IMG/VR virus record: IMGVR_UViG_3300028558_000791
Location: 1 to 64,000 of that record
Length of the DNA: 64,000 bases
Strand: one strand, 5' to 3'
The translations under genes were made by a program, and so were the position numbers. Shown here piece after piece: positions 1-64,000 of the stretch (position 1 is its first letter; every line of letters starts with the position of its first letter). Under the pieces are notes generated by a model that had not been told where the DNA came from, did not search any database, and was given only the letters and a program-made list of their open reading frames with translations.

Positions 1-882
1 ATGTCAACAGAAAAGAAATCGAAGGTTGGACTCTGGGCTTTGTTTGCTAAACTTGGCACCAAACTCTCCGGCGTTCTCGCTAAGCTTTTGAAGGGTCTCA
101 AACTAACTAAGGTTGGTTTGGCTGCCCTTTCTTTGGCTGGATACGCAGCAGTTTTCAATTGGAAATTCGGATTGCTTCTAATGGCAGCAATCGGTTTCCA
201 TGAGAGCGGGCACGTCTGGGCTATGAAGAAAATGGGAATCAAAACCAAAGGATTCTACTTCTTGCCCTTTATCGGAGGCGCTGCAATTGCCGAAGAGCAA
301 TACAAAACCTATGGGGAGAACGCTTACATTGCAATCATGGGTCCTGTCTGGGGCGCATTGATGGCGTGGTGTTCTGGTATTCTCTATTGGGTAACTGGTA
401 ATCCAATGTGGGCTGCGGCCGGTGCTTGGATGGCCACACTCAATCTGTTTAACCTCTTGCCCATTACTCCATTGGATGGTGGGCAGTTGATGCGAGCCAT
501 TGCATTCTCTGTTCACAAAAATCTTGGCGTGGTATTCTTAGCAATTTCTTTGCTAGGTGCCGGGATTATTATGTGGAAATTGCACATCGGATTGTTCGTA
601 CTAATTCTGGCAATTGGCGCCGCAGAACTATTCCTAGAAGTTCGTTACCGTCTTAGGATGGCTAGAGTGCGAGCAGGTACTCTTGACAAATGGAAACTAC
701 CTCAGAGTCATCTAGACTATGATCAACCGGATGGCCTGAAACGTTATCCTGATTCGATGAATAAAAAACAATTGGCGCTGACAGCCGTTGCATATGCTGG
801 AACAATCGCTGTGCTCATTGCACTGCTATTCCTGATGCAGGGAGTACCTGGATCTGATCTAGCGAAACAGTTCCTCGAATGA
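1..882 (+). CDS. Site-2 protease (peptidase M50) family membrane metalloprotease
   Basis: HESGH (HExxH) and NLLPITPLDGG (NxxPxxxLDG) motifs; multiple TM segments. Confidence 0.9.
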   Translation: MSTEKKSKVGLWALFAKLGTKLSGVLAKLLKGLKLTKVGLAALSLAGYAAVFNWKFGLLLMAAIGFHESGHVWAMKKMGIKTKGFYFLPFIGGAAIAEEQYKTYGENAYIAIMGPVWGALMAWCSGILYWVTGNPMWAAAGAWMATLNLFNLLPITPLDGGQLMRAIAFSVHKNLGVVFLAISLLGAGIIMWKLHIGLFVLILAIGAAELFLEVRYRLRMARVRAGTLDKWKLPQSHLDYDQPDGLKRYPDSMNKKQLALTAVAYAGTIAVLIALLFLMQGVPGSDLAKQFLE

Positions 883-1121
883 TCGATCATTAATCCTGAT
901 CAATAACAGGGTACGTACGATCAACTATTACATAACTCCCCCTATAGATCCCCCACGCGTTTGTCGAGATCGAGTTCAAAAAGATCCGGAATACGCGGCA
1001 CAGATGTGTCGGGACTCCAAAAGAGAATTACTAGATAATCAATATCTTACGAATTTTCTTGGGAGTCCTTATGGTAGGATGCGGGTACCAACCCGTGTAG
1101 TTCGATATAAATTACTGAACA

Positions 1122-1150
1122 TTGACCGGAGCCTCCGCTCCGGTTATAGT
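1122..1150 (+). promoter_or_regulatory. sigma70-like promoter
   Basis: TTGACC-N17-TATAGT upstream of a gene run. Confidence 0.6.
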
Positions 1151-1186
1151 TGTTCATGAACAGTAGAAATTGAATACGAGTAAGCA

Positions 1187-1381
1187 ATGAGTAACAAACT
1201 CTCAATGAAGCCGTGCCCTATTTGTCAAACCCAGATGTGGGTAATTGGTACGGATGCCAAAGGCAAGAAGATTACTTCTTGCGGTCACAAGTTTAAGTTC
1301 AAGAAAACCCGTTCCCAAAAAGAGATGGATCGGAAGTATGTCAGCACTCCCGATGGTGGTCTTGAATTAGTAAAGGAATAA
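1187..1381 (+). CDS. Small zinc-ribbon protein
   Basis: CPIC...SCGH. Confidence 0.5.
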   Translation: MSNKLSMKPCPICQTQMWVIGTDAKGKKITSCGHKFKFKKTRSQKEMDRKYVSTPDGGLELVKE

Positions 1382-1384
1382 GTT

Positions 1385-1840
1385 ATGGCCAATATTCAAG
1401 ATGATATTTCCAAACTTCAAAAGGAAGCTGCTACGGCTGTAGTAGAGGTAGAGCGTCTTGCCAAGATGGCAGCAGCTATTCCGGATCTTAAGAAGTACAC
1501 GGGTCGTTGGAACAAAGTAGCATATTACTCTGCCTCTCATAACGAGAAGGTTTCAGATTATGATATGCGTCATAACTGTGGCTGTTGTAATGATAGTCCA
1601 TTAGAAATCTGGCCGTATGTTGAGACTGAGTATGGCAAGATTTATTCAGACCCTCCCTGTTTTACAGTTGGTGAACGTCATTGGATTAGCGGAGATAAAC
1701 CTTATGATGGTTGGGAAAAGAAGTTGAAAGATGCTCATATCCCAGAGGCTATTATTGAAAAGATAGCTTATCATTTTCAGTCTGATAAGGAAGATAGAAT
1801 TGCTTCTGTTTTAGAGGAAGAAACAGATAATGGCGATTAA
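1385..1840 (+). CDS. Hypothetical phage protein
   Basis: Tightly packed ORF; HNCGCC motif. Confidence 0.6.
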   Translation: MANIQDDISKLQKEAATAVVEVERLAKMAAAIPDLKKYTGRWNKVAYYSASHNEKVSDYDMRHNCGCCNDSPLEIWPYVETEYGKIYSDPPCFTVGERHWISGDKPYDGWEKKLKDAHIPEAIIEKIAYHFQSDKEDRIASVLEEETDNGD

Positions 1841-2108
1841 TCAAAAGGTACTAGAAAAGATAGCTCAAGAACAATCAGACACAGAGTTTATGTGTCCGAA
1901 ATGTGGCAGTCGTCATTTTGAACGTAACATTCAGACGGGTATCTATCTCTGTCATGATGAGTATGAGAGGGGCTGTCACTGGTCCGGTTTGGGTGATGAG
2001 CACCAGGAAATTACTAGAGCTGGCATCGCTAAAGAATTACTCGAAGCCCGTCAGATAATAGCTACTCTCAATAGTGAAATTGCTGCCATGAAATATGGCT
2101 GGAAATAA
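1830..2108 (+). CDS. Hypothetical zinc-finger protein
   Basis: CPKC...CH...C; overlaps upstream stop. Confidence 0.55.
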   Translation: MAINQKVLEKIAQEQSDTEFMCPKCGSRHFERNIQTGIYLCHDEYERGCHWSGLGDEHQEITRAGIAKELLEARQIIATLNSEIAAMKYGWK

Positions 2109-2119
2109 GAAGGAACATA

Positions 2120-3193
2120 ATGTCAATTACTTTCAATATTAACGAGAAGGCTCTGCGCTCTCTGGGCGAGAAACCAATGGATGCAATCTCCCTTCAGCAA
2201 GCGTTCAAGCAGCGTAGCAAAGGGGAAATCGAAGCCTGTGGAGCTAGTCACCAACAGTTGATTGGTGGGCTGGACTCTCATGCATTCGTGGGCTCCATCC
2301 ACCTGAGTTACTCTCGTCACTACCCATTGATCCTTTCTCCCGATACTGTATGGTTGACCATTGCTCAAGGCTTCGGTAACCATGTCAATGCTAATGCAGA
2401 GAAGCTGCGCAAGCGTTTCGTCCAGCACGAAGGCAAGAAAATGATCTTGATTGAGAAAGATTCCTTTGTCAAAGGTAGTCCTGATAATGATTGGCAAAGT
2501 ACCTTCGGTAAGTTCTCCGAGGAGATTGCGAAGGATATCGGAAAGAAGCGTGACCTCGTAGTCAATGACTTCTCTACCACGGGTATCGTTGAGCGGGCTG
2601 CTTCTGAACTGGTACTGATGGATAGTATGAAGTCTTACTATAAGTATGCGGTCCGAACGCTGTGTGGAATTCCCAACATTACTTTGACCGGAACGGTTGA
2701 GGATTGGAAAAATATTCGCACCCGAGCCGAGAATCTTGCAGAATTTGATTTGGATTGGTGGGTCAATTCATTGATCCCAACTCTAGATCATTTCGTTAGC
2801 GCGGCTGAAGGTAAGGCTAACCTCAAGTTCTGGGACGAGATGTATAAGAACAGTGGTGGCTCTGGTGGTCCGTACATCAGTGGTTGGGTCAACACTTTGA
2901 TGCCATACCTTGAGGATTACAAAGGTAATTTGATCAAGAACAAGTACGCTGAGAAGTGGGATGATAAGAAGGGTTGGGGTGGTGGTCCGACTATGGATAA
3001 GTATCCAAGCTCTTTATGCAAGGTTCCATTTAAGTGGGAGTATCTCGGTAATACTTTCGACATGGAGTTCTTGGGAGGTACCGTTGGAGTACATCAGAAC
3101 GAGAATCTATCCATTGAACCAACTATCGGTTGGGCAGTGCGCGATGCTGGCAAGATGACTCCTGGCCCCATTAACGAAAAAGAAGATTGGTAA
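2120..3193 (+). CDS. DUF4419 family protein
   Basis: YSRHYPLILSPDTVWLTIAQG, CGIPNITLTGTVEDW and GGPYISGW motifs; RBS AAGGA. Confidence 0.75.
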   Translation: MSITFNINEKALRSLGEKPMDAISLQQAFKQRSKGEIEACGASHQQLIGGLDSHAFVGSIHLSYSRHYPLILSPDTVWLTIAQGFGNHVNANAEKLRKRFVQHEGKKMILIEKDSFVKGSPDNDWQSTFGKFSEEIAKDIGKKRDLVVNDFSTTGIVERAASELVLMDSMKSYYKYAVRTLCGIPNITLTGTVEDWKNIRTRAENLAEFDLDWWVNSLIPTLDHFVSAAEGKANLKFWDEMYKNSGGSGGPYISGWVNTLMPYLEDYKGNLIKNKYAEKWDDKKGWGGGPTMDKYPSSLCKVPFKWEYLGNTFDMEFLGGTVGVHQNENLSIEPTIGWAVRDAGKMTPGPINEKEDW

Positions 3194-3281
3194 TGATATT
3201 GGGCGGGTGGGATGTAGGTGCGCATCCCACCTTGACACGCCAATTTTCGTGATTAAATTGTAGGGGAATAAGGAGAACATC

Positions 3282-3755
3282 GTGAGTACACATTGTGGCA
3301 TTTGTTTTGGCCAAGGGCATACTGAAATTTCATGTGACAGCAAGCCACGAGTACGTGAAGATGACAGTAACCCAATGCATAAGATTGGGTATGGTCGAGG
3401 TGATGATAACACAGTACCTCAGTCACGAAAGACTCAGGCTTATTCTTTCATTAACCCACAAAGGGTTGTCAACGTAGGAGAAAAGAAGATGGACCCGACA
3501 GTCCCCATGCAGGCAGTAGAGAATCTTACCATCAAGGAGATCGTTCATCGTTTGATTGAGCGTAACCTTCAAGCATGGAAGGCTCTCCCTGAAAAGATTC
3601 GAGATGCTATGATGGAACGTCCGCAGGAGTTCCAGCTCATTCCTACCAAGAATCCCAAGGCAGATGACTTCGACTACAGTATCCTTTACAACGGAACTGT
3701 CTGGCGTTACCATCCTACTCAGTTGAGCTGGATCATTGCCGACATCGTACGATGA
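3282..3755 (+). CDS. Hypothetical protein
   Basis: AGGAG RBS before GTG; promoter TTGACA-N16-TAAATT at 3232. Confidence 0.5.
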   Translation: MSTHCGICFGQGHTEISCDSKPRVREDDSNPMHKIGYGRGDDNTVPQSRKTQAYSFINPQRVVNVGEKKMDPTVPMQAVENLTIKEIVHRLIERNLQAWKALPEKIRDAMMERPQEFQLIPTKNPKADDFDYSILYNGTVWRYHPTQLSWIIADIVR

Positions 3756-4039
3756 ATCCGTATCGAGTATCCGCAGTACCTACTCCCGAACCTAAAGGGA
3801 AACCTAGAAGCCGCGCAAAGACTCTATGGTGGAAGCTTCAGATTCGTGTGAGAGGTACCTGGAAACAACGCTATCATAGATGCGATCAGTGTTTGAAAGT
3901 TTTCAAAAGAGTGAGTGGCGACTACATAGATGCAGAGCCTATGTTCCATAGGATACAGCACTATGCTTTAGAACAACATGCGGCAGCAGCACGCCGTAGT
4001 CCAATCATTCCTCCCGACCCAGTGATGATTGAAGAATGA
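3752..4039 (+). CDS. Hypothetical protein
   Basis: ATGA coupling on both sides; N-terminal NPYR. Confidence 0.5.
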   Translation: MNPYRVSAVPTPEPKGKPRSRAKTLWWKLQIRVRGTWKQRYHRCDQCLKVFKRVSGDYIDAEPMFHRIQHYALEQHAAAARRSPIIPPDPVMIEE

Positions 4040-4542
4040 AAATCATATTTCTTGACATAGATGGAGTGCTAAACTCAGAAGATTACGGGCGGTCAGAGTT
4101 CTATTTAATTTCTACTGCCGGCTTATCTGATGCTGAGATTATGTTGACATTCCATCATCATCACCTGGACCCTAAAGCTATTGTCATACTCAATGATTTG
4201 GTCAAACGTTCAGGCGCTGAAGTAGTTCTTTCTTCTACTTGGAGGGGAAGGTACTCTCCAGAAGAGATGACAGCGATGCTCAAGGATCGTGGTGGTGAGA
4301 TCACTATCACGGCAGCAACTCCCGTTCTGCATGGTAAGATTAACTCTTCTCGTATCCCTCGTGGTAAAGAGATTGCAGCTTATCTTAAGACATTACCCGA
4401 GCAACCAGAGTCATTTGTAATTCTGGATGACCATAACGATATGGCACACTTGCTGCCATTCTTAGTTCTAACTGATATGGAACACGGACTGACAGCGGAT
4501 GACGTAGATAAAGCTCTCAAAATTCTAAACCCGGAGAAGTAA
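4036..4542 (+). CDS. HAD-superfamily phosphatase (Swiss-Army-Knife RNA-repair HAD type)
   Basis: IFLDIDGVLN, LSSTWR, RGKEI and FVILDD motifs. Confidence 0.85.
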   Translation: MKIIFLDIDGVLNSEDYGRSEFYLISTAGLSDAEIMLTFHHHHLDPKAIVILNDLVKRSGAEVVLSSTWRGRYSPEEMTAMLKDRGGEITITAATPVLHGKINSSRIPRGKEIAAYLKTLPEQPESFVILDDHNDMAHLLPFLVLTDMEHGLTADDVDKALKILNPEK

Positions 4543-4543
4543 A

Positions 4544-5038
4544 ATGCATTGGTGTATGGATGAGACTCTGGCGGTTTTAGCGATGCTCCCATTCATCGGC
4601 TATTTCTTCCGCAAGTTACACGCATGGTATCATAAGAAGATGGGACATACCTGTCATGAGAAGCATTGTGATGACATTCATGTAGAGCATGAGGAGCATG
4701 AATTTTCCCCTTATCATATGGATGCTTCTTGTCGAGGTAAGATGCAACGAGTATCTGAAGCGGATATGGAATACCTTCGTGGCACTCCGGCCCCTCTACA
4801 TATTACGGTTCCAATTACTATTTGGGATCCTCTTTCCCAAGATGATGTGAGTGAGCGTTATGGGAATGACCTTGTTGTCTTCCTGTATAAAGAGCTGGCT
4901 GATATTGGTATCCTAGATATCTCTGAAGAGGAAGTTCATTGGTATGTGAATGATAAAGCTGAGCTTTGGGTTCAAGTTCGTAATAAGAACTTCTTCCATG
5001 ACAGCGAAACCTGTGAACATGGCTGGAGAATAGCGTGA
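4544..5038 (+). CDS. Hypothetical protein
   Basis: Packed ORF, N-terminal TM, His-rich. Confidence 0.5.
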   Translation: MHWCMDETLAVLAMLPFIGYFFRKLHAWYHKKMGHTCHEKHCDDIHVEHEEHEFSPYHMDASCRGKMQRVSEADMEYLRGTPAPLHITVPITIWDPLSQDDVSERYGNDLVVFLYKELADIGILDISEEEVHWYVNDKAELWVQVRNKNFFHDSETCEHGWRIA

Positions 5039-5140
5039 ATACTTATTCAAAGGCAGACCTAATGGTCGCGCTTGAAAGAATTGAAAAAGAATATCCTGCT
5101 GTATTCAGGCATTTCTTTCTAGCAGAATTGGAGAAGCGTA

Positions 5141-5434
5141 ATGATTCCCGAACAAGTGATCCAGGATTGGGTCAAGAACAAGAGACGTATCAAGGATAGA
5201 CTCAACCGTATCAAGAAGCGTCTCAAGAAGTTGCAGAAGCAAGAGAAACATTTTGAAATGCGTGTAAGGGCGATTCAGAAACATGAAAAAGAAAATCGTA
5301 AAGAAAATCGTAAAGAAGAAGCCTCAAAAGATTCGGCACGAAATCCAGACAGATTATCTGGGCAAAGTGTACGGGATGGAGTTTCTGAAGTTGGTTCCCA
5401 GGACAGTCAAGAAGGTCCGGGCAATCAAACGTAA
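5141..5434 (+). CDS. Hypothetical basic coiled-coil protein
   Basis: GGAG RBS; overlaps the next gene. Confidence 0.4.
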   Translation: MIPEQVIQDWVKNKRRIKDRLNRIKKRLKKLQKQEKHFEMRVRAIQKHEKENRKENRKEEASKDSARNPDRLSGQSVRDGVSEVGSQDSQEGPGNQT

Positions 5435-5768
5435 GTATCCCTTTGATGCCATTGCATTTACTGGATCAAGCGGAGCGGCTTTAGCCTATCCGCTTTCTTA
5501 TTTGCTTAAGCTACCTCTCATTCATGTTCGGAAGGGCAGCAGCCATTATGGTCAGGGAAAGATAGAAGGAACCATTTCTTCTAGGCGGTATCTTATCATA
5601 GATGACTTCATCGATACTGGTGCTTCGATACGGCGTATTGTCAAGGCAGTTGATTCTGAGCTTGATGGAGCGAAGCCGGTGGCTATCTGTCTTTATAGCT
5701 CTGACCGACAATCCTATTTCGAACACAAAGATACAAACATCCCCGTCTTCAACGTACCCAAGAAGTGA
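5283..5768 (+). CDS. Type I phosphoribosyltransferase
   Basis: PRPP-binding loop YLIIDDFIDTGAS. Confidence 0.85.
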   Translation: MKKKIVKKIVKKKPQKIRHEIQTDYLGKVYGMEFLKLVPRTVKKVRAIKRKYPFDAIAFTGSSGAALAYPLSYLLKLPLIHVRKGSSHYGQGKIEGTISSRRYLIIDDFIDTGASIRRIVKAVDSELDGAKPVAICLYSSDRQSYFEHKDTNIPVFNVPKK

Positions 5769-6130
5769 ATTCAATGAAGCCCTATATGCACGCTAAGAAC
5801 AGCGCCAAGAAGCACGGTGGTAAACCTGAAGATTATCAGAAGGTCCACGACTTCATTGACTCTACCAAGGCAGCTATGCCTGATATGAGGCATCGAGCTA
5901 TTCTACATTCGGCATTTGGTATCTTCATGGTTGAGCAGGTCTTCGGTACAAATATTACCAACTCAGAAGGTAAGAAGGTTTCTACTCGTGACTTGGCAGA
6001 AGACCATGTCATTGAGGACTTGGGATTCATTCCGACCATGGAGCACTGGCTGAAGAACATGACTATGCAAAATTGGATGTTTGGTGGTCGACGTAAAGAA
6101 GTGAAAGAACGTTTCATCAAGATTGATTGA
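5765..6130 (+). CDS. Conserved phage protein (DUF6915-like)
   Basis: HAKNSAKKHGG...HDFID...RHRAILH...AEDHVIEDLG pattern. Confidence 0.65.
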   Translation: MNSMKPYMHAKNSAKKHGGKPEDYQKVHDFIDSTKAAMPDMRHRAILHSAFGIFMVEQVFGTNITNSEGKKVSTRDLAEDHVIEDLGFIPTMEHWLKNMTMQNWMFGGRRKEVKERFIKID

Positions 6131-6133
6131 GCT

Positions 6134-6460
6134 ATGTCTACCAAAGGAATGTGGGAAATCCTAGTACCGACTGTACGTAGAGATGTACCAGGGAAGTATT
6201 ATACCACAAGGTATCACCGTGTTTGGGATGCAAAAGTTAGAGAGATTACTGGCGGACTAACGGTTATGGTTCCAGCTATTGGGCAATGGGTTAATCCTAC
6301 TACGAGAGAACTCTTTAAAGAAAGAATGATTCCAGTTAGGATTATGGCTACCAGAGTCGAGATAGAAGAAATTGTAGACTTTACTCTTAAGTATTATGAT
6401 CAGCTTGCCATCCTATGTTACAAGATTAGTGATGAAGTGATCTTAAAGTATCGGGAGTAA
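6134..6460 (+). CDS. Hypothetical phage protein
   Basis: Packed ORF. Confidence 0.6.
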   Translation: MSTKGMWEILVPTVRRDVPGKYYTTRYHRVWDAKVREITGGLTVMVPAIGQWVNPTTRELFKERMIPVRIMATRVEIEEIVDFTLKYYDQLAILCYKISDEVILKYRE

Positions 6461-6463
6461 GTT

Positions 6464-6949
6464 ATGTTTTTGCCGCTCGGCCCTGTTCTCTGGGTAAAAG
6501 AAATCATTCGCCTTTGGTTTTTAACTAAAGAGATTATCTCTAAAGAAGGTGTAGTTCATTTCAGACGCTATCGTTTGTTAAGCACGCCTTGGTTTAACAT
6601 CTATATTCACAATATTCTCAAGTCTGATGAGGATGCTCATCCGCATGATCATCCTTGGCACTTCTTATCTTTCATCCTATGGGGTGGATACACGGAAGAA
6701 TGGCGTCCAGCCTATGAGGATCGGATGTACCGAAATGGATTTAGCTTGTATATTTCTAAGAGATATCCAGCTACCATGGTCTACCACCACGCCAAAGACT
6801 TCCATAAGATTACTCTACTCAAGAAGAGTGCATGGACCTTGGTGTTTACTTTTGGTAAGCGCCGCCCATCTTGGGGATATCAAACGCCGCAAGGGTGGAT
6901 TGATTTCAAAGACTATCGAGATTTGAAGAACGAAGGAAAGTTACAATGA
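6464..6949 (+). CDS. Cupin-like phage protein
   Basis: HDHPW...GGYTEE...FHKI motif. Confidence 0.6.
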   Translation: MFLPLGPVLWVKEIIRLWFLTKEIISKEGVVHFRRYRLLSTPWFNIYIHNILKSDEDAHPHDHPWHFLSFILWGGYTEEWRPAYEDRMYRNGFSLYISKRYPATMVYHHAKDFHKITLLKKSAWTLVFTFGKRRPSWGYQTPQGWIDFKDYRDLKNEGKLQ

Positions 6950-7410
6950 AGAAGAGTGAAGCGAAACCTGGTGTTAAAGTTCTAGCCTCGTACGCTGGCG
7001 CGTACGATGAGTATACCGATGAGATGATCATTCCCTATCGTTATGATGGAGATGGTGAGGACTATGGTTCTCTTGTGGGTGTAGTCCGTACCAAGGAAGC
7101 ATCTGCTGGAAAAGTTTGGGTCAAGTGGATTGAAGGGCAGTACCTAGATTCTCTTGATGAGGATGAATCGGAAATTGATCTCAAACTGCTTACCCTGGAA
7201 TCTGAACGTAGTTCTATCGAACAAGATTTCAAAAAGGTTAGCAAGGAAATCAAAGAGAAGATGAAAGAGGCTGGCAAGCTAGTCAAGGAAGCTAATGACT
7301 TAGCTGTAAAGGCAAGACTCGGGAACCTGGCCGCTCTATATGAAGCCTCGGGTCCATTGGTTGATGCTATGGATAATGCCGGTTGGCGCAGTTCTTCATG
7401 GGGATGTTAA
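6946..7410 (+). CDS. Hypothetical protein (paralog of 17687-17995)
   Basis: Shared EAN-LA-KA segment and C-terminal AM--xGW--SS--C. Confidence 0.6.
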   Translation: MKKSEAKPGVKVLASYAGAYDEYTDEMIIPYRYDGDGEDYGSLVGVVRTKEASAGKVWVKWIEGQYLDSLDEDESEIDLKLLTLESERSSIEQDFKKVSKEIKEKMKEAGKLVKEANDLAVKARLGNLAALYEASGPLVDAMDNAGWRSSSWGC

Positions 7411-7411
7411 G

Positions 7412-7867
7412 ATGGCAAAGCTATTTGATGAGTTGAAGGCGCTCAAAGAAGCCTACGATACGAAGCTGGCCGAAGAAGGCGAAGATGCTATCAAGGAACT
7501 TTTCAAAGAGTTTTTTGATAAGTACCCAAGGGCTGAATCTATTGCCTGGCGCCAGTATACTCCTTACTTCAATGATGGAGACCCATGCTACTTCAGTGTT
7601 CATGAGATGACTCTTGAAATGAATGAAGATGAAGAGGAGTCTGACGAAGACGAAGACGAAGACGAAGATGAGGATGACTATGATGATGAGGGCTATGATA
7701 GCTATAGCCTCCGCCATTCCGATGACCCCGCACTAAAACAAATGGGCGAAGACTTCATGTATCTTGAAGATATCCCTGATGATGTTATGGAACATGTGTT
7801 CGGAGATCATGTCAAAGTTACTGCAACTCGTGAAGGTTTCGATGTCGCTGAATACAACCACGACTGA
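7412..7867 (+). CDS. Acidic hypothetical phage protein
   Basis: WRQYTPYFNDGDPCYF motif, poly-D/E tract; start reassigned to ATG 7412. Confidence 0.65.
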   Translation: MAKLFDELKALKEAYDTKLAEEGEDAIKELFKEFFDKYPRAESIAWRQYTPYFNDGDPCYFSVHEMTLEMNEDEEESDEDEDEDEDEDDYDDEGYDSYSLRHSDDPALKQMGEDFMYLEDIPDDVMEHVFGDHVKVTATREGFDVAEYNHD

Positions 7868-7881
7868 GATAAGGAAGAACA

Positions 7882-9033
7882 ATGTTACAACTTCAAATTG
7901 CTGATGCAAACATCAGTAGCGGCAGCGTTGCAGTCTCATGGTGTCTTGACCACGAGCTTCTCAAGGTGCTTGCCGAAAAAGGACTGCACGATCCTCAAGT
8001 AGTAGTCGTAGTAGCTCCTGATAACAACTATCACACCTCGAAGGAATCCCGAAAGGTAGTTCCACTTAAAGACCTGATGACCTACATTGAGTGTAGGGCC
8101 GCGGGCAAGAGTAAGATTTATGGATTGATTTCTTTCCGTAAACCCAAGGAAGCTCGTGAACACTATCTCTCTAGAGAAGATGGCGCTTATCGAAATAACG
8201 TTTTAGACTATGATGGTGAGACCTATTCTTCCAACCTTCTTGGTCAGGAGGAGTACGAGGACCGGCAAAACAAAACCTATAAGTTTCTCAGTCAGCCTCT
8301 AGAAATTGATGTGCCCAAGGTGGTCTTTGCGCCTGATCCGCCCAAGTGGGAAAAGCCCTGGGTCAATCACTATTTCCGACAGAAGGTTGTAGACCAGTGC
8401 CATTACCGTAGGCGCCGTCTGTTTGCCTATTTAGTTCAGCCATTCATCGTACTCTTTTTCAGTATCGTCAAGACACTGATTCTAATCGCCGGATTGTTGA
8501 CCGGAGCTAGGGCTTGGTCTATGAAGTATCTACATCCGTTGACTTACGGATTGAAAGACACTTTTGAAATCTGGGAGAAGGGAAGTTTGTTCATTAAACA
8601 TCTTCCAGAAGATGAAGAAGAAAGTACGGACCTGAAATTTTTGACTCCGAGCTATGCTTGGCGTAGTTTCTGGGCGTTACTTTTCATGCCACTGTTCTCT
8701 TTTCCAATTATCTTCTTGATGATTTACCATCATCCAGTGATTGCAGGATTGATTGCTTTTGCCCCAGTCTTTATCATTGGAGTATTCTGCCTTATGGCCC
8801 ACCTCGTCTCACGAGGAAATGCCAGCAAGCTTCTTAAAGGAGCTTGGGAAGGTCTTCATAATTTGCTTACTAGTGATAAGCTGTGGTATATGGAGCAAGA
8901 AGATATTCAACTTATCACTTGCACTGGGGATAAAGGTCCCTTAACTTACAAAAATCTTCCTGCTAAACATAAGACGATTCGCTTAAGATTCCAGAACCTC
9001 AAGACCAAAGTTTGTAAGCCGTTTTCTGTTTGA
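7882..9033 (+). CDS. Hypothetical membrane protein
   Basis: About 3 hydrophobic segments; RBS AAGGA. Confidence 0.6.
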   Translation: MLQLQIADANISSGSVAVSWCLDHELLKVLAEKGLHDPQVVVVVAPDNNYHTSKESRKVVPLKDLMTYIECRAAGKSKIYGLISFRKPKEAREHYLSREDGAYRNNVLDYDGETYSSNLLGQEEYEDRQNKTYKFLSQPLEIDVPKVVFAPDPPKWEKPWVNHYFRQKVVDQCHYRRRRLFAYLVQPFIVLFFSIVKTLILIAGLLTGARAWSMKYLHPLTYGLKDTFEIWEKGSLFIKHLPEDEEESTDLKFLTPSYAWRSFWALLFMPLFSFPIIFLMIYHHPVIAGLIAFAPVFIIGVFCLMAHLVSRGNASKLLKGAWEGLHNLLTSDKLWYMEQEDIQLITCTGDKGPLTYKNLPAKHKTIRLRFQNLKTKVCKPFSV

Positions 9034-9037
9034 GGGC

Positions 9038-9050
9038 GGCTCCCATTCAC
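9038..9050 (+). promoter_or_regulatory. Repeated GGCTCCCATTCA motif (copy 1 of 4)
   Basis: Same 12-mer at 17348, 22734 and 38111. Confidence 0.5.
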
Positions 9051-9193
9051 ACGCCGTTAGCATGTGCATAATAGGTGATATAGTAATGAGGTACCTGCGT
9101 ACCAAAAATTTGGGATAGGCTGTTTACAAAACTAAGGTATTTCCCCTCCTTTCTGCCTTGGTTATATTTCGCTAAACAGCCTTACTCCCATTT

Positions 9194-9275
9194 GCTGAGA
9201 TGGTGGAATGGCAGACACAGAAGTCTCAAAAACTTCCGGGAAACCGTGAGGGTTCAAGTCCCTCTCTCAGCACCA
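9194..9275 (+). tRNA. tRNA-Leu(CAA)
   Basis: Cloverleaf; GAAGT-CTCAAAA-ACTTC; variable arm; ACCA end. Confidence 0.95.
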
Positions 9276-9298
9276 ACATTTTTATTTGAAAGTCAAAA

Positions 9299-9628
9299 AT
9301 GAAATTCTTATTTTTAGCCAGCTTGTTGGCTCTGTGTTCTTGTGCGGTAGGCTCTACTGCTGACACTGCTGATGAGCCCACTGGAACATATTCGGCTACT
9401 CCCAAAGCTCCACAGAAAAATCCTCCTCCTTCTACTACTCCAGAGGAACCGCAAGCTGATCCACAGTGTACGGTTAATTCCTACTGGGTTGGTAATTGCT
9501 ATGTCGTTGACATTGAGTGCAAGGGTAAGGACCCGCGCGTTGAAGTGTCATGCGGTCCAGGTCGCCCATTATGGCCATGGGAAATCATTCCCGATCCTCC
9601 GTATTACGATAACAATATTAGAAAGTAA
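9299..9628 (+). CDS. Lipoprotein, Pro/Cys-rich
   Basis: Signal peptide with lipobox-like LCSC. Confidence 0.6.
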   Translation: MKFLFLASLLALCSCAVGSTADTADEPTGTYSATPKAPQKNPPPSTTPEEPQADPQCTVNSYWVGNCYVVDIECKGKDPRVEVSCGPGRPLWPWEIIPDPPYYDNNIRK

Positions 9629-9631
9629 GTT

Positions 9632-11242
9632 ATGTCTTCTGAAGAAACACTAATTCAAGTTCGCAAGGATAAGCACTTCGAACTTAATGGTGGAACTTAT
9701 CCATTGGCCAGTGAACCCAATGTTCTGCCATTCATTACGCATACTAATCTTCTAAGCATTCATCAAGCACTTTCTCTGGATGTTGCTTCTGGTAAGCTTC
9801 CAGTCAGCCTTGATCCCATAGAGTTGGGCGAGATGCGCAAGTACATTACTCGTGGCCGCATCACTGCCTTCCGTAAGTCAGGCGCTATTACTTTCATTCG
9901 ACTGACCGACTTTACTGGAACTCTTCAGGTCATTGTTAGTAAGGCTGCGTTTGATAATTACGCTAGCCTTAAGCTGTTTGATTTGGGAGACATCGTTGAG
10001 ATTGCGGGTCGCGGCTGTCTTTCTAAGACTGGAGAGATGTCATTGCTGGCTTTCCGTGTCACTCTTTTGACGAAGGCCCACCGACCTCCGCCTGAAAAGT
10101 TCCTTGGTATTGCTGATCAAGAGCTTCAGTATCGCAAGAGGTATCTTGACCTGATGTCTTCAGAAGAAACTCGCGCTCGTTTTACGGTGCGTACCTATGC
10201 TATCCGAGCTATCCGTGATTTCATGGAGAAGAATAGTTTCTTGGAAGTTGAGACTCCTACGCTCGGAGCTATTGCTAGCGGGGCAAATGCCAAGCCATTT
10301 ATTACGCATCACAATGCACTTGATATGGATATGCGTTTGAGAATTGCGCCGGAGCTTTATCTCAAGAGGCTTTTGGTTGGTGGTATGGATAGGGTGTTCG
10401 AGATTGGTCGAAACTATCGTAATGAAGGTATCGACACTCGACATAACCCCGAGTTTACTATGATGGAGAGCTACCAAGCCTATGGTAACTTTGAAGAACT
10501 CATCTCATTCACTACCAATCTTTTACAGAGCGTATCCTTATATTTAAGGGTGAATCTTCCAGCGCGAGCAATCGAATACTACAAGACGTGGGAGCAAGAA
10601 GCTACCTACGAGTTTTTCAATTTCGTACAAGTTCCCATGCTGAGTGCTGTGTTGAAGGCGGCTCTAAAGGCCGGCATCAACATTGAAATGGACGATCAGA
10701 ATCATAGTGTAGTAGTTACACATGATTTGCAGAATGCTAATGAACGACTTCAACAGATTGATGTGAAGTCTTTATGGCACGCTTTAGATCAAGCCACTAG
10801 CAATGGTGAGAGGATTGCCTCTTTGTTCGAGTATGTGGCAGAACCTTTTCTCACGGAAGATTATCGTAATGCTGATGGAACAAAGTCTGTTCCAGTTTTC
10901 ATTACGGAGTATCCAAAGGAAATTTCTCCACTAGCTAGGGCCAATGATAGTGACCCAGTTATCTGCGATCGATTCGAACTCTTTGTGGATGGAAGAGAGT
11001 TGGCCAACGCTTTCCAGGAACTCAATGATCCTGATGAGCAAGCACTTCGATTCCAAGAGCAACTGGATGCCAACAATAAGGATCCAATGGACTATGATGC
11101 TGACTATGTAGAGGCGTTGGAGCATGGCATGCCGCCCGCCATTGGGTTTGGTATTGGCATTGATCGTTTGATAATGCTTCTAACCAACACTACATCTATC
11201 AAAGATGTGATTCTATTTCCGACTCTAAAGACAGAGAAGTAA
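9632..11242 (+). CDS. lysS: Lysyl-tRNA synthetase, class II
   Basis: OB fold, YRKRYLDL, RIAPELYLKRL, YRNEGIDTRHNPEFT, GIGIDRL. Confidence 0.95.
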   Translation: MSSEETLIQVRKDKHFELNGGTYPLASEPNVLPFITHTNLLSIHQALSLDVASGKLPVSLDPIELGEMRKYITRGRITAFRKSGAITFIRLTDFTGTLQVIVSKAAFDNYASLKLFDLGDIVEIAGRGCLSKTGEMSLLAFRVTLLTKAHRPPPEKFLGIADQELQYRKRYLDLMSSEETRARFTVRTYAIRAIRDFMEKNSFLEVETPTLGAIASGANAKPFITHHNALDMDMRLRIAPELYLKRLLVGGMDRVFEIGRNYRNEGIDTRHNPEFTMMESYQAYGNFEELISFTTNLLQSVSLYLRVNLPARAIEYYKTWEQEATYEFFNFVQVPMLSAVLKAALKAGINIEMDDQNHSVVVTHDLQNANERLQQIDVKSLWHALDQATSNGERIASLFEYVAEPFLTEDYRNADGTKSVPVFITEYPKEISPLARANDSDPVICDRFELFVDGRELANAFQELNDPDEQALRFQEQLDANNKDPMDYDADYVEALEHGMPPAIGFGIGIDRLIMLLTNTTSIKDVILFPTLKTEK

Positions 11243-11243
11243 A

Positions 11244-11486
11244 ATGGATAAGAAAGAGCTACATCCCCTTGATGTTCGCAATTGGACTAAAGAGGAATCT
11301 ATGCAAAAACTTTTTAAAGCAGAGATGACTTATTTAGCATCAAGGGGCTGGCAGATGTTATGTGGTACTCGTGATAGTAGGTACTATGTATCGCCAGAGG
11401 ATGATTATAAAGCGGAGGAAACGAAGCTATATACTCACGACGAGGCCCTCCAAATCCAAAAAGAAAAAGATAGTAAAGATGTCTGA
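11244..11486 (+). CDS. Hypothetical protein
   Basis: Packed ORF. Confidence 0.5.
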   Translation: MDKKELHPLDVRNWTKEESMQKLFKAEMTYLASRGWQMLCGTRDSRYYVSPEDDYKAEETKLYTHDEALQIQKEKDSKDV

Positions 11487-12516
11487 TATCCTCCTTGCCA
11501 AACCAAAGCTGCCGCCCGACTGGATTGATGTCTCCGTAGGGGAACCATATCTTGTCAGGGATAATCTAATCAAAATCTTTCAAGTAGAAGAGGAGCTTAA
11601 GATTGCTCACCTCAAAGTGGAAGACTTGGTTTATCCGTCTCCGACCGGATATCAGCCTTTGGTTAGGCATTTGGAGGAGAAGCATGGCTCTCCGGTTATT
11701 ATTACCAATGGAGCTAAGCAAGCATTAGGTGCAGTTTTCTATGCCTTAAAAAGATTAGGGTGGGATTATTGTCAGGAGAAGAGTCCGCATTGGGCATTGA
11801 TTCCTCCGCTTGCTAAGATGCATGGTGTCGATATGATCCATGCCAATGGGCCATGTTCAGAAGATAGGTCACCCTTCCTTCTTCTCTCTCCTAATAATCC
11901 AGATGGTCATTGTGAATCTCCTGAGGAATTGCTAAAGCTTTCCAAGGAATACAAGGAAGCTAACCTTCCTCTTATTCATGATGCGGCGTATTACACCCAC
12001 ATCTATCTGCCACCAATTCACACTCTCCCTAAAATTGGAGACGTACAGATTTACTCCATCAGTAAGATGTTCGGTTTCTCTGGTCTCAGGCTGGGATATG
12101 TGGTGTGCCACAATCTAGAATTCTATAAATTGATCCAGGAGTATATGGAGGCTATGACGGTAGGGGTTTCCATTGCCTCTCAGACCTGGCTTTATGACCT
12201 ACTGGACCGTCGTATGCGCAGCTTCCCTACTCTAATGGAGAAGTTTGAGAGCGTTAGCTCGATGGGTCTGGAGGCTAACAAGAAGCTCTGTCTTCAAATT
12301 GACCCAGAGATCCTAGAGGTACCTGCTAGCTTACCATCTAACCCTGGTATGTTTGGTTGGTTTAAGACTGGGCCGAAGTTCAGTCCGGAAAAATCAAAAA
12401 TTAATTTCATTGACGGGGCCTTGTTTGGAGCGCCGGGCATGATTAGAATGAACTTGGCTTTCAATCCGGAACAAATGCAAGAGATTGTAAAAAGGCTAAA
12501 CTCCCTCAAAGAATAA
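11479..12516 (+). CDS. PLP-dependent aminotransferase class I/II
   Basis: SPNNPDG, HDAAY, SISKMFGFSGLRLGY (PLP Lys). Confidence 0.9.
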   Translation: MSDILLAKPKLPPDWIDVSVGEPYLVRDNLIKIFQVEEELKIAHLKVEDLVYPSPTGYQPLVRHLEEKHGSPVIITNGAKQALGAVFYALKRLGWDYCQEKSPHWALIPPLAKMHGVDMIHANGPCSEDRSPFLLLSPNNPDGHCESPEELLKLSKEYKEANLPLIHDAAYYTHIYLPPIHTLPKIGDVQIYSISKMFGFSGLRLGYVVCHNLEFYKLIQEYMEAMTVGVSIASQTWLYDLLDRRMRSFPTLMEKFESVSSMGLEANKKLCLQIDPEILEVPASLPSNPGMFGWFKTGPKFSPEKSKINFIDGALFGAPGMIRMNLAFNPEQMQEIVKRLNSLKE

Positions 12517-12524
12517 GAAGTACC

Positions 12525-12899
12525 ATGTATATCTACTACTGTTGGGTTACAGCACTATTACCGGACTACCAAAACGGTATCATAGCCGGCTTAGTCAAGC
12601 ACGGTTATATGGTTGGGCCAGCAGCTAAAGATGGAAAGGTAGCTTCTATTACGGCAGGCTGCCCTTCTGTATTGATTGCTCTATCTGTCTACAAAGCGGA
12701 TGAGTCTGTTACTGCAACTACTATCTATGACGATATGGTTGTTATTCTAACAGAGATGAATGCAAGATACTATTCTGTGATTGTATCTCTTTCTCATGAA
12801 GCTACATGGGTTGGATCTAATTTCTCTATACCGGCCAAGAAGAAGGCCGAGCCACCACCAGTACCATCTGCGCCTGGTAAAAAGAACGAAGTTAACTAA
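12525..12899 (+). CDS. Hypothetical protein
   Basis: Packed ORF. Confidence 0.55.
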   Translation: MYIYYCWVTALLPDYQNGIIAGLVKHGYMVGPAAKDGKVASITAGCPSVLIALSVYKADESVTATTIYDDMVVILTEMNARYYSVIVSLSHEATWVGSNFSIPAKKKAEPPPVPSAPGKKNEVN

Positions 12900-13501
12900 T
12901 GTTTAGTAAGAAAGTTGCTTGTGGGGAGTTTGTCAAACGACAGACTCCAGAGTCAGGCTATTCACATTTCGAAGGAACTTGGGAACAATTAGAAGAACTT
13001 GTTACTAAACAAATGGAAGTTGACCCAACTAGAATTCATCCAGGTTATAAAGACGGGGTTGTTCTAGTTGATTTGGTTTCTTATGGTTTTCGTTCTGCTA
13101 TCGTAAAGCTGAATGAAGAATCAAAAATGATTGCTAGCTACGCTCCACGAAGATTGGGCGAAGCGCCTTTCATTAGAGTTTCGGCTAAGTCTGAAAAACA
13201 AAAAGCCAAGTATGCATCAGTTGTGTTATATCGACATGACGTGTTAGCGGAGAACAACGAACGCGAAACAGATGCAGAGTGGGAAATCGTGGCTATCAAA
13301 GCACGAACGACAGAGGAAGAGGAGCCAATGGATCCATATACAATGGCTCGCAACTTCCTGCACCTGAAGGGTGGAACCAAGGGTGATTTCACGGCCGAGC
13401 AATTCGCCAAATCAATTGTGTATTGGAACAGCCACTGTATGACTACTGGTAAGCCAAAGTGGTATAAGAAGATGATGAATTTCTTTCGAGGTGATAAGTG
13501 A
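12899..13501 (+). CDS. DUF3228 family protein
   Basis: VVLYRHDVL, PMDPYTMARN, GGT...SIVYW pattern. Confidence 0.65.
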   Translation: MFSKKVACGEFVKRQTPESGYSHFEGTWEQLEELVTKQMEVDPTRIHPGYKDGVVLVDLVSYGFRSAIVKLNEESKMIASYAPRRLGEAPFIRVSAKSEKQKAKYASVVLYRHDVLAENNERETDAEWEIVAIKARTTEEEEPMDPYTMARNFLHLKGGTKGDFTAEQFAKSIVYWNSHCMTTGKPKWYKKMMNFFRGDK

Positions 13502-13803
13502 GTCCGTATCGTCAGGCCGATGAGGCTTCTCAAGAAGAGCTATATGAGCTAGAAAAACAAGAGCAGTTAGCTATGTTTGGTATGCGGCAGACTCCTGATG
13601 GAGAGTGGAAGCCAATCCTTGAGAGGGTAAAGGTTAATCAATGTAGGGACTGTCGGGGATATGGAACCCATGGCAACCCGCTTTGTGGAGCGGTGTATAA
13701 CTGCGAACGTTGTGAAGGATGGGGATACGATCCTGATCCGATAGTCCCGCCAGAACCTGAAAAAAGTTTTTGGCAGAAGATTGTAAAGTTTTTTAAGGAA
13801 TAA
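13498..13803 (+). CDS. Small protein with DnaJ-type CxxCxGxG zinc finger
   Basis: CRDCRGYG...CERCEGWG. Confidence 0.55.
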   Translation: MSPYRQADEASQEELYELEKQEQLAMFGMRQTPDGEWKPILERVKVNQCRDCRGYGTHGNPLCGAVYNCERCEGWGYDPDPIVPPEPEKSFWQKIVKFFKE

Positions 13804-13807
13804 AATA

Positions 13808-15352
13808 ATGAGTAACATTGCGATTAAGACTGATGTACTGAAGGCCGTTATCAAGGATTTCGGTAAGACTGTACCATTTACTATTGGTACGGATAAGAAG
13901 ACGACAATCCCATTCTCTGATGAGAACAAGGATCTCTTGGAGTTTTTGCAGGAGAATATCTCTCTTACTCAAGCGCAGCAAAATGCGTTGAGCAAGTGGT
14001 TGTTTCCGCAGATGAGTGCCGACCAGAAGCTTGGGGATGTAACCTCTAGCTCCGTCAATGATTTCTTCCGTAAGATTGCTTTCATGAACTCTGAAGAGGA
14101 TCCGGTTGTCGAAATCAAGATTGCTAGCAAATGGTATCCGGTGCGGGCCACTGTCTCTAAGTTCAAGAGCATGAGTGGTCATATTATTCAGTTGACCTAC
14201 TACGCCCGGTTGGGCGCATTGCAGTACAGCAAGACTCTGTATATTGGTAACTGGGACTTCACCGACAACTACGACAAGCCTTGGAAGCGAACCTTCGATG
14301 AGGTTTTTGAGAAGCGTGGTCTTCGTGCAGCCTCTAAGGAGTCTGTTGAGAAAGCTAAGAAGCTGAACGCAGAGATCATGTCGTTTGCCGATAAGACTAA
14401 CCGGGCATATGATGCTTGGGGTACCGGCATTACTTACAGTGATTGGTGGGGTTTCGATGACATCAATGTTGGTTGGAAGGACTCTCCTTCTACTGTCATC
14501 ATTGAACCGCTGCTTGAGAATCGGCATGCAGGGCGGGAAATCGATCAGGGTACTGATTGGCACTTGCCATTCGTTCGTGCTTTCTCTATGAAGCACAAGA
14601 CATACATCTATGTGGATATCGAGTCTACCAAGGAGCACGAATACTTCCGAGAGGGTAAGGACAAGATTGTTCTCCCAAAGAAGATGTTCACTGCGTTGGA
14701 TTCTATCTTCAATGCTAAGCGTGAGAATATCTTCGGTGACTTGTTCCATGGTCGCCACGGTGGTATCGTTGTTCTCGCCAATGGACCTTCGGGTGTTGGT
14801 AAGACTCTGACTGCTGAAGTTTTTGCTGAGTACCAGGAGCGTCCTTTGTACTCCATGGAGATGAGCGAGATTGGAACCTCTGTCAAGGAAGTTGAAGCCA
14901 ATCTGCAACGCATCTTTGCTCGTGCAAAGAAGTGGAATGCTGTTCTTCTCTTTGACGAGGCGGACATTTTCTTGTCAGAGCGCGAAGCTTCTGACCTGGA
15001 ACGTTCGGCTATCGTTGGTATCTTCCTGCGCTTGCTGGATTACTATGAGGGAACCTTCTTCCTCACCACTAACCGTGGAGAGGGAATTGATAAGGCATTC
15101 AAGTCCCGCGTTACTCTGTACTTGAACTATCCTGAGCTTTCGGCGGAAACTCGTCGCAAGATTTGGAGAAGCATGTTGGAGTCTGCTGGTTTGAATGTCA
15201 TCGAGGATAACGTTACTTGGTCTGATGTTTCTGACCGCCCACTCAATGGTCGTCAGATTCGTAACCAGGTTCGTCTTCTTAAGCTGATGTATCCTGACAA
15301 CAACATCAAGACTTCTGATGTGCTCGCAAGCCTTGAATTTGCTGCCACCTGA
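13808..15352 (+). CDS. AAA+ ATPase
   Basis: Walker A GPSGVGKT, Walker B LLFDEAD, FLTTNR, arginine finger. Confidence 0.9.
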   Translation: MSNIAIKTDVLKAVIKDFGKTVPFTIGTDKKTTIPFSDENKDLLEFLQENISLTQAQQNALSKWLFPQMSADQKLGDVTSSSVNDFFRKIAFMNSEEDPVVEIKIASKWYPVRATVSKFKSMSGHIIQLTYYARLGALQYSKTLYIGNWDFTDNYDKPWKRTFDEVFEKRGLRAASKESVEKAKKLNAEIMSFADKTNRAYDAWGTGITYSDWWGFDDINVGWKDSPSTVIIEPLLENRHAGREIDQGTDWHLPFVRAFSMKHKTYIYVDIESTKEHEYFREGKDKIVLPKKMFTALDSIFNAKRENIFGDLFHGRHGGIVVLANGPSGVGKTLTAEVFAEYQERPLYSMEMSEIGTSVKEVEANLQRIFARAKKWNAVLLFDEADIFLSEREASDLERSAIVGIFLRLLDYYEGTFFLTTNRGEGIDKAFKSRVTLYLNYPELSAETRRKIWRSMLESAGLNVIEDNVTWSDVSDRPLNGRQIRNQVRLLKLMYPDNNIKTSDVLASLEFAAT

Positions 15353-15412
15353 GTGGAGATAGTCTTTTTGCTTATCTTTTAGAAAGCGGTCCTATTGTGG
15401 CATACAGGGACC

Positions 15413-15874
15413 ATGACTAAAAATAAAAATAAAAAGATAAGCAAAAAGATTAAACCACGTTTTTCGAAAAAACTACCTGTAATAGCAGCTCCTGTTGTGG
15501 TTTTACCGCCAACTGATTCTGCTGTTGCTACCATTCCTGAATCAGAATTTAAAAAGATATCAGGCTTCCCTACTGTAAATGTTCCTACACAGAATATAAA
15601 TAGTACAACTACAGCCGAGCAGGATTTGCATTCTGCTGGTCAAAGAAAGATTAACTATATCTGGGAGTATACTCAGGCAGCTATTGCTTTAATAACTGTA
15701 TTGGCTAACATTATCTACATTTTCGCTATGTTATTCATACCGAATATTTCTACTGGAGCAGCAACTGCCGCAACACTTTTAGCTAATGCTTTCTTCCTTG
15801 TAATTGGTTTCTATTTCGGTAGAACTAACCACGCTCGTATGGGGGAGAATCCTAAAGACACTCTAACATCCTAA
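15413..15874 (+). CDS. Two-TM membrane protein (holin-like)
   Basis: Two TM helices ending VIGFYFG. Confidence 0.45.
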   Translation: MTKNKNKKISKKIKPRFSKKLPVIAAPVVVLPPTDSAVATIPESEFKKISGFPTVNVPTQNINSTTTAEQDLHSAGQRKINYIWEYTQAAIALITVLANIIYIFAMLFIPNISTGAATAATLLANAFFLVIGFYFGRTNHARMGENPKDTLTS

Positions 15875-15885
15875 TAAGGTTTGAA

Positions 15886-16704
15886 ATGATCATCGACTGT
15901 CACACTCATATAGGACGCAACGAACACATCAAAGCCACAGTCAAAGAGCTTCTCCAGTCCATGGACGCGGCTAAGATTGATAAAGCGATGGTGTTTGCCG
16001 GTGACCTAAATGATTGTCCCAATAACTATCTATTGTCTGAGGTGAAACCTCATCGTGACAGACTGTTAGCTGTGGCAGCCGCTCATCCTAATAAGTGGAA
16101 GAAGATGTCTGAAATCCAGCAAGATGCTGGTCGTCTTGCTGATCTCTATCAAGCCGCTGACATTGTGGCCGTCAAATTCTATACAGGATATGACCACTAT
16201 TATCCGGGTGATGCTGCTGTTGCAGAGTATCTAATGGATCTAGAAGATGTTGGTTGTCCAGCCATCTTCCATATGGGAGATTGTCTTTGTTCAATCAATC
16301 ACGCCAAACTTAAGTATGCTCAACCATTGGGCATTGATGAGGTGGCCGTAGATTATCCTGACATGAATTTCATCATTGCTCATATGGCATATCCTTGGCA
16401 GCGTGATGCGGCCGAGGTCTGCTATAAGAACAAGAATGTCTTCGCCGATATTTCTGGGTTCGTTTATAAGAACTTTGAGACGGAAGATAAGATCAAATTC
16501 AAAAAAGTATTGGATGAGTTTTTGGATATCTCCAGTAGCGATAAACTTTTGTTTGGAACTGACTGGCCCATCTCAAATCAAAACTCCTACATTGAAGCTC
16601 TGGATTGGGTTGCCACTAACACGACTAACAAGAAGGTTAGTGAGACGTTCACTCCACAGTACATGACCCAGAACACTATCAAAGCATTCAAACTCAATGT
16701 CTAA
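15886..16704 (+). CDS. Amidohydrolase_2 family metal-dependent hydrolase
   Basis: IIDCHTH, IIAHM, LLFGTDWP. Confidence 0.9.
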   Translation: MIIDCHTHIGRNEHIKATVKELLQSMDAAKIDKAMVFAGDLNDCPNNYLLSEVKPHRDRLLAVAAAHPNKWKKMSEIQQDAGRLADLYQAADIVAVKFYTGYDHYYPGDAAVAEYLMDLEDVGCPAIFHMGDCLCSINHAKLKYAQPLGIDEVAVDYPDMNFIIAHMAYPWQRDAAEVCYKNKNVFADISGFVYKNFETEDKIKFKKVLDEFLDISSSDKLLFGTDWPISNQNSYIEALDWVATNTTNKKVSETFTPQYMTQNTIKAFKLNV

Positions 16705-17311
16705 GCCGAAGGTAAGAACGCGCGGTGATATGGCAGCAATGTCTACTGGCCATCGAGAGGCCATGCAAGACCCTGAAGCTAACTACCGTGCCTGGCAACG
16801 TAATGTAACTGATCCTCTAAAGGAGAAGTCCGAAGAGGAGATCCGTCAGATCCTACAGGAAACTGCTAACCCTTTCGCTGTTTGTTTTGAGCATTGGCTC
16901 GGAGATTTCAATATGTCCACTGGTGTTAGAAATGCTAATGGATTCAATGCCAAGGAAATCTATTACATCGGTGACAAGAAGTGGGACCGGCGTGGTGCAG
17001 TTGGAGTCCATAACTATACGGAAGTACAGTGGATTCCGACTGTTGCGGACTTCGCCTTGCTGAGAGAGAAGTATACATTCGTGGGAATTGACAATGTTCC
17101 CGGCTCAGTTCCAATGGCGAATTACGAATGGCCTGAGAATACTATGATGATTTTCGGGGAAGAAGGTCCTGGTTTAACCACAGCGATGCAGGCTTGGTGC
17201 AAAGATATTGTTCATATTGAAATGTTTGGAAGTGTTAGATCATTTAATTGTGGGTCAGCTTCTGCCATTGCAATGTACGATTTCACCTCGAAATATAAGG
17301 CTCGGCAATAA
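16697..17311 (+). CDS. SpoU/TrmH-family RNA 2'-O-methyltransferase
   Basis: N...R motif 1, FGEEGPGL, IEMFGSVRSFNCGSA. Confidence 0.88.
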   Translation: MSKPKVRTRGDMAAMSTGHREAMQDPEANYRAWQRNVTDPLKEKSEEEIRQILQETANPFAVCFEHWLGDFNMSTGVRNANGFNAKEIYYIGDKKWDRRGAVGVHNYTEVQWIPTVADFALLREKYTFVGIDNVPGSVPMANYEWPENTMMIFGEEGPGLTTAMQAWCKDIVHIEMFGSVRSFNCGSASAIAMYDFTSKYKARQ

Positions 17312-17342
17312 TCATGCCAAGAATTTTTAAGAATACTGCCGC

Positions 17343-17371
17343 TTGACGGCTCCCATTCACATGCTCATACT
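17343..17371 (+). promoter_or_regulatory. sigma70-like promoter containing the GGCTCCCATTCA motif
   Basis: TTGACG-N17-CATACT. Confidence 0.6.
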
Positions 17372-17380
17372 GTGGTATGT

Positions 17381-17659
17381 AAGGGAGACGTGCAGGATAG
17401 CGTCCTGCTATTGAGATGGAAACTCAAGAATACTGGAGTCGCTACCAGAAAGCCATCCCTGCTTGGGGGTTTCGTAAGAAACAAAAGCCCGCTGTTTAGG
17501 ACAGCGATGTTTAAGTAAAACCATTACGAAAGTTGAAGAGTAAGAATCTACAATATAAGTAGTGTCCACATAGCAAAAACAAAAACGGACTACCCAGATA
17601 ACAACACAGATGTACAGACTTCGGTCTCATCGCAGAAACGGGTTAAGCCGTATCCTTTT
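17381..17659 (+). ncRNA. Candidate large structured ncRNA (family unassigned)
   Basis: No ORF in the track; ends pair (AAGGGAGACG/CGTATCCTTT); at least 7 hairpins including UUCG and GNRA loops; own promoter. Confidence 0.6.
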
Positions 17660-17686
17660 ATTCGGAATTCAAAATTGAGAAAGAAC

Positions 17687-17995
17687 ATGTCAGAATTAGA
17701 TCAAGACTTCAATAGTCTCGTGGAGCAGATCAATGCCAAGATCAAAGAGTCTGCCGCGGCATTGCAAGAAGCAAATGCTCTTGCTACTAAGGCCGGCCTC
17801 CCCACTTTGTTTTATTCTCAGTTCACTAGAGAGAACATGCAGTATGACAATCGTTATGCTGAGCCACCTCTCTCTAAAGAAGAACTCAATGAGAAGTGCC
17901 GGGAGATTGAAGACAAGCTTAATCTGATTGATGTTGGTCCACTTGAAGCCGCGATGGGTGATGGTGGTTGGTCAACCTCTTCCTCTTACTGCTGA
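17687..17995 (+). CDS. Hypothetical protein (paralog of 6946-7410)
   Basis: Shared C-terminal motif. Confidence 0.6.
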   Translation: MSELDQDFNSLVEQINAKIKESAAALQEANALATKAGLPTLFYSQFTRENMQYDNRYAEPPLSKEELNEKCREIEDKLNLIDVGPLEAAMGDGGWSTSSSYC

Positions 17996-18002
17996 GGCTC
18001 AT

Positions 18003-18431
18003 ATGAAACAAGCTGGAGTAATGCTCATCATCAAGGATGGTCTCATCCTATCTGTATCTCGCCGATATGATAAGACTATCTTCGGTCTGCCTGGTGGTAA
18101 GTTCAATTCTGAACCGCCCGACAATGATAAGGACACAAAAGATACCGCCATCCGTGAGACCCAAGAAGAGACATCGGTAACCGTTCATGAGGCTACTTTC
18201 ATCTACGAACGAGTGGAACTTGGTGGGGGTCCTAATCCTGTCGATTATTATTCTCGATGTTACTATGCAGATTCTTGGGAAGGTATTCCCCAGAACTCGG
18301 AAGAAGGGGAAGTAAAGTGGCTAACGGCCGAAGAACTTACTTCTACTAAAGCAGCGTTCGGAGTTTACAATCGTAAGACTCTTGAAGTATTCAAAACAAT
18401 GTATCCTGATGTTTACATCAAAGGTGAATGA
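18003..18431 (+). CDS. NUDIX hydrolase
   Basis: LPGG...AIRETQEET Nudix box. Confidence 0.88.
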   Translation: MKQAGVMLIIKDGLILSVSRRYDKTIFGLPGGKFNSEPPDNDKDTKDTAIRETQEETSVTVHEATFIYERVELGGGPNPVDYYSRCYYADSWEGIPQNSEEGEVKWLTAEELTSTKAAFGVYNRKTLEVFKTMYPDVYIKGE

Positions 18432-18745
18432 AAATGAAGACCGATAACCGTCGTGTGTATCCTGATGCATCTCGTCAACCCCGTCACTTGGATGCACTTC
18501 GTAAGGAAGGCGTCAGGGAACGCCAGGAAGCTTATGATAAGCTGACCTTGGATGAGAAGCTTGCAAAGCTTCCGCCTGAGCCTCATGCTGCAAAGCAGCG
18601 TGCTCGTTTGCTGGCCCTGAAGAACAAGAAGGCTCAACCGAAGCAGGAAGAACCCGCTTTGGTTCCAGGTGAACTGCAAGTCGTTATTGCAGACACTTCT
18701 CCGAAAACCAAGACACAAAAGAAGTACATGAAAGGTGCTAAGTGA
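18428..18745 (+). CDS. Hypothetical basic protein
   Basis: Coupled ORF. Confidence 0.55.
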   Translation: MKMKTDNRRVYPDASRQPRHLDALRKEGVRERQEAYDKLTLDEKLAKLPPEPHAAKQRARLLALKNKKAQPKQEEPALVPGELQVVIADTSPKTKTQKKYMKGAK

Positions 18746-18746
18746 A

Positions 18747-19472
18747 ATGAAACTGTTTAATCTTGCTATGGTCGTGATGTTGTCTGTTTCCAGTGTTGCC
18801 GTCGTTGGCTGTGATGTCAACAAGCACATGGAAGACGTTGGCTTCAAGCAGGGAGAGAATCCTGTGGAGAAGGGCACTATCAAGTATGATGGCCTGGTTG
18901 ACAGGGACGAAGCTTGCAATCGAGCATGGGCCGACTATGAAGCCAATCTGACTCGTCGTGGCCAGATGATTCCCCAGGTTGTGGCAGTTGTTCGTGCACA
19001 GTCTGCCAATGAGTCTTCGACTCTCGTTGCAATTCAACAGGCCCAGGCCAATGCAACTCGACCTGAGATCAAGCTCGATACGTCCAAGGGCGACATGGAA
19101 GACCCCGATAAGGTCAAGGCTTTCCAACAGGCTCAGGGTACTCTTGGTACTCAGTTGAGTCGCCTGATGGTTCAGGCTCCTGCTCAGTTCCCGACCCTTG
19201 GTGCAAACCAGGCGTTCCATGATTTGCAGGTACAAATCGAGGGTACTGAGAATCGATTGCTTCGTGCTCGTGAGCAGTACAACAAGACTGTCGAAGCGTT
19301 CAATACTGACCTTCGCCATGTCAGTGGTAAGATTATCAACCCTGTAACGGGTCATGAGTTCAAGCCTCGTGTCTATTTCCAGGCGGATGAGGCTGATAAG
19401 GCTGCTCCGAAGCTGGACTTCGGAACCCCTGCTGCTGCTCCGGCAGTGACGGTTGCCCCTACCCACAAGTGA
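18747..19472 (+). CDS. lemA: LemA family lipoprotein
   Basis: AW...RR...IP, FPTLGANQAF, QIEGTENR...YN; lipobox VVGC. Confidence 0.85.
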   Translation: MKLFNLAMVVMLSVSSVAVVGCDVNKHMEDVGFKQGENPVEKGTIKYDGLVDRDEACNRAWADYEANLTRRGQMIPQVVAVVRAQSANESSTLVAIQQAQANATRPEIKLDTSKGDMEDPDKVKAFQQAQGTLGTQLSRLMVQAPAQFPTLGANQAFHDLQVQIEGTENRLLRAREQYNKTVEAFNTDLRHVSGKIINPVTGHEFKPRVYFQADEADKAAPKLDFGTPAAAPAVTVAPTHK

Positions 19473-19482
19473 TTGAGGTAGA

Positions 19483-19737
19483 ATGAGTATACCAAAAAAG
19501 AAGTTACTTAAGAAACAGGTTCGTAAAATCGAAGATGAATTCGGTGTCGATTCCACTGTTGAAGATATCGTTGATGGTATCCTCAGCATTTTTGGAGATG
19601 ATGACGAAGACGATTCTGAAGATGATGGTAACCTCATTTCTGAGAGTGACGATTCAGATGATGACACCGATGACTCAGACGATGATGATTTCGGTGGCGG
19701 TGATTTCGGAGGAGGCGGCGCCTCCAGTGATTGGTAA
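19483..19737 (+). CDS. Acidic mini-protein ending FGGGDFGGGGASSDW
   Basis: GAGG RBS; TPM-type Gly tail. Confidence 0.7.
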   Translation: MSIPKKKLLKKQVRKIEDEFGVDSTVEDIVDGILSIFGDDDEDDSEDDGNLISESDDSDDDTDDSDDDDFGGGDFGGGGASSDW

Positions 19738-19741
19738 ATAA

Positions 19742-19849
19742 ATGCTAACCATAATTGTCATTATCATAGTGCTTCTAATTCTATTGGCACTAGGCTCCAA
19801 ATTTGGTGGTGGTGATTTCGGGGGCGGCGGTTCGTCTTCCGATTGGTAA
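19742..19849 (+). CDS. 35-aa single-TM peptide ending FGGGDFGGGGSSSDW (not in ORF track)
   Basis: Hand translation MLTIIVIIIVLLILLALGSKFGGGDFGGGGSSSDW*. Confidence 0.75.
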   Translation: MLTIIVIIIVLLILLALGSKFGGGDFGGGGSSSDW

Positions 19850-19872
19850 GCTCAATCTAACAAAAGGACATT

Positions 19873-20109
19873 ATGTTTACTGTTTTGTTTATTATTGTAG
19901 CGGTACTTTTTGTACTCGCCTTAGTGTGGCTAGCTGTCAAGTTTTTTGGCAGCGGTAGTAGTTCTAGTTGGAGCAGTGGTAGCAGTAGCTACTCTAGCTG
20001 GGGCAGTTCCGATTCTAGTTCTTCCAGCAGCTCGTCTAGTTCCTCTTCGGACAGCGGCTCCTTCGGTGGTGGAGATTCCGGTGGTGGTGGCGCTTCAGGT
20101 GATTGGTGA
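19873..20109 (+). CDS. Single-TM Ser-rich mini-protein ending FGGGDSGGGGASGDW
   Basis: AAGGA RBS; TM plus Ser linker plus tail. Confidence 0.75.
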   Translation: MFTVLFIIVAVLFVLALVWLAVKFFGSGSSSSWSSGSSSYSSWGSSDSSSSSSSSSSSSDSGSFGGGDSGGGGASGDW

Positions 20110-20116
20110 TCATATC

Positions 20117-21382
20117 ATGAAAAAGTATCTCTCTATGTTGGTTGCCCTTGCGGTAACCCTGTTCGCTGTCAATAGTTTCGCTTGGGATCCTCCGGCATCT
20201 CCTGCTCCTAAGAGCTGGATTTCGGATAACTCTGGCGTTCTCTCGCCTGCTGCGCATGCCCGCTTGGATGCTAAGCTGAAGATGATTAACCAAAGCTCTG
20301 CTAATGAAGTTGCAGCGCTTGTTCTTCCGACCCTTGATGGGGCTGATATTGCCGATGTTGGCGATTTGACGGCCAAGTCATGGGGTGTTGGTAAGAAGGG
20401 ATTGGACAATGGTGTTCTCGTGGTTCTCGCCATGAAGGAACATAAGAGTCGAATCTCTACGGGTAAGGGTGTTGAGGGAGACCTCCCCGACCTGAAGACC
20501 AAGGATATTTTAGATGCTGCTCGCCCTTATCTTCGTAAGGGTGATGTAGAAGGTGCGCTTGGATTCATTTTCGATAGCGCTTCCAGTTCGATTGCAAACC
20601 ACAAAGCTGAAGCTCAAGCAGCCAAAGAAGCTGCTGCTAAGGCCGGGACTCAGAACCCTGTAACTACGACCACTACAACCACGACTACTGGTAGTACCAA
20701 GTCTGGTTGCTCTGCTTCTGGTGCAGGAGTTAGTGATGGTGGTGGCTTGATGTTACTGTTTGTTGGTGGTGCAGTTCTCTTAGTGTGGTATCTGGCTCGT
20801 CAACAGATGAAGCGCCGTGCGGCTGAAGAAGCTGAACGACTTGCCGCCGCTCAAAGAGCAGATGCTCGTAGGCGTCAAGTTGAGGAACGAGAAGCAGCCC
20901 GTAGGCGTGATGCAGAAAAGGCCCGACAGTTACACTTGAGCAAGCCGACTCCGGTTGTTCCAGTTCCTGAAGTTCCTCGTCCTGCTCCGCGCTCTGTTGC
21001 ACCCCCTCCTGTGGTTCACTACCCAGTGAATGCACCTGTTACTCATCACAAGCCTGTGACTCATCCAGTTGCTACTGTTGCAGTTGCTGCAACTGCTGTA
21101 ACGGCTGCCGCTGTTCTTGCTGAGCAAGAAGCTCGCCAGCATCGTGCTGAGGCCGATCGTCTTCGTCGTGAACGTGAAGAAGAGCGTAATCGTAGGCAGC
21201 GTGAACAGGATGAAGAAGACCGTAGGCGCCGACAGCGTGAACGAGATGAGGAAGATAGCCGTTCTTCCAGTAGTTCTTCTAGCTCCTTTGATTGGGGTGG
21301 AAGCTCTAGTGGTGGAGGTTCTGACTCTGGTGGCTTCGGTGGTGGTGATTCAGGCGGTGGTGGTTCTTCCGGCGACTGGTGA
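20117..21382 (+). CDS. TPM (TLP18.3/Psb32/MOLO-1; YgcG-like) domain membrane protein
   Basis: Signal peptide, WGVGKKGLDNGVL, GKGVEGDLPD, TM, Gly tail ...SSGDW. Confidence 0.88.
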   Translation: MKKYLSMLVALAVTLFAVNSFAWDPPASPAPKSWISDNSGVLSPAAHARLDAKLKMINQSSANEVAALVLPTLDGADIADVGDLTAKSWGVGKKGLDNGVLVVLAMKEHKSRISTGKGVEGDLPDLKTKDILDAARPYLRKGDVEGALGFIFDSASSSIANHKAEAQAAKEAAAKAGTQNPVTTTTTTTTTGSTKSGCSASGAGVSDGGGLMLLFVGGAVLLVWYLARQQMKRRAAEEAERLAAAQRADARRRQVEEREAARRRDAEKARQLHLSKPTPVVPVPEVPRPAPRSVAPPPVVHYPVNAPVTHHKPVTHPVATVAVAATAVTAAAVLAEQEARQHRAEADRLRREREEERNRRQREQDEEDRRRRQRERDEEDSRSSSSSSSSFDWGGSSSGGGSDSGGFGGGDSGGGGSSGDW

Positions 21383-21422
21383 AGCCGGGTAAGTGCAAAG
21401 CCATTAAATCGCGCGTGCCCCA

Positions 21423-21454
21423 GCAACCCCTAATCTTGACTGGTTAGGGGTTGC
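21423..21454 (+). terminator. Hairpin after LemA/TPM locus
   Basis: GCAACCCCTAA/TTAGGGGTTGC inverted repeat. Confidence 0.55.
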
Positions 21455-21457
21455 CTA

Positions 21458-21826
21458 ATGTTTTTAGGTTTATACCCACTAGATAATTTTGGCCCCAAGT
21501 CCCACAATAAGGTAGGAGACTTCTTTCAATACAGATACATTGTAGAAGACTCCGAGTTTACTGAGGAATGGATAGGGCTTTGTAAGCAACGTCTCAACTA
21601 TTCTGATGTTAGATGCGGTGCCGTTATCTCATGCTATGAAGCAAAGAAGGATAACGTCCCCTACCAGCTAGCTCTGTATCATAGATACATGATGGATACC
21701 CATAAATGGTATAAGCTGGAGGATGAGATTAGGTATAACATCGAGCATACTCCTATGTATGGTGAGTATGCGCCGCAAGTTCTTCATTATATGAAGCGTA
21801 TCAATAACCTCAAAGCATTTTGGTAA
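21458..21826 (+). CDS. Hypothetical phage protein
   Basis: C-terminal RINNLKAFW resembles RIIKLKAFL of 62016-62222. Confidence 0.55.
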   Translation: MFLGLYPLDNFGPKSHNKVGDFFQYRYIVEDSEFTEEWIGLCKQRLNYSDVRCGAVISCYEAKKDNVPYQLALYHRYMMDTHKWYKLEDEIRYNIEHTPMYGEYAPQVLHYMKRINNLKAFW

Positions 21827-21831
21827 TACAA

Positions 21832-22344
21832 ATGTCTCACGAACCCGCTAGAGATTCTCATTGTTCATACTGTGGAACCAGATTCACGGAGCAAAAGGAA
21901 TGGCCCCGCAAATGTTTCCGTTGCTACAATGATTCCTATAAGAATCCACTGCCTGTAGTGGTTACTCTCTTGAATGTTTGGGAGAATGGTAAGCTCGGTA
22001 CCCTCATTCAGCAGCGTAATCATGACCCCAAGAAGGGTGAGTGGGCATTTACTGGTGGTTACATTGACCAGGATGAGACCTGGCAAGAGGCTATCGTCCG
22101 TGAAGTACGAGAAGAACTTGGACTTGAAACATCTGTAGGTGATTATCTACTGTCTGATGTTGTATCTAATACAGATAAGTCTAACCTATTAGTATTCTCT
22201 ATTTGTCTTAAAGCATTTGATATGAAGGAAATACATTTCATTCCTAATGCCGAGGTAACTGCAATCCAAATTATTCATGAACCAATCGAGTTGGCGTTCC
22301 CAACCCATACAGAAATGTTGGCTTTGAGATTCGAGAAGAAGTAA
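21832..22344 (+). CDS. NUDIX hydrolase with N-terminal zinc ribbon
   Basis: CSYC/CFRC; GGYID...REVREELG. Confidence 0.9.
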   Translation: MSHEPARDSHCSYCGTRFTEQKEWPRKCFRCYNDSYKNPLPVVVTLLNVWENGKLGTLIQQRNHDPKKGEWAFTGGYIDQDETWQEAIVREVREELGLETSVGDYLLSDVVSNTDKSNLLVFSICLKAFDMKEIHFIPNAEVTAIQIIHEPIELAFPTHTEMLALRFEKK

Positions 22345-22670
22345 TGGCTAGTACACCTGATTCAGAAAAGACCGAACGAATAGGATGGCTTTGTGTCACT
22401 ATGATGATACTCGGCCTGTTCCTTATGATTACTAAGAGTAATGCCTGTGGCTCTGTTTTTGGCTCTTGTAATGCTCCTGCTAAGACTGAGGCTTGCAAGG
22501 ATGAGTTCTTTGAGATTGGTGATAATAGTCGATACGGCAATAACCATTCTTGTACTCCAGGCGCACGCGCTGAAGTAGTCTCCTCTCCTCCCGCACCTAA
22601 GCCTGGTATCATATGCCACTGTATAAATAAGGATCAGGACGGCCAGGCTACTCAGGACGCCGGCAAGTAA
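22344..22670 (+). CDS. Membrane-anchored Cys-rich protein
   Basis: TM plus several Cys; DAG motif. Confidence 0.5.
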   Translation: MASTPDSEKTERIGWLCVTMMILGLFLMITKSNACGSVFGSCNAPAKTEACKDEFFEIGDNSRYGNNHSCTPGARAEVVSSPPAPKPGIICHCINKDQDGQATQDAGK

Positions 22671-22780
22671 GTAATTTAATAGATTAGTTTACGGGCTTGA
22701 CAATTGATTTTATAGGGTTAAGTTTATAGGGAAGGCTCCCATTCAGTGCTCCGGCACTCGTAGAGTAAGGACGAAATAAA

Positions 22781-23896
22781 ATGTCGTGGTCTGATAAACT
22801 AAAAGAAGCTGGCGTTAGTATCCATGTTATTGCGACTGGTGGTGGTGCTGGTTTACAGCAACTACTTTGGCAAGTACCTGGTAGCTCTGCTTATTTATCA
22901 GGCGCTAGTTTTCCTTACTCCCCTGAAGAACAGAGAGAGTTGCTTGGTTTCATGCCTGAGCATTTTTCTTCTGAGGAGGCAGCTATCGACCTAGCATCTG
23001 AAGCTTATATGAAGGCTTACAAGTTTGGTGGTAAGAAGCCAGTTGGACTTGGGATTGCAGCTTCAGTTGCTTCTGAGAAAATTCATCGTGGAGATCATCG
23101 AGTTTTTGCATGTATCATTACTGAAGAGCAAGTCCGTACTTGCCAGTATACCCTAGAGAAAGGTGCGGGTTCTGAGGTTAGATTGTTGGATGGTGAGACC
23201 TGTGATGACATTGGCTTCCTGCTTCTTACTGAAGCCCTGGCTTTAGATGAGGTTGAATACACTCATCCAGACCATCCGTATCAAACAAAGCGTGCAGAGG
23301 ATAAGGCCAAGGCTCGTTTCTTTGAGCGACCTTTCTTTGCAGCCAACGGCCAGCGTTTGAGTACCATGCCAAACAACAAGCATGTGGCCTTGATGCCTGG
23401 TGCTTACAATCCTCCTCATGAGGGACATTTTGGTACCGCTCAACATGTGATGGATGAGTATGGTCGCACCGTAGTGTATGAGGTAACGGCCGAACCTCCT
23501 CATAAAGAAGCGCTTCCAGTGCAGCTTTTACTACAACGAGCCAAGCTATTGCACGGCCGTGATAGACTCTTTACTCGTAAGGAGCCTTTTTACATCGATA
23601 AGGCCCGAGCATTCCCAGGTATTCCTTTAGTTCTTGGGGCAGATGCAATGGTTCGCATGTTGGATCCAAAGTGGGGAATAGAATTAACTCCTCTATTCAA
23701 GGAGTTCAAGAAGCTTGACACCAAATTATTGGTGGCAGGGCGTACTATTGGTGACAAGTTTGTTACCTTAGATGATATCTCAAAGAATTTACGCCTACAA
23801 GATCCTCATGCGTGGGGACAAACTGTAGGGGTGATGCTTCCAATCAGTGGTAGGATTGATATTTCTTCTACCGAACTGAGGGGTAAGTTGGTATAA
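22781..23896 (+). CDS. CinA/PncC-like domain fused to HIGH-type nucleotidyltransferase (NMNAT-like)
   Basis: ATGGGAG...VPGSS N-domain; PGAYNPPHEGH, LGAD, ISSTELR. Confidence 0.75.
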   Translation: MSWSDKLKEAGVSIHVIATGGGAGLQQLLWQVPGSSAYLSGASFPYSPEEQRELLGFMPEHFSSEEAAIDLASEAYMKAYKFGGKKPVGLGIAASVASEKIHRGDHRVFACIITEEQVRTCQYTLEKGAGSEVRLLDGETCDDIGFLLLTEALALDEVEYTHPDHPYQTKRAEDKAKARFFERPFFAANGQRLSTMPNNKHVALMPGAYNPPHEGHFGTAQHVMDEYGRTVVYEVTAEPPHKEALPVQLLLQRAKLLHGRDRLFTRKEPFYIDKARAFPGIPLVLGADAMVRMLDPKWGIELTPLFKEFKKLDTKLLVAGRTIGDKFVTLDDISKNLRLQDPHAWGQTVGVMLPISGRIDISSTELRGKLV

Positions 23897-23902
23897 AGAT
23901 AT

Positions 23903-24016
23903 GGAGCGGTGGCGGAATGGCGTACGCGGGTGGGAAAGGATCGTGCATGGTCCTGATCACCTATTCCAAACTAATGCAACTAGTAGGAATTGCACGTTCA
24001 ACTCGTGCCCGCTCCA
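23903..24016 (+). ncRNA. tRNA-like RNA with extended anticodon arm and long variable arm
   Basis: GGAGCGG/CCGCTCC acceptor, D arm, GCACG-TTCAACT-CGTGC T arm; no 7-nt anticodon loop. Confidence 0.75.
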
Positions 24017-24022
24017 CAATAG

Positions 24023-24415
24023 GTGACTGATATGTATAGTGTAACTCGCCGTTCACACGAGCGCTACGGCTCCGTTATCCACATCGAGAGATCGGAGAAT
24101 GGGAGGCTAATGACACCCTTCCAAGCGGTTCAATCTGCAATGAAAGAACGAAGACTTTGGATAGAATCTGGAGTAAAGAAAGTTCGAATCTTAGTAGATG
24201 ACAAGGTAATGTCAACCAAACAGGCAGAACACTGGGCTCATGAAGAGTATATCTCATTACCTAAGTGTGAAGGATGCGCCAAGATTCTTGATGGAGATAT
24301 TCATACTCATCAATTATCGGGTACTAAGTTCTTCTGTTCAAAGGTTTGTGCTGACCGGGACTATATTGAAGAAGTAGAGAGGCTGAAAGATGAAGAAGAA
24401 ATCGACTACCTCTGA
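24023..24415 (+). CDS. Hypothetical protein with C-terminal zinc finger
   Basis: CEGC...FCSKVC. Confidence 0.55.
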   Translation: MTDMYSVTRRSHERYGSVIHIERSENGRLMTPFQAVQSAMKERRLWIESGVKKVRILVDDKVMSTKQAEHWAHEEYISLPKCEGCAKILDGDIHTHQLSGTKFFCSKVCADRDYIEEVERLKDEEEIDYL

Positions 24416-24704
24416 CCATCCGACTATTGGTATGGGGGCTACAATCCATATTGGATCAGACTCTCATCCAGCAACAGTTATTCAAGTTACCAATAATGGT
24501 AAGAGGGTTGTTGTTCAAGAAGATAATGCGACTAGGACAGATAGTAATGGTATGTCTGAGTCTCAAAGTTACACATACGAACCTGATCCAAATGGTGCTA
24601 CCTATATAGCCACTTTACGTAAGGATGGAAGGTACCGAATTACTGGCGGTAAGATGCCAATTTCTATTGGATTCCGCCGTAAATATTACGATTACTCGTT
24701 CTAA
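24390..24704 (+). CDS. Conserved phage protein
   Basis: GMGAT...SD.HP.TV...YYDYSF pattern. Confidence 0.6.
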   Translation: MKKKSTTSDHPTIGMGATIHIGSDSHPATVIQVTNNGKRVVVQEDNATRTDSNGMSESQSYTYEPDPNGATYIATLRKDGRYRITGGKMPISIGFRRKYYDYSF

Positions 24705-24725
24705 ACAAATAGCTGGGGATATATA

Positions 24726-24974
24726 ATGTTTGTGTATAAAGACTGCCTCGCTTTCAAGATACTTGATGAGGAAGTAAACATCATCTCGGATGAGACGGCG
24801 TATGGCAGAAACACAGTAGTGGAGATTGATAAAGTCTATCATTATATGGGTGATGAATTTCCTGGTGTTGCCGCAGCAATTTTTGCTTGGCAAGAAGTTA
24901 AAGGTCGCGACCTAACGAACGAGGAACTGCACCAGATAATGGAAGACAATAAGTTACTCTCCAAAGCTATCTAA
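24726..24974 (+). CDS. Hypothetical protein
   Basis: ORF after GATATATA motif. Confidence 0.55.
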   Translation: MFVYKDCLAFKILDEEVNIISDETAYGRNTVVEIDKVYHYMGDEFPGVAAAIFAWQEVKGRDLTNEELHQIMEDNKLLSKAI

Positions 24975-24991
24975 ACGTTTAGGAGAACAGA

Positions 24992-25222
24992 ATGCCAGTC
25001 AAGAAAGCCGCAGCCAAAAAGGTTGCTAAGAAGCCAGTAAAGAAAGTAGTTAAGAAGCCAGCTAAAAAGACAGTCAAGAAGGCCGTCAAAAAGCCAGTAA
25101 AGAAGACTGTCCGTAAGCCCAAGACATCTCGTGACCCTGATGTTGTGGTAACTCCTGTTGTAGATTCCTCAGGTGTTGTCACTATGAATCCAGTCCCAGA
25201 TGACCTTCTTAATAAAGGCTAA
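24992..25222 (+). CDS. Histone H1-like Lys-rich DNA-binding protein
   Basis: KKxx repeats; AGGAG RBS. Confidence 0.65.
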   Translation: MPVKKAAAKKVAKKPVKKVVKKPAKKTVKKAVKKPVKKTVRKPKTSRDPDVVVTPVVDSSGVVTMNPVPDDLLNKG

Positions 25223-25289
25223 TTCATTACACATCTATTAGAACGAATGCCCAAGCTAATCCCTTGGGCATTTCTATTTGTAGGATTCA

Positions 25290-25913
25290 ATGCTAGTATT
25301 ATCCTTGTGCAGGCAGTTGTGCCCCGATAAGATTCCATACTCCACTGACATTCGCCTTGGTGACGGAGCAGATGGTGAAGTATTCTCTATCACAGATGTG
25401 CCTGACAAGGTACTTAAGCTGGGTATCTTCTATGAGCGTCATGATAAAGGGTTCGAGAAGCACTATAAACAGATTCAAAAAGTCCTAGACTATTTGATTG
25501 TTTCTCGGCCAGCCGGGTACGCACGCGTGTATGAGCATGGATATCTAGGTACCTATACTAGGAAGGCCGAACACTGGCGTAGTGGTGAACAGAAGTTCAT
25601 CATCTATTATTACACGATGGAAAAGTTGAACAAAATTTCGGAGGATGAGAAGAAAGTATTTCATACAATTCTTTCACACGAAGATCGTGGAATTGAAAAG
25701 AATTTTTCTCCAGATAAAATTCGAGAAATGTTACGGGGTATGAGCCGGGGGCTTGACTTTGATGCGGAAAAGGTTATCTTATTCTGCAACAATATCAGGA
25801 CCGCGCCCGTCTCGCACCTGGACATACACGTTCGTAATATCATGAAGAATGATGCGGGCGATTTCAAACTGATCGATTTAGATCGCATAGAACTGGAGAG
25901 AACCGATGGGTAA
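25290..25913 (+). CDS. Protein-kinase-like fold protein
   Basis: LGDGADGEV Gly loop, VLK, HLDIHVRN catalytic loop, LID. Confidence 0.75.
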   Translation: MLVLSLCRQLCPDKIPYSTDIRLGDGADGEVFSITDVPDKVLKLGIFYERHDKGFEKHYKQIQKVLDYLIVSRPAGYARVYEHGYLGTYTRKAEHWRSGEQKFIIYYYTMEKLNKISEDEKKVFHTILSHEDRGIEKNFSPDKIREMLRGMSRGLDFDAEKVILFCNNIRTAPVSHLDIHVRNIMKNDAGDFKLIDLDRIELERTDG

Positions 25914-26190
25914 AAAAGTAGACCTAGATACCATCAAAAGGTTGATGGCTGAACTAGAATCAACGCTGGCAACAGCAGAAAACATTACTACCGATGTCAA
26001 GGCTGACAAGGTTGAGTTCGTTGTTGAAATGAACAAGGCCACTGGACTAGCGGCCGGTATCATGATGGAAGCAGGACTGTTGATGGGAGATATTCAGTAC
26101 CTGATTTCAGGAGGTGGAGCACCCGCTGGCAAGTCAGACTTCTTAGAGAAGCTTATGGCAGGTTTGAAGGGGCCGGGCAACACGAATTAA
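25906..26190 (+). CDS. Hypothetical protein
   Basis: GGAG RBS. Confidence 0.55.
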   Translation: MGKKVDLDTIKRLMAELESTLATAENITTDVKADKVEFVVEMNKATGLAAGIMMEAGLLMGDIQYLISGGGAPAGKSDFLEKLMAGLKGPGNTN

Positions 26191-26274
26191 AAACAATTCG
26201 AGGCCCTTGCCACGTCAAAGATTCGTGATTATTTTTGTAGAATTCCCTCTTAGAGGAAAATTAGGAGATTGAAA

Positions 26275-26571
26275 ATGTCTAATACTAACGTTCGTAATGC
26301 AGTGAGCCAAATCGCTCAACAGATCGAGAACCTTGCTCGTCAGGTTCAGGACAAGCTTGCTCAGGGTGGGGACCTCATTCCTGTCGCCAATGAGCTGGTT
26401 CGTAACAGCAGCACCTTCACTTTTGCTTTGGGTGAATTGTTTGCTTTGGAAGAGGGCGTCAAGACCAAGAGGGTCAAGACCACTGTGGTTAGCAACCCAA
26501 GCGGTACTGCCCAGGCCCGCCCCAACTATCATAACGTCCGAGACTCCTTGGGACGTTTCCGTAGGGTCTAA
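26275..26571 (+). CDS. Hypothetical protein with C-terminal RDxxGRF motif
   Basis: AGGAG RBS; VRDSLGRF. Confidence 0.55.
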   Translation: MSNTNVRNAVSQIAQQIENLARQVQDKLAQGGDLIPVANELVRNSSTFTFALGELFALEEGVKTKRVKTTVVSNPSGTAQARPNYHNVRDSLGRFRRV

Positions 26572-26820
26572 ATGAACCTCTACGATAAGATAGCTACTGC
26601 GTTGGCTGTGATTCCTGTCATCATCATGGTGACGTTAGCTAACGTTCTTATCGCTTCAGTCATGGCCGGCATGACTTTCATACAGCTTGTGGCTGTAGCC
26701 GGCTGGTCCAAGAACGTTTCTTTGGGGGTGGCTATCCTAGTAGCCATAGTTGTTCACGCATACATCGTGTTTCAACCAAAGATTAGGAAGTACATAGACA
26801 CGAGGAGTGGAAATATATGA
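26572..26820 (+). CDS. Small membrane protein
   Basis: 2-3 TM segments. Confidence 0.55.
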   Translation: MNLYDKIATALAVIPVIIMVTLANVLIASVMAGMTFIQLVAVAGWSKNVSLGVAILVAIVVHAYIVFQPKIRKYIDTRSGNI

Positions 26821-27269
26821 GTATTCCAGTACACATTCAAGCTTACTTAGATAGTAAAGTCACCATGTTTCAGATCGTTGATGAAGTTCTCAATGACTGG
26901 ACCGGAGATGGTTGCCTTCAGTTCCCCACTTTGATGGGAACGGTAACCGCCAAGATTGGTTGGTCAGGCGAAGAAGGCGAGAAACTTGCCCGAGCTAATG
27001 AACCAATCATTCGAGACTACGTGCGTAACCATCCGGATTGGTATGTTACTCGTGGCGCTCATGGTGGGATTATGAGGGCATCCGAAAAGCAGAAGAAGGA
27101 AGATGCTAAGGCCGCGAAGGATAAGGCTAAGGCGGAACTAGCCGCTGCCATTGAAGCAACCATTGCCCGTAAGAAGGCAGAGGCTGCTGCCGCATTGGCA
27201 CAGCAACCAGTTGTATCAACTCCTACTGTTGATGGCGACGAAGACAATACCAATATTGCATCCGAGTAA
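26817..27269 (+). CDS. Hypothetical protein (paralog of 58880-59203)
   Basis: Shared YVTRGxxGGI motif. Confidence 0.6.
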   Translation: MSIPVHIQAYLDSKVTMFQIVDEVLNDWTGDGCLQFPTLMGTVTAKIGWSGEEGEKLARANEPIIRDYVRNHPDWYVTRGAHGGIMRASEKQKKEDAKAAKDKAKAELAAAIEATIARKKAEAAAALAQQPVVSTPTVDGDEDNTNIASE

Positions 27270-27286
27270 ATCGGAACAGATGCATA

Positions 27287-27318
27287 AAAGGCAGATAGGA
27301 TGAAACTTATCTGCCTTT
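27287..27318 (+). terminator. Intrinsic terminator
   Basis: AAAGGCAGATA/TATCTGCCTTT hairpin. Confidence 0.6.
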
Positions 27319-27334
27319 CTAATTAGGGGTCCCA

Positions 27335-27949
27335 ATGAATTTTGACTTCACAGATTTCAAGAACTTTTTTACAGTAAAACATATTACTGTCGTATTGTTT
27401 GTGGCAGCGTGCCTGTTCCTCATCTGTTCTCCGCATTCAGATAATAGTTCCGTCGTAGCACAAACTTGTAGTGATGCCTCATGTCCCTACCCAAAGGTAG
27501 ATGGAGGTGCTACATTATCAGTTACCGTACTAACATCAGTCTCCGATGAGAACTGGTCAATAAATTTGGTTGGCGAAGGCTGGGAGAGAATGGAAGGTTC
27601 TCGGTCAGAATTCAAAATGGTTCAACGAAATGCCGACCAACAGTGCATGGTTCTTCTTATTAAAGAACCAACCGGCCATATGTCGTTTGGTCAGTATATA
27701 CTTGAATCTATTAAAGGCTTCAGTGAGGGTGGCGCCCAAGTCACTGCTATCAAACAGGTTTCATTAAATGAACAGAAGTTTGTTTTGATGGAAAGCCACG
27801 TTGAAGGTAGCGATGTATTGATGGCTTGGAATGGAATCAAAGATGGCTTTGGTTATAGTCTCAGTTGCTTCTACCATCCCGATGTTGATGCAGGTAGCAC
27901 CCAACACGATCTCTGTGTAGAGATTGCTGAATCGCTACAGATAAAGTAA
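27335..27949 (+). CDS. Exported/membrane-anchored protein
   Basis: N-terminal TM. Confidence 0.5.
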   Translation: MNFDFTDFKNFFTVKHITVVLFVAACLFLICSPHSDNSSVVAQTCSDASCPYPKVDGGATLSVTVLTSVSDENWSINLVGEGWERMEGSRSEFKMVQRNADQQCMVLLIKEPTGHMSFGQYILESIKGFSEGGAQVTAIKQVSLNEQKFVLMESHVEGSDVLMAWNGIKDGFGYSLSCFYHPDVDAGSTQHDLCVEIAESLQIK

Positions 27950-27951
27950 AG

Positions 27952-28239
27952 ATGATCATTGCAATAGATTATGATAACACCTACACTATGGATCCTAATC
28001 TCTGGAATAATTTCGTTACAACTGCCCTGGAAATAGGGCACACTGTTGTTTGTGTTACAGCCAGACCTGAGGTTATGGGGCAAGTTGTTCTAGATTCAAT
28101 TGGTAAATTAGTGCCAGTTGTATTTGCAGGCGGTGAATGGAAACGTGAGATAGCCTTGAAAAATGGCTATAAGGTTGACGTTTGGATTGATGATATGCCA
28201 GAATACATCGGACCACAGAATATCGTAGGTCATCGGTAA
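27952..28239 (+). CDS. Small HAD-family phosphatase
   Basis: IAIDYDNT, VTAR, K, WIDD. Confidence 0.75.
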   Translation: MIIAIDYDNTYTMDPNLWNNFVTTALEIGHTVVCVTARPEVMGQVVLDSIGKLVPVVFAGGEWKREIALKNGYKVDVWIDDMPEYIGPQNIVGHR

Positions 28240-29132
28240 TGGATAAAGTATTGCTTATTGACGCTCATAATGCTATGTGGCGTGCTAGCATTGCCTTCTC
28301 TCCAAAGAAGGCGGCTGCTCCAGTATCAGATGACGGTTGGGATATGCGTGGCGAACCTACCCCTCCTCAACCAGAAAAGAAAGAGATAGACGAAAGCTTC
28401 GTTCTCATCTTTAATTTCTTTCGCAACCTGCGCCCTATCATCGAGCAGTTTGCCCCCGACAAATGCTTTTTTGTATTAGAAGGTCATCCACAGTTTAGAT
28501 ATGATTTGTTTTCTGATTACAAAGCAAATCGTATTATTAAGCAGGCTGCTAGCAAAGACAAGCTAGATTCTTTTCTTAAAAACAAAGATGAGATTGTTAG
28601 GTTGATGCAGCACTTTCCTATCACAGTAGCCCGAGCTTCTAACTACGAAGCCGACGACCTTATTGGTACGCTCTGTGAGAACATGCGCGATGAAGACTTG
28701 ACTGTTCTGAGTAACGACTCAGATTACATTCAACTTCTACAGCGTGGGTATCCTCACTGTCAGGTCTACAATCCTATCAAAAAGGTTTTTATGGAAGCCC
28801 CGGCCTATCCATATGTAGCCTGGAAGTCTTTGAACGGGGATAAATCTGACAATATTCCATCTATCCTTAAGCCTAAGAAGGCGTTGGATACTGTAAATAG
28901 TCCAGAGCTTTTCAAAAAGTTTATGGAGATAGAAGAGAACCGCGCCAACTTTAGCGTCAACCGACAGCTAATTGAATTTCGTTCGGTTCCAGTGGAAGAA
29001 ATTCTTCTACACGAAGGTATCCGTAACTTCGATATAGTCAAACAAGAGTTTGCTAGAATGGATTTCCAATCCATAATTAACGATAAATCCTGGGCCAAAT
29101 ATACAAAAACGTTTGACTGTCTGAGGTATTGA
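28239..29132 (+). CDS. 5'-3' exonuclease / flap endonuclease (T4 RNase H, T5 D15-like)
   Basis: LLID, YKANR, YEADD, SNDSD, GDKSDNIP. Confidence 0.92.
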   Translation: MDKVLLIDAHNAMWRASIAFSPKKAAAPVSDDGWDMRGEPTPPQPEKKEIDESFVLIFNFFRNLRPIIEQFAPDKCFFVLEGHPQFRYDLFSDYKANRIIKQAASKDKLDSFLKNKDEIVRLMQHFPITVARASNYEADDLIGTLCENMRDEDLTVLSNDSDYIQLLQRGYPHCQVYNPIKKVFMEAPAYPYVAWKSLNGDKSDNIPSILKPKKALDTVNSPELFKKFMEIEENRANFSVNRQLIEFRSVPVEEILLHEGIRNFDIVKQEFARMDFQSIINDKSWAKYTKTFDCLRY

Positions 29133-29929
29133 ACATGGACCACAAAGCACTAAAGTCCGACCTGACTTACGCACTCAAGAAGCTTTCTAAGGAAGGCAAG
29201 ATCATTACCTGCGAAGCTCTCGCGGATAACATGAGTCTTGTGGACGGTCAGTTTGTATTGAGCGGAGACAATGTAGACGTGCTTGAGGCCCTAGTCTTTG
29301 TCAAGGGATATGCGTGCCCCAAGATTGAACAAGGTTATTCAATTCCTCTATCAGACCTCATCTCTGAAAATGGACAGATTGCCAAGACAGACCTCTATGA
29401 TTTTATGGATGGTCTAGAGAACGTAGCTGGCAATGACAAGACTGAGTTCTACAAGGTTGGAGTTTACATTCGTGAGAAGTTTACTCCAGCCGGTGTACGC
29501 ACTGAGCTGTTGCCAAAGACAAAATACCAGTATTCTACTGCCGTAGAAACTGTTCGTAGGTTCATTGTCCATAACAGACCAATGCCAGGCTGTCGTAAAA
29601 CCGGTGCACCCTCTATCGTAGAGGTAGATTGTGAACTGTTTACTCCAGTTCTTGCTAGAGAAGGTGAGTTCGCTGCCCGCATTCTCAAGCCAGAATTCTT
29701 GTGGGAGCCTACTCGTATCCTCCAGGATGGAGTCTTGAAGGATGTAACCCTGCCTCCCGTATACGTTAGTCATGCCGTATTCGAAACTATCGAACAAGCA
29801 AGGGAAACTGCGAAGCAACAGGTTCGTGGTGGCTTTGATTTCGAAGTTCGTAAGGGTAAGATTCCTTCCTATACTGAGGAGGAGTTGAAGGCCAAATGTG
29901 ATCTAATTCAAGAAGTTATGATGTCATGA
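29129..29929 (+). CDS. Hypothetical protein
   Basis: Packed ORF. Confidence 0.6.
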   Translation: MNMDHKALKSDLTYALKKLSKEGKIITCEALADNMSLVDGQFVLSGDNVDVLEALVFVKGYACPKIEQGYSIPLSDLISENGQIAKTDLYDFMDGLENVAGNDKTEFYKVGVYIREKFTPAGVRTELLPKTKYQYSTAVETVRRFIVHNRPMPGCRKTGAPSIVEVDCELFTPVLAREGEFAARILKPEFLWEPTRILQDGVLKDVTLPPVYVSHAVFETIEQARETAKQQVRGGFDFEVRKGKIPSYTEEELKAKCDLIQEVMMS

Positions 29930-30537
29930 AAATCTTCATTATAGGTTTACCAAAGAGTGGTCGAACGACCGTATCCAAAGCCTTAGTGGAAGCTCACGGC
30001 TTTGAATACATTGACGCAACGTCATGGGTTCGATCTACCTATCGTGACCGTAAAGAGGGCGAACACCCTCACCAATATGAAGATGAATACCAGGCATACT
30101 TAACTAAAAGAATGATGGTTAATCCATGGTTTATTAGCGATCATGTTAGAGAGATGATGAAGGTTGTTGGTAAAGAGTATACAAACTTTGTCATCGATGG
30201 CATCATTAGTCCTAAAGACTTTTCTGTCTTATTCGATTATCGAGAAGACGTCGCTGTCTTTTTGAATAGAACGGATAATGAACACGAGTACAGAGACCAC
30301 GAAAACATTGGCGTCTCGGTTATCCGAGACTATTGTTTCTGGATGTCTGCTGCCGGCGTTCTATCTAAAGATAGATGGCTGGAATACAACTTCAAAATTC
30401 CTGGAGAGGATTCTGATTTTGTCAAGGCCATGGGTGCACAGAACAGTGTATTCATTACGAAGTCAATCAATAAAGTGATTGCTCATTTGATTGAACGTCT
30501 TAAAGGAAGCCCTCAAGATGGGAATCAAATTTATTGA
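29926..30537 (+). CDS. P-loop nucleotide kinase-like protein
   Basis: GLPKSGRTT Walker A variant; VIDG. Confidence 0.65.
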   Translation: MKIFIIGLPKSGRTTVSKALVEAHGFEYIDATSWVRSTYRDRKEGEHPHQYEDEYQAYLTKRMMVNPWFISDHVREMMKVVGKEYTNFVIDGIISPKDFSVLFDYREDVAVFLNRTDNEHEYRDHENIGVSVIRDYCFWMSAAGVLSKDRWLEYNFKIPGEDSDFVKAMGAQNSVFITKSINKVIAHLIERLKGSPQDGNQIY

Positions 30538-31474
30538 TTTGTTTGCTGGTATTGGGGGATTCAGAGTAGCTCTGGAAAATGCCGGGGCTACCTGCGTCTT
30601 CTCGTCTGAAATAGATAAATATGCCCTACAGGTTTATAAGGCAAATTTCAATGAAGATGCTAGTGGCGATATCACAAAAATCAAAGCGGAAGATATCCCG
30701 GCGCATGATGTTTTATGTGCTGGGTTTCCCTGTCAAGCCTTCTCTGAGTTTGGACAGAGAAAAGGGTTTAGTGATCCAAGAGGTACCCTTTTCTTTGAGA
30801 TACTTAGAGTAGCCAAACACCATAAACCTAAAGTAGTTTTACTAGAAAATGTATTGGGACTCACTTATCATAATGGTGGGGATACGTTTGAAACTATTAA
30901 GAATAGTCTAGGTGCTATGGGGTACCAAGTCCATTGGCAGCTCTTAGATGCATCTATGTTTGATCTTCCTCAAAGAAGAAAGAGAGTTTTCATAGTTGGC
31001 ATCAGAAAAGATATTAAGAAGCCCTTCAAGTTCCCAGAGGGACAATTAACAAGTAAAGGTATGAAGGACATCATAGAGTCTAATGTAGACGCTAATCACT
31101 TCATAGCTGAAGAGCGCTGGGAACATGTACTAAAGCAAAAGGCTGCTGGCAAATGTAAGCTGAGTCACTTTGTAATTGCACCAGACGAACTAGCTCACAC
31201 TCTACTTACCTCTAAATATGAGCACAACCTAGTAGTGGATCATAGTGTGCCGACTGGTACGTTTCATAATGTGAAAGCAAAAACGGCGAAAGCGGCTCGT
31301 ATCAACAAGCAACATGTCCGCCGTTTGACTCCCAAGGAATATTGTAGATTACAAGGGTTCCCAGATACATTCCAGATGCCGGTCTCTAACAAGCAATGCT
31401 ATAGATTGTTTGGTAACGCCGTAGCTGTTCCAGTAGTCGCTGCAATTTTCGAAGAGATTAAGAAAGTGTTATGA
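30518..31474 (+). CDS. DNA (cytosine-5)-methyltransferase
   Basis: FAGIGG, GFPCQ, ENV, QRRKR, RLQGFP, GNAV. Confidence 0.95.
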   Translation: MGIKFIDLFAGIGGFRVALENAGATCVFSSEIDKYALQVYKANFNEDASGDITKIKAEDIPAHDVLCAGFPCQAFSEFGQRKGFSDPRGTLFFEILRVAKHHKPKVVLLENVLGLTYHNGGDTFETIKNSLGAMGYQVHWQLLDASMFDLPQRRKRVFIVGIRKDIKKPFKFPEGQLTSKGMKDIIESNVDANHFIAEERWEHVLKQKAAGKCKLSHFVIAPDELAHTLLTSKYEHNLVVDHSVPTGTFHNVKAKTAKAARINKQHVRRLTPKEYCRLQGFPDTFQMPVSNKQCYRLFGNAVAVPVVAAIFEEIKKVL

Positions 31475-31641
31475 TTGAAGTAGCTTCTGAAGCTCTTCTT
31501 GAAACAATTGATCAAAGATATCTTGAGCCATTTTGTCAGCTTGAGCTTGGTCAATTTCTCCTGGCTGGTTGCCCACTTCTTGAGCCATCTTACGAATCTT
31601 TGCTTCTTCCATAATTTGGGAGAGAGTATCCATTCTTTTAG

Positions 31642-34134
31642 TCATTGTAATGGTCCTTGTGTTTTAACATATTCTAGATACTGAATAATAGTAGCAAGAA
31701 TTGATTTGGTTGGTTCCAGGTTTATATTTTTGAAATGCTGTGAAATTAAATCAGATAATCTAGTTGCTAGATCAATTGTACTGCTAATAAAAAATTGGTC
31801 ATTTGGCGTCAACCGATAATCATTATTAGTTGGTCCTTGCCATTTAGCAATGGTTTTTAGTGCGCCTCTTAGTTTTCTAAAATGTGGCATTAATCTAGCA
31901 AACTTAATTAAAGGCGATCTTTCATCTCTTCGTAAATGATCTGCGCTAATTTCTCTAATTTTTTGTATGGCTTCATATTTCGCTTGATTGTTTTTCTTCA
32001 CTATAGCGCTAGCTAAAGCATCAACAAATGGTTTAAATTGCGGATCGCCGCCATCTACTGGTCTAGAAACTCTTTGTTTGAGACGAGTAAAGTCTGAATT
32101 AAATCTTGTTTGAAGCTCATTAATAAGACCTAAAAATGTAGCTAGTTCAAAATCTGGCTGCATCGGATATTCTAAGTTTTTTATAGAAACACGACCGCCG
32201 CCTTTTGTTGGAGCATATTCTGGAACATCTTCTCGCATTTGCTCTCTGCCTTTTTGTTTTGTGAGCATTCTATCAGTTTCACGTTTTGACTGCTGAGGAG
32301 ACTTTTTATTTAACATATCTTCTAAAGATTGGGCAGTTGTTTCAAGGGATGGTTGTTCCTCTTGTAAAATGTTATCATAGATATATTTGACAAGAGAAGG
32401 ATAAAACTTCACTGATGTCATATAGTGTGAGCGTCCATACCTACCACCTTTTTCAGGGAAGTATTTAGTGTAGATATCATACATTCTATTAATTTGAGCA
32501 GCAGCAGTTCGTAACATATCTCTTTCACTTTCGCTCAAGTTCCAAACACCACTAGCATTTTGTTTGGATTTGATATTGTAGAGAAATTCTTCAATAGTCT
32601 TGAAGTGTGGAGCCAATCTAATAGACCAGAGGTAACCTCTTAGTGAAGCATCGCTTACTAAGGTTTCTTTGATGGCAGCTTTCAAAGCATTGATTGCTGT
32701 AAACTTAGCGGCCTGGTCTTTTCTTTTGATAGCCATAGATACGGCCTCAACATATGGCTGCATTTTATCATCACCTTTTTCTTTACCAGAACGGGCGACA
32801 TACTTCTTAGCGTCAGAGGTAATAGTATTGTTTAGTTCTCTAAAACGTTTTAGTAGGGTTGGATAAGATGCGGTATCAAAGTCTACTTGAGGTTTCTTGA
32901 TTCTACCGCCACCTCTCATTGGTGCTGCCGTAGGAGCCTCTCTACCCTCTTCCTCTCTTGTCTTTTGTACAGTACGAATTCTATCATACTGCGCCTTAGT
33001 GATTCTGTCAGTAAACTGCGCTGCCCCATTGATGGCTTCTTCCATCTTTTTAAACTGCTCGTCAGATAGATTAGGGTCAGCGGTTAGCGCATTGATTAGT
33101 CTAGTTCTTTCCTGGGCTTCTTTGCCGTAACCATACTTGCCAGACGTACGTAGCTCTTGAAGCTTGATCTTCTCTTGTAGAATGCGTCTCTCCTGCCCAC
33201 TCATTGGTGCCGTGAGTTTTCCTTGGAGTACGCCTAACTCATTCTCTTTATAGAATTTACTGAGACTACGTTTCAATAGGCGTCTCTCACGTTCACCAGC
33301 ACTAAGTTTTAAACGAATATCAGCTAACTGAGCCTCTTCTTTGGGGTGGGCGATTTCAGTTTCAATATCGATTTGGTTTTGAATTTTTAGTGCATCAATA
33401 GTTAGTTTACTAAGAACACCTAAAACTTTAATCAATGCTTCTAGATTAGCTCTGACCTTTGGATTTTGACGAGCTTGCTGGCTAGCTGGTGTTAATAAGC
33501 TAGAAGAACCATTCAAGTCTTCATTATACTTATCAGCTTCATTAGCATATAATGCGGCCCAATCTTTGAGAGAACGAGCTTTACCTACACTATAACCTCT
33601 TCCAGTTCCACTCTGAGCGGCTTCTTGGTTTACACCGCCAGTCATATCGAACTGTCCACCGCCATAACCTAGCAAGCTAGCCTCATAGGCAGAGACATCT
33701 TCTTCTTCTTCTTCAGGTTCTTCATAGGAGAATGGGCTATCTTCAGTACGTGCAGCAGAGCCGGCCATCTGGAGTTCACGCATGTCTCCAGGAGAATCAG
33801 GACGAGCAGCCCTAGCCTTAATAGAGCTGGCAATTTGATTCAAAAGGTCTTCGACTGATTCAGTCTCCTCTTCATCAGGATCCATATCTTCAACCATTCC
33901 CTGAATGGCTTTGTAGATGGTATTGAATCCACCATTCATCTCAAGCGCTTTGTTGTACATAGCAGCTAGGACACGCAAGTTATAAGACACCTCAGGGTTG
34001 AGGGTCTGTTGAGCGGCTTTCGATAATTCGGCAACTAGTTTAGTATCGTCAGCTCCCAAAGAAACTAAACTGTAATGTTCGGCAACTTTGAAAAATTCAT
34101 CTATTCTTCTGATTAGACTGGGTAAAAGCGGCAT
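31642..34134 (-). CDS. Large hypothetical protein with internally duplicated C-terminal domain
   Basis: Only credible minus-strand gene; two related helical repeats. Confidence 0.75.
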   Translation of the reverse strand: MPLLPSLIRRIDEFFKVAEHYSLVSLGADDTKLVAELSKAAQQTLNPEVSYNLRVLAAMYNKALEMNGGFNTIYKAIQGMVEDMDPDEEETESVEDLLNQIASSIKARAARPDSPGDMRELQMAGSAARTEDSPFSYEEPEEEEEDVSAYEASLLGYGGGQFDMTGGVNQEAAQSGTGRGYSVGKARSLKDWAALYANEADKYNEDLNGSSSLLTPASQQARQNPKVRANLEALIKVLGVLSKLTIDALKIQNQIDIETEIAHPKEEAQLADIRLKLSAGERERRLLKRSLSKFYKENELGVLQGKLTAPMSGQERRILQEKIKLQELRTSGKYGYGKEAQERTRLINALTADPNLSDEQFKKMEEAINGAAQFTDRITKAQYDRIRTVQKTREEEGREAPTAAPMRGGGRIKKPQVDFDTASYPTLLKRFRELNNTITSDAKKYVARSGKEKGDDKMQPYVEAVSMAIKRKDQAAKFTAINALKAAIKETLVSDASLRGYLWSIRLAPHFKTIEEFLYNIKSKQNASGVWNLSESERDMLRTAAAQINRMYDIYTKYFPEKGGRYGRSHYMTSVKFYPSLVKYIYDNILQEEQPSLETTAQSLEDMLNKKSPQQSKRETDRMLTKQKGREQMREDVPEYAPTKGGGRVSIKNLEYPMQPDFELATFLGLINELQTRFNSDFTRLKQRVSRPVDGGDPQFKPFVDALASAIVKKNNQAKYEAIQKIREISADHLRRDERSPLIKFARLMPHFRKLRGALKTIAKWQGPTNNDYRLTPNDQFFISSTIDLATRLSDLISQHFKNINLEPTKSILATIIQYLEYVKTQGPLQ

Positions 34135-34205
34135 GTGACCTTCTAAAACTTTTGGATTTGCTAGACTGTTATATATACAGCATTATGACCAAAAGGGGAT
34201 AACTA

Positions 34206-35393
34206 ATGAAAGTAGTGTATACTGGCGAGGATATGCCTGAAACGTTTACAAAATCCATCTTTTTAGCTGGACCTACGCCACGCAATAAAGATGAGCAGGA
34301 ATCCTGGCGTCCCGATGCCTTGCAGATTCTAGAAGATAAAGGATTTGATGGAGTTGTTTTCGTCCCTGAAGGACGTGATGGCCAGTTTAAACTAGATTAT
34401 GATGACCAGGTTGGCTGGGAAGAGAAGTATCTCAACGTGGCTGATTGTATCGTCTTCTGGGTTCCTCGTGACCTAGAACCAGATAGCAAAGGTTATCCTA
34501 AGATGGCAGCCTTTACTACTAATGTAGAGTTTGGAACCTGGCAGTCGAGCGGTAAGATTGTATTTGGTGCTCCGCCTGACGCGACTAAGAATGGGTATTT
34601 AAAACATTACGCCGAGAAGTATAGCGTCCCGGTAGCTGAGTCGCTGGTGGAAACGCTAGACGATGCCATGGGAATGGTAGAAGATGGTGCCGAGCGTAGT
34701 GGCGGGGAGCGATATGTTCCACTGTTCATCTGGAAACAGGATTCATTTCAGTCTTGGTATAAATCTCAGACTGATGCCGGTAATCGTTTAGAAGAAGCGC
34801 GTTTGCTTTATAGCTTTCGTCCCCGCTATAAGAGTTTTGTTTTCCTTTGGATTCTACATACTAAAATCTATGTTGAATCAGAAGATAGGGTAAAAGATAA
34901 TGAATTTGTTCTGGCCCGTCCTGATATTTCTTCTGTCTGCCTATACCACAAAGTGTCTGCTGGCTTCCCTGCGTCGTGGAAAGACATCGAAGTAGTTTTG
35001 GTTAGGGAATTTAGGGCTCCAGCCTCTACTAAAAATGGATTCATTCTGGAACTTCCAGGAGGAAGCTCAACTAAGGAAGCTAATCCAGAAGAGGTTGCTG
35101 CCGAAGAGGTGCATGAGGAGATGGGATTTTATATAGAACCATCTCGTTTGAAACTGCATGGCACTCGTCAGCTAGCTGCTACACTTTCCTCACACAAGTC
35201 TCATCTTTTTTCAGCGGAAATTACCGAAGAAGAAGCTGATTGGTTTAAGTCTCAGGAAGATATTGCTCACGGTAAAGAAGAAGATAGCGAAAGAACATTT
35301 ATTGAAGTTCACCCCATCTCTCAGTTAGTAAATGAAGAGTCAATTGACTGGACTACATTAGGACAAATTCTATCTGTAATTTCTAAAGTTTAA
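34206..35393 (+). CDS. Nucleoside 2-deoxyribosyltransferase-like domain fused to NUDIX hydrolase
   Basis: IFLAGPTPR...WE...TNVEFG; ELPGGS...AAEEVHEEMG. Confidence 0.8.
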   Translation: MKVVYTGEDMPETFTKSIFLAGPTPRNKDEQESWRPDALQILEDKGFDGVVFVPEGRDGQFKLDYDDQVGWEEKYLNVADCIVFWVPRDLEPDSKGYPKMAAFTTNVEFGTWQSSGKIVFGAPPDATKNGYLKHYAEKYSVPVAESLVETLDDAMGMVEDGAERSGGERYVPLFIWKQDSFQSWYKSQTDAGNRLEEARLLYSFRPRYKSFVFLWILHTKIYVESEDRVKDNEFVLARPDISSVCLYHKVSAGFPASWKDIEVVLVREFRAPASTKNGFILELPGGSSTKEANPEEVAAEEVHEEMGFYIEPSRLKLHGTRQLAATLSSHKSHLFSAEITEEEADWFKSQEDIAHGKEEDSERTFIEVHPISQLVNEESIDWTTLGQILSVISKV

Positions 35394-35421
35394 GAACCGG
35401 GTAATTTTGTCATATGATATT

Positions 35422-35583
35422 ATGTTCGATGACAAACTATACAAGTTTCTTTTTAAATGCGATGACTGTGCAATGATTGTCTCTATCGAGTTAGAGGAAG
35501 AAGACGAGCTAGAGAAGGTCAATGAGAATAAGTTCGTTCTCGAATGTCCTTGCGGTGGCCAGAGTCACGTACTGCGAGACTAA
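35422..35583 (+). CDS. 53-aa zinc-ribbon protein (not in ORF track)
   Basis: Hand translation: CDDC...CPCG. Confidence 0.55.
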   Translation: MFDDKLYKFLFKCDDCAMIVSIELEEEDELEKVNENKFVLECPCGGQSHVLRD

Positions 35584-35683
35584 TTTCATATACATACCTA
35601 TCAATACTGATATATAAAACGTATCGAAAGAGGGTTTCGATTTTCGGGCTACGTCCGTTTATTTTAGAAAATTATCTACGTCC

Positions 35684-35712
35684 TTGACGGCGAATGTGCA
35701 GAGTTTTACTAT
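35684..35712 (+). promoter_or_regulatory. sigma70-like promoter of Ro60 gene
   Basis: TTGACG-N17-TACTAT. Confidence 0.6.
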
Positions 35713-35787
35713 GCGCAACTCGACGACATCGGCATGTTTCGTTTCAATTTGTTGGGACTATTTCCCAAATATGGAAGGTGTATTATT

Positions 35788-37419
35788 ATGTCAAACAAGA
35801 ACTTATTCTCAAACAAGAACAAGCTAACGGTATCTGTTTCTAAGAAGGTAACTCTGCCAACCAACACGGTTAATGAGGCAGGTGGAACTGCATATAAGCT
35901 GTCCGACAAGGCTGCTTTGGCGCAGTACGCCATGACTGGTACGTTCAACGGTACATACTATGCATCCGATGCAGATCAACTTAAGAAGGTCCTTGAGTTG
36001 GCAAACAAGGTAGATCCAAAGTTCGTCGCTAAGCTGGCAGTGTACGCACGCCAGAGAGGCTTGATGAAGGATATGCCTGCCGTTCTTGCAGCCGTCATTG
36101 CTGGAAGAGACGCTGACCTATTGGCTACGATTTTCGATAGAGTAATCGACAATCCAAAGATGCTTCGTAACTTCGTTCAGATCATCCGATCTGGCGCAAC
36201 TGGCCGTAAGTCCTTGGGAACTCGCCCAAAGAAGTTGGTACAGAAGTATCTTGAGAACTTGACCGACGAGCAGTTGTTCAAGGCTGATGTTGGTAACGAT
36301 CCGTCGTTGCAGGACATCATCAAGTTGGTTCACCCAAAGCCAACTAACAAGCAGCGTTCTGCGTTGTACGGTTACTTGCTCGACAAGGAGTACAACAAGA
36401 GAGACCTCGTGTCTTTGGCACAACAGTTCGAAGCATTCAAGAAGGATATGAAGGGAGAGATCCCAGATGTTCCGTTCCAGATGTTGACGGCTCTGCCATT
36501 GACTGATACGCACTGGAAGCAGATTGCTGAGAATGCAACCTGGAACCAGATCCGTATGAACCTCAATACGTTTGCTCGTCACAACGTATTGGCTGACAAG
36601 AAGCTGGTCGATGTTTTGGCAGCAAAGCTATCGGACCCAGAGCAGGTCAAGCGTTCCAAGACGTTCCCATATCAGTTGTTCACCACTTACTTGAACGTGG
36701 ACGCCACGATTCCAAGCAAGCTGACGAACGCATTGCAAGATGCGGCTGATTCTTCTTTGGATAACATTCCTGAGTTCCCAGGAAAGGTCTTCGTAATGGT
36801 TGACACTTCTGGTTCTATGGGCTCTGCCGTCACCGGTAAGAGAGTAAATCCAAAGACTGGTAAGGAGGAATCCTTTACGACTAAGGCTCGATGCGTAGAC
36901 GTGGCAGCACTTTTCGCAGCAGCAATCTTGCGCAAGAATCCAGACACTGAGATTGTGCCATTCGACACCTCAGTACATGTTGGTCACCGATTCAATCCAC
37001 GTGATTCGATCATGACCAATGCAAAGACTCTAGCTTCATTCGGTGGTGGTGGTACCAACTGCTCCGCTGCTTTGGAGTATGTCAACAAAAAGGCTGGCAA
37101 GGGCGACCTTGTCATCTACGTGTCTGACAATGAGTCATGGGTTGATACGAAGGCATCTAACTCAGGTGTGTTCGGATACTACCGCCGTAATGGCACTGCC
37201 ACTATGGAAGAGTGGAATAAGTTCGCAGCCCGTAACAAGGGTGCAAAGCTTGTCTGTATCGACATTCAACCAAACTCCTCCACCCAAGCACACGACAGGG
37301 ATGACATCCTGAACGTGGGAGGATTCAGTGACCAGGTGTTCGATGTAATCGCAAGATTCGCCGAGCTTGGAAACAACAAGGATCTCTGGATCAAGACGAT
37401 CGAAGACGTCAAACTCTAA
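35788..37419 (+). CDS. rsr: Ro60 / TROVE domain RNA-binding protein (Rsr) with vWA domain
   Basis: NEAGGTAY, TGTFNGTYY, LVHPKP, RMNLNTFARH, MIDAS VDTSGSM, GGGTNCS, VSDNESW. Confidence 0.93.
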   Translation: MSNKNLFSNKNKLTVSVSKKVTLPTNTVNEAGGTAYKLSDKAALAQYAMTGTFNGTYYASDADQLKKVLELANKVDPKFVAKLAVYARQRGLMKDMPAVLAAVIAGRDADLLATIFDRVIDNPKMLRNFVQIIRSGATGRKSLGTRPKKLVQKYLENLTDEQLFKADVGNDPSLQDIIKLVHPKPTNKQRSALYGYLLDKEYNKRDLVSLAQQFEAFKKDMKGEIPDVPFQMLTALPLTDTHWKQIAENATWNQIRMNLNTFARHNVLADKKLVDVLAAKLSDPEQVKRSKTFPYQLFTTYLNVDATIPSKLTNALQDAADSSLDNIPEFPGKVFVMVDTSGSMGSAVTGKRVNPKTGKEESFTTKARCVDVAALFAAAILRKNPDTEIVPFDTSVHVGHRFNPRDSIMTNAKTLASFGGGGTNCSAALEYVNKKAGKGDLVIYVSDNESWVDTKASNSGVFGYYRRNGTATMEEWNKFAARNKGAKLVCIDIQPNSSTQAHDRDDILNVGGFSDQVFDVIARFAELGNNKDLWIKTIEDVKL

Positions 37420-37427
37420 TCGTCAGA

Positions 37428-37492
37428 GCCTCTAACCGAAGGGTGCCCGAGTGAAGACCGGGTTGCTGATGCAAGTTCAGCATGGAGGCCCA
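37428..37492 (+). ncRNA. Compact tRNA-like RNA directly after Ro60
   Basis: GCCTCTA/TGGAGGC plus CCA; GCTGA-TGCAAGT-TCAGC T-like arm; CCCG/CGGG arm. Confidence 0.55.
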
Positions 37493-37494
37493 TC

Positions 37495-37911
37495 ATGAAT
37501 AAGTTAGAAGATTTAGTGGCGGCAGCAAGACTAGCCGCCCAACATTCGTACAGTCCATACAGCAACTTCAAAGTTGCATCCGCCGTAGAAATGGAAGATG
37601 GAAGCATCTTTAGCGGCTCTAATGTAGAGAATGCGTCTTACGGTCTCACTATCTGTGCAGAGCGCAACGCAATCTTTCAAGCTGTGTCTAAGGGACATCG
37701 CCTAATAAAACGTATCATTGTCTACGCTCCTTCACCAACTGTTCGTACTGGCCCTTGTGGAGCCTGTAGGCAGGTAATTAAAGAATTTGCCGATGAATAT
37801 ACACTAATCATTGGCGCCTGTAACTCAGACGATATATTAACTTTTACAATGGAAGATTTGTTACCAAAGAGTTTTGGTCCCGATAATCTTCTAAAGAAAA
37901 GAAACCAATGA
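37495..37911 (+). CDS. cdd: Cytidine deaminase
   Basis: YSPYS, NVENASYGLTICAER, PCGACRQ. Confidence 0.93.
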   Translation: MNKLEDLVAAARLAAQHSYSPYSNFKVASAVEMEDGSIFSGSNVENASYGLTICAERNAIFQAVSKGHRLIKRIIVYAPSPTVRTGPCGACRQVIKEFADEYTLIIGACNSDDILTFTMEDLLPKSFGPDNLLKKRNQ

Positions 37912-38753
37912 TTAAGCGAAATGGCGTAGAGGTAATGAACGCCCGCACTAAAAACGTCTCTATTGCCAAAGAAACAATCGCTATAATCAACAACCAAAAA
38001 TACACCAATCTCAATGGAGATACAGTAGATATCTCAGTAGAAATGGATGCGGCCATAGACGGCACTCATTACTATGAGGCTGACGTTTTAGTCGGCATGC
38101 CCGCCGATCAGGCTCCCATTCACGCTACGATTGAGGTAGTAAATGAGACTACTGCTCAAGCTGCTGTTCGATTGCAAGCTAAAGGAAAAACTAATCTAGT
38201 TGCCCTTAACTTCGCTTCAGCGCGTAATCAAGGTGGAGGCTTTCTTTCTGGAGCTTTGGCTCAAGAAGAAGACTTGTGTAGGGCTTCTGGCCTATATGGT
38301 TGCCTGAAACGCAAACCATTGTTCTACAATGCAAACATCCTGTGTGACGATGCATTCTATACAAATGGAGTTCTCTACTCACCTAACGTTCCGTTCTTTA
38401 GGGATGATCATAATCTGTTTTTAGAGAAGCCTTTTCCGCTTTCTATCGTCTCAGCACCAGCTCCTAACCTTTCTAGCACCAAGTCGAACATCGACCCTAA
38501 AGTATTAACCTCTCTTATTAGAGAGCGTACTGTTAGGATTCTACAGGTGGCTCATGCCAATGGGCATAAGAACATCATTTTAGGTGCCTGGGGCTGTGGA
38601 GCCTTCGGAAATGATCCTGAAATGGTATCAAAAGCATTTATGTTGGCCCTAACTAAAGTTCCATATTTCGAGCATGTAACCTTTGCGGTATATGATACCA
38701 GAGAGCCGTACGTTTTATATGAAACGTTCAAAGAAGTCTGTAACGCTGTATAG
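37908..38753 (+). CDS. TIGR02452/DUF2263 bacterial-type poly(ADP-ribose) glycohydrolase
   Basis: LNFASA..GGGF..GALAQEEDLCRAS, LGAWGCGAFGN. Confidence 0.9.
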   Translation: MIKRNGVEVMNARTKNVSIAKETIAIINNQKYTNLNGDTVDISVEMDAAIDGTHYYEADVLVGMPADQAPIHATIEVVNETTAQAAVRLQAKGKTNLVALNFASARNQGGGFLSGALAQEEDLCRASGLYGCLKRKPLFYNANILCDDAFYTNGVLYSPNVPFFRDDHNLFLEKPFPLSIVSAPAPNLSSTKSNIDPKVLTSLIRERTVRILQVAHANGHKNIILGAWGCGAFGNDPEMVSKAFMLALTKVPYFEHVTFAVYDTREPYVLYETFKEVCNAV

Positions 38754-39315
38754 ACCAACCGGCCCAAAAGAGTTAGATTTGATTAAAAAGTCTAACTATA
38801 AGAAGTTCCCGCCCCGCTTGCCTGAACAACCAATTTTCTATCCAGTTCTTACAAAAGAGTATGCGGTAAAGATTGCACGAGATTGGAATGTAAAAGCTTC
38901 CGGAATAGGTTTTGTACTAGAATTCAAGGTCCGAAAGGATTTTCTAGACAAATATCCAGTGCAAGTAGCTGGCGGCAATTCTCATCAGGAGTATTGGATT
39001 CCAGCGGAAGAATTAGAAGACTTCAATCAAGCTCTAGTGGGCGAGATAAAGGTCACTGAGACGTACCAAGAGTGGTACATTTACATCCTAAAGTGTTCTG
39101 ATGGTACTTTGTACACAGGTATCACGAACAATCTGGGTAAACGAATCAAACAACATAACGAGGGTAAAGGCGCAAAGTACACGAAGGGTCGTGGTCCCGT
39201 TGCCCTTGTTAAGTTTTTCACCCGATTAACTAAGGGTGAAGCCCTGAAACTTGAATATCAGATCAAACAACTCTCTAAAGAAGAGAAACTGAATTACAAT
39301 GAGCAGAAGAGGTAA
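38719..39315 (+). CDS. Conserved LYRP..RLPEQPIFYPV domain fused to GIY-YIG nuclease
   Basis: C-terminal YIYILKCSDGTLYTGITNN..R..HN..GAKYT. Confidence 0.75.
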   Translation: MKRSKKSVTLYRPTGPKELDLIKKSNYKKFPPRLPEQPIFYPVLTKEYAVKIARDWNVKASGIGFVLEFKVRKDFLDKYPVQVAGGNSHQEYWIPAEELEDFNQALVGEIKVTETYQEWYIYILKCSDGTLYTGITNNLGKRIKQHNEGKGAKYTKGRGPVALVKFFTRLTKGEALKLEYQIKQLSKEEKLNYNEQKR

Positions 39316-39871
39316 AAAAAGTTTTAGTCCTCAATTTGAAAGAGACTACACTTTTTATCTGTCTAATAAAGATAACTTCACATTTGCTGGTTCAGATCTA
39401 AAATTACAATATCGTATTCAGTTTCCAGGAGAACCGGAACCAATTGGTAAGGATGAAGGGGGAAAGGACATTAATGTTCCATTCTCTATTCCTTACTCAG
39501 CAACTGGTAAAACTGCCAAGGTATGTTTCTATTCGCTAGATAGCGAAGGTAAATGTAAACCTTGTGCAGAACCGCAACTTCTAGTAGAAATTCTCACTTG
39601 TAAGGCCGCAATCAATCTACAGATTAAGATTTGGTCACAGAGTCGAGCCGAGTATACTTTATCCAAGATTGAGTTACAAGAATATCTTGATCACTATCAA
39701 GCTCCTGAATGGGTTTTCAAAGCGATTGAGAATCAAAAACTTAAGATTTTGAAGGAATGGAGCGCCGAAAAGCTTTATAAATCCGACTATTACAAGCGGG
39801 CTTATGAGCTTCATATGGGCGAATTTTTAGAAGAGATGCGTGGTTCCGGTGTTATATTAGATCCGAAATGA
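39299..39871 (+). CDS. Hypothetical protein
   Basis: Packed ORF. Confidence 0.55.
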   Translation: MSRRGKKSFSPQFERDYTFYLSNKDNFTFAGSDLKLQYRIQFPGEPEPIGKDEGGKDINVPFSIPYSATGKTAKVCFYSLDSEGKCKPCAEPQLLVEILTCKAAINLQIKIWSQSRAEYTLSKIELQEYLDHYQAPEWVFKAIENQKLKILKEWSAEKLYKSDYYKRAYELHMGEFLEEMRGSGVILDPK

Positions 39872-39893
39872 TCAAACACTGATTAGGAACATA

Positions 39894-40595
39894 ATGACCA
39901 AGGAAAACTTTACATCTATCAACGTAATCATCGACGCATCTGGCTCGATGTCTCACCTCACCCATGACACCATCGGGAACTTTAATACCTTCTTGCAAGA
40001 GCAAAAGGCATTCCCCGGTGAAGCTGTCTTCACTCTTTGTACTTTCAATACTGATTATCACTTGGTCCATGACTTCGTGAAGATTGCTGGTGTCCCTAGC
40101 TTGGATGCTAAGACCTATGTTCCACAAGGTGGAACCGCTTTGTTAGATGCTATGGGATCAACTATTGATTCTGTTGGTAAGAAGTTGGCCGCATTACCAG
40201 AAGAGGAACGTCCTTCTAAGGTTATTTTCCTCATCATCACTGATGGTCATGAAAACTCCAGTCGTCGTTTTGATGCGGCTCAAGTTAAGTCTATGGTCGA
40301 ACATCAGAAGGATACTTATAGTTGGGAGTTCGTATTCATGGGCGCTAACATTGATGCTATCTCTGCCGGCACCAACCTTGGTATCTCTATGCAGAACACT
40401 CTCAACTACGTTCCAAGTGCCGCTGGTACCGAGAATTTGTACAAGAGTATCAGTTCTAACGTAAGCAGCTATCGTGGCTCCAACTCTTCTAGAGTTGACT
40501 TTTTCAATCAGACTCAACAGGGCGTTGGCTCAGTTACTCCTCCAGTCGTAGTTACAACTACCACTACGGTAACTCCTCCAAAGACCTCAAAGTAA
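39894..40595 (+). CDS. von Willebrand factor A domain protein
   Basis: IIDASGSM, GGTALLDA, ITDGHENSS. Confidence 0.88.
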   Translation: MTKENFTSINVIIDASGSMSHLTHDTIGNFNTFLQEQKAFPGEAVFTLCTFNTDYHLVHDFVKIAGVPSLDAKTYVPQGGTALLDAMGSTIDSVGKKLAALPEEERPSKVIFLIITDGHENSSRRFDAAQVKSMVEHQKDTYSWEFVFMGANIDAISAGTNLGISMQNTLNYVPSAAGTENLYKSISSNVSSYRGSNSSRVDFFNQTQQGVGSVTPPVVVTTTTTVTPPKTSK

Positions 40596-40599
40596 TATC

Positions 40600-40806
40600 A
40601 TGTGTGCCGTTTCAGTTATCTATGACATGTTTGGTGGACAACCAGACGATTGGTATACGCTGGAACGTATTGATCTTTTCAAACGTATGGTGGCTGATGC
40701 TCGACTCTTCGATGAGGAGTCGGGCCAGCCCGATTGCGAAGACCCTGAAAAAACTAAAGTTACTGAACGCATTGAAAAAATCGAAGAAGAACTAGAGCAG
40801 AAGTAA
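40600..40806 (+). CDS. Hypothetical phage protein
   Basis: MCAVSVIYD...QPDCEDPEK. Confidence 0.55.
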   Translation: MCAVSVIYDMFGGQPDDWYTLERIDLFKRMVADARLFDEESGQPDCEDPEKTKVTERIEKIEEELEQK

Positions 40807-40807
40807 A

Positions 40808-41416
40808 ATGACTAAAGCATTATATGTTGGTAGTTTCGACCCTATCACCAACGGTCATATTGATATTATGAAGCGTAGCTTACAGTTCTGTAAGCAACTG
40901 GTGATTGGGATAGGTATCAATCCTAACAAGACTACTATGTTTGATGAGCGGGAGAGGAACTCCATGATTTTTCAAACGATAGTGAAGGAGTTTGACTTCC
41001 TTCATTCAACCAATACTTCGGTTGCTTCTTTTCAGGGACTTACAGTAGAGTATGCTAAAGAAATTGGTGCAACGATTCTAATTCGCGGAATTAGATCCGT
41101 TTCTGATTTCGAATATGAAATTAATTTGGCCAACATCAACAAGGTTCTGGCCCCATCAATTGAAACAATTTTCCTGCCCACCAGTCCTGATCTGGCGGTT
41201 GTCTCCTCTTCAATGGTAAAAGAAATTGCAAAGTTGAACGGAGATATTTCAAGATTCGTACCCAGCTATATTGCCGAGAGGATTCATTCAAAATTCGGTT
41301 TCTTCAAGCATGGCAAGACAGAGATTGGCACTGATACTATCAATAGATTACGAGAAGCTACAGTAGCTATTGAGAAAGAATTGGGAATCAAACCAAAAGA
41401 TGAGGGCGAAAAATAA
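40808..41416 (+). CDS. coaD: Phosphopantetheine adenylyltransferase
   Basis: GSFDPITNGH, IRGIRSVSDFEYE, VSSSMVKEIA. Confidence 0.92.
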   Translation: MTKALYVGSFDPITNGHIDIMKRSLQFCKQLVIGIGINPNKTTMFDERERNSMIFQTIVKEFDFLHSTNTSVASFQGLTVEYAKEIGATILIRGIRSVSDFEYEINLANINKVLAPSIETIFLPTSPDLAVVSSSMVKEIAKLNGDISRFVPSYIAERIHSKFGFFKHGKTEIGTDTINRLREATVAIEKELGIKPKDEGEK

Positions 41417-41430
41417 AAATTAGCGACGGG

Positions 41431-41458
41431 TTGACGAGCTAATTTTTAAGACTACAAT
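41431..41458 (+). promoter_or_regulatory. sigma70-like promoter of the RNA cluster
   Basis: TTGACG-N16-TACAAT. Confidence 0.55.
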
Positions 41459-41561
41459 GTTCGTTACTTCGGAGGCGCAAACCAAAGAATAATCAAAAAA
41501 GAATAGTGTGATAAAAATCTAGGCATAGCGTGATATAATACATACGATTCACCATTTTCAT

Positions 41562-41644
41562 GGGGGAGTAGCTCAGCGAAAGAGCGCAAGGATACCGTAA
41601 GGAAAACCTTGAGGTCCCTGGTTCAATTCCAGGCTCCCCCACCA
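41562..41644 (+). ncRNA. tRNA-like RNA with 15-nt anticodon loop
   Basis: Intact acceptor, D and T arms plus ACCA; CAAGG-ATACCGTAAGGAAAA-CCTTG. Confidence 0.85.
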
Positions 41645-41708
41645 TTTCAGTAGTTGTCTGAAAGTTTACCAAAGCATTAGCCTGGTATTACAATCAAAAC
41701 AACATTAT

Positions 41709-41784
41709 GGGACTGTAGCTCAGTGTTAGAGCGTCGGATTAAAAACCCGAAGGTCGCAGGTTCAACTCCTCGCCAGTCCCACCA
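41709..41784 (+). tRNA. Atypical tRNA, anticodon AAA (Phe)
   Basis: GGGACTG/CAGTCCC plus ACCA; loop TTAAAAA; bulged T stem. Confidence 0.7.
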
Positions 41785-41790
41785 TCTAAT

Positions 41791-41877
41791 CCCTCGTAAT
41801 TGGATCCGTGGGAGGATCTCCGGTCTGTAAAACCGGCGCCAATGTGCTAGGTAGTTCGATTCTACTGCGGGGGACCA
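41791..41877 (+). tRNA. 8/4-fold tRNA (allo-tRNA/Sec-like), anticodon GTA
   Basis: 8-bp acceptor CCCTCGTA/TGCGGGGG, 4-bp T stem, 6-bp D stem, CCGGT-CTGTAAA-ACCGG. Confidence 0.75.
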
Positions 41878-41967
41878 AACTGTAAGAGGAGCTTCGGCTC
41901 CAGTATTTATGCGGTACAAACCAACTAAGTATTTACAGTCTGTTCAATGACAACTTAATATTTGTTT

Positions 41968-42044
41968 CGGGGACTGGCTCAACCTGGTAGAGCGTCTGTT
42001 TTGGGTACAGAAGGTTGCGAGTTCAAATCTCGCGTCCCCGACCA
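41968..42044 (+). tRNA. tRNA-Pro(TGG)
   Basis: Canonical cloverleaf, C1-G72, A73. Confidence 0.95.
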
Positions 42045-42047
42045 TAT

Positions 42048-42081
42048 CCTTCTTTTTGGGTTAAACCGAAGAGAGGGGCCA
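42048..42081 (+). ncRNA. Minihelix: 12-bp hairpin plus G-CCA
   Basis: CCTTCTTTTTGG-GTTAAA-CCGAAGAGAGGG-G-CCA. Confidence 0.6.
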
Positions 42082-42084
42082 TAA

Positions 42085-42159
42085 GCCTCTGTAGCTCAAG
42101 AAACAGAGCGTCGTCCGTTGAGGACGATGATGTAGGTGTAAAGCCTACTGGAGGCTCCA
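42085..42159 (+). tRNA. Atypical tRNA (loop CG-TTG-AG, T-loop TGTAAAG)
   Basis: All four stems pair; G33; T-CCA end. Confidence 0.7.
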
Positions 42160-42168
42160 TGTTACTAT

Positions 42169-42245
42169 GCCACTACTAGCTCAATTGGTTAGAGCACTGG
42201 ATTGTGGATCCGGGGGTTTCGGTTCGATTCCGAAGTTTGGTACCA
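42169..42245 (+). tRNA. tRNA-His(GTG)-like, imperfect acceptor
   Basis: CTGGA-TTGTGGA-TCCGG; lacks C73. Confidence 0.75.
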
Positions 42246-42353
42246 TGACGAATGTCCGAGTAGGATTACATTTTTATGCAAAAAAACCGATGGGGTTCGA
42301 TTCCCCTTTAGGGCTGGCGCCAGGCAAAACATCTTATTCATTTCTTGTCGTCA
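42246..42353 (+). ncRNA. Y RNA-like 1 (T-arm cargo)
   Basis: TGACGA-ATG..GAGTAGGAT-TACA / ATCTTATTC..TTG-TCGTCA; internal GGGG-TTCGATT-CCCC. Confidence 0.8.
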
Positions 42354-42355
42354 AT

Positions 42356-42432
42356 CAGAGAATGTTGTTTAATGGTTAGCATCCGTGCCCTGGAAGCATG
42401 TGGTCCCGGTTCGAATCCGGGTTCTCTGACCA
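42356..42432 (+). tRNA. tRNA-Pro(TGG), atypical loop
   Basis: CAGAGAA/TTCTCTG plus ACCA; CGTGC-CCTGGAA-GCATG. Confidence 0.75.
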
Positions 42433-42503
42433 ATGCCAGTATATCTGGAAACTAATGAAGAACATTATTGGTAGTTCTGTTCTCGATGAAGTTTCTTGCT
42501 GGT

Positions 42504-42619
42504 CATACCGAATGAGCTTTAAGAGCTACTCAGTCTTAATAAATAAGTGCATGGGATAGCTACCTTAAAAATAACCGTTATAGTTAAGGCTCATAAGGAA
42601 ACACAATTTTGTCGGTATG
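42504..42619 (+). ncRNA. Y RNA-like 2 (divergent)
   Basis: CATACCGA-ATG / TTTTG-TCGGTATG; second helix GAGCTTTAA/TTAAGGCTC; lacks GGATTACA. Confidence 0.6.
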
Positions 42620-42623
42620 TTTT

Positions 42624-42724
42624 TGGGATACATTAAGTTGGTAATCATTACGATTCTGGTTCGAGTGGTAGGAACACAAATCGGAAACGTAAGTGAGAAG
42701 GTTCGAATCCTTCTGTCCTGACCA
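42624..42724 (+). ncRNA. tRNA-like RNA with long replaced anticodon arm
   Basis: TGGGATA/TGTCCTG plus ACCA; GAAGG-TTCGAAT-CCTTC; arm TTAC-GATT..AATC..GTAA. Confidence 0.7.
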
Positions 42725-42727
42725 AAT

Positions 42728-42801
42728 GACTTTGTGGACAAATTATTAAGTCACTCCCGTTAGAGGGAGAGATGTAAGTGCAAGGCTTGCCAAGGTCACC
42801 A
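42728..42801 (+). ncRNA. tRNA-like RNA with 6-nt anticodon loop (GTTAGA)
   Basis: GACTTTG/CAAGGTC plus ACCA; CTCCC/GGGAG; T-loop TGCAAGG. Confidence 0.7.
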
Positions 42802-42802
42802 T

Positions 42803-43019
42803 GTAACAAATGCCCCGAGAGGATTACATTCATTAGGAGAACGAGGTCGTGGGTCCGAGTCCCACCACTGCTACCATCCCAAAGCACGTCATTAAATTGA
42901 AGGGACACTCGAAAGAGTGATGTTGCCTGACTTACTTAGCGAAAGCTATCTAAGTCCTCATAGCAGTGTAGCTCAGTTGGCAGAGCGCGAAAAACATCTT
43001 TTCAAATTTTTGTTGTTAC
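42803..43019 (+). ncRNA. Y RNA-like 3 containing a circularly permuted tRNA with internal CCA
   Basis: GTAACAA-ATG..GAGAGGAT-TACA / ATCTTTTC..TTG-TTGTTAC; T arm plus CACTGCT-A-CCA precedes AGCAGTG plus D arm. Confidence 0.85.
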
Positions 43020-43022
43020 TAT

Positions 43023-43056
43023 CTCCGCTGTAGGGTCAAACCTAAAGCGGGGACCA
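43023..43056 (+). ncRNA. Minihelix: 12-position hairpin plus A-CCA
   Basis: CTCCGCTGTAGG-GTCAAA-CCTAAAGCGGGG-A-CCA. Confidence 0.6.
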
Positions 43057-43348
43057 AAAGACCAATCGTATCGGTCTTTATGAGAGAGATACATTCCTCT
43101 CAAAAGCATCTAGTGGTCGTCCGTTATCACTGGAGCTAAATAGTTAGCGGGCAGTATTCAGGGTTTGCTCCAGCCGAATTATGAATACTATTATTGAGAT
43201 TAAATTTGTTGGGGGCGTATTCGGTTGCGCTTGATATTCCGAAACTCTAATGGGAGTGAATATAGTTCCATTGTAACACTCAGCTATAACGATTAAGTAA
43301 CTCAGAGTGTTGCGCTTTACTAGCAATAACAATGCATAGTATATGTAT

Positions 43349-43422
43349 TCCGAGGTCGTTCAACGGTAGGACGGGTCGCTGTTAACGACTCTATATTGGT
43401 TCGATTCCAGTCCTCGGAGCCA
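43349..43422 (+). tRNA. tRNA-Asn(GTT)
   Basis: Canonical; G73-CCA. Confidence 0.95.
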
Positions 43423-43428
43423 GAATAT

Positions 43429-43515
43429 TCTGTGGTAGCCTAATGGTAAGGCAGGTGGCTGTTAACCACCCGGTGGTAAAACACTTTCTAGGTTCGAGTC
43501 CTAGCTGCAGAGCCA
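43429..43515 (+). tRNA. tRNA-Asn(GTT) with long variable arm
   Basis: GGTGG-CTGTTAA-CCACC; V-arm GGTG-GTAAAA-CACT. Confidence 0.85.
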
Positions 43516-43624
43516 AATAATACGGGGATTGATTAGACCGAAATGATCCGTATTAGCTGTTATGTTTGGTCAATTCTGCATAACGACAGAAGCTATGTCC
43601 AGTAAAATGGAGTCGTCTTCTGAA

Positions 43625-43880
43625 GATGAATGCCGATAAGGATTACACTAATACAACCGAGCCTCACGCCGTAGAATGCCCGCAAGGATTTCATTCCACA
43701 AATACCGGGTGGCTCACATCTCCCACTACATTACAAGAGATGATGAAAATTAAACTGAGATGTCTGACAAGCCTGCCTACCAGTTAGAGTAACAGGCTCA
43801 GTGGTGTAACTGATAATACACTGTGATTACTTGTTTACTTGTAAACAAAATAATTGCTATCTTTATCAACTTTAGTCATC
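43625..43880 (+). ncRNA. Y RNA-like 4 (large unknown cargo)
   Basis: GATGA-ATG..GATAAGGAT-TACA / ATCTTTATC..TAG-TCATC. Confidence 0.7.
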
Positions 43881-43887
43881 AAAATAT

Positions 43888-43962
43888 TCTGCTCTAGTGT
43901 AATTAGCACGGCGATCTCTTTGTAGGTCGAGGGTCATGGTTTAAGTCCATGGGGCGGAGCCA
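43888..43962 (+). ncRNA. tRNA-like RNA (Gln-like T1-A72, G73) with irregular anticodon arm
   Basis: TCTGCTC/GGGCGGA plus GCCA; CGATCT-CTTTGT-AGGTCG. Confidence 0.65.
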
Positions 43963-43982
43963 AAGCAAATCATGAGAAAGCA

Positions 43983-44411
43983 ATGTTTACTTCAACCGGA
44001 ATCCTTCAATATGATCCTGGTCAGGGTCTAAAACATTTCGATCCATGGTGGGCTCTTCTAGCCTGTGACGATGAAGTATCTAGGTATTATGCCTGGTTAC
44101 TAAAGAGACACGGAGTAGAAGTCTACCCTAACGATAAAGGGTTGTGGGGAACACACGTTTCAGTTTTGAAAGGTGCCGTCCCTCCCAATCAAGATAAGTG
44201 GGGCAAGTATCAAGACTTCGAAGTAGAAATCCATCTCAATCATCTTGTCCGTTATGATAACGGGAAACATGCTTGGGTAGATGTATACTCAGAAGATTTA
44301 TCAGCAATCCGACAGGAGTTAGGCTTCGATGCCAAGCCCTGGTACCATCTGACAATTGGTAGGTTGGTGAGACCATTTGATGTGGACTTTACCAAATATG
44401 GCATAACCTGA
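43983..44411 (+). CDS. 2H phosphoesterase family protein
   Basis: Two HxS/T motifs (THVSV, YHLTI) about 65 aa apart. Confidence 0.7.
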   Translation: MFTSTGILQYDPGQGLKHFDPWWALLACDDEVSRYYAWLLKRHGVEVYPNDKGLWGTHVSVLKGAVPPNQDKWGKYQDFEVEIHLNHLVRYDNGKHAWVDVYSEDLSAIRQELGFDAKPWYHLTIGRLVRPFDVDFTKYGIT

Positions 44412-44427
44412 TATATAATCAGCACAT

Positions 44428-44502
44428 ACCCTCGTACGCATCGGGTGAGGCGGGAAGCTTGTCAAGCTTTTGAGGGCGGTTCGAGTCCGCTCGGGGGTGC
44501 CA
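44428..44502 (+). tRNA. tRNA-Asp(GTC)
   Basis: GAAGC-TTGTCAA-GCTTT; G73-CCA. Confidence 0.85.
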
Positions 44503-44569
44503 AAGTCAAATGCCTTGATAGGATTACATTTTACCAAAAGAAAACATCTTATCTACTTTTTGTTGACTT
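44503..44569 (+). ncRNA. Y RNA-like 5 (minimal, stem only)
   Basis: AAGTCAA-ATG..GATAGGAT-TACA / AAAC-ATCTTATC..TTG-TTGACTT. Confidence 0.8.
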
Positions 44570-44572
44570 TTT

Positions 44573-44666
44573 CGATCACGCGTAGCTGGTTGCTCGGGCG
44601 AGACTTATAATCTTGCAAGGACTGATATTCCGTAACGGCAGGGTTCGATTCCCTGGTGATCGACCA
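44573..44666 (+). tRNA. Atypical tRNA-Ile(TAT), 6-bp anticodon stem, long variable region
   Basis: CGATCAC/GTGATCG plus ACCA; GCGAGA-CTTATAA-TCTTGC. Confidence 0.75.
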
Positions 44667-44669
44667 TAT

Positions 44670-44746
44670 GGCACTGTAGCCCAAAGGCAGGAGGCACCTG
44701 ACTTAAAATCAGTTCAGTGTGGGTTCAAATCCCACCAGTGCTACCA
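44670..44746 (+). tRNA. tRNA-Leu(TAA) with short variable loop
   Basis: CTGA-CTTAAAA-TCAG; no type II arm. Confidence 0.85.
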
Positions 44747-44765
44747 ATAAAGATATAGTTAATAT

Positions 44766-44841
44766 GGAACTTGAGCAAGTATGGTTATTGCATCGGTCTG
44801 AAAAGCCGACAAACGGGGTTCGATCCCCCGAGGTTCCACCA
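44766..44841 (+). tRNA. tRNA-Phe(GAA)
   Basis: TCGGT-CTGAAAA-GCCGA; ACCA. Confidence 0.9.
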
Positions 44842-44842
44842 A

Positions 44843-45193
44843 ATGAGAATTGTTCAAAAGCCTTGGGGCCATGAAGAAATCTGGGCAGAAACTCCCAACT
44901 ATGTTGGAAAAGTTCTCTCAATCAATCCTGGTCACAGACTCTCAAGACAATATCATAATCTCAAAGAAGAAACATTCAGAGTTCTTTTTGGGACGTTGAC
45001 GCTAGAAATAGGTGAGGGTGACGATATAGTTACTCACGTATTAACGGCAGGTCAAACTTTTCACTGTCCTCCAAAGACAGTTCATAGAATGATTTGCCAA
45101 CGAGTTATCAACTATGCACCAGTAAATGTATTGGAAGTATCAACCAATCATTTAGATGATGTAGTAAGATTAGAAGACGATTATAAAAGATAA
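44843..45193 (+). CDS. Cupin domain protein (mannose-6-phosphate isomerase C-terminal-like)
   Basis: KPWG, LSRQYH..KEE, HR, DDVVRLEDDY. Confidence 0.85.
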   Translation: MRIVQKPWGHEEIWAETPNYVGKVLSINPGHRLSRQYHNLKEETFRVLFGTLTLEIGEGDDIVTHVLTAGQTFHCPPKTVHRMICQRVINYAPVNVLEVSTNHLDDVVRLEDDYKR

Positions 45194-45270
45194 CGTGCTA
45201 TAGCTCAGTTGGTTAGAGTGCCTCTCTGATAAGGAGGAAGTCCCAGGTTCGAATCCCGGTAGCACGACCA
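45194..45270 (+). tRNA. tRNA-Ile(GAT)
   Basis: Canonical cloverleaf. Confidence 0.92.
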
Positions 45271-45481
45271 GTAACGAATGCAGTTAGGATTACATCCATA
45301 ACGACCTTAAAGTAGTTGACAGAGCCGCGAGGCGCTGAATCGATGGCAACAAAACGATCACCAGGTAATGCTGAGGTCCATCAGACTCTTGAGTCGAAGT
45401 TGCGGGGCGAACGGGAAGTATCTCGAAAGAGACTTTCAATGTGCCGGTCACACCCAGTATCTTAGCAATTTTTGTCGTTAT
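45271..45481 (+). ncRNA. Y RNA-like 6 (large unknown cargo)
   Basis: GTAACGA-ATG..GTTAGGAT-TACA / ATCTTAGC..TTG-TCGTTAT. Confidence 0.78.
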
Positions 45482-45485
45482 ACAT

Positions 45486-45561
45486 GGGACGGTAGCTCAG
45501 TGGTTAGAGCGCAACGCTGATAACGTTGAAGTCGATGGTTCGATTCCATCTCGTCCTACCA
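45486..45561 (+). tRNA. tRNA-Ile(GAT)
   Basis: Canonical cloverleaf. Confidence 0.95.
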
Positions 45562-45697
45562 ATGGCAAGCCATTAAAGCCCTTCCTTCTATAATTAATTG
45601 ATAAAACAGGACTTTTGCTTTCTTGCCAGATGATATTACATTTATGGCCCCACGCTTTAGTGGGTCACCATAAATAATAAATGAAGGTCGCACCTTC

Positions 45698-45786
45698 AGC
45701 CTGCCCACATGGATGGAAACTGTGGCGTCACCTTGGTAAACCAAGTAGTAAAGTGACAAGCCTGCCCACATGGTTGGAAACTGTGG
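45698..45786 (+). repeat. 28-nt direct repeat x2 with 33-nt hairpin spacer
   Basis: AGCCTGCCCACATGGWTGGAAACTGTGG at 45698 and 45759. Confidence 0.85.
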
Positions 45787-45789
45787 AAA

Positions 45790-45866
45790 GAATCGTTTAG
45801 CTCAATGGTAGAGCGTGGTCACTAGTGACGACTAAGATGCGGGTTCGATTCCCGTAATGATTCCCA
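45790..45866 (+). ncRNA. His-like tRNA (G-1:C73) with 9-nt anticodon loop
   Basis: GAATCGTT/AATGATTC-CCA; TGGTC-ACTAGTGAC-GACTA. Confidence 0.75.
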
Positions 45867-45894
45867 AGGGGACAACATTGTTGCTCCCTCAATC

Positions 45895-46048
45895 GAGGCA
45901 AATGCACCGAAGGTTTACATTTGGAATAATCATATCGTCGTAAGACGGTCGCAGGTTCGAATCCTGCAACTTCCGAAAGGAAGTTTGGCTGAGTGGTCTA
46001 AAGCAATGATGCTGAAAAGCATGCTAACTTTCAAATTTTTGTTGCTTC
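45895..46048 (+). ncRNA. yrlA: Y RNA-like 7, classical YrlA architecture
   Basis: GAGGCAA-ATG / TTG-TTGCTTC; T arm GCAGG-TTCGAAT-CCTGC, acceptor AACTTCC-GAAA-GGAAGTT, then D arm. Confidence 0.85.
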
Positions 46049-46050
46049 AT

Positions 46051-46179
46051 CTCCCGCTAGTTTAAAACGAAACACTTGTTATAGAGGACGTATACTTAAT
46101 CTATGATGAGCAAGTAGTAGAGCAAAACACCTCCACGCTAAGGAGGAGATTGCGAGTGCAAGTCTCGCAAGGGAGACCA
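46051..46179 (+). ncRNA. tRNA-like RNA with ~50-nt hairpin inserted in the D loop
   Basis: CTCCC/GGGAG plus ACCA; CCTCC-ACGCTAA-GGAGG; GCGAG-TGCAAGT-CTCGC. Confidence 0.7.
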
Positions 46180-46184
46180 AGGGT

Positions 46185-46511
46185 ATGAACCAAGACAAGC
46201 CGACAATGAAGGACCTGAAAGAAGGTCCGCCATTACTTTGTCCTATCTGTGATAGACCAAACTACTTCCCTTCAGACCATCACATGGTTCCGAAGTCAAG
46301 AGGCGGCAAGTCTACTGAAACGATCTGTGAAGATTGCCACAAAGCAATCCATGCACACTTCACCAATAAAGAATTGGAAGAAACGTATCATACGCCAGAA
46401 GCTTTGTTAGCTCATGAAGGTTTTGCCAAACAGATTAAATTTCTATCGAAACAAGATCCCGGCGGCAGATCGAAAACTAAAAAGAATAAAGATCGTCTAA
46501 GACGAGAATAA
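46185..46511 (+). CDS. HNH endonuclease
   Basis: CPIC, DHHMVPKSRGG, CEDCHKAIH. Confidence 0.85.
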   Translation: MNQDKPTMKDLKEGPPLLCPICDRPNYFPSDHHMVPKSRGGKSTETICEDCHKAIHAHFTNKELEETYHTPEALLAHEGFAKQIKFLSKQDPGGRSKTKKNKDRLRRE

Positions 46512-46516
46512 ATTGT

Positions 46517-46595
46517 GGTGCTATCGTATTTGTGGCCTTCAAGACTGCCCGCTGAAAACGGGACAAAATGAGTTCGATTCTCATTGGCACCACCA
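46517..46595 (+). tRNA. tRNA-Phe(GAA), weak D arm
   Basis: CCCG-CTGAAAA-CGGG; GGTGCTA/TGGCACC plus ACCA. Confidence 0.8.
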
Positions 46596-46664
46596 GCTAA
46601 TCGCGTGATATATCCTGTGTAACCAAGCGTGAGCCCCCGAGGCCACGATCGAAAAGGCGGTAAT

Positions 46665-47276
46665 ATGGGACAAGTAATTCTAGCGAAATGCGTTGTAACA
46701 ACAGAAGAAGATTGGGTTCCAGTTGTATTAGAGGATGACCTCGAAACCTTAGCTGTACAGCAAGGTATTCTACAAGAGAATCAATCTAAAGCGCGAAGAC
46801 TAAACGATAGAGCAATCAATAAAGATCCCGAAGCTAGTCTTAGGAACACGATCTTTTCTAAGCGCTCTGAGTATGCAGTACATCAGTACTTCGATAAAGT
46901 TCCCCGAGTTACTTTACCCGGAGAGTTTCATGACTGGCCAGATGTTGGTCAGGCGAATGTTAGATTCATCGGTGATGCAGCCGATGGCTTAATGATACAA
47001 GATAGAGACCAGGGCGAACTGCCCATGATACTAACTACAACCAAGGACTTGACATTTCAAGACCGAACGATATGGTTAATCGGTTGGGGTCTCACAGATC
47101 AATTACGACGTAATTTTTATCTAATCAACCAGTTCCGAGAGAATAAGAATTGGGGTAGAATGGGCGGAGACTTTGAGGACCATGAGCAATTCATTTATCC
47201 TCGCTCGATGCTGACTCCGATGAAATGGTTTAGCAAAGAAACCATGAACGTACCATATATCAATAAAAAGAAATAA
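46665..47276 (+). CDS. Hypothetical protein, related to 50396-50908 (possible PD-(D/E)xK-like fold)
   Basis: E-x-A..., DVG..VR..L....D pattern shared. Confidence 0.5.
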   Translation: MGQVILAKCVVTTEEDWVPVVLEDDLETLAVQQGILQENQSKARRLNDRAINKDPEASLRNTIFSKRSEYAVHQYFDKVPRVTLPGEFHDWPDVGQANVRFIGDAADGLMIQDRDQGELPMILTTTKDLTFQDRTIWLIGWGLTDQLRRNFYLINQFRENKNWGRMGGDFEDHEQFIYPRSMLTPMKWFSKETMNVPYINKKK

Positions 47277-47323
47277 TACTTAGTGGTGCAACCTCAGCCA
47301 CTCTAATTAGCGATGAGGTTCAT

Positions 47324-47398
47324 GGGGCTATGATGTTAATGGTAGCATAGTTGACTCTTAATCAATCCGTCTGAGTTCGATCCTCAGTGGCCCTACCA
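47324..47398 (+). tRNA. tRNA-Lys(CTT)
   Basis: GTTGA-CTCTTAA-TCAAT; ACCA. Confidence 0.92.
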
Positions 47399-47399
47399 A

Positions 47400-47654
47400 A
47401 TGAAAAGATGCAGTGTTTGCAAAAGAAGCGACGTAGAATTCGGCAAGAATAAGAATAAAAAAGATGGCCTACAAGTTCAATGTAAGATTTGTCAGGCACA
47501 AACTTCTGCAAAACATTATCTTTGTAATAAAGAAAAACAGTTAGAAAGAATTTACGAACGCCGTAATCAGTTAAGGCAATCAATCTTTGATTATTTCAAA
47601 GAGCATCCTTGTGTTGATTGTGGCGAGACTGATCCAATAGTTTTAGAGTATAAT
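47400..47654 (+). pseudogene. Truncated HNH endonuclease
   Basis: CSVC..CKIC..CVDCGETDPIVLE, then runs into a tRNA where the catalytic DH is expected. Confidence 0.6.
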
Positions 47655-47731
47655 GGGTCCATAGTGTTAGCGGAGAGCACCACGGTCTTTTAAACCGTCT
47701 AGGCTGGGTTCGAATCCCAGTGGACCTACCA
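47655..47731 (+). tRNA. tRNA-Lys(TTT)
   Basis: ACGGT-CTTTTAA-ACCGT; ACCA. Confidence 0.92.
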
Positions 47732-47734
47732 CAT

Positions 47735-47899
47735 ATGAGCAAGCTTATTGAGGGTGAGGACTTCTACTACGATGAAAGTGGTAAGATGGTTCTCACCCAA
47801 GCTTTTTTATTGAGGCGTGGTTACTGCTGTAACTACAGGTGCAAACATTGTCCGTATAAGAAGGTCCCCGATGGAAAAGATAAAGACCACGATAATTAA
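47735..47899 (+). CDS. DUF5522-like Cys-rich small protein (not in ORF track)
   Basis: Hand translation: EGEDFYY...LLRRGYCCNYRCKHCPY. Confidence 0.75.
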   Translation: MSKLIEGEDFYYDESGKMVLTQAFLLRRGYCCNYRCKHCPYKKVPDGKDKDHDN

Positions 47900-48428
47900 C
47901 CTGTACGGCGGGCCTGGTGCTGGTAAATCTACCTCAGCCGCTTATTTGTATTATCTATTGAAGTGTCAACAAGAAAATGTTGAACTTGTTCGTGAGTATG
48001 TCAAGAACTGGGCCTGGGAAGGTCGAGCGTTCAATGTCTACGATGAACTTTACTTCTTAGGTAAACAGGTTCGACATGAGAGTATGTTGTTCGGCAAAGT
48101 GAAATATATCGTGACTGATGCTCCCGTCTATATGACAGCTTATTATGCCGGCATCTATTGCAGTCAAGGTCTTGCGCAAGGCGTTGAGAAAGCTGCTACG
48201 GCGTTCTATCAGCAAGCCAAGGACGATGGCCACAATCACCTCCACGTCTATTTAAAGCGTCACAGGCCCTATCAGGCTGAGGGGCGTTACCAGTCCGAGA
48301 CTGAAGCGTTGTCCGTTGACTCTGGTGTCTTGGAAATGTTATCTAGACTAGATGTTCCAGTTCTTCATGCCTCACCTGAAGAGGAAGACATGAAGCGAGT
48401 GCTGGAGTTGATTCAGAAAGACGCATAA
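47871..48428 (+). CDS. P-loop ATPase/kinase (NadR/AAA_28-like)
   Basis: INLYGGPGAGKST, ELVREYVK..AWE, IVTD, GRYQ. Confidence 0.8.
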   Translation: MEKIKTTIINLYGGPGAGKSTSAAYLYYLLKCQQENVELVREYVKNWAWEGRAFNVYDELYFLGKQVRHESMLFGKVKYIVTDAPVYMTAYYAGIYCSQGLAQGVEKAATAFYQQAKDDGHNHLHVYLKRHRPYQAEGRYQSETEALSVDSGVLEMLSRLDVPVLHASPEEEDMKRVLELIQKDA

Positions 48429-48429
48429 C

Positions 48430-48843
48430 ATGATTGAAACATTCAAAGACCTTGTGGGTGATGACGCAAAGACGCCCGAAGATATCGATGCAAAACTCAA
48501 AGAGAAGCTTGGTATCGGACTAGATGCAATGGCTGGTGCCCTATGTGACTCTCTCAAGAATAAAGCGGAAGAGGTTGCCGAAGATTGTTTTAGTATTGCT
48601 CCCTACGGAGACTATTCTAAAATGATTGAAGACAAAGCAGAGATGGTTAAGTTCCTCCGAGAGGAGGCGTCTAAGCCAGAACATTGGAAGCTAGACTTCT
48701 TGGAAGTCAAGAAGAAGGAAGATAAACTAATCGAGTTCATCTTCGTAAATTCATCCGTTGATGATGGAGACATTCTCAAAGGATTCGTCTTCGTTGGATT
48801 CAGCGGCATTATCCGTCATGCCTTCGCCCAAATTCACACATGA
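48430..48843 (+). CDS. Hypothetical protein
   Basis: Packed ORF. Confidence 0.55.
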   Translation: MIETFKDLVGDDAKTPEDIDAKLKEKLGIGLDAMAGALCDSLKNKAEEVAEDCFSIAPYGDYSKMIEDKAEMVKFLREEASKPEHWKLDFLEVKKKEDKLIEFIFVNSSVDDGDILKGFVFVGFSGIIRHAFAQIHT

Positions 48844-49070
48844 AAATAATTCTATTATGTTTATGCCTCGTTGGTTGTAACGAGGAATCTAGAGAGGGTT
48901 TTAGGAAAGAAGTTTTCCCAACTGTTCATGAAGAGGCCCAGCGCATTACCTATGTGAAGGATACGAGAACAAATCTATGCTTCGTAAGGAATTCAGTACT
49001 TACGGATGTCAATAGTGTTGTTTTCACCAATGTTCCTTGTACGCCAGAGGTAGAGAAATTGATTAGATGA
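48840..49070 (+). CDS. Small lipoprotein
   Basis: LVGC lipobox. Confidence 0.6.
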   Translation: MKIILLCLCLVGCNEESREGFRKEVFPTVHEEAQRITYVKDTRTNLCFVRNSVLTDVNSVVFTNVPCTPEVEKLIR

Positions 49071-49082
49071 ATTGGAGAATGT

Positions 49083-49172
49083 ATGATTTTATTGGGTGTT
49101 TCCGCACTAGTCCTTACAGGATTTGCATTCTCTTTGACCTTTGAGTTTGTTTACAAGCTAGTCATTAAATGA
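49083..49172 (+). CDS. 29-aa hydrophobic peptide
   Basis: GGAGA RBS; single TM. Confidence 0.45.
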   Translation: MILLGVSALVLTGFAFSLTFEFVYKLVIK

Positions 49173-49212
49173 CATCTAAGGGTAAGTTTCAATTTTAACC
49201 TGGAGACATATT

Positions 49213-49314
49213 ATGCTTTCTACTTTGACTTTCGTTATGGTAGCATGCTTGTTTGCAGACTTCTGCTACGAAAAAGGTGGCATGTTGGTTGCACTCGTAA
49301 AGAGCAAGCTCTAA
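49213..49314 (+). CDS. 33-aa hydrophobic peptide
   Basis: GGAGA RBS; hydrophobic N-terminus. Confidence 0.45.
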   Translation: MLSTLTFVMVACLFADFCYEKGGMLVALVKSKL

Positions 49315-49419
49315 TTAACTCAATAGAAAGCGCTCTTGATTGGGCACTTTCTATCTAAACTAAAAAAAATATCAGGGTTGACACCTGGCAATAAAGCGTT
49401 ATATTATGTGACAGGTTAT

Positions 49420-49495
49420 GGGGCATTAGCTCATCTGGGAGAGCGTCTGCTTTGCACGCAGAAGGCGATCGGTTCAAGTCCGATATGCTCCACCA
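49420..49495 (+). tRNA. tRNA-Ala(TGC)
   Basis: Canonical, G3-U70; TTGACA promoter at 49378. Confidence 0.95.
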
Positions 49496-49639
49496 TAACT
49501 GACTGGTCAAGTACGAAACAGAATTCAATTCGCGAATGTTTCAATAGTTACTTGAACCAGCCTCAGTAAAATTTTGAGTCTCACCCAAGAGATTCTACAA
49601 GTCCTGGACATGACTTGGATTCGGAAACTGTCCGGTAAT

Positions 49640-49713
49640 GGGAACATGGTGTAATATAAACACGAGGCCGTAACTGGCTTAGTTCCAGGTGAAACTCCTG
49701 GTGTCATCCACCA
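49640..49713 (+). ncRNA. tRNA-like RNA with 6-nt anticodon loop
   Basis: AGGCC-GTAACT-GGCTT; CCAGG-TGAAACT-CCTGG; ACCA end. Confidence 0.65.
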
Positions 49714-49844
49714 TCGAGCTGGCATATCCAGCAGAACTGAAGTCTGCGGAAGCTTCAGCGAAGATTAACAAAAAGCGCAACCAAACACTATACATCAGCG
49801 TAGTGTAATCCTAAAAGAGTAATATGCAATTAGGAAGCTGATAT

Positions 49845-49920
49845 GGGGCCTTAGCTCAATTGGGAGAGCGTCACGCTGGCAGTGTGAAGGTCGCGGGTTC
49901 GACCCCCGCAGGCTCCACCA
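49845..49920 (+). tRNA. tRNA-Ala(GGC)
   Basis: Canonical, G3-U70. Confidence 0.95.
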
Positions 49921-50072
49921 TCAAGTTTGTTTGAACATCTCCGTCTAACGGAGTGAACGTTGTCAGCGGCTGGTATGATAGCTCCAGCAACAAATTTGAT
50001 TGGTAGTTGCATTGTAACAGATGCTCTGGGTCCTTGGGAAAATGACCCGGTGAAAATAAACTGTCCCTAGTT

Positions 50073-50149
50073 GGGTCTTTTGATGTAAAGGCTGGCCTCT
50101 AGACTTTAGTGCTAGAGGACATCGGGTTCGACTCCCGAATGATCCGCCA
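50073..50149 (+). ncRNA. tRNA-like RNA, no D stem, loop CT-TTA-GT
   Basis: GGGTC/GATCC plus GCCA; CCTCTAG/CTAGAGG; TCGGG-TTCGACT-CCCGA. Confidence 0.65.
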
Positions 50150-50271
50150 ATGCTTTAGTGGCACTACGTTTGTGGATTTTGTAATGGAATCCCGCAGAAA
50201 CTTGGTGTATTACGTTACCAAGTAGCAAACCATCGCAAGGTGTAAGGCTAGGTCATTACGGCGTGTTTTAT

Positions 50272-50374
50272 GCTTCGCAATTCGAAATAATCTCTGCTGG
50301 CTGTCTTCCGCGGCTGCAAACAAAGAATACTGGCACGGACAGAGAACATGGTGAAATTCCATGGCGAAGCACCA
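50272..50374 (+). ncRNA. tRNA-like RNA with tmRNA-TLD-like layout
   Basis: GCTTCGC/GCGAAGC plus ACCA; CTCTG/CAGAG enclosing about 43 nt; CATGG-TGAAATT-CCATG. Confidence 0.7.
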
Positions 50375-50395
50375 TTAGTTGTTATAGGTAGCTCA

Positions 50396-50908
50396 ATGAA
50401 TCACGATCCGATTACAGTTAAGCTAACCGCCATTGAAAAAAGAGTTGCCATTCTAGTTGGAGATACTAGAACATCAGTATCTAAAGATGATGATGATCGT
50501 CCTGATGCTCATGGTTTAGAGGCTACCAGAGAAGAGGGTCAGAAGATCGATAGACAGGGAGCTACTGCGGAATCAGCTTTCGCCAAGCATCTCAATGTAT
50601 ATTGGTGTGGCTCTGTCAATACTTTCAAGAGCGAGAAGGATGTAGGATCTGTTTTTGAAGTAAGATCCATCGATTCTTTCAAAAAGTCCTTGATTGTTAG
50701 GGCTGATGATGCAGATGATGCGTATTTCGTTTGTGTTGCAGTTCTTGATGATGCCTGTTATATTATGGGCTACCTTCTTGGTAAAGACGCTAAGAAGGGC
50801 AAGTGGTTACGAGATGTCAATGGCCGAGAGCCATCCTTCTTTGTCCCCGTAGATTTTTTGAGAGATCCGCGAGAACTGAAAGATTTGTACTTAAAGATAA
50901 AGAAATAA
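50396..50908 (+). CDS. Hypothetical phage protein (possible PD-(D/E)xK-like fold)
   Basis: GATAESAFAK, DVG..FEVRS; start moved past the RNA gene. Confidence 0.55.
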   Translation: MNHDPITVKLTAIEKRVAILVGDTRTSVSKDDDDRPDAHGLEATREEGQKIDRQGATAESAFAKHLNVYWCGSVNTFKSEKDVGSVFEVRSIDSFKKSLIVRADDADDAYFVCVAVLDDACYIMGYLLGKDAKKGKWLRDVNGREPSFFVPVDFLRDPRELKDLYLKIKK

Positions 50909-51051
50909 TCAAATAAACTACGCAAATGCTTGTATAGGGTTACAAACCCTATCCTCTATGGAGAACGGAGGGCTCATCATGAGCGGTAAAAGTAGAAAAG
51001 GTAACAGAGAATCCTAAGAAAGATACGCTGTCACAGCGTCTATCAGACCAT

Positions 51052-51405
51052 ATGGCCAAGGTATTTAGAACCTGGGCCTTCGTAGCCACTCAAATAGCTT
51101 TTGTAGCCTCTTGGTTTGGCGCACACCACTTCTTCCCACTGCAAGTATCTTTTGATGTCTTGCAGATTTTGCTTCTTACAGAAGGGTGTTGTATCGGTTC
51201 GGTTTTTCTAATGCATCAACACAATGAGCATTCTCTAGATCGTCGCATTGCTCTCAACGATTACATCGTTGATTGTCAGATTCGAAAAGATGTAAAAGAG
51301 TTACTCAAGGACGCAGAAAAGAAAAACAATTTCTGGTGTAATGGATGCGGGGAACCACGATATAAATGTTGCTGCAATGAGCGCTCCCAAGCTCATCAAA
51401 GCTAA
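51052..51405 (+). CDS. DUF1003-like membrane protein
   Basis: Two TMs; (RLSD)HMA..TWAFV..LMHQ..DR pattern. Confidence 0.5.
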   Translation: MAKVFRTWAFVATQIAFVASWFGAHHFFPLQVSFDVLQILLLTEGCCIGSVFLMHQHNEHSLDRRIALNDYIVDCQIRKDVKELLKDAEKKNNFWCNGCGEPRYKCCCNERSQAHQS

Positions 51406-51442
51406 GGGTTTCTATGTATATTGATATATACTTGTTACCTAT

Positions 51443-51516
51443 TCAGGAATCGTCTAATGGTAGGACGCGGGCCTTTGACTCCCGATATGCTGGTTCGAAT
51501 CCAGACTCCTGAGCCA
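51443..51516 (+). tRNA. tRNA-Gln(TTG)
   Basis: Loop CTTTGAC; T1-A72, G73. Confidence 0.9.
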
Positions 51517-51523
51517 GAACCAT

Positions 51524-51597
51524 TCAGGGTTCGTCTAATGGTAGGACAGCAGACTCTGACTCTGCTTATCGAGGTTCGAATCCTTGCCCCTGAGCCA
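51524..51597 (+). tRNA. tRNA-Gln(CTG)
   Basis: GCAGA-CTCTGAC-TCTGC. Confidence 0.93.
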
Positions 51598-51603
51598 GTT
51601 TAT

Positions 51604-51677
51604 TCGGGATTCGTCCAATGGCAGGACAACGGTCTCTGAAGCCGCTAATAGGAGTTCGAATCTCTTATCCCGAACCA
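51604..51677 (+). tRNA. tRNA-Gln(CTG)
   Basis: CGGT-CTCTGAA-GCCG; ACCA. Confidence 0.88.
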
Positions 51678-51698
51678 GTAACAATAGTTACATAATAT

Positions 51699-51776
51699 AG
51701 CAGTATAGAGCAGTCCGGTAGCTCGTCAGGTTCATACCCTGAAGGTCACGTGGTTCAAATCCCGTTACTGCAACCA
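51699..51776 (+). tRNA. tRNA-Met(CAT), initiator-like
   Basis: 1:72 mismatch, GAGC/GCTC D stem, loop TTCATAC. Confidence 0.85.
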
Positions 51777-51778
51777 TA

Positions 51779-51855
51779 TGCGGAAGAGTGAAACGGCTTC
51801 CACGCAGGTCTCATAAGCCAGCAACACCAGGTTCGACTCCTGTGTTCCGCACCCA
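51779..51855 (+). tRNA. tRNA with CAT anticodon (Met)
   Basis: TGCGGAA/TTCCGCA; loop CTCATAA. Confidence 0.78.
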
Positions 51856-51877
51856 CTCAAACAGATATTAAGTTGTC

Positions 51878-52288
51878 TTGGATCCTTTAGCAAAACTTAT
51901 ACTCAACGCCCTTAAGTGTCCCATCTGTCAGTCTAGATTAGACTTACTCGATTGGAAAGACCACATACCAGGACCCAAGTATAATTTCACTTGCTCTTCT
52001 AATTGGGAGCACTATCGTATCTTCTTTGTACATTGGGAACCAGTGTGCAGAGTTGAATACGAAACAGTAATTGTTTACGAAGGTAAACACCAATATCGAA
52101 TAACTCAGTATGGTATGCCTGACCGTACTGAGATTTTTATTCATGATGTCGATGCCGAAAATCGAATCATTGATAACCGTAGTAAAACCAATAATAAGTT
52201 TTCCTATGAGAAAAAGCTTTTTGATTTCGCAAATACTACTCGCGAAAAAGTTGTGAATAGAGTTAGAACCATTCTGGTTTTCTCGTAA
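51878..52288 (+). CDS. Hypothetical protein
   Basis: CPIC motif. Confidence 0.5.
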   Translation: MDPLAKLILNALKCPICQSRLDLLDWKDHIPGPKYNFTCSSNWEHYRIFFVHWEPVCRVEYETVIVYEGKHQYRITQYGMPDRTEIFIHDVDAENRIIDNRSKTNNKFSYEKKLFDFANTTREKVVNRVRTILVFS

Positions 52289-52309
52289 TTTGTCTCCTCG
52301 GAGAATGCT

Positions 52310-53233
52310 ATGTCCACTAAGAATCTCGCCCGTACCGTCATTGAAGGCGGTCGTCATAAGGGCAACAAATGGGATCGTCACTACTCAAACGCAGAAGAAC
52401 GCGCCCATCTCAGAAACTATATGCAGGAAGTTCGTCAAGACCCTGACAACTATGATGCTTACGATATTGAACCTCGTCAGCACGTTTACAAAGGTTTCGA
52501 TGATAAACTTGGCCCTATCTATCGTTGGTTAGACCGTCAGGTTGGTCGTCCTTGGGATGAAGTTCGTTCCGACGTTACCAAAACTTTTGACACTCGTACC
52601 ACGGCTGGCCGTCACATTGTCTACGATCATATGCTACAATCTGTTGAGGTAACTCCAGATGTCAGGCGCCGATATTATTCCAATCCAGATGATCCAACAA
52701 CCTCTTATTCTAAGCATGATTTCTATGTAGATGATGATGGGTTCTTACAGAAAAAGCGTTACCTTGGCCGCCGCTATGCTCGCGAAAAGGTACCACCATT
52801 TGATATTAACCAGATTTCCAATTGGCTCAACGGCAAAATCGTTGGCAAGGTTGGCAACAAATTCTTCTGGTTTGTCCCCGCCACCAAGAGCAAGAAGGGT
52901 GGTTACAGCCACATCTGGGCTACTGAATGGCACCGTGGCAGCTACTATGCTCCAACTGGTCCTCAGTTCTTATACCTCTCTTATGAGCCTGTGCACAAGA
53001 CAGACTCGGCTGGTCGGGCCATTATTGGTGAAGATGGTAAGATGATTGTCATTGGCCGCACTGCTAAGTGGGTTCGTGCCAGTACCCCAACTCTTCGTCA
53101 GGATCGCAAGCTTAATCCAAAAGAATTGGATTACTGGAACTCTTTGCCAGAGTATTATCAGACTAAAATCCTTCAGCTTTCGCCGGGTTATCCAAAGCCT
53201 CCGAAGAGAGATTCTTGGGGATATTACTACTAA
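52310..53233 (+). CDS. Hypothetical phage protein
   Basis: GGAG RBS; QVGRPWDEVRS motif. Confidence 0.65.
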   Translation: MSTKNLARTVIEGGRHKGNKWDRHYSNAEERAHLRNYMQEVRQDPDNYDAYDIEPRQHVYKGFDDKLGPIYRWLDRQVGRPWDEVRSDVTKTFDTRTTAGRHIVYDHMLQSVEVTPDVRRRYYSNPDDPTTSYSKHDFYVDDDGFLQKKRYLGRRYAREKVPPFDINQISNWLNGKIVGKVGNKFFWFVPATKSKKGGYSHIWATEWHRGSYYAPTGPQFLYLSYEPVHKTDSAGRAIIGEDGKMIVIGRTAKWVRASTPTLRQDRKLNPKELDYWNSLPEYYQTKILQLSPGYPKPPKRDSWGYYY

Positions 53234-53248
53234 TTTCACATCTTCTTT

Positions 53249-53770
53249 ATGAAGGTGCATGGTCCTTACAAGAGAAAAGATGGTCGTCAAATTGTTATCG
53301 TCATAGAAGATGACGGAACAAAACGTACTATTTCATATCCAAAATGGCTTCTAGAATTGCAATTAGGCCGCAGGCTTGACCCAAATCTAGAAACCGTTGA
53401 CCATATTGATTCTAATTTCGATAATAATAATTTCGAGAATCTAAGAATCATGCCGCGTAATGAACACTCTCGTGAAGATACTAGGCGTGTCAAGCATGTG
53501 AAGTTTGATTGTGCCTGGTGTAAAAAGGAATTCGAACGTAGCCCACGTCTCATTAGAGATAAAGCACGTAAGAATAAGGCAGGCCCATTCTGTTCTAGAC
53601 AGTGTGCCGGCAAGTACAGTCGAAAGTTACAACTTAAATTGATTGACAAATTCGACACCCAGCCGGTCATTGATTCGGAATATTATAAGAAGAAATACGT
53701 GAAAGCGTTTTCTTCGATCATTGACAGCGACTCTCTAATTGATTATCTTTGTGACGTTTGGGAAGAATAA
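53249..53770 (+). CDS. HNH homing endonuclease
   Basis: ETVDHIDSNFDNNNFENL; CAWC..FCSRQC. Confidence 0.85.
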   Translation: MKVHGPYKRKDGRQIVIVIEDDGTKRTISYPKWLLELQLGRRLDPNLETVDHIDSNFDNNNFENLRIMPRNEHSREDTRRVKHVKFDCAWCKKEFERSPRLIRDKARKNKAGPFCSRQCAGKYSRKLQLKLIDKFDTQPVIDSEYYKKKYVKAFSSIIDSDSLIDYLCDVWEE

Positions 53771-53852
53771 AGATCTTCATTTGACATTTGATAAGTGCCG
53801 ACATATGTTGTGCGATGGTTGTTATGACCTACAACAAAAGGAAGCAAAATCA

Positions 53853-54890
53853 ATGAAGAAATTTTTGAAAGTATTTAGTGCTGCTCTATTGGGGGCAGGA
53901 TTATTTGCATTACCTTCTTTGGCGCATGCCCAAGAAGTTACTCTTAGAGTAGAGCCTGGTGTAGCTATTCCGCTCACTAACCCGCAAGCTCAGCGATTCG
54001 ATGTTGGTGGCGCAGTTGCCGTCAAGCCAGAGATTGGTATTGGACCCTATTTTAGTGTGGGTCCCCAGTTAACCTATATGGTTTTACCCTCTTCCGTTTC
54101 CGGCGTTGATGCCGGAACTGCATTAAGCCTTGGTGCTTTTGCACGTGTAAAGAGACCACATGATTACGCACATAACCCTGGCACTGGTTTCGATGCAGTC
54201 TCTCCTTGGATTGACGGCGATGCAGGATATGTTCGCACAGATTCTCTAGATCGTTTTAACTGGTCTGTTGCTGTTGGAGCTTCTGTTCCAACCAGTGATA
54301 GTCGATGGTTATGGGTTGGTCCATTCGCACGCTTCAATGATATTCATGAGGCATACGATAAGGCTGGCACTAATACCAATAATGCCAAGACTTTGATTCT
54401 TGGACTGAGCTTTGAACTTGGCGCGGCTGCAAAGCGTGTTGAAGAGCCAAAGCCAGTTGCTCCGCCGCCTCCTGCACCTCCACCAATTGTAGAACAACCA
54501 AAGAAGGTTGAACCACTTCCTCCACCACCTCCGGTTGAGATTGTCAAGTTCAAGCCTCGTATTCAGTTCGCTTGGGACTCTGCAATTCTAGATTCAACAC
54601 AGACCACTGCATTAGCCGGTGTTGTCAAGTCTCTCTTAGCCGACAAGACTTATAATGTCAAAATTGAAGGCCATGCGTCTTCTGAAGGGCAAGTAGAGCA
54701 TAACAACAAGTTAGCTCAAAAGAGAGCTGATGCAGTTCGTAACTTCCTTATTGCCAATGGTGTCGATGGGAAGCGTTTGACCGCAACGGGATTCGGGTCT
54801 AAGGTTCCAGTTGCCGATAACAAGACTGAAGCTGGACGTATTCAAAATCGTCGAGTTGAGTTTGATGTTTCATTCGTAGTGGTAAAGTAA
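53853..54890 (+). CDS. OmpA family outer-membrane protein
   Basis: Signal peptide, beta-barrel, Pro linker, IEGHAS..N..LAQKRA..NRRVEF. Confidence 0.9.
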   Translation: MKKFLKVFSAALLGAGLFALPSLAHAQEVTLRVEPGVAIPLTNPQAQRFDVGGAVAVKPEIGIGPYFSVGPQLTYMVLPSSVSGVDAGTALSLGAFARVKRPHDYAHNPGTGFDAVSPWIDGDAGYVRTDSLDRFNWSVAVGASVPTSDSRWLWVGPFARFNDIHEAYDKAGTNTNNAKTLILGLSFELGAAAKRVEEPKPVAPPPPAPPPIVEQPKKVEPLPPPPPVEIVKFKPRIQFAWDSAILDSTQTTALAGVVKSLLADKTYNVKIEGHASSEGQVEHNNKLAQKRADAVRNFLIANGVDGKRLTATGFGSKVPVADNKTEAGRIQNRRVEFDVSFVVVK

Positions 54891-54903
54891 AGAGGTTAAA
54901 GCA

Positions 54904-55710
54904 ATGAAGAAATTTTTTCTTGTATTATCGCTTCTTGCAGTAGGTATCTTCGCCGGCTGTGGTTCTCAATTAGTTGAGTTCCCAGAAGACGGGGCGGCCA
55001 CCGCAGATAGCGGCGTTCCAGTAGACGACGGCTCTACTGATAACGATGTAAATGTAACACCACCTGATAGTGGTGTATGCGTGGATCAAAATTGTCCTTT
55101 GGGACAAGCATGTCAAAATGGCGTTTGTACTCCTGTCGATCCTTGCTCCGGCGTTACCTGCCCTGATGGTGACGTTTGCAAAGATGGAACCTGTACTCCA
55201 GTTGACCCATGCGTTGGTGTAACTTGCCCTGATGGCAGCGTATGTAAAGACGGCATTTGCACTCCAGTTGATCCTTGTGCTGGCGTAACTTGCCCTAAAG
55301 GTGTTCAGTGTGTGAATGGCACTTGCCCAACTCCACCTGATGCTGGCTTGCCTGATTCCGGTCCACCAAAGGATCCATGTGATGGTGTCTGCTGTCCCAA
55401 GAATGATGTCTGCAAAGACGGAGCTTGTGTACCAGTTGATCCTTGTGCAGGCGTGAAGTGCTGTGTTGGTAAGGTCTGTAAGGAAGGTGCTTGTGTCCCA
55501 GTTGACCCATGTGCTGGAGTACAGTGCCCAGAAAGCAGGGTCTGTAAGAATGGCTCATGTGTATGTGATGGTGATAATGATGATGACAACCACGGTTGCA
55601 AGAGCGGTCAAGACCGTGTCTGTAGCTGGAGTCATGGACAGAAACATCACCACTGTGTTGATCATGACAAGACCTCTTGTCATCAGAAGCATGGTGATAA
55701 AAAAGAGTAA
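54904..55710 (+). CDS. Cys-rich repeat lipoprotein
   Basis: FAGC lipobox; about 6 PVDPCxGVxCPxxxVCKDGxC repeats. Confidence 0.8.
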   Translation: MKKFFLVLSLLAVGIFAGCGSQLVEFPEDGAATADSGVPVDDGSTDNDVNVTPPDSGVCVDQNCPLGQACQNGVCTPVDPCSGVTCPDGDVCKDGTCTPVDPCVGVTCPDGSVCKDGICTPVDPCAGVTCPKGVQCVNGTCPTPPDAGLPDSGPPKDPCDGVCCPKNDVCKDGACVPVDPCAGVKCCVGKVCKEGACVPVDPCAGVQCPESRVCKNGSCVCDGDNDDDNHGCKSGQDRVCSWSHGQKHHHCVDHDKTSCHQKHGDKKE

Positions 55711-55733
55711 TTAACCTCACTCTAACTTCAGAT

Positions 55734-55761
55734 AGCCTATACTGTAACAGGTATAGGCTTT
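55734..55761 (+). terminator. Intrinsic terminator
   Basis: AGCCTATAC/GTATAGGCT plus T tract. Confidence 0.6.
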
Positions 55762-55843
55762 CCTATTTTTACAAATGATCACGCCTTGACACGGGATAAT
55801 TCCGTGAATATCTTGGGGCGTGTAACCAAGGAAAACAATTACG

Positions 55844-56566
55844 ATGCAAGCTACTACCGTTGCCGCTCAAGGCACTGCTGAGACGAAGTTCAATCAAGTG
55901 ACGTTTAGCGTTCATTTGACTGAAGAAGCGCAGACCGTTCCTAATGCCAAGAACAAATTGGGATTGGCAATACTTGGGCTCAATGAAGCTCTTGATGAAG
56001 TGAAGAAGGAATTAGGATTGGAGTTTGTAAAGAACTCAGTCCGTACATCATCCAGTACCCAAGAGAACTGGGAGTACGTTGGTAAGAACAATACTCGCGA
56101 ACTCAAAGGATATACGATGAGTTATTCTCTGGCGTTCAGTATTAGTGATTTGGATAAGGTTTCTAAGGTCTATGATGCTTTAACTTCTATTCCAAAGGTC
56201 AGGGTGTTACCGCCAGCATTTAGTCTCAAGAATCATGACCGTCTCAACAAGCGTGCTCTCAAAGCTGCTCAGAAGAAAGTCGAAGAACGTTTCGCTATGG
56301 AGTGTGAGATTTTGGGTCTTGTCCCAGCAGATTTCGAAATTGCCAGTTGGGAAACTAGTTACAGCGATTCTCAACGCTCTGATCGAGTTGCTAAGATGTC
56401 AATGCGTTCTGTCGCTCCTATGGCAGGAGCACAGAATTATTCGTCTACTGACATCAATATTATTGAATCAGCAGCAGCACCACATGAACCTGCAATTGGA
56501 TTCACCGTTGGCTTAGCCAGCGTTACCGTCAATCTTGAAATAGGATATGTTCGTAAGGCGCGTTGA
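55844..56566 (+). CDS. SIMPL (DUF541) domain protein
   Basis: V.A.G.A, P.F.L, AL..A pattern; TTGACA-N17-TATCTT promoter at 55786. Confidence 0.7.
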   Translation: MQATTVAAQGTAETKFNQVTFSVHLTEEAQTVPNAKNKLGLAILGLNEALDEVKKELGLEFVKNSVRTSSSTQENWEYVGKNNTRELKGYTMSYSLAFSISDLDKVSKVYDALTSIPKVRVLPPAFSLKNHDRLNKRALKAAQKKVEERFAMECEILGLVPADFEIASWETSYSDSQRSDRVAKMSMRSVAPMAGAQNYSSTDINIIESAAAPHEPAIGFTVGLASVTVNLEIGYVRKAR

Positions 56567-56898
56567 ACATGAGCTTAGCTTGGTCAAAGGATATGGAATT
56601 GGATCCTGGTACGTTTGGAGGTTCTCCGGCATGCCATGTTTTAGTAGATATGATGAATCACAATGTTATTCCTATTATAGAGAAGCATCGTGTTTTATCA
56701 TTCATCAATGATGCTATCTATCAATTCAAGTGGTTATCCACTGTGAAGGAGTATGGCGTCAAGGAGAGGTCTATGGTTCTGATGAGGGACGATATTCTAT
56801 CTAGGGTGGATCATATGCCATATCCTGCCAAGTTTAATTCACATCTGAAGAACGTGATAACTCACCACTTCAGACGATACTTGAAAGAAGAGACCTAG
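56563..56898 (+). CDS. Hypothetical protein
   Basis: Packed ORF. Confidence 0.5.
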   Translation: MNMSLAWSKDMELDPGTFGGSPACHVLVDMMNHNVIPIIEKHRVLSFINDAIYQFKWLSTVKEYGVKERSMVLMRDDILSRVDHMPYPAKFNSHLKNVITHHFRRYLKEET

Positions 56899-57250
56899 AC
56901 AATCGCTCCCGTAAGGAGAGGAAAGTCGGAGCTACGTAGGGCAATTTGCTGGCTAACGGCCAGGCGCAGTGATGCGACAGATAGTGCAACAGAAAAGAAA
57001 CCGCCATGAATCCGCCAGGCCCGAAAGGGAGCAACGGTAGATGGTAAGGGTGAAATGGTGGGGTAAGAGCCCACCGCACCTATAGTGATATAGGTGGCAA
57101 GGTAAACCTCAGATGTAGCAAGCTAAATAGAGAGTGACTTGTCCGGTCAATACTCTCGGGTTAGTGCTGGAGCCATTAGGTAACTAACGGCCAAGATTAA
57201 TGATTGTCTCGATTTATAGACAGGACTCCGCTTATAGGGTGTCTTCTTTC
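56883..57250 (+). ncRNA. rnpB: RNase P RNA, bacterial type A
   Basis: GAGGAAAGTCGGAG, AGTGCAACAGAAA, GGGTGAAA..GGTAAGAG, GGTAAACC, ACAGGACTCCGCTTA; P1 GAAAGAAGA/TCTTCTTTC. Confidence 0.93.
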
Positions 57251-57276
57251 AGGTTCTATTTTTACAAGGATACACA

Positions 57277-57966
57277 ATGACAAACAAAGTTACTACCGTG
57301 TCGGCTCGTGGATGTGTCGTGACAGATTACGATACTGCCACTTTTACCCTTTCCTTCAACGAATTCGCCCCTAAAGCGAAGGAAGCAAAGTTGAAGTTAA
57401 AGAAGGGTGCGTCTAAAATTACTGCCGCCCTTGATGAACTCAAGAAGAGGGGCTTGGAGTTTTTGACCAACAACTACCGCTCTAACATTTCGGTTGCTCC
57501 GAATTATGTTTATGACCGTACCAATGGTGTAAACCGAATGGAAGGCCAAAAGGCTACCTATTCCGTTACTTTCCAGACTCCCACATTGGAGATGGTCAAT
57601 GAAGCATATGATGTGCTTTCTGAGTTGGAAGTAAATGAATACACGGTTAACTCCCCAACCTACTCTGTTAGGGCTGAGGCGCAATTCAAACAACAGGCAT
57701 TGGAAGATGCTTGGAAGGTAGCGCAAGTATTGTTTGCTCACCAGTGCAAAACGCTTGGGTTTGAAGCAGACAAGTTCTCTGTGGATAGCTGGCAGGTAAA
57801 CTACAGCGGTCGTGACCATGGTGGTTTCTCTAAGGGAGCTAACTATACTAACGGTCTCGCTGGTGGTAGCGCAGGCGGTAGTGAAGATGACGCCATCGAG
57901 TTGAATGCTGGTCGTGCAGCTATCGATGTCATCCTTACTGTAGATTACGTTCGTACCGGATCATGA
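57277..57966 (+). CDS. SIMPL (DUF541) domain protein
   Basis: Paralog of 55844-56566; ALEDA, PNYVY. Confidence 0.7.
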   Translation: MTNKVTTVSARGCVVTDYDTATFTLSFNEFAPKAKEAKLKLKKGASKITAALDELKKRGLEFLTNNYRSNISVAPNYVYDRTNGVNRMEGQKATYSVTFQTPTLEMVNEAYDVLSELEVNEYTVNSPTYSVRAEAQFKQQALEDAWKVAQVLFAHQCKTLGFEADKFSVDSWQVNYSGRDHGGFSKGANYTNGLAGGSAGGSEDDAIELNAGRAAIDVILTVDYVRTGS

Positions 57967-58607
57967 AAATCAAACTTGCCTACCCCAAGATTCCCGATAC
58001 ACTAGACTGTCCACTCAAGCAGTGTATTGCATTTGAGAAGTATGATGGAACCAATATCCATTGGACTTTCATGCCGGGTGAGGGGTGGCAAGACTACGGT
58101 GCTCGACGTGACAGATATGCCATCAATACAACTGGTGTTAGAGCCTTTGAGGAAGCGCATCCAGAGTTGAAGGGTGTCCATACTCTATGGGATCAAAAGG
58201 ATCTTCTAAATGATTTCCTTAATGAGAATCCTAAATACAATACTGCTAAAGAAATTATTGTATTCACTGAGTATCTTGGACCCCATTCTTTTGCAGGTCA
58301 ACATGACCCGAAAGATGTTATCAAGCAATTAATTATATTTGATGTCCAAGTTGATGGGAGCTTAATTCCTCCTGAACAATTTGTAGAAGACTTCAAACAA
58401 TTCAATATTGCGAGAGTTGTCTTCCAAGGAAAGTTTTCTGGCCAACTCTTCGTAGATGTTCGAAAAGGCAAGTACGATGTCAAAGAAGGGGTAGTAGTTA
58501 AGGGCATTTACAACAATCAAATCTATATGGCTAAGATTAAGACTGAAGCCTATATGGAACGATTGAAGAACGAATTCAAAGATAATTGGAAAGAATATTG
58601 GGAATGA
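57963..58607 (+). CDS. RNA ligase (Rnl2-like adenylation domain)
   Basis: Motif I EKYDGTN, FTEYLG, IFDV, EGVVVK, AKIK. Confidence 0.8.
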   Translation: MKIKLAYPKIPDTLDCPLKQCIAFEKYDGTNIHWTFMPGEGWQDYGARRDRYAINTTGVRAFEEAHPELKGVHTLWDQKDLLNDFLNENPKYNTAKEIIVFTEYLGPHSFAGQHDPKDVIKQLIIFDVQVDGSLIPPEQFVEDFKQFNIARVVFQGKFSGQLFVDVRKGKYDVKEGVVVKGIYNNQIYMAKIKTEAYMERLKNEFKDNWKEYWE

Positions 58608-58807
58608 TGCGGCATTTCTTCGTGGAGAACGAAGATCAACCGTGTCAGGCTTCTTGGTTTGCCGTAAGCTATGAAACCACCTTTTTTACGGTTTCTGGTG
58701 GTGGATGCAACGCTTCAGGGCTTGGCCCTGGGGTCGGTGACCAGGGAGTTTCCACACCAATCCTATAATTTGAATTAGACGATCTTATTATTTTTCTTTT
58801 GATCTCG

Positions 58808-58835
58808 TTGACAGTGTTGAAAGCGTGCATATAGT
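58808..58835 (+). promoter_or_regulatory. sigma70-like promoter
   Basis: TTGACA-N16-TATAGT. Confidence 0.6.
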
Positions 58836-58879
58836 TATGAATATACACGAGGCACGTCCTCGAATTTTGGAGAATTACA

Positions 58880-59203
58880 ATGAGTTCAAAAGATGTTGAG
58901 CGTATGACCGCTTTTTCACAACAGTGCTATGAAGCCGCTGAGCATGCTCTTGAAGCGATGCAAGATGGCGAACGCATTCAAATCAAACAGTTAGCCCAAG
59001 TAGTTGGTCTAGCAGTTGCCAAGGACCCAAAAGAAGTTCTAGGTTTTGTCAATCACTACGCACATGATAACAGTCTTGCTTACGTCACCCGAGGTAAGAA
59101 TGGCGGCATTATCAAGGGCCTAAAACCAGCAAAAGTTGTCAAGGCCAGCAAGCGCCAGAAAAAGGCTGATGCTGACGTTGCCACATCTACTGACGCAACC
59201 TAA
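58880..59203 (+). CDS. Hypothetical protein (paralog of 26817-27269; possible winged helix)
   Basis: YVTRGKNGGI; GGAG RBS. Confidence 0.6.
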   Translation: MSSKDVERMTAFSQQCYEAAEHALEAMQDGERIQIKQLAQVVGLAVAKDPKEVLGFVNHYAHDNSLAYVTRGKNGGIIKGLKPAKVVKASKRQKKADADVATSTDAT

Positions 59204-59212
59204 GAGGGTTAT

Positions 59213-59545
59213 GTGTCAAAAGATAGAGATACCCTTGCTCAGCTTCTAAAGAACTGGGCTCAAGACCATGACCACAATTTCATAATTGCATCACCTGAAC
59301 CTGGTGATGATGGCCTTACTCAGACCGGATCTTTCCTCTCATACGTTCTTCGGCAAGAAGGAGCTAGTGTTGATCTAGTTGGATTACTAGACCGCATAGA
59401 ACTCTACGTTGATAGAATCAGAGGTAAGGTCGGCCTGGATGGTATGTTCTGTCGTAAGTGTAAGTCCTTCTACAAGTATGCTGAAGGCAACCAGCCCGAC
59501 GGCTCTTTATTGTGTTATTCGTGTCGAAGTAGTCCATATACCTAA
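59213..59545 (+). CDS. Zinc-finger protein
   Basis: CRKC...CYSC. Confidence 0.6.
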   Translation: MSKDRDTLAQLLKNWAQDHDHNFIIASPEPGDDGLTQTGSFLSYVLRQEGASVDLVGLLDRIELYVDRIRGKVGLDGMFCRKCKSFYKYAEGNQPDGSLLCYSCRSSPYT

Positions 59546-59554
59546 GAGGATGTC

Positions 59555-60910
59555 ATGAAGAACTTTGTAGTCATTGGTGGCGGTACAGTCTCCCATGTTC
59601 GTAATCATTTGGCCCTATGTGCCCCAGCTTACGGAACTACTGCAAAGAAAATGTTTACCATGCTCTACCATAAGCTAGGAGTGAGTGGTGCTGAAGCTAG
59701 CCTCCGAGAGTATGGTTACTGGCCTTCTAGACAAGAATTTGACGTCCAACTCTATCTAACTAAGATGGCTGGACATGATGAGTATGCTCAGCCTTCCAAT
59801 CTAGAAACCAATGAAGACGTTTCCAAACTGGTTGACGAGCTAATTGCAGACCCTAATACTAAAGCCATCATCTTCAACCCAGCTTTGGTAGATTTTGAGG
59901 GTGGAATCGAAAAAGAGCCTCATCTAGAAGATAAAACTAAAGACTATTTTGAATTTAGCACAGTTACCTCTAGTGGTAAATATGAGCCTCGTCTAAAAAC
60001 TTCTGAAGGCGAACAAACGATGTTGTTGTGGCCTGCGGAGAAATTAGTAAAGAAAATTCGCAAAGAACGCAAGGATATTTTCTTGGTCGCTTTCAAGACA
60101 ACTTGTGGGGCAACCGAGGATGAGCAGTTTTTAACTGGCCTGCACTTACTCAAATCTAACTCCTGTAACCTAGTCCTAGCTAACGATACTAAGACTCGCG
60201 TCAACATGATCATCACACCCGAGCAAGCTCGTCACTGTGTCACTACTGACCGTGACATTGCTCTGGACATGTTGATGGAGATGACCATCTCTCGTTCCAA
60301 GGGTACCTTCACTAGGTCTAAAGTAGTCACTGGTAGGGGTGTTCCATGGGGTCATGAGCTGGTTCCAAGCTCTCTTAGAGCGGTAGTTGACCACTGTGTC
60401 AAGGCAGGGGCCTATAAGCCCTTCCAAGGTTCAACAGTTGGTCACTTTGCCGTCAAGGTAGATGACAACAAGTTCCTCACCTCTATGCGTAAGACCAACT
60501 ACAACCAGCTAGAGGAGCTGGCATTGGTCCATGCCAATGGTGATAATGAGGTTTGGAGTCAGGGAGGTAAGCCTTCGGTGGGTGGTCAGTCACAACGTAT
60601 CGTCTTCCGCGAGCATCCAGGCATGGACTGTATCGTTCACTTTCACTGCCCTCCCAAGCCTGGAGCAAAGCTTTCTGTTAGAGACCAGGCGCCCTATGAA
60701 TGTGGTAGCCATGAGTGCGGCAAGAACACCAGTGCAGGTCTTAGAGAGGAAGAAACGGGTATCAAGTGTGTCTATTTGGACAACCATGGCCCCAATATTG
60801 TCTTCAATCGTAATGTCGACCCTGAGAGGGTTATCAAGTTTATCGAAGAGAACTTCGACCTCACCAAGTCTACTGACGGGGTGGATAGGACAAAAGTAGC
60901 GGTGGTATAA
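59555..60910 (+). CDS. CoaB/DFP-like domain fused to class II aldolase/adducin-like domain
   Basis: GGGT..VR, ALVDF, LVAFK, LVLAND; C-terminal PS, IVHFH, NHG. Confidence 0.7.
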   Translation: MKNFVVIGGGTVSHVRNHLALCAPAYGTTAKKMFTMLYHKLGVSGAEASLREYGYWPSRQEFDVQLYLTKMAGHDEYAQPSNLETNEDVSKLVDELIADPNTKAIIFNPALVDFEGGIEKEPHLEDKTKDYFEFSTVTSSGKYEPRLKTSEGEQTMLLWPAEKLVKKIRKERKDIFLVAFKTTCGATEDEQFLTGLHLLKSNSCNLVLANDTKTRVNMIITPEQARHCVTTDRDIALDMLMEMTISRSKGTFTRSKVVTGRGVPWGHELVPSSLRAVVDHCVKAGAYKPFQGSTVGHFAVKVDDNKFLTSMRKTNYNQLEELALVHANGDNEVWSQGGKPSVGGQSQRIVFREHPGMDCIVHFHCPPKPGAKLSVRDQAPYECGSHECGKNTSAGLREEETGIKCVYLDNHGPNIVFNRNVDPERVIKFIEENFDLTKSTDGVDRTKVAVV

Positions 60911-61233
60911 TGTTCATTCACTATGATAAACAGATTCTCAACTCTGACACTATTAGATGGATTGAGTGCTATAATTTGGTCAATGGAGGCTATATCCGCC
61001 TCTATCTTCAGGATGGTTCATCTGAATTGGTAGAGGGGCCAGCCGCATTCGATATAGTGATGCGGCTGTGTCCTGATGCACTAGAGGGTGAGCGGGCCAA
61101 GTATAAGCGCCATGCATGGGCGATTCATAATTTAATTGGTCACCCCTTGATGCAGGTTTTTTCGTGGTTAGGTTTAACAAAGTTAGGGCTGAAAATTCAT
61201 GACATTACTGTCCCCAATCCTATCACTAAGTAG
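60910..61233 (+). CDS. Hypothetical phage protein
   Basis: WAIHNLIGHPL..IHD motif. Confidence 0.55.
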   Translation: MFIHYDKQILNSDTIRWIECYNLVNGGYIRLYLQDGSSELVEGPAAFDIVMRLCPDALEGERAKYKRHAWAIHNLIGHPLMQVFSWLGLTKLGLKIHDITVPNPITK

Positions 61234-61243
61234 GTAAGCAAGC

Positions 61244-61783
61244 ATGGGAACTAAACTGGAAATCGAGCGAAAGTACTTGGTCAAGCTTCCAACATCTTGG
61301 GCGGCTCTCGCAGAACTTTTTGATGGCATAGTAGATGTCAAGCGCATTTCACAGACGTATCTGGTGGCAGAAAAGGGTGAACAGTCATCCAGGGTTAGAA
61401 AAACCATAGAAGGGCTGAGCGGTGACACTGAAACTGTATACCATCATAACCAGAAGAAGCCAACGGGCGATACTGGAGTCCATGAAGAAACCGAGTCAGA
61501 GATTAATGAAAAAGAGTATAACAAGGCCCTCAAGGGAGCAAGACCTGATAAGTGCGCTGTTGAAAAGACCCGCTTCGTCTTCGAGTGGCACGATCAAATT
61601 TTTGAGCTTGACCTGTTCAAAGGGCACCTCAAGGGGCTGGCTATATTGGAGATTGAGTTAGAAGACAAAGACGATACTGTAGAGTTACCGCCCTTTCTCA
61701 AAATTGTCAAAGAGGTAACTAAGGACAAGAAGTTTACTAATTTCAGTCTAGCTGATAAAAAATTAAAAGAGAAATGTGAGTAA
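61244..61783 (+). CDS. CYTH domain protein
   Basis: EIERKYL (ExExK), RVRK, KTR, ELD, EIE. Confidence 0.88.
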   Translation: MGTKLEIERKYLVKLPTSWAALAELFDGIVDVKRISQTYLVAEKGEQSSRVRKTIEGLSGDTETVYHHNQKKPTGDTGVHEETESEINEKEYNKALKGARPDKCAVEKTRFVFEWHDQIFELDLFKGHLKGLAILEIELEDKDDTVELPPFLKIVKEVTKDKKFTNFSLADKKLKEKCE

Positions 61784-62015
61784 GACTATGGCAAGTTTGA
61801 AAGACCTATCATCCAAAATCACTGCTGCTTTGGATAAAATCCTCCCAGAAGAGGTTCGTTGCGCCTTCGTTATGATTGATATCAAGGAGAAGGAAGTCTC
61901 GACAGTTTCCAATATGAGCGACGAAAGTACCATCGCTTTGCTGGAAGAGGCTATCAAAGGGCTGCAAGATCCTGAAGTTGTTGTAAGTGATGTGGATGAA
62001 TTGAAAATCAACTGA
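61776..62015 (+). CDS. Hypothetical protein
   Basis: Packed ORF. Confidence 0.5.
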   Translation: MSKTMASLKDLSSKITAALDKILPEEVRCAFVMIDIKEKEVSTVSNMSDESTIALLEEAIKGLQDPEVVVSDVDELKIN

Positions 62016-62222
62016 ATGCATCCTGAGATTAGGAAATTCTGGGAAGATGCTGGCCATGTTGTACATGGCCCTTCCATTATAGATACATATGAGATATACA
62101 TTGGTCCTGGTCCAGCTAGACTAATTGAAACAATTGCTCACGGCAACAAGTACCGATTTAATAAACAATGGTATTCGGAAGAGGAAGCGCTAAGGATTAT
62201 CAAGCTAAAAGCTTTTCTTTAA
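62016..62222 (+). CDS. Hypothetical phage protein
   Basis: C-terminal LKAFL. Confidence 0.5.
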   Translation: MHPEIRKFWEDAGHVVHGPSIIDTYEIYIGPGPARLIETIAHGNKYRFNKQWYSEEEALRIIKLKAFL

Positions 62223-62259
62223 CCTATCAATAGGTGGATATATAAGATACGCTATTTAA

Positions 62260-62335
62260 GTCGTCGTACCCAAATGGTTAAGGGACGGAGCTGCAACCTC
62301 CGTATGTGTCCGTTCGAATCGGACCGACGACTCCA
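62260..62335 (+). tRNA. tRNA-Cys(GCA)
   Basis: CGGAG-CTGCAAC-CTCCG; U73. Confidence 0.93.
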
Positions 62336-62344
62336 TACCACTAA

Positions 62345-62434
62345 GGAGATTTGCGTGAGTGGTTGAAACGGTCACCCTGGAAAGGTGAAGGGGTCGCAAG
62401 GCTCCCATGGGTTCGAATCCCATAGTCTCCTCCA
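62345..62434 (+). tRNA. tRNA-Ser(GGA)
   Basis: Type II cloverleaf. Confidence 0.93.
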
Positions 62435-62440
62435 AAACAA

Positions 62441-62638
62441 ATGTGCTATCTATGTTTACAAGACAATCCATTTAATATCCAGGATTTATCTAAAGAAAAG
62501 ATAGATATTAAGAGGAATAGAGCTAAGTTAGTTAAAGAGCTATTAGAGTTTTATTATAAAGAAGTTGTTTGTGATGATGGTAAGTTGGAGATAATAAAAC
62601 TAAAAGAAGAGCAGTATAAATTATCCCGAGAGATGTAA
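62441..62638 (+). CDS. Small hypothetical protein
   Basis: ORF filling the gap between tRNAs. Confidence 0.45.
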   Translation: MCYLCLQDNPFNIQDLSKEKIDIKRNRAKLVKELLEFYYKEVVCDDGKLEIIKLKEEQYKLSREM

Positions 62639-62643
62639 TATAT

Positions 62644-62733
62644 GGAAACTTGGCCGAGTGGTTTAAGGCGCTAGTCTTGAAAACTAGAGATCTCGAAAGG
62701 GGTCCGGGGGTTCGAATCCCTCAGTTTCCGCCA
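62644..62733 (+). tRNA. tRNA-Ser(TGA)
   Basis: Type II cloverleaf. Confidence 0.95.
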
Positions 62734-62755
62734 GATTCATTATTGAAAGATTAGA

Positions 62756-63676
62756 ATGAATAAGATTGCAACATTAGTAGGATGTGCCATTGGAGATGCT
62801 CTTGGCAATCCATTTGAGATGTGGAGTGTCCATGAGCCCAAGCTTAAAGAGTGGGATGGTCAGTTCAAAGCTGGCGGTACTTTCTGGGTAGGAGAGGCCG
62901 GACAATATACCGATGATACCCTAATGAGCCTTGCTTTGTCATATTCTTTGCTTGAGAAGAGCGGATTCGATCAAGAGCACGTAGGTCTTCAGTACTTGGC
63001 TTGGATGGAGTCTGGTAACACTCGCGGTATTGGCGGGACTACTCACAGAGCTTTGACACGAATGAAGAACGGAGCATCCGCTCTTGAGAGTGGTGTTACC
63101 CATAACGATGGCAAGCCTGCCTCTGGTAATGGAACTGCTATGAGAGCCACACCAATTGGCCTCTGGTACCGTAAAGATATCGGCAAGTTGATTGAGGTTG
63201 CAATGGCGGACGCATCCATCACTCATAATTCATTTGAACCCAAGATGGGTTCTGTGGCGGTTGCACTAGGTACTGCATTGATTGCTAATGGTGCAACTGA
63301 CATGATTGAGGTCTTAGAAGAGGTAGCTGAGGTAATCTCTGAATCTATTGTCAAAGAGAAGTTAGTATTGGCCTTAACCCATCTAAAACTGGGTACCGAA
63401 CATTTTGAGGCCCTTGCGCAGATCGGCGTCAATGGCTATGTTCCAGAGACGGTTGGCGCGGCATTCTATTGTTTAGGGGCCAACGCAAACTATAGAGATA
63501 CTGTAGTGTTAGCTGTCAAGGCTGGCGGAGATACTGATACCACTGCGGCGATTGCTGGTGGCATGGCTGGTACTTTATACGGACTTGATGGTATTCCATT
63601 AGAATATAAGGATAAAGTAGAGAATTTCGAGTTATTGCAATCATTGACTGATGAACTTGTCAATAATGAGATATAA
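62756..63676 (+). CDS. ADP-ribosylglycohydrolase (DraG/ARH family)
   Basis: GDALG, YTDDT, GNGTAMR, GGDTDT. Confidence 0.93.
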   Translation: MNKIATLVGCAIGDALGNPFEMWSVHEPKLKEWDGQFKAGGTFWVGEAGQYTDDTLMSLALSYSLLEKSGFDQEHVGLQYLAWMESGNTRGIGGTTHRALTRMKNGASALESGVTHNDGKPASGNGTAMRATPIGLWYRKDIGKLIEVAMADASITHNSFEPKMGSVAVALGTALIANGATDMIEVLEEVAEVISESIVKEKLVLALTHLKLGTEHFEALAQIGVNGYVPETVGAAFYCLGANANYRDTVVLAVKAGGDTDTTAAIAGGMAGTLYGLDGIPLEYKDKVENFELLQSLTDELVNNEI

Positions 63677-63691
63677 TAGTTAGCATAACAC

Positions 63692-63781
63692 GGAGAGTTG
63701 TCCGAGTGGTCTATGGTGAGAGTTTGCTAAACTCTTGGGGTCGAAAGGCCCCCACAGGTTCGAATCCTGTACTCTCCGCCA
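63692..63781 (+). tRNA. tRNA-Ser(GCT)
   Basis: Type II cloverleaf. Confidence 0.93.
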
Positions 63782-63792
63782 CACTGTGTTAA

Positions 63793-63883
63793 GGAATAGT
63801 GCGTGAGTCCGGCTGAAACGGTCTGTCTCGAAAACAGAAGCTCCTTATGGGAGCCAGGGGTTCAAATCCCTTCTATTCCTCCA
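63793..63883 (+). tRNA. tRNA-Ser(CGA)
   Basis: Type II cloverleaf. Confidence 0.93.
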
Positions 63884-63890
63884 ACAATAC

Positions 63891-63961
63891 AGGGTCGAGT
63901 ATAGGATACAACGGAGCCTCCAAAACTCCGGAAGAGGGTTCAATTCCCTCCGGCCCTGCCA
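63891..63961 (+). tRNA. tRNA-Trp(CCA) with shrunken D arm
   Basis: AGGGTCG/CGGCCCT plus GCCA; loop CTCCAAA. Confidence 0.8.
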
Positions 63962-64000
63962 ACTATTATAGAATTGGTTATTACATGAAAAGGTGCGCTG

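What the first reader, a model, noticed from the sequence alone, without database searches (positions are those of the whole stretch)
42085..49713. Family of tRNA-like RNAs with TG(C/T/A)AA T-loops and defective anticodon loops
Seen: 42085 (TGTAAAG; G33), 42728 (TGCAAGG; 6-nt loop), 46051 (TGCAAGT; C33) and 49640 (TGAAACT; 6-nt loop), plus 37428 and 50272, all replace T-psi-C with TG(C/T/A) and lack a normal U33 7-nt loop, while keeping stems and CCA. The correlation suggests a distinct non-translational class rather than random decay (inference).
Basis: partly seen in the sequence, partly recalled or inferred. Interest (0 to 1): 0.6.

Follow-up and report, generated by a model that had tools for sequence, protein, structure and literature searches.

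The report
Non-decoding tRNA look-alikes in a giant phage
A 480-kb soil phage and its relatives carry a conserved family of tRNA-shaped RNA genes that keep the acceptor arm and CCA end but lack what a tRNA needs on the ribosome, so they are selected tRNA mimics of unknown role, not decaying tRNA genes.

Summary
Five of the six named elements (37428, 42085, 42728, 46051, 50272) are well-folded tRNA-like RNAs with a U-G-N-A-A T-loop, an encoded CCA and no usable anticodon loop. The sixth (49640) is a weak, probably degenerate member. They lie in the + strand tRNA arrays of a 480,838-bp soil or rhizosphere phage that also encodes Ro60, an RNase P RNA and many Y-RNA-like RNAs.

The same class recurs in at least eight related phage contigs. 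In six orthologue groups, 25 of 36 variable base pairs changed on both sides and 7 on one side while staying paired. The "anticodon" loops vary from 3 to 8 nt, even between orthologues.

Three other features go with the T-loop:
- The D-loop has no G18G19.
- The 51-63 pair is never G-C (0 of 12, against 96 of 147 ordinary tRNAs).
- U8, A14, A15 and U48 are invariant in the seed alignment.

Apart from the invariant core, this matches the non-proteogenic tRNA-Gly of staphylococci, which work off the ribosome.

"Selected, non-translational class, not decay" is therefore supported. What the RNAs do is not shown. My best guess is that they act in trans as CCA-ended tRNA mimics (decoys or cofactors). 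Rival readings are processing punctuation, aminoacyl carriers and Ro60 partners.

The parts
37428..37492 (+). Element A: 65-nt compact tRNA-like RNA, T-loop UGCAAGU, CCA without an unpaired discriminator. It starts 8 nt after the Ro60 stop codon and ends 2 nt before the next ATG.
   Evidence: z -3.9. The orthologue L011 11593-11659, in the same position after rsr, has 7 pairs changed on both sides and an identical T-loop.
42085..42159 (+). Element B: 75-nt cloverleaf, T-loop UGUAAAG, D-loop AAGAAACA (no GG), 5-nt (or G33 7-nt) 'anticodon' loop, UCCA end.
   Evidence: z -4.7; class model 68.5 bits. Orthologues L132 3745-3818, L154 and L156 carry compensatory changes in the acceptor and 'anticodon' stems; the loop is GTTGA in three variants and ATGA in the fourth.
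42728..42801 (+). Element C: 74-nt cloverleaf, T-loop UGCAAGG, D-loop AAAUUAUUAA, 6-nt loop, ACCA end. A Y-RNA-like unit follows 3 nt downstream.
   Evidence: tRNA-???; 66.1 bits; z -2.5. No orthologue was found, and soil relatives lack this stretch.
46051..46179 (+). Element D: 129-nt tRNA-like RNA with a large extra arm, T-loop UGCAAGU, loop ACGCUAA. It follows a Y-RNA-like unit by 4 nt and precedes the HNH ORF by 5 nt.
   Evidence: z -2.7. In orthologues L058 6322-6451 and L130 2465-2594 the T stem is GCGAG/CTCGC in one and GCAAG/CTTGC in the other, and the 'anticodon' loop is 7, 4 or 5 nt.
49640..49713 (+). Element E: doubtful or degenerate member. T-loop UGAAACU, with U8, G10, A14, A15 and U48 present, but an imperfect acceptor stem.
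   Evidence: Class model 29.8 bits. The fold is not significant (z -0.7) and there is no orthologue. Its T arm resembles the one inside a Y-like unit of L118.
50272..50374 (+). Element F: 103-nt acceptor/T-arm RNA with one long internal arm, T-loop UGAAAUU, ACCA end. It overlaps the first listed ATG of ORF 50348-50908.
   Evidence: z -2.85. In orthologue L130 8385-8483, 4 acceptor pairs and 1 T-stem pair changed on both sides. Different ORFs follow the two copies.
41431..41458 (+). Best sigma-70-like promoter match ahead of the array that holds B, C and D (context).
   Evidence: 10 of 12 positions. There is no strong + strand terminator-like site inside the array. This is a consensus match only.
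35734..37419 (+). Ro60/Rsr orthologue (TROVE + Ro60 vWA domains), directly upstream of element A (context).
   Evidence: The best cultured relative is Myxococcus phage Mx1, at 51.8% identity.
56887..57250 (+). Phage-borne bacterial class A RNase P RNA, the likely 5'-end processing ribozyme for the array (context).
   Evidence: 272.5 bits, full length. It is also present in relatives G001, G002 and G003, and absent from the complete records G006 and G008.

Best explanation
These are genes for a clade-specific family of tRNA-derived RNAs that do not decode.

Shown:
- They sit in the tRNA arrays on the tRNA strand.
- They fold as cloverleaves or reduced cloverleaves, and each has an encoded CCA.
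- Their acceptor, D, T and 'anticodon' stems are kept by compensatory change.
- In the seed alignment, U8, G10, A14, A15, U48 and U54-G55-N-A57-A58 are invariant and G53 and C61 nearly so. This keeps the residues of the L-shaped core and of the U54.A58 T-loop closure.
- They lack a 7-nt U33 anticodon loop, G18G19/U55-C56, and G-C at T-stem pair 51-63.

Inferred:
- They are transcribed with the tRNAs and cut out like them: RNase P at a mostly U(-1) junction, possibly by the phage's own RNase P RNA, then 3' trimming to CCA.
- They are invisible to aminoacyl-tRNA synthetases that read anticodons, to EF-Tu and to the ribosome.
- They act in trans, off the ribosome, through their shape and free CCA end.
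- Most likely they are mimics (decoys or cofactors) for proteins that bind or attack the acceptor end of tRNA during infection. Candidates are host tRNA-directed defence enzymes, or the phage's own RNA-surveillance set.
- Like every gene in these arrays, they also mark processing sites for their neighbours.
For: Real, selected RNA genes:
- Fold z-scores are -2.5 to -4.7 for A, B, C, D and F.
- Orthologue groups have 25 double and 7 single compensatory changes, against 4 breaks.
- Class-wide covariation is 0.849 against 0.281 in shuffles, reached in 0 of 500 shuffles.
- The class recurs in L010, L011, L118, L128, L130, L132, L058 and L143 and in metagenome contigs.

Not decoders:
- Loops are 3-8 nt and change between orthologues.
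- Rfam's tRNA model gives no hit at E <= 10.

Kept off the ribosome:
- GG occurs in the D region in 2 of 12 class members against 135 of 147 ordinary tRNAs (p = 1.7e-8).
- G-C at pair 51-63 occurs in 0 of 12 against 96 of 147 (p = 7.5e-6).
- The S. aureus non-proteogenic tRNA-Gly carry the same kind of signature and are excluded from translation.
- The elbow pair G19-C56 is read by the ribosome's A-site finger, L5 and L1.

Made like tRNAs:
- Same strand, tRNA-like spacing, and U(-1) in 15 of 18.
- A promoter-like site lies ahead of the array.
- RNase P RNA is present in this phage and in three relatives that carry the class.

Trans-acting rather than only cis-acting:
- B, L11_1 and L11_3 sit between ordinary tRNAs.
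- B is conserved in different contexts.

Conflict-type neighbourhood:
- Ro60, a 2H-phosphoesterase-like protein, PARG, NUDIX and cytidylyltransferase-like genes lie nearby.
Against: - There is no expression data: no RNA run holds this phage. Ends, abundance and charging status are all unknown.
- No partner protein is identified.
- The decoy idea has no direct support.
- Acceptor stems and discriminators are diverse. This argues against one specific synthetase, but it would also fit a purely structural cis role.
- Several members abut ORF starts or Y-like units, as punctuation would predict.
- C is absent from close relatives, and so is A, so single members are dispensable.
- The statistics count related sequences as independent.
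Confidence: 0.5

Rival explanations
1. Cis-acting punctuation only. The elements are translation-inert RNase P and 3'-end processing handles. Their job is to define the ends of neighbouring Y-like RNAs and (near-)leaderless mRNAs in long polycistronic transcripts, and the released RNA has no function of its own.
For: - A lies exactly between the Ro60 stop codon and the next ATG. In closer relatives that lack A, terminator-like hairpins occupy that place.
- D, its L130 orthologue and L128_3 end 0-5 nt before an ATG. C, L10_0, L10_1, L11_2, L118_1, L128_2, L154 and L156 abut Y-like units.
- A bare acceptor/T minihelix with CCA at 43022-43056 follows a Y-like unit.
- The class co-occurs with the phage RNase P RNA.
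Against: - Ordinary tRNAs in the same arrays do the same job, for example at 44841/44846 and 47398/47400.
- B, L11_1 and L11_3 lie between tRNAs, where no extra mark is needed.
- The D arm and the invariant U8, A14, A15, U48, G55 and A57 go beyond what a minihelix substrate of RNase P needs.
Confidence: 0.22
2. Aminoacyl carriers for a reaction off the ribosome, as the staphylococcal non-proteogenic tRNA-Gly are for Fem transferases.
For: The elements share the signature of those tRNAs: no G18G19, no U55, weak EF-Tu T-stem pairs and a shortened anticodon loop. One member (L010 16526) has the D-loop run CUUUUA, which is also reported for NP1/NP2. A weak EF-Tu stem only matters for a charged RNA.
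Against: - No anticodon is conserved, there is no G3:U70, and acceptor stems and discriminators are diverse. No single synthetase identity is visible.
- The 480-kb genome has no FemAB or Acetyltransf_6 family gene.
Confidence: 0.12
3. Partners of the phage Ro60 protein: a second kind of Y RNA, or the detachable tRNA-like module of one.
For: - A lies directly after rsr in two phages.
- About half of the members abut Y-like units.
- Every assessable record with the class has rsr.
- M. smegmatis YrlA is cut by RNase P and receives CCA.
Against: - The class is absent near rsr in Mx1, Gordonia Sixama, Streptomyces Blueeyedbeauty, Thermus phiLo and LR745206.
- It is absent from the complete Ro60+ and Y-unit+ record G008.
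- A is missing after rsr in the two closest relatives.
- The elements have no long 5'/3' stem of the kind that carries the Ro60 site in Y RNAs.
Confidence: 0.1
4. Decaying tRNA pseudogenes, or chance hairpins.
For: E has a poor acceptor stem and an insignificant fold. C and A are missing from close relatives. The arrays are full of rearrangements.
Against: - Compensatory changes outnumber breaks 32 to 4.
- The same T-loop pentamer is kept although the acceptor stems are completely different.
- Such elements occur nowhere else in the 480 kb.
Confidence: 0.03
5. Real decoders with unusual loops, such as frameshift or stop suppressors.
For: Some loops have 8 nt (L010 17430, L011 17501), as in frameshift suppressors. 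The arrays also hold a tRNA with a UUA anticodon.
Against: Loop length and sequence are not conserved between orthologues. Loops of 3-5 nt cannot present an anticodon. The elbow and the EF-Tu determinants are missing.
Confidence: 0.03

Closest known systems
Non-proteogenic tRNA-Gly (NP1-NP3) of Staphylococcus aureus and S. epidermidis
   Same: Both are full cloverleaves with a CCA end that lack G18G19 and U55. Both lack the strong EF-Tu T-stem pairs and have an anticodon loop shortened by an extra pair. The staphylococcal RNAs are encoded among ordinary tRNA genes and work off the ribosome (PMC13443448, PMC4574755, PMC12256121).
   Different: The staphylococcal RNAs keep a UCC anticodon and glycine identity, are charged by GlyRS and feed FemXAB. 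The phage RNAs have no conserved anticodon or acceptor identity, and the phage has no Fem-like gene. Whether they are charged is unknown.
Bacterial Y RNAs with a tRNA-like domain (YrlA, Rfam RF02553)
   Same: Both are tRNA mimics linked to Ro60. M. smegmatis YrlA is cleaved by RNase P and gains CCA (PMC4201824). Element A lies next to rsr, and many members abut Y-like units.
   Different: In YrlA the tRNA-like module is circularly permuted inside a long Ro60-binding stem, and it keeps canonical D- and T-loops. Here the 5' and 3' ends form an ordinary acceptor stem and the elbow residues are changed. There is no Rfam YrlA hit on these elements.
Canonical tRNA (Rfam RF00005) and tRNA pseudogenes
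   Same: Both share the cloverleaf, a 7-bp acceptor, a 5-bp T stem, U8, A14, the 15-48 pair, U54.A58 and CCA.
   Different: The phage elements have no 7-nt U33 loop, no G18G19 and no U55-C56, and they fall below the Rfam threshold or are not hit at all. Unlike pseudogenes, their stems are maintained by compensation.
Stable RNAs C and D of the phage T4 tRNA gene cluster (from my own knowledge, not checked here)
   Same: They are small stable RNAs of unknown function, encoded in a phage tRNA cluster and processed with the tRNAs.
   Different: I did not compare sequences or structures, and no relationship is claimed.
Metazoan mitochondrial tRNAs without a canonical elbow
   Same: The G18G19/U55-C56 interaction is lost, and the D-loops are A/U-rich (PMC4810234).
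   Different: Those tRNAs still decode on a co-evolved ribosome. Here ordinary tRNAs with canonical elbows sit beside the variant class in the same array.

Membership tests
Decoding tRNA (Rfam RF00005) | Scores at or above the family's gathering threshold (29 bits) | tested here: not met
   There is no hit for A, B, C, E or F at E <= 10, and only 22.3 bits for part of D. ARAGORN calls only C, as 'tRNA-???'.
Decoding tRNA (Rfam RF00005) | 7-nt anticodon loop with U33, conserved among orthologues | tested here: not met
   Loops are 3-8 nt. D has 7, 4 and 5 nt and B has 5 and 4 nt among orthologues.
Decoding tRNA (Rfam RF00005) | Elbow residues G18, G19, U55 and C56 | tested here: not met
   Position 55 is G throughout, and position 56 is A, C or U. 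GG occurs in the D region in 2 of 12 members against 135 of 147 ordinary tRNAs.
Decoding tRNA (Rfam RF00005) | Cloverleaf with 7-bp acceptor, 5-bp T stem and NCCA end | tested here: met
   The exceptions are E (imperfect acceptor), A (tiny D arm) and F (one long arm).
Non-proteogenic tRNA (staphylococcal tRNA-Gly type) | Lacks G18G19 and U55, has weak EF-Tu T-stem pairs and a shortened anticodon loop | tested here: met
   (0 of 12 with G-C at pair 51-63).
Non-proteogenic tRNA (staphylococcal tRNA-Gly type) | Keeps a synthetase identity set and is aminoacylated | tested here: not met
   At sequence level there is no conserved anticodon, no G3:U70, and first pairs and discriminators vary. Charging itself cannot be tested with these tools.
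Non-proteogenic tRNA (staphylococcal tRNA-Gly type) | A dependent aminoacyl-tRNA transferase is present | tested here: not met
   The phage genome has no FemAB (PF02388) or Acetyltransf_6 (PF13480) match. The host is unknown, and other transferase families were not searched.
Y RNA (YrlA/YrlB) | Long stem made by the 5' and 3' ends that carries the Ro60 site; Rfam score | tested here: not met
   The ends form an acceptor stem with a free CCA. No YrlA or YrlB hit falls on these elements.
Y RNA (YrlA/YrlB) | Encoded next to rsr and bound by Ro60 | tested here: inconclusive
   Only A lies next to rsr. It is absent there in G001 and G002 and in unrelated Ro60 phages. Binding is not testable here.
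tRNA pseudogene | Uncompensated decay of stems in homologues | tested here: not met
   There are 32 compensated changes against 4 broken pairs, and 93.7% of cells are paired.
T-loop structural motif | Pentaloop closed by a reverse-Hoogsteen U1.A5 pair, with a purine at position 4 | tested here: inconclusive
   The sequence fits: U54 and A58 are invariant and A57 is a purine (motif as described). The fold itself cannot be tested here.

The most novel reading that the evidence does not exclude
The UGNAA class is a new kind of phage counter-defence RNA. On this reading, the RNAs are abundant, translation-inert tRNA decoys. Their acceptor arm and free CCA end soak up host enzymes that attack or modify tRNA 3' ends or acceptor arms. 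The changed elbow, weak EF-Tu stem and dead anticodon loop keep them from disturbing the phage's own translation.
Probability: 0.15. Interest if true: 0.85.

Novelty: new variant of a known kind. Interest (0 to 1): 0.64.

Why it matters
Phage tRNA genes are usually read as codon-usage helpers or as replacements for host tRNAs cut by defence nucleases. Here a clade of soil jumbo phages maintains several tRNA-shaped RNAs per genome, under clear purifying selection, that cannot decode. They carry the same exclusion-from-translation signature as the only well-studied off-ribosome tRNAs, the staphylococcal tRNA-Gly used for cell-wall synthesis.

This gives a sequence-defined, testable family of viral tRNA mimics. 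It also supplies a covariance model to find more of them, since tRNA finders miss them or flag them as undetermined. The family sits in an unusual RNA toolkit: Ro60, about 30 Y-RNA-like units across the relatives, and a phage-borne RNase P RNA. Finding the partner would show what a virus gains from a tRNA body without an anticodon.

Tried and rejected
1. Near and distant DNA searches of GenBank phages with the array and with D found no match.
2. I looked for a 19-56 pair that covaries between D-loop and T-loop by eye on the aligned members. None was consistent, so I claim no replacement elbow pair.
3. I considered reading the T-loop as a GNRA tetraloop closed by a 54-59 pair. Position 59 is not complementary in half of the members, and it changes from A to C between B orthologues.
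4. The Ro60-partner idea did not hold up. The class is absent around rsr in five unrelated Ro60 phages and in the complete Ro60+ record G008, and A is absent after rsr in G001 and G002.
5. The Fem-type carrier idea has no matching transferase family in the genome.
6. D is not tied to the HNH gene as a mobile cassette: the HNH gene is absent after the L058 orthologue. F is followed by different ORFs in its two copies.
7. For enrichment of the class at flanks of Y-like units, the automatic count was too strict (4 flanks). My hand count (about 10 of 33 assignable flanks, against 13% of all elements) is only suggestive.
8. No RNA sequencing run holds this phage. Laying DNA contigs showed only that the arrays are polymorphic.
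9. E does not align with the Y-like units of L118 and L011 beyond the T arm.
11. MFE-based calling of anticodon loops in ordinary tRNAs proved unreliable, so I did not use those counts as statistics.

Full report
WHAT THE WINDOW IS

The window is the first 64 kb of a 480,838-bp virus record. Near-identical DNA is found in rhizosphere and soil metagenomes, and no RNA run holds it.

ARAGORN finds 29 tRNA genes in the window, all on the + strand, and Rfam finds 26. Rfam also finds a full-length bacterial class A RNase P RNA at 56887-57250. The whole genome has 56 Rfam tRNA hits.

The ORF at 35734-37419 is a Ro60/Rsr orthologue with TROVE and Ro60 vWA domains. Its best cultured relative is the Ro60 of Myxococcus phage Mx1, at 51.8% identity. 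Neighbouring ORFs include:
- a deoxyribosyltransferase-like + NUDIX protein;
- a microbial PARG;
- a cytidylyltransferase-like protein;
- a 2H-phosphoesterase-like protein;
- HNH and GIY-YIG nucleases.

THE OBSERVATION

- B (42085-42159) and C (42728-42801) fold without constraints into full cloverleaves. Each has a 7-bp acceptor, a D arm, a third arm, a 5-bp T stem and NCCA (z = -4.7 and -2.5).
- A (37428-37492) is a 65-nt compact version with a 3-bp stand-in for the D arm (z = -3.9).
- D (46051-46179) carries a large extra arm (z = -2.7).
- F (50272-50374) is an acceptor/T-arm helix with one long internal arm (z = -2.85).
- E (49640-49713) is weak. Its acceptor needs a bulge and a mismatch, and its fold is not better than shuffles (z = -0.7).

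A genome-wide scan for "5-bp stem, 7-nt loop, 7-nt acceptor match, NCCA" found UGNAA loops only at A, B, C, D and F. All five lie on the + strand between 37.4 and 50.4 kb. Rfam's tRNA model does not report A, B, C, E or F even at E <= 10. ARAGORN reports only C, as "tRNA-???".

RELATIVES AND SELECTION

I fetched related phage contigs in four ways:
- through the Ro60 protein;
- through a conserved motif of the neighbouring Y-like RNAs;
- through the 2H-phosphoesterase-like protein;
- through a metagenome scan with B's T arm.

The same kind of element recurs in those contigs: L010 has 4-5, L011 has 5, L118 and L128 have several, and L130, L058, L132 and L143 also carry it.

Orthologues show the pattern expected of a selected structure.
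- A and its L011 counterpart both lie directly after the Ro60 stop codon. They differ at 7 base pairs on both sides, and their T-loops are identical.
- B has four variants. These carry compensatory changes in the acceptor (U4-A69 to G4-C69) and in the third stem, and the third loop is GTTGA in three variants and ATGA in the fourth.
- D's three orthologues have third-arm loops of 7, 4 and 5 nt.
- F's acceptor differs from its orthologue at four pairs, all compensated.

Summed over six orthologue groups there are 142 pairs: 106 invariant, 7 changed on one side, 25 changed on both sides and 4 broken. All 4 broken pairs lie in a poorly aligned arm of D.

A covariance model built from ten members retrieves the class at 62-79 bits, well above ordinary tRNAs at 41 bits or less. 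On its 13-sequence alignment:
- 93.7% of cells are paired, against 66.2% in shuffles;
- 14 of 16 pairs change on both sides;
- the covariation score is 0.849 against 0.281, reached in 0 of 500 shuffles;
- slid controls give 32-51% paired.

One caveat applies: that alignment is fitted to the model.

THE CLASS SIGNATURE

Invariant in the seed alignment are U8, G10, A14, A15, the base just 5' of the T stem (U48), G53, U54, G55, A57, A58 and C61. This keeps the residues of the U8.A14 and 15.48 tertiary pairs, and of the U54.A58 pair that closes a T-loop motif as described in PMC4810234. The partners of the elbow are gone: there is no G18G19, position 55 is G and position 56 is A, C or U.

I compared a strict, non-redundant set (7/7 acceptor, 5/5 T stem, NCCA) from the genome and 16 related loci.

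| Feature | UGNAA elements | UUCRA elements | Fisher p |
|---|---|---|---|
| GG in the D region | 2 of 12 | 135 of 147 | 1.7e-8 |
| G-C at T-stem pair 51-63 | 0 of 12 | 96 of 147 | 7.5e-6 |

These counts treat related sequences as independent, so the p values are indicative only.

Acceptor stems share no identity element. There is no G3:U70, the first pair is G-C, A-U, C-G or U-A, and the discriminator is A (10), G (6) or U (2). The base before +1 is U in 15 of 18.

The 43888-43962 family has D-loop UAAUUA, T-loop UUYAAGU or UUCGAGU, and loops of 5-8 nt in five orthologues.

SURROUNDINGS

Between the tRNAs lies a second conserved RNA family. I counted 31 units in at least 12 contigs. Six are in the window, at 42247-42352, 42805-43017, 43625-43880, 44505-44567, 45273-45479 and 45897-46046.

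Each unit has:
- a covarying 5-bp terminal stem (GACGA/TCGTC, AACAA/TTGTT, GTCAA/TTGAC, GATGA/TCATC and others);
- conserved AATGC, AGGATTACAT, ATCTT and TTTTTG blocks;
- an inner helix that beats shuffles in 31 of 31 units.

Several units enclose a circularly permuted tRNA-like module, which is the YrlA architecture described by Chen et al. (PMC4201824). Rfam gives only weak YrlA and YrlB hits.

Both ends of the units abut tRNA or tRNA-like genes, and several ORFs start 0-5 nt after a CCA. The arrays therefore look like punctuated polycistrons. The best sigma-70-like matches on the + strand lie ahead of the two array blocks.

The phage RNase P RNA is shared by relatives G001, G002 and G003, which carry the class. 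It is missing from the complete records G006 and G008, which do not carry it. That comparison is confounded by phylogeny.

WHAT IT MOST LIKELY IS AND HOW IT WORKS

It is shown that these are conserved, structured, tRNA-derived RNA genes that cannot present a conserved anticodon.

It is inferred that they are excised like tRNAs and kept away from EF-Tu and the ribosome. The inference rests on the parallel with the S. aureus non-proteogenic tRNA-Gly. [quoted passage not shown] It also rests on the role of the G19-C56 face in ribosomal recognition.

What the RNAs then do is open. I favour a trans-acting mimic, either a decoy or a cofactor for proteins that bind the tRNA acceptor end or shape. Three points support this:
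- Members sit among ordinary tRNAs, where no extra processing mark is needed.
- B is conserved in different contexts.
- More is conserved than an RNase P minihelix substrate requires.

The rival readings fare as follows.
- Pure punctuation fits the positions of A, D, F and the Y-flanking members. It does not explain the conserved core or the invariant G55.
- An aminoacyl-carrier role fits the staphylococcal signature. However, no identity set is visible, and the genome has no Fem-type transferase.
- A Ro60-partner role fits A's position. However, the class is absent near rsr in five unrelated Ro60 phages and in the complete Ro60+ record G008, and A is absent after rsr in the two closest relatives.
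- Decay and unusual decoding are excluded, or nearly so, by the orthologue data.

NOVELTY AND LIMITS

I found no description of this class in the searched literature. Papers on jumbo phages mention only "tRNA-like sequences", pseudogenes, or a ROT/TROVE protein with a tRNA-like partner. A recent preprint on bacterial tRNA mimics concerns other families.

I file the class as a new variant of a known kind, an off-ribosome tRNA mimic.

The limits are:
- no expression, end-mapping, charging or binding data;
- an unknown host;
- single members (A, C) that are dispensable among close relatives;
- all relatives come from one clade, so co-occurrence arguments are weak.

Noticed in passing
window 42247-42352, 42805-43017, 43625-43880, 44505-44567, 45273-45479, 45897-46046 (+); genome 76353-76472: A conserved Y-RNA-like family, with 31 units in at least 12 related phage contigs. 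Each unit has a covarying 5-bp terminal stem, conserved AATGC / AGGATTACAT / ATCTT / TTTTTG blocks, and an inner helix better than shuffles in 31 of 31 units. Rfam gives only weak YrlA and YrlB hits. The unit ends abut tRNA(-like) genes. This is probably a multi-copy Y RNA set for the phage Ro60.
   Followed up: partly
window 56887-57250 (+): A full-length bacterial class A RNase P RNA (272.5 bits) is carried by the phage. It is also present in relatives G001, G002 and G003, and absent from the complete related records G006 and G008. The huge-phage papers returned by my literature search did not mention a phage-borne RNase P RNA.
   Followed up: partly
window 42805-43017 (+): This Y-like unit holds a split or permuted tRNA-like module. 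A T arm, the 3' acceptor strand and ACCA come first. After about 85 nt come the matching 5' acceptor strand and a canonical D arm. It could be nicked by RNase P into a two-piece, CCA-ended RNA, as reported for M. smegmatis YrlA.
   Followed up: no
window 43022-43056 (+): A bare acceptor/T-arm minihelix with ACCA lies directly after a Y-like unit (z = -4.06). It occupies the same position as element D does after unit 45897-46046.
   Followed up: partly
window 41562-41644, 43888-43962, 42624-42724, 46517-46595, 51779-51853, 63891-63961 (+): These are further tRNA-likes that do not decode or are otherwise odd, with near-canonical T-loops. The element at 41562 has a 15-nt third loop and orthologues in L011 and L128. 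The 43888 family has D-loop UAAUUA and third loops of 5-8 nt in five orthologues. The others have orthologues in L127 and L076.
   Followed up: partly
window 37495, 44846, 46185, 47400 (+): ORF start codons lie 2-5 nt after the CCA of the preceding tRNA or tRNA-like gene. After 44841 and 47398 there is no room for a Shine-Dalgarno sequence. This suggests tRNA-punctuated, (near-)leaderless mRNAs.
   Followed up: no
window 50348-50908 (+): The first ATG of this ORF lies inside the conserved T arm of element F. The true start is probably further downstream, for example the ATG at 50398.
   Followed up: partly
window 34206-41416 and 43983-48428 (+): A cluster of conflict-type genes surrounds the Ro60 gene and the arrays. 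It includes a deoxyribosyltransferase-like + NUDIX protein, dCMP deaminase, microbial PARG, a GIY-YIG nuclease, a cytidylyltransferase-like protein, a 2H-phosphoesterase-like protein, a cupin, an HNH nuclease and an AAA_28 protein.
   Followed up: no
window 50073-50149, 41709-41784, 44573-44666 (+): ARAGORN reports three unusual tRNAs: one with anticodon UUA (read as a stop suppressor), a tRNA-Phe with anticodon AAA, and a 94-nt tRNA-Ile(UAU) with an insertion.
   Followed up: no
window 42433-42798, 44512-44579, 45875-45897: Contigs of related strains in soil metagenomes skip these stretches, which hold element C plus the 42624 tRNA-like, the minimal Y-like unit, and a spacer. Single array members therefore come and go among close relatives.
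   Followed up: no
genome 258639-259010 (-) and 229261-229659 (+), outside the window: The phage genome carries two PolyA_pol / CCA-adding-enzyme family genes.
   Followed up: no

What the first reader, a model, noticed from the sequence alone, without database searches (positions are those of the whole stretch)
42803..43019. Y RNA carrying a circularly permuted tRNA with an encoded CCA (predicted two-piece, possibly chargeable RNA)
Seen: inside the Ro stem the 3' half of a tRNA comes first (AGGTC, GTGGG-TCCGAGT-CCCAC, CACTGCT-A-CCA at 42866-42876). An 85-nt spacer with GAAA-capped hairpins follows, then the 5' half (AGCAGTG-TA-GCTC-AGTTGGCA-GAGC from 42962). The acceptor strands pair 7/7 and the Ro stem sits where the anticodon arm would be. 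Known: in YrlA the acceptor stem is normally closed by a loop, while permuted tmRNA and tRNA genes mature by excising such a spacer. Inference: RNase P plus 3' trimming would give a two-piece Y RNA with a free CCA end, so possibly an aminoacylated Ro RNP or a decoy for tRNA-targeting toxins, and would release the spacer RNA.
Basis: partly seen in the sequence, partly recalled or inferred. Interest (0 to 1): 0.9.

Follow-up and report, generated by a model that had tools for sequence, protein, structure and literature searches.

The report
Phage Y RNA with tRNA-style CCA end
A giant soil phage encodes, downstream of its Ro60 gene, a YrlA-type Y RNA whose tRNA-like arm carries the marks of a real tRNA end (7-bp acceptor stem, A73, encoded CCA, tRNA-type leader) around a replaceable spacer, so it is probably cut into two base-paired pieces, although no cut has been observed.

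Summary
Window 42803-43019 folds as outer stems, T arm, acceptor 3' strand plus A-CCA, an 85-nt spacer, acceptor 5' strand and D arm.

It is a YrlA-class Y RNA. It lies 5.4 kb downstream of a Ro60 ortholog (35734-37419), on the same strand, inside the tRNA island of a 481-kb phage. Its short-spacer twin L058 differs in the core only by one compensatory pair. L058 matches Rfam YrlA (RF02553) over the whole model (42.5 bits, E 1e-8).

I found 24 distinct relatives:
- All seven acceptor pairs covary.
- ACCA follows the acceptor strand in 20 of 24.
- A(-2)U(-1) precedes the 5' strand in 24 of 24. This is also the commonest leader of the phage's own tRNA genes.
- Spacer length runs from 3 to 99 nt.

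YrlAs beside Ro in three other phages I examined have closed acceptor loops and no CCA.

Cleavage by RNase P followed by 3' trimming is therefore the best reading. It has a precedent in Mycobacterium smegmatis YrlA (Chen 2014). It remains an inference, because no RNA ends were seen.

Charging is unsupported. There is no anticodon arm, no G3:U70, and none of the three synthetase families searched is in the phage.

Verdict: a new variant of a known kind.

The parts
35734..37419 (+). Ro60 (Rsr) ortholog, 561 aa, the presumed protein partner
   Evidence: Pfam TROVE (E 3e-9) and vWA_Ro60 (E 9e-14). Matches D. radiodurans Rsr 2NVO at E 9e-9. Relatives carry it 3.5-6 kb upstream of their Y RNAs on the same strand.
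42728..42801 (+). Upstream tRNA-like element ending in ACCA. Its 3' maturation would set the Y RNA 5' end, one U (42802) before G42803.
   Evidence: ARAGORN calls it 'tRNA-???'. Relatives show the same ...CCA-U-GUAACAA junction.
42803..43019 (+). The whole Y RNA precursor (217 nt)
   Evidence: Fold, covariation on 17 homologues, and the Rfam YrlA match of its twin L058.
42803..42824 (+). 5' strands of outer stem P1 (42803-42809) and stem P2 (42817-42824). The invariant GUAACAAAUGCC...GGAUUACAU is the presumed Ro-binding side.
   Evidence: Positions 1-12 and 19-27 are invariant in 17 homologues. The segment aligns to the 'CgaAUGC' part of the Rfam YrlA consensus. Pair 16:200 of P2 covaries.
42844..42865 (+). 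Variable-loop-like AGGUC (42844-42848) and T arm GUGGG-UCCGAGU-CCCAC (42849-42865)
   Evidence: The T stem is 100% paired and 4 of 5 pairs covary. The T loop is UCCGA (C at position 55), which none of the phage's own tRNAs has.
42866..42876 (+). Acceptor 3' strand CACUGCU (42866-42872), discriminator A (42873) and encoded CCA (42874-42876). This is the predicted 3' end of the 74-nt 5' piece.
   Evidence: All 7 acceptor pairs covary. ACCA is present in 20 of 24 relatives, behind 11 different acceptor strands.
42877..42961 (+). 85-nt structured spacer ending in A(-2)U(-1). Predicted to be removed.
   Evidence: Three hairpins, two capped by GAAA. Homologous spacers occur in L063 and L012. It is replaced by 13 unrelated nt in the twin L058. 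It is unique in the genome and contains no promoter-like or terminator-like site.
42962..42986 (+). Acceptor 5' strand AGCAGUG (42962-42968), UA, and D arm GCUC-AGUUGGCA-GAGC (42971-42986). 42962 is the predicted RNase P +1 position.
   Evidence: The D stem is 100% paired and 3 of 4 pairs covary. AU at -2/-1 is present in 24 of 24 relatives and is the commonest leader of the phage's tRNA genes, 31 of 58.
42987..43019 (+). 3' strands of the 2-bp remnant of the anticodon stem (CG 42988-42989), of P2 (42996-43003) and of P1 (43013-43019)
43023..43056 (+). Downstream 34-nt minihelix (7-bp stem, small hairpin, ACCA). RNase P cleavage at its 5' end would set the Y RNA 3' end.
   Evidence: Read from the sequence. 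L058 and L006 keep it with compensatory changes.
56887..57250 (+). Phage-encoded RNase P RNA, bacterial type A, a candidate processing ribozyme
   Evidence: Rfam RF00010, 272.5 bits, full length. The GGGU at the position of the L15 CCA-binding motif is kept (that these bases bind CCA is from my own knowledge of E. coli M1 RNA G292/G293/U294).

Best explanation
This is a YrlA-class Y RNA of a roughly 481-kb phage.

It is transcribed as part of the + strand tRNA island. Its ends are set by maturation of the tRNA-like elements on either side. Its conserved outer stems (GUAACAAAUGCC...GGAUUACAU paired with ...AUCUU...UUGUUGUUAC) presumably bind the phage's Ro60 protein. The other end is a tRNA-like elbow module.

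Unlike ordinary YrlAs, the acceptor stem is not closed by a loop. It is built like a real tRNA end: exactly 7 bp, A73, an encoded CCA, then a spacer that ends in the phage's usual pre-tRNA leader AU.

The proposed mechanism (inferred, not shown) has three steps:
1. RNase P, either the host enzyme or one using the phage RNA at 56887-57250, cuts between U42961 and A42962.
2. The spacer is left as a 3' trailer and is trimmed back to CCA42876.
3. A 74-nt piece and a 58-nt piece stay together through 24 base pairs plus the D/T-loop contacts.

The product would be a Ro-bound Y RNA that displays a free, exonuclease-resistant, tRNA-type CCA end to whatever tRNA-binding factor the module recruits.

The module most simply arose from the junction of a tandemly duplicated tRNA gene (3' half-CCA-spacer-5' half) captured between Y RNA stems.

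My confidence in the YrlA identity is about 0.9. In the two-piece processing it is about 0.6. In any specific downstream role it is low.
For: Identity:
- A Ro60 ortholog lies 5.4 kb upstream on the same strand. The same arrangement holds in L004, L005, L008, L021 and L025.
- The twin L058 matches the window RNA in 73 of 74 and 57 of 58 positions of the two pieces. It matches Rfam YrlA RF02553 over model positions 1-114 at 42.5 bits, E 1.3e-8. That is better than the 36.1 bits of the YrlA of mycobacteriophage Rizal.
- The order T arm, acceptor stem, UA, D arm is also found beside Ro in the phages Rizal, csAssE-Sib and Olaya.

Structure:
- 97.1% of cells are paired and 15 pairs change on both sides. 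All 7 acceptor pairs do so.

Processing signals:
- ACCA in 20 of 24 relatives, behind 11 different acceptor strands. AU at -2/-1 in 24 of 24. All 14 members with a spacer of 12 nt or more keep ACCA.
- Of the phage's own 58 tRNA and tmRNA genes, 56 encode CCA. U(-1) occurs in 39 and AU in 31.
- The spacer runs from 3 to 99 nt and is swapped (85 against 13 unrelated nt) between RNAs whose cores differ only by the compensatory 1:72 pair.
- There is no promoter-like or terminator-like site inside, so a single precursor is likely.
- The two pieces cofold at -35.9 kcal/mol, against -18.7 for the pieces folded apart.
- The phage has an RNase P RNA and two ORFs of the CCA-adding/poly(A) polymerase family (PolyA_pol).

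Precedent: M. smegmatis YrlA, which has a 7-bp acceptor stem, is cut by RNase P in vivo and in vitro. Both halves co-precipitate with Rsr, and the 5' half ends in CCA (PMC4201824; 10.1101/312249).
Against: - No RNA ends were seen. No public RNA run holds this phage.
- RNA-library contigs of short-spacer relatives run across the CCA-spacer-+1 junction (X14 185 nt, X25 2139 nt). At least some molecules there, precursor RNA or contaminating DNA, are uncut.
- Four relatives with 3-4-nt spacers have lost CCA (ACUG, ACAA, ACUA) and look like ordinary closed loops.
- A73 can pair with U(-1), which would also explain why those two bases are conserved in a closed hairpin.
- The long spacers are themselves conserved, structured domains. 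That is unexpected for a throw-away trailer and would fit an appended module in an uncut RNA.
- The whole-RNA fold z-score is only -1.6.
- The window RNA itself does not reach any Rfam threshold.
- The Ro gene is 5.4 kb away, beyond the 4 kb within which Chen et al. found most YrlAs.
Confidence: 0.6

Rival explanations
1. It is a one-piece YrlA. The RNA is never opened. The 85-nt insert is an extra structured module grafted onto the tip of the acceptor hairpin, as Y RNAs carry varied effector modules. ACCA and AU are a relic of the tRNA-gene junction from which the module arose, or form the closing A-U pair plus a loop motif.
For: - Most known YrlAs are closed, as are those of Rizal, csAssE-Sib and Olaya.
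- The long spacers fold into conserved multi-hairpin domains, and a few pairs in them are kept through changes on both sides.
- RNA-library contigs of relatives span the junction.
- Other Y-like RNAs of this phage carry large internal modules, for example 45271-45481.
Against: - A relic would not survive as ACCA behind 11 different, compensated acceptor strands and as AU in 24 of 24.
- A loop motif with a function is hard to reconcile with spacers of 3 to 99 nt, or with an 85-nt against 13-nt swap between otherwise identical RNAs.
- The co-resident closed paralogs use a GGCA tetraloop and carry no CCA. So the phages have a closed design available and keep this one distinct from it.
Confidence: 0.27
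2. It is a charged two-piece RNA. After opening, the CCA end is aminoacylated, so the Ro RNP carries an amino acid or enters translation-related pathways, as tmRNA or viral tRNA-like structures do.
For: - It has a free-CCA design, A73, a 7-bp acceptor stem and a tRNA-like elbow.
- Chen et al. raised the same possibility for M. smegmatis YrlA.
Against: - There is no anticodon arm. Only 2 bp remain where it would be.
- Pair 3:70 is C-G, not the G:U needed by AlaRS. There is no long variable arm for SerRS and no G-1:C73 for HisRS. These identity rules are from established knowledge.
- The T loop has C55 instead of U55.
- The three synthetase Pfam families searched (tRNA-synt_1, tRNA-synt_2c and tRNA-synt_2b) have no match in the phage genome.
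- The phage has a separate standard tmRNA.
Confidence: 0.05
3. It is a genuine permuted tRNA or permuted tmRNA gene that matures into a translating RNA.
For: - The topology (3' half, CCA, spacer, 5' half) is that of permuted tRNA genes and two-piece tmRNA genes.
- There are weak Rfam hits to tmRNA (9.4 bits) and tmRNA_permuted (10.5 bits, E 3.1).
Against: - Those hits are not significant.
- No anticodon stem-loop can form.
- Only 58 nt follow the 5' acceptor strand, which leaves no room for a tag reading frame or pseudoknots.
- ARAGORN finds no permuted tmRNA here and finds a standard tmRNA elsewhere in the genome.
- The genome has no RtcB ligase.
- Instead, the outer stems carry the YrlA consensus.
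Confidence: 0.02
4. It is a chance or annotation artefact: the T arm of one decayed tRNA gene happens to lie next to the D arm of the next. This is the 'dimeric tRNA' false positive that Chen et al. warn about.
For: - The locus lies in a dense tRNA array.
- A dimeric-tRNA false positive of the YrlA model does occur in phage Mx1.
Against: - The two acceptor strands pair with each other 7/7 and covary in 17 homologues.
- No 5' half lies upstream and no 3' half lies downstream.
- Shuffled genomes give 0-1 such modules.
Confidence: 0.01

Closest known systems
YrlA Y RNAs (Rfam RF02553; S. Typhimurium YrlA, Chen et al. 2014; crystal structure Wang et al. 2018)
   Same: - It is encoded on the same strand as a Ro60 ortholog.
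- Long terminal stems carry the 5' ...CRAAUGC... motif.
- The internal module has the order variable region, T arm, acceptor-like stem, UA, D arm. This is a circularly permuted tRNA in which the Ro stem takes the place of the anticodon arm.
- The twin L058 aligns to the whole Rfam model.
   Different: - Typical YrlAs have a 5-6-bp (or much longer) acceptor stem closed by a small loop, and 'lack a free CCA end'.
- This RNA has exactly 7 bp, A73, an encoded CCA, a 3-99-nt spacer and an AU leader.
- Its T loop is UCCGA rather than UUCGA.
- It is 5.4 kb from Ro and embedded in a tRNA array.
- Its Rfam score is below the gathering threshold.
Mycobacterium smegmatis YrlA (Chen et al. 2014, PMC4201824)
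   Same: - It has a 7-bp acceptor stem.
- It is opened by RNase P in vivo and in vitro.
- Its two halves (82 and 65 nt) stay bound to Rsr, and the 5' half ends in CCA. This is the product predicted here.
   Different: - There the CCA is completed after the cut (CA is added) and the loop is short.
- Here the full ACCA is genomically encoded and conserved across a clade, and up to 99 nt of structured RNA must be removed.
- Cleavage has not been shown here.
Two-piece (permuted) tmRNA genes of alpha-proteobacteria, cyanobacteria and others
   Same: - The gene order is T arm, acceptor 3' strand-CCA, intervening segment, acceptor 5' strand.
- The intervening segment is excised and the two pieces stay base-paired.
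   Different: - It has no tag reading frame, no pseudoknots and no G3:U70.
- The Rfam permuted-tmRNA models do not match significantly.
- The outer stems are Y RNA stems.
Permuted tRNA genes (Cyanidioschyzon merolae, some archaea)
   Same: The 3' half precedes the 5' half. The acceptor end is opened by RNase P and 3' processing.
   Different: - Those mature through a circular intermediate, made by the splicing endonuclease and ligase, into normal tRNAs with an anticodon.
- Here no anticodon arm can form and no RtcB is encoded.
mascRNA/MALAT1-type tRNA-like elements
   Same: A tRNA-like fold inside a longer non-coding RNA is used as an RNase P cleavage signal.
   Different: - Those are eukaryotic.
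- Cleavage there releases a small tRNA-like RNA from the 3' end of a long RNA. It does not open a Ro-bound scaffold.

Membership tests
YrlA (Y RNA-like A; Rfam RF02553) | Encoded close to a Ro60/TROVE gene and on the same strand (Chen 2014: nearly all within 4 kb) | tested here: met
   The Ro60 ortholog is at 35734-37419 on the + strand and the RNA is at 42803-43019 on the + strand. The gap is 5.4 kb, slightly over 4 kb. Relatives show gaps of 3.5-6 kb on the same strand.
YrlA (Y RNA-like A; Rfam RF02553) | Conserved T-arm-like and D-arm-like stem-loops with an acceptor-like stem between them | tested here: met
   All three helices are 99-100% paired, with changes on both sides in 14 of 16 pairs. 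The same order is found in the Ro-adjacent RNAs of Rizal, csAssE-Sib and Olaya.
YrlA (Y RNA-like A; Rfam RF02553) | 5' motif GNCGAAN0-1G, the presumed Ro contact | tested here: inconclusive
   This RNA has AACAAAUG, a 6 of 8 match. Paralogs at 42247 and at genome position 76354 have the exact GACGAAUG. The segment aligns to 'CgaAUGC' of the Rfam consensus.
YrlA (Y RNA-like A; Rfam RF02553) | Covariance-model score at or above the Rfam gathering threshold (69 bits) | tested here: not met
   The window RNA gives only a 13.3-bit partial hit because of the 85-nt insert. The twin L058 scores 42.5 bits, E 1.3e-8, over the full model. The YrlA of mycobacteriophage Rizal also falls short, at 36.1 bits. 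The threshold therefore excludes the phage members tested.
YrlA (Y RNA-like A; Rfam RF02553) | Bound by the Ro60 ortholog | not testable with these tools
   This needs co-immunoprecipitation or a gel-shift assay with the protein encoded at 35734-37419.
RNase P-opened YrlA (M. smegmatis type) | Seven-base-pair acceptor stem stacked on a 5-bp T stem | tested here: met
   7/7 pairs here. The length is fixed at 7 in the 17 aligned homologues.
RNase P-opened YrlA (M. smegmatis type) | Cleavage by RNase P at +1 and a CCA 3' end on the 5' half | not testable with these tools
   Only the signals are seen: encoded ACCA, an AU leader like that of the phage's tRNA genes, and a phage RNase P RNA. RNA-library contigs are uninformative.
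Permuted (two-piece) tmRNA | Tag reading frame and pseudoknots after the 5' acceptor strand, and G3:U70 | tested here: not met
   Only 58 nt follow the 5' acceptor strand, and pair 3:70 is C-G. RF04321 scores 10.5 bits, E 3.1. ARAGORN finds no tmRNA here.
Permuted tRNA gene | An anticodon stem-loop forms once the transcript ends are joined | tested here: not met
   Only a 2-bp CG/CG remnant lies where the anticodon stem would be. ARAGORN and the Rfam tRNA model call no tRNA. The genome has no RtcB.

The most novel reading that the evidence does not exclude
Giant phages keep a dedicated class of Ro60-bound Y RNAs that RNase P opens into two pieces with a genuine tRNA 3' end. That end would be functional in one of two ways:
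- it is charged or tagged;
- it serves as bait or sensor for host factors that act on tRNA acceptor ends, such as nucleotidyltransferase or nuclease toxins, CCA-adding quality control, or RNase P itself.

In this reading the conserved, structured 85-99-nt spacers are released as separate small RNAs. That would make RNase P punctuation a way to produce several non-coding RNAs from one Y RNA gene.
Probability: 0.12. Interest if true: 0.85.

Novelty: new variant of a known kind. Interest (0 to 1): 0.6.

Why it matters
What the tRNA-like module of bacterial Y RNAs does is an open question. The single report of an RNase P-opened, CCA-ended YrlA (M. smegmatis) has been treated as an exception.

This finding is a clade of at least 24 distinct phage Y RNAs in which the open tRNA end is written into the gene: A73, CCA and a pre-tRNA leader. 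It is kept through compensatory evolution and through repeated spacer gain and loss. It sits next to closed-loop paralogs in the same genomes. If the cut occurs, that would show that a free acceptor end on a Ro RNP is a selected design and not an accident.

It also supplies natural matched pairs for experiments:
- the window RNA (85-nt spacer) and L058 (13-nt spacer), otherwise identical apart from the compensatory 1:72 pair;
- L025, a relative with the same outer stems and nearly the same acceptor stem but no CCA.

It shows that Y RNAs can be embedded in tRNA arrays and released by tRNA processing. One phage can carry five or more Y-like RNAs that share a Ro stem and differ in their modules.

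Tried and rejected
- **Rfam on the window**. No family reaches threshold at the locus. The 85-nt insert hides the YrlA match, which only showed through the short-spacer twin L058.
- **Full-length covariance model from alignment A1.** I used regular-expression and pairing scans in Python instead.
- **Exact search for the T arm-acceptor-CCA string in viral contigs.** No match.
- **Pattern GGTCCGANTCC(N10)ACCA in viral contigs**. It gave no new family members, and it shows that C55 is not unique to Y RNAs.
- **Expression data.** No RNA run holds this phage. Laying RNA-library contigs of relatives gave junction-spanning contigs and one 151-nt contig that ends 1 nt after the CCA. Neither is decisive, because contigs are not reads and DNA may be present.
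- **Myxococcus phage Mx1** (Ro 52% identical; it is a sequenced, named phage and so a possible experimental system). No Y RNA of this family and no convincing YrlA within 9 kb of its Ro gene.
- **Spacer as a repeat or mobile element.** It is unique in the genome and in all loci fetched.
- **Spacer as a known ribozyme or other Rfam family.** Nothing found.
- **Two separate transcripts.** No promoter-like or terminator-like site lies inside the RNA.
- **Donor tRNA.** No phage tRNA is clearly the source of the module. The best partial resemblance is the 3' half of tRNA-Leu(UAA) at 44670.
- **Phage-encoded synthetase or RtcB as partners.** None found for the families searched.
- **Supplementary alignments of Chen 2014 and the 2020 Annual Review.** Not held.
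Full report
**Where the window comes from.** The window is the first 64 kb of a 480,838-bp IMG/VR virus record. An identical copy lies on a 498,445-bp metagenome contig (L033), and the runs that hold the sequence are rhizosphere metagenomes. The genome has 57 tRNA genes and a tmRNA and a type A RNase P RNA at 56887-57250 (272.5 bits). The only DNA match among cultured phages is a tRNA of Bacillus phage G. By its Ro protein, the nearest sequenced phage is Myxococcus phage Mx1, at 52% identity.

**Checking the observation.**
- AGGTC: 42844-42848.
- T arm: 42849-42865.
- CACTGCT-A-CCA: 42866-42876.
- Spacer: 85 nt, 42877-42961, with two GAAA-capped hairpins.
- AGCAGTG-TA-GCTC-AGTTGGCA-GAGC: from 42962.
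- Outer stem: GTAACAA (42803-42809) paired with TTGTTAC (43013-43019).

RNAfold returns exactly this architecture, although the z-score for the whole molecule is only -1.6. A strict scan for a permuted module finds this site as the only hit on the + strand of the genome. The scan requires a 5-bp T stem with a T-loop consensus, a 7/7 acceptor, then 2 nt, then a 4-bp D stem whose loop contains GG. It finds one weak hit on the - strand and 0-1 hits in shuffled genomes.

**Context.** ORF 35734-37419 (+) has TROVE and vWA_Ro60 domains and matches D. radiodurans Rsr (2NVO, E 9e-9). Between it and the tRNA island lie genes resembling a cytidine deaminase, a PARG, a GIY-YIG nuclease and a cytidylyltransferase. 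A promoter-like site at 41431-41458 precedes the island. No promoter-like or terminator-like site lies inside the RNA.

The RNA starts one nucleotide after the CCA of an odd tRNA-like element (42728-42801). Three nucleotides after its end comes a 34-nt minihelix that itself ends in ACCA (43023-43056). Both ends of the RNA would therefore be set by tRNA-type processing of its neighbours.

**Homologues.** The Ro protein recovered three viral loci. BLAST showed the RNA downstream of Ro in L004 and L005. The invariant 5' segment then served as a pattern, GTAACRAATGCY-N5-6-GGNTTACA. It recovered 8 viral and 57 metagenome stretches. About two thirds of the 65 distinct sequences are members of the family.

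Wherever the contig reaches far enough, a Ro gene lies 3.5-6 kb upstream on the same strand.

Two paralogous designs occur, often on the same contig (L026, L041, L046, L063):
- A 'closed' type has a UUCGA T loop and a 7-bp acceptor hairpin capped by GGCA.
- An 'open' type, to which the window RNA belongs, has a UCCGA T loop.

**Structure support.**
- 97.1% of cells form a standard pair, against 35-60% when partners are slid and 84.5% when shuffled.
- 15 pairs change on both sides.
- The acceptor helix covaries at all 7 pairs and is 99.2% paired.
- The T stem covaries at 4 of 5 pairs and the D stem at 3 of 4.

**The acceptor end.** There are 24 distinct open-type members.
- ACCA follows the 7-nt acceptor 3' strand directly in 20, behind 11 different acceptor sequences.
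- A73 and C74 are present in all 24.
- The two nucleotides before the 5' strand are AU in 24 of 24.
- The distance from A76 to +1 is 3-4 nt in 10 members, 12-13 nt in 7, 34 nt in 1, and 85-99 nt in 6.
- All 14 members with 12 nt or more keep ACCA. The four without CCA all have 3-4-nt spacers.

The clearest natural experiment is L058. Its 74-nt 5' part and 58-nt 3' part differ from the window RNA at one position each. Those two positions form the 1:72 pair, U-A there instead of A-U here. Its spacer is 13 unrelated nucleotides instead of 85.

The phage's true tRNA genes look the same at their ends. Of 58, 56 encode CCA. U is at -1 in 39 and AU at -2/-1 in 31. The internal site of the Y RNA therefore looks like a 5' processing site of the phage's own pre-tRNAs.

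**Family assignment.** Rfam has a YrlA model (RF02553, gathering score 69).
- It hits the YrlA of mycobacteriophage Rizal, upstream of its Ro gene, at 36.1 bits.
- It hits L058 over the full model at 42.5 bits (E 1.3e-8 in a small search, 4.6e-7 in 6.4 kb). That alignment covers the outer stems, the 'CgaAUGC' motif, the T arm, the acceptor stem and the D arm.
- The window RNA itself is missed because of its insert.

The YrlA-like modules beside Ro in Rizal, csAssE-Sib and Xanthomonas phage Olaya all have closed acceptor loops without CCA. [quoted passage not shown]

The exception is M. smegmatis YrlA. It has a 7-bp stem, is cut by RNase P in vivo and in vitro, ends in CCA after CA addition, and both halves stay with Rsr (PMC4201824). 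The two-piece idea is therefore not new. What is new here is that the complete tRNA end is encoded, is conserved in a phage clade, and is separated from the 5' strand by a freely varying and sometimes large structured spacer.

**Mechanism.**

*Shown:* the fold and its covariation, the conserved end signals, the dispensability of the spacer, the Ro gene, the RNase P RNA, and two ORFs of the CCA-adding/poly(A) polymerase family in the genome.

*Inferred:* RNase P cuts at 42961/42962. The spacer, now a 3' trailer, is removed down to the CCA. The two pieces stay together (cofold -35.9 kcal/mol against -18.7 apart). The RNase P RNA keeps GGGU at the position of the L15 motif, which in E. coli M1 RNA pairs with the substrate CCA; that last point is from my own knowledge.

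*Origin:* the module most simply arose from the junction of a tandemly duplicated tRNA gene. That would yield complementary acceptor strands, a CCA and a leader in one step.

**What speaks against it.**
- No RNA ends could be observed. No RNA run holds the phage.
- Contigs from RNA libraries that carry short-spacer relatives cross the junction. One 151-nt contig stops 1 nt after the CCA, which is only a hint.
- The long spacers are conserved structured domains. Type 1 (window, L063, L012) has an invariant CACUC-GAAA-GAGUG hairpin and a terminal hairpin with four compensatory pairs. Type 2 (L026, L036, L046) is closed by an 8-bp stem. They may be released RNAs, or appended modules of an uncut RNA.

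**Charging.**
- There is no anticodon arm.
- Pair 3:70 is C-G.
- There is no long variable arm.
- The T loop has C55.
- The phage has no match to the three synthetase Pfam families searched (tRNA-synt_1, tRNA-synt_2c, tRNA-synt_2b).
- It has a separate tmRNA.

I put charging at about 5%. Nothing tested bears on the decoy idea.

**Verdict.** It is a YrlA-class Y RNA, and a new variant of that known kind. Two-piece maturation is likely (about 0.6) but unproven. Charging and the decoy role are speculative.

Noticed in passing
window 42246-42353, 44503-44569, 45271-45481; genome 76352-76473 (outside the window): At least four more Y-like RNAs share the same outer stem, bulge and second stem (..RAAUGYC..GGAUUACAU.. 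paired with ..AUCUU..UUGUYGUYR). Their internal modules differ: a T arm plus a small hairpin, a minimal hairpin, a 150-nt multi-branch module, and a hairpin plus T arm plus GUAA hairpin. Each is wedged between tRNA genes. One phage therefore carries five or more Y RNAs punctuated by tRNAs.
   Followed up: partly
window 43023-43056: A 34-nt minihelix, CUCCGCU-GU-AGG-GUCAAA-CCU-AA-AGCGGGG-ACCA, lies 3 nt after the Y RNA. It is a 7-bp acceptor-like stem, one small hairpin and an encoded ACCA. L058 and L006 keep it with compensatory stem changes. It looks like a minimal RNase P / CCA-enzyme substrate of unknown role.
   Followed up: partly
window 42728-42801 and 42624-42721: Two odd tRNA-like genes lie just upstream. 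ARAGORN calls the first 'tRNA-???' with a 2-nt anticodon. The second is a weak Rfam tRNA hit (17.2 bits) with a 31-nt insert in the anticodon region. Both end in CCA.
   Followed up: no
window 42854-42860 and homologues: Nearly all open-type Y RNAs have the T loop UCCGA (C at the position of pseudouridine 55). The closed-type paralogs and all 57 tRNAs of this phage have UUCGA or UUCAA. UCCGA T loops do occur in ordinary tRNAs of other phages. The meaning is unknown.
   Followed up: partly
window 56887-57250; window 50073-50149; genome 170047-170403, 172924-172997, 173183-173255: The phage encodes its own RNase P RNA and a tmRNA (tag ANDNAFAMAA). It also has suppressor-type tRNAs, one with anticodon UUA and two with CUA. 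These hint at stop-codon reassignment or read-through during infection.
   Followed up: no
L004 16300-16395, L005 17500-17580, L008 about 4995-5075: In relatives, a tRNA-like gene immediately follows the Y RNA. It has an A/U-rich D region (AGUUUAAAUAUUAAAAC) and an unusual T loop (UGAAAGU or CGCAAAU). ARAGORN does not call it. The L005 copy has a possible UUA anticodon.
   Followed up: no
window 37495-41416: Between Ro60 and the tRNA island lie genes for a cytidine/dCMP deaminase, a microbial-type PARG (poly-ADP-ribose glycohydrolase), a GIY-YIG nuclease and a cytidylyltransferase-like (NMNAT-type) protein. A weak 2H phosphoesterase match lies at 43983-44411. This could be an RNA or NAD repair and counter-defence neighbourhood.
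   Followed up: no
genome 258639-259010 (-) and 229261-229659 (+), outside the window: Two ORFs carry the PolyA_pol (CCA-adding enzyme / poly(A) polymerase) head domain, at 129 and 51 bits. The phage may maintain CCA ends itself.
   Followed up: no
window 42798-42876 (run X24): A 151-nt contig from a metatranscriptome library carries a close relative. It covers the upstream tRNA-like element plus the 5' piece and stops 1 nt after the CCA. Its length equals one read, so the end may simply be a read end.
   Followed up: no
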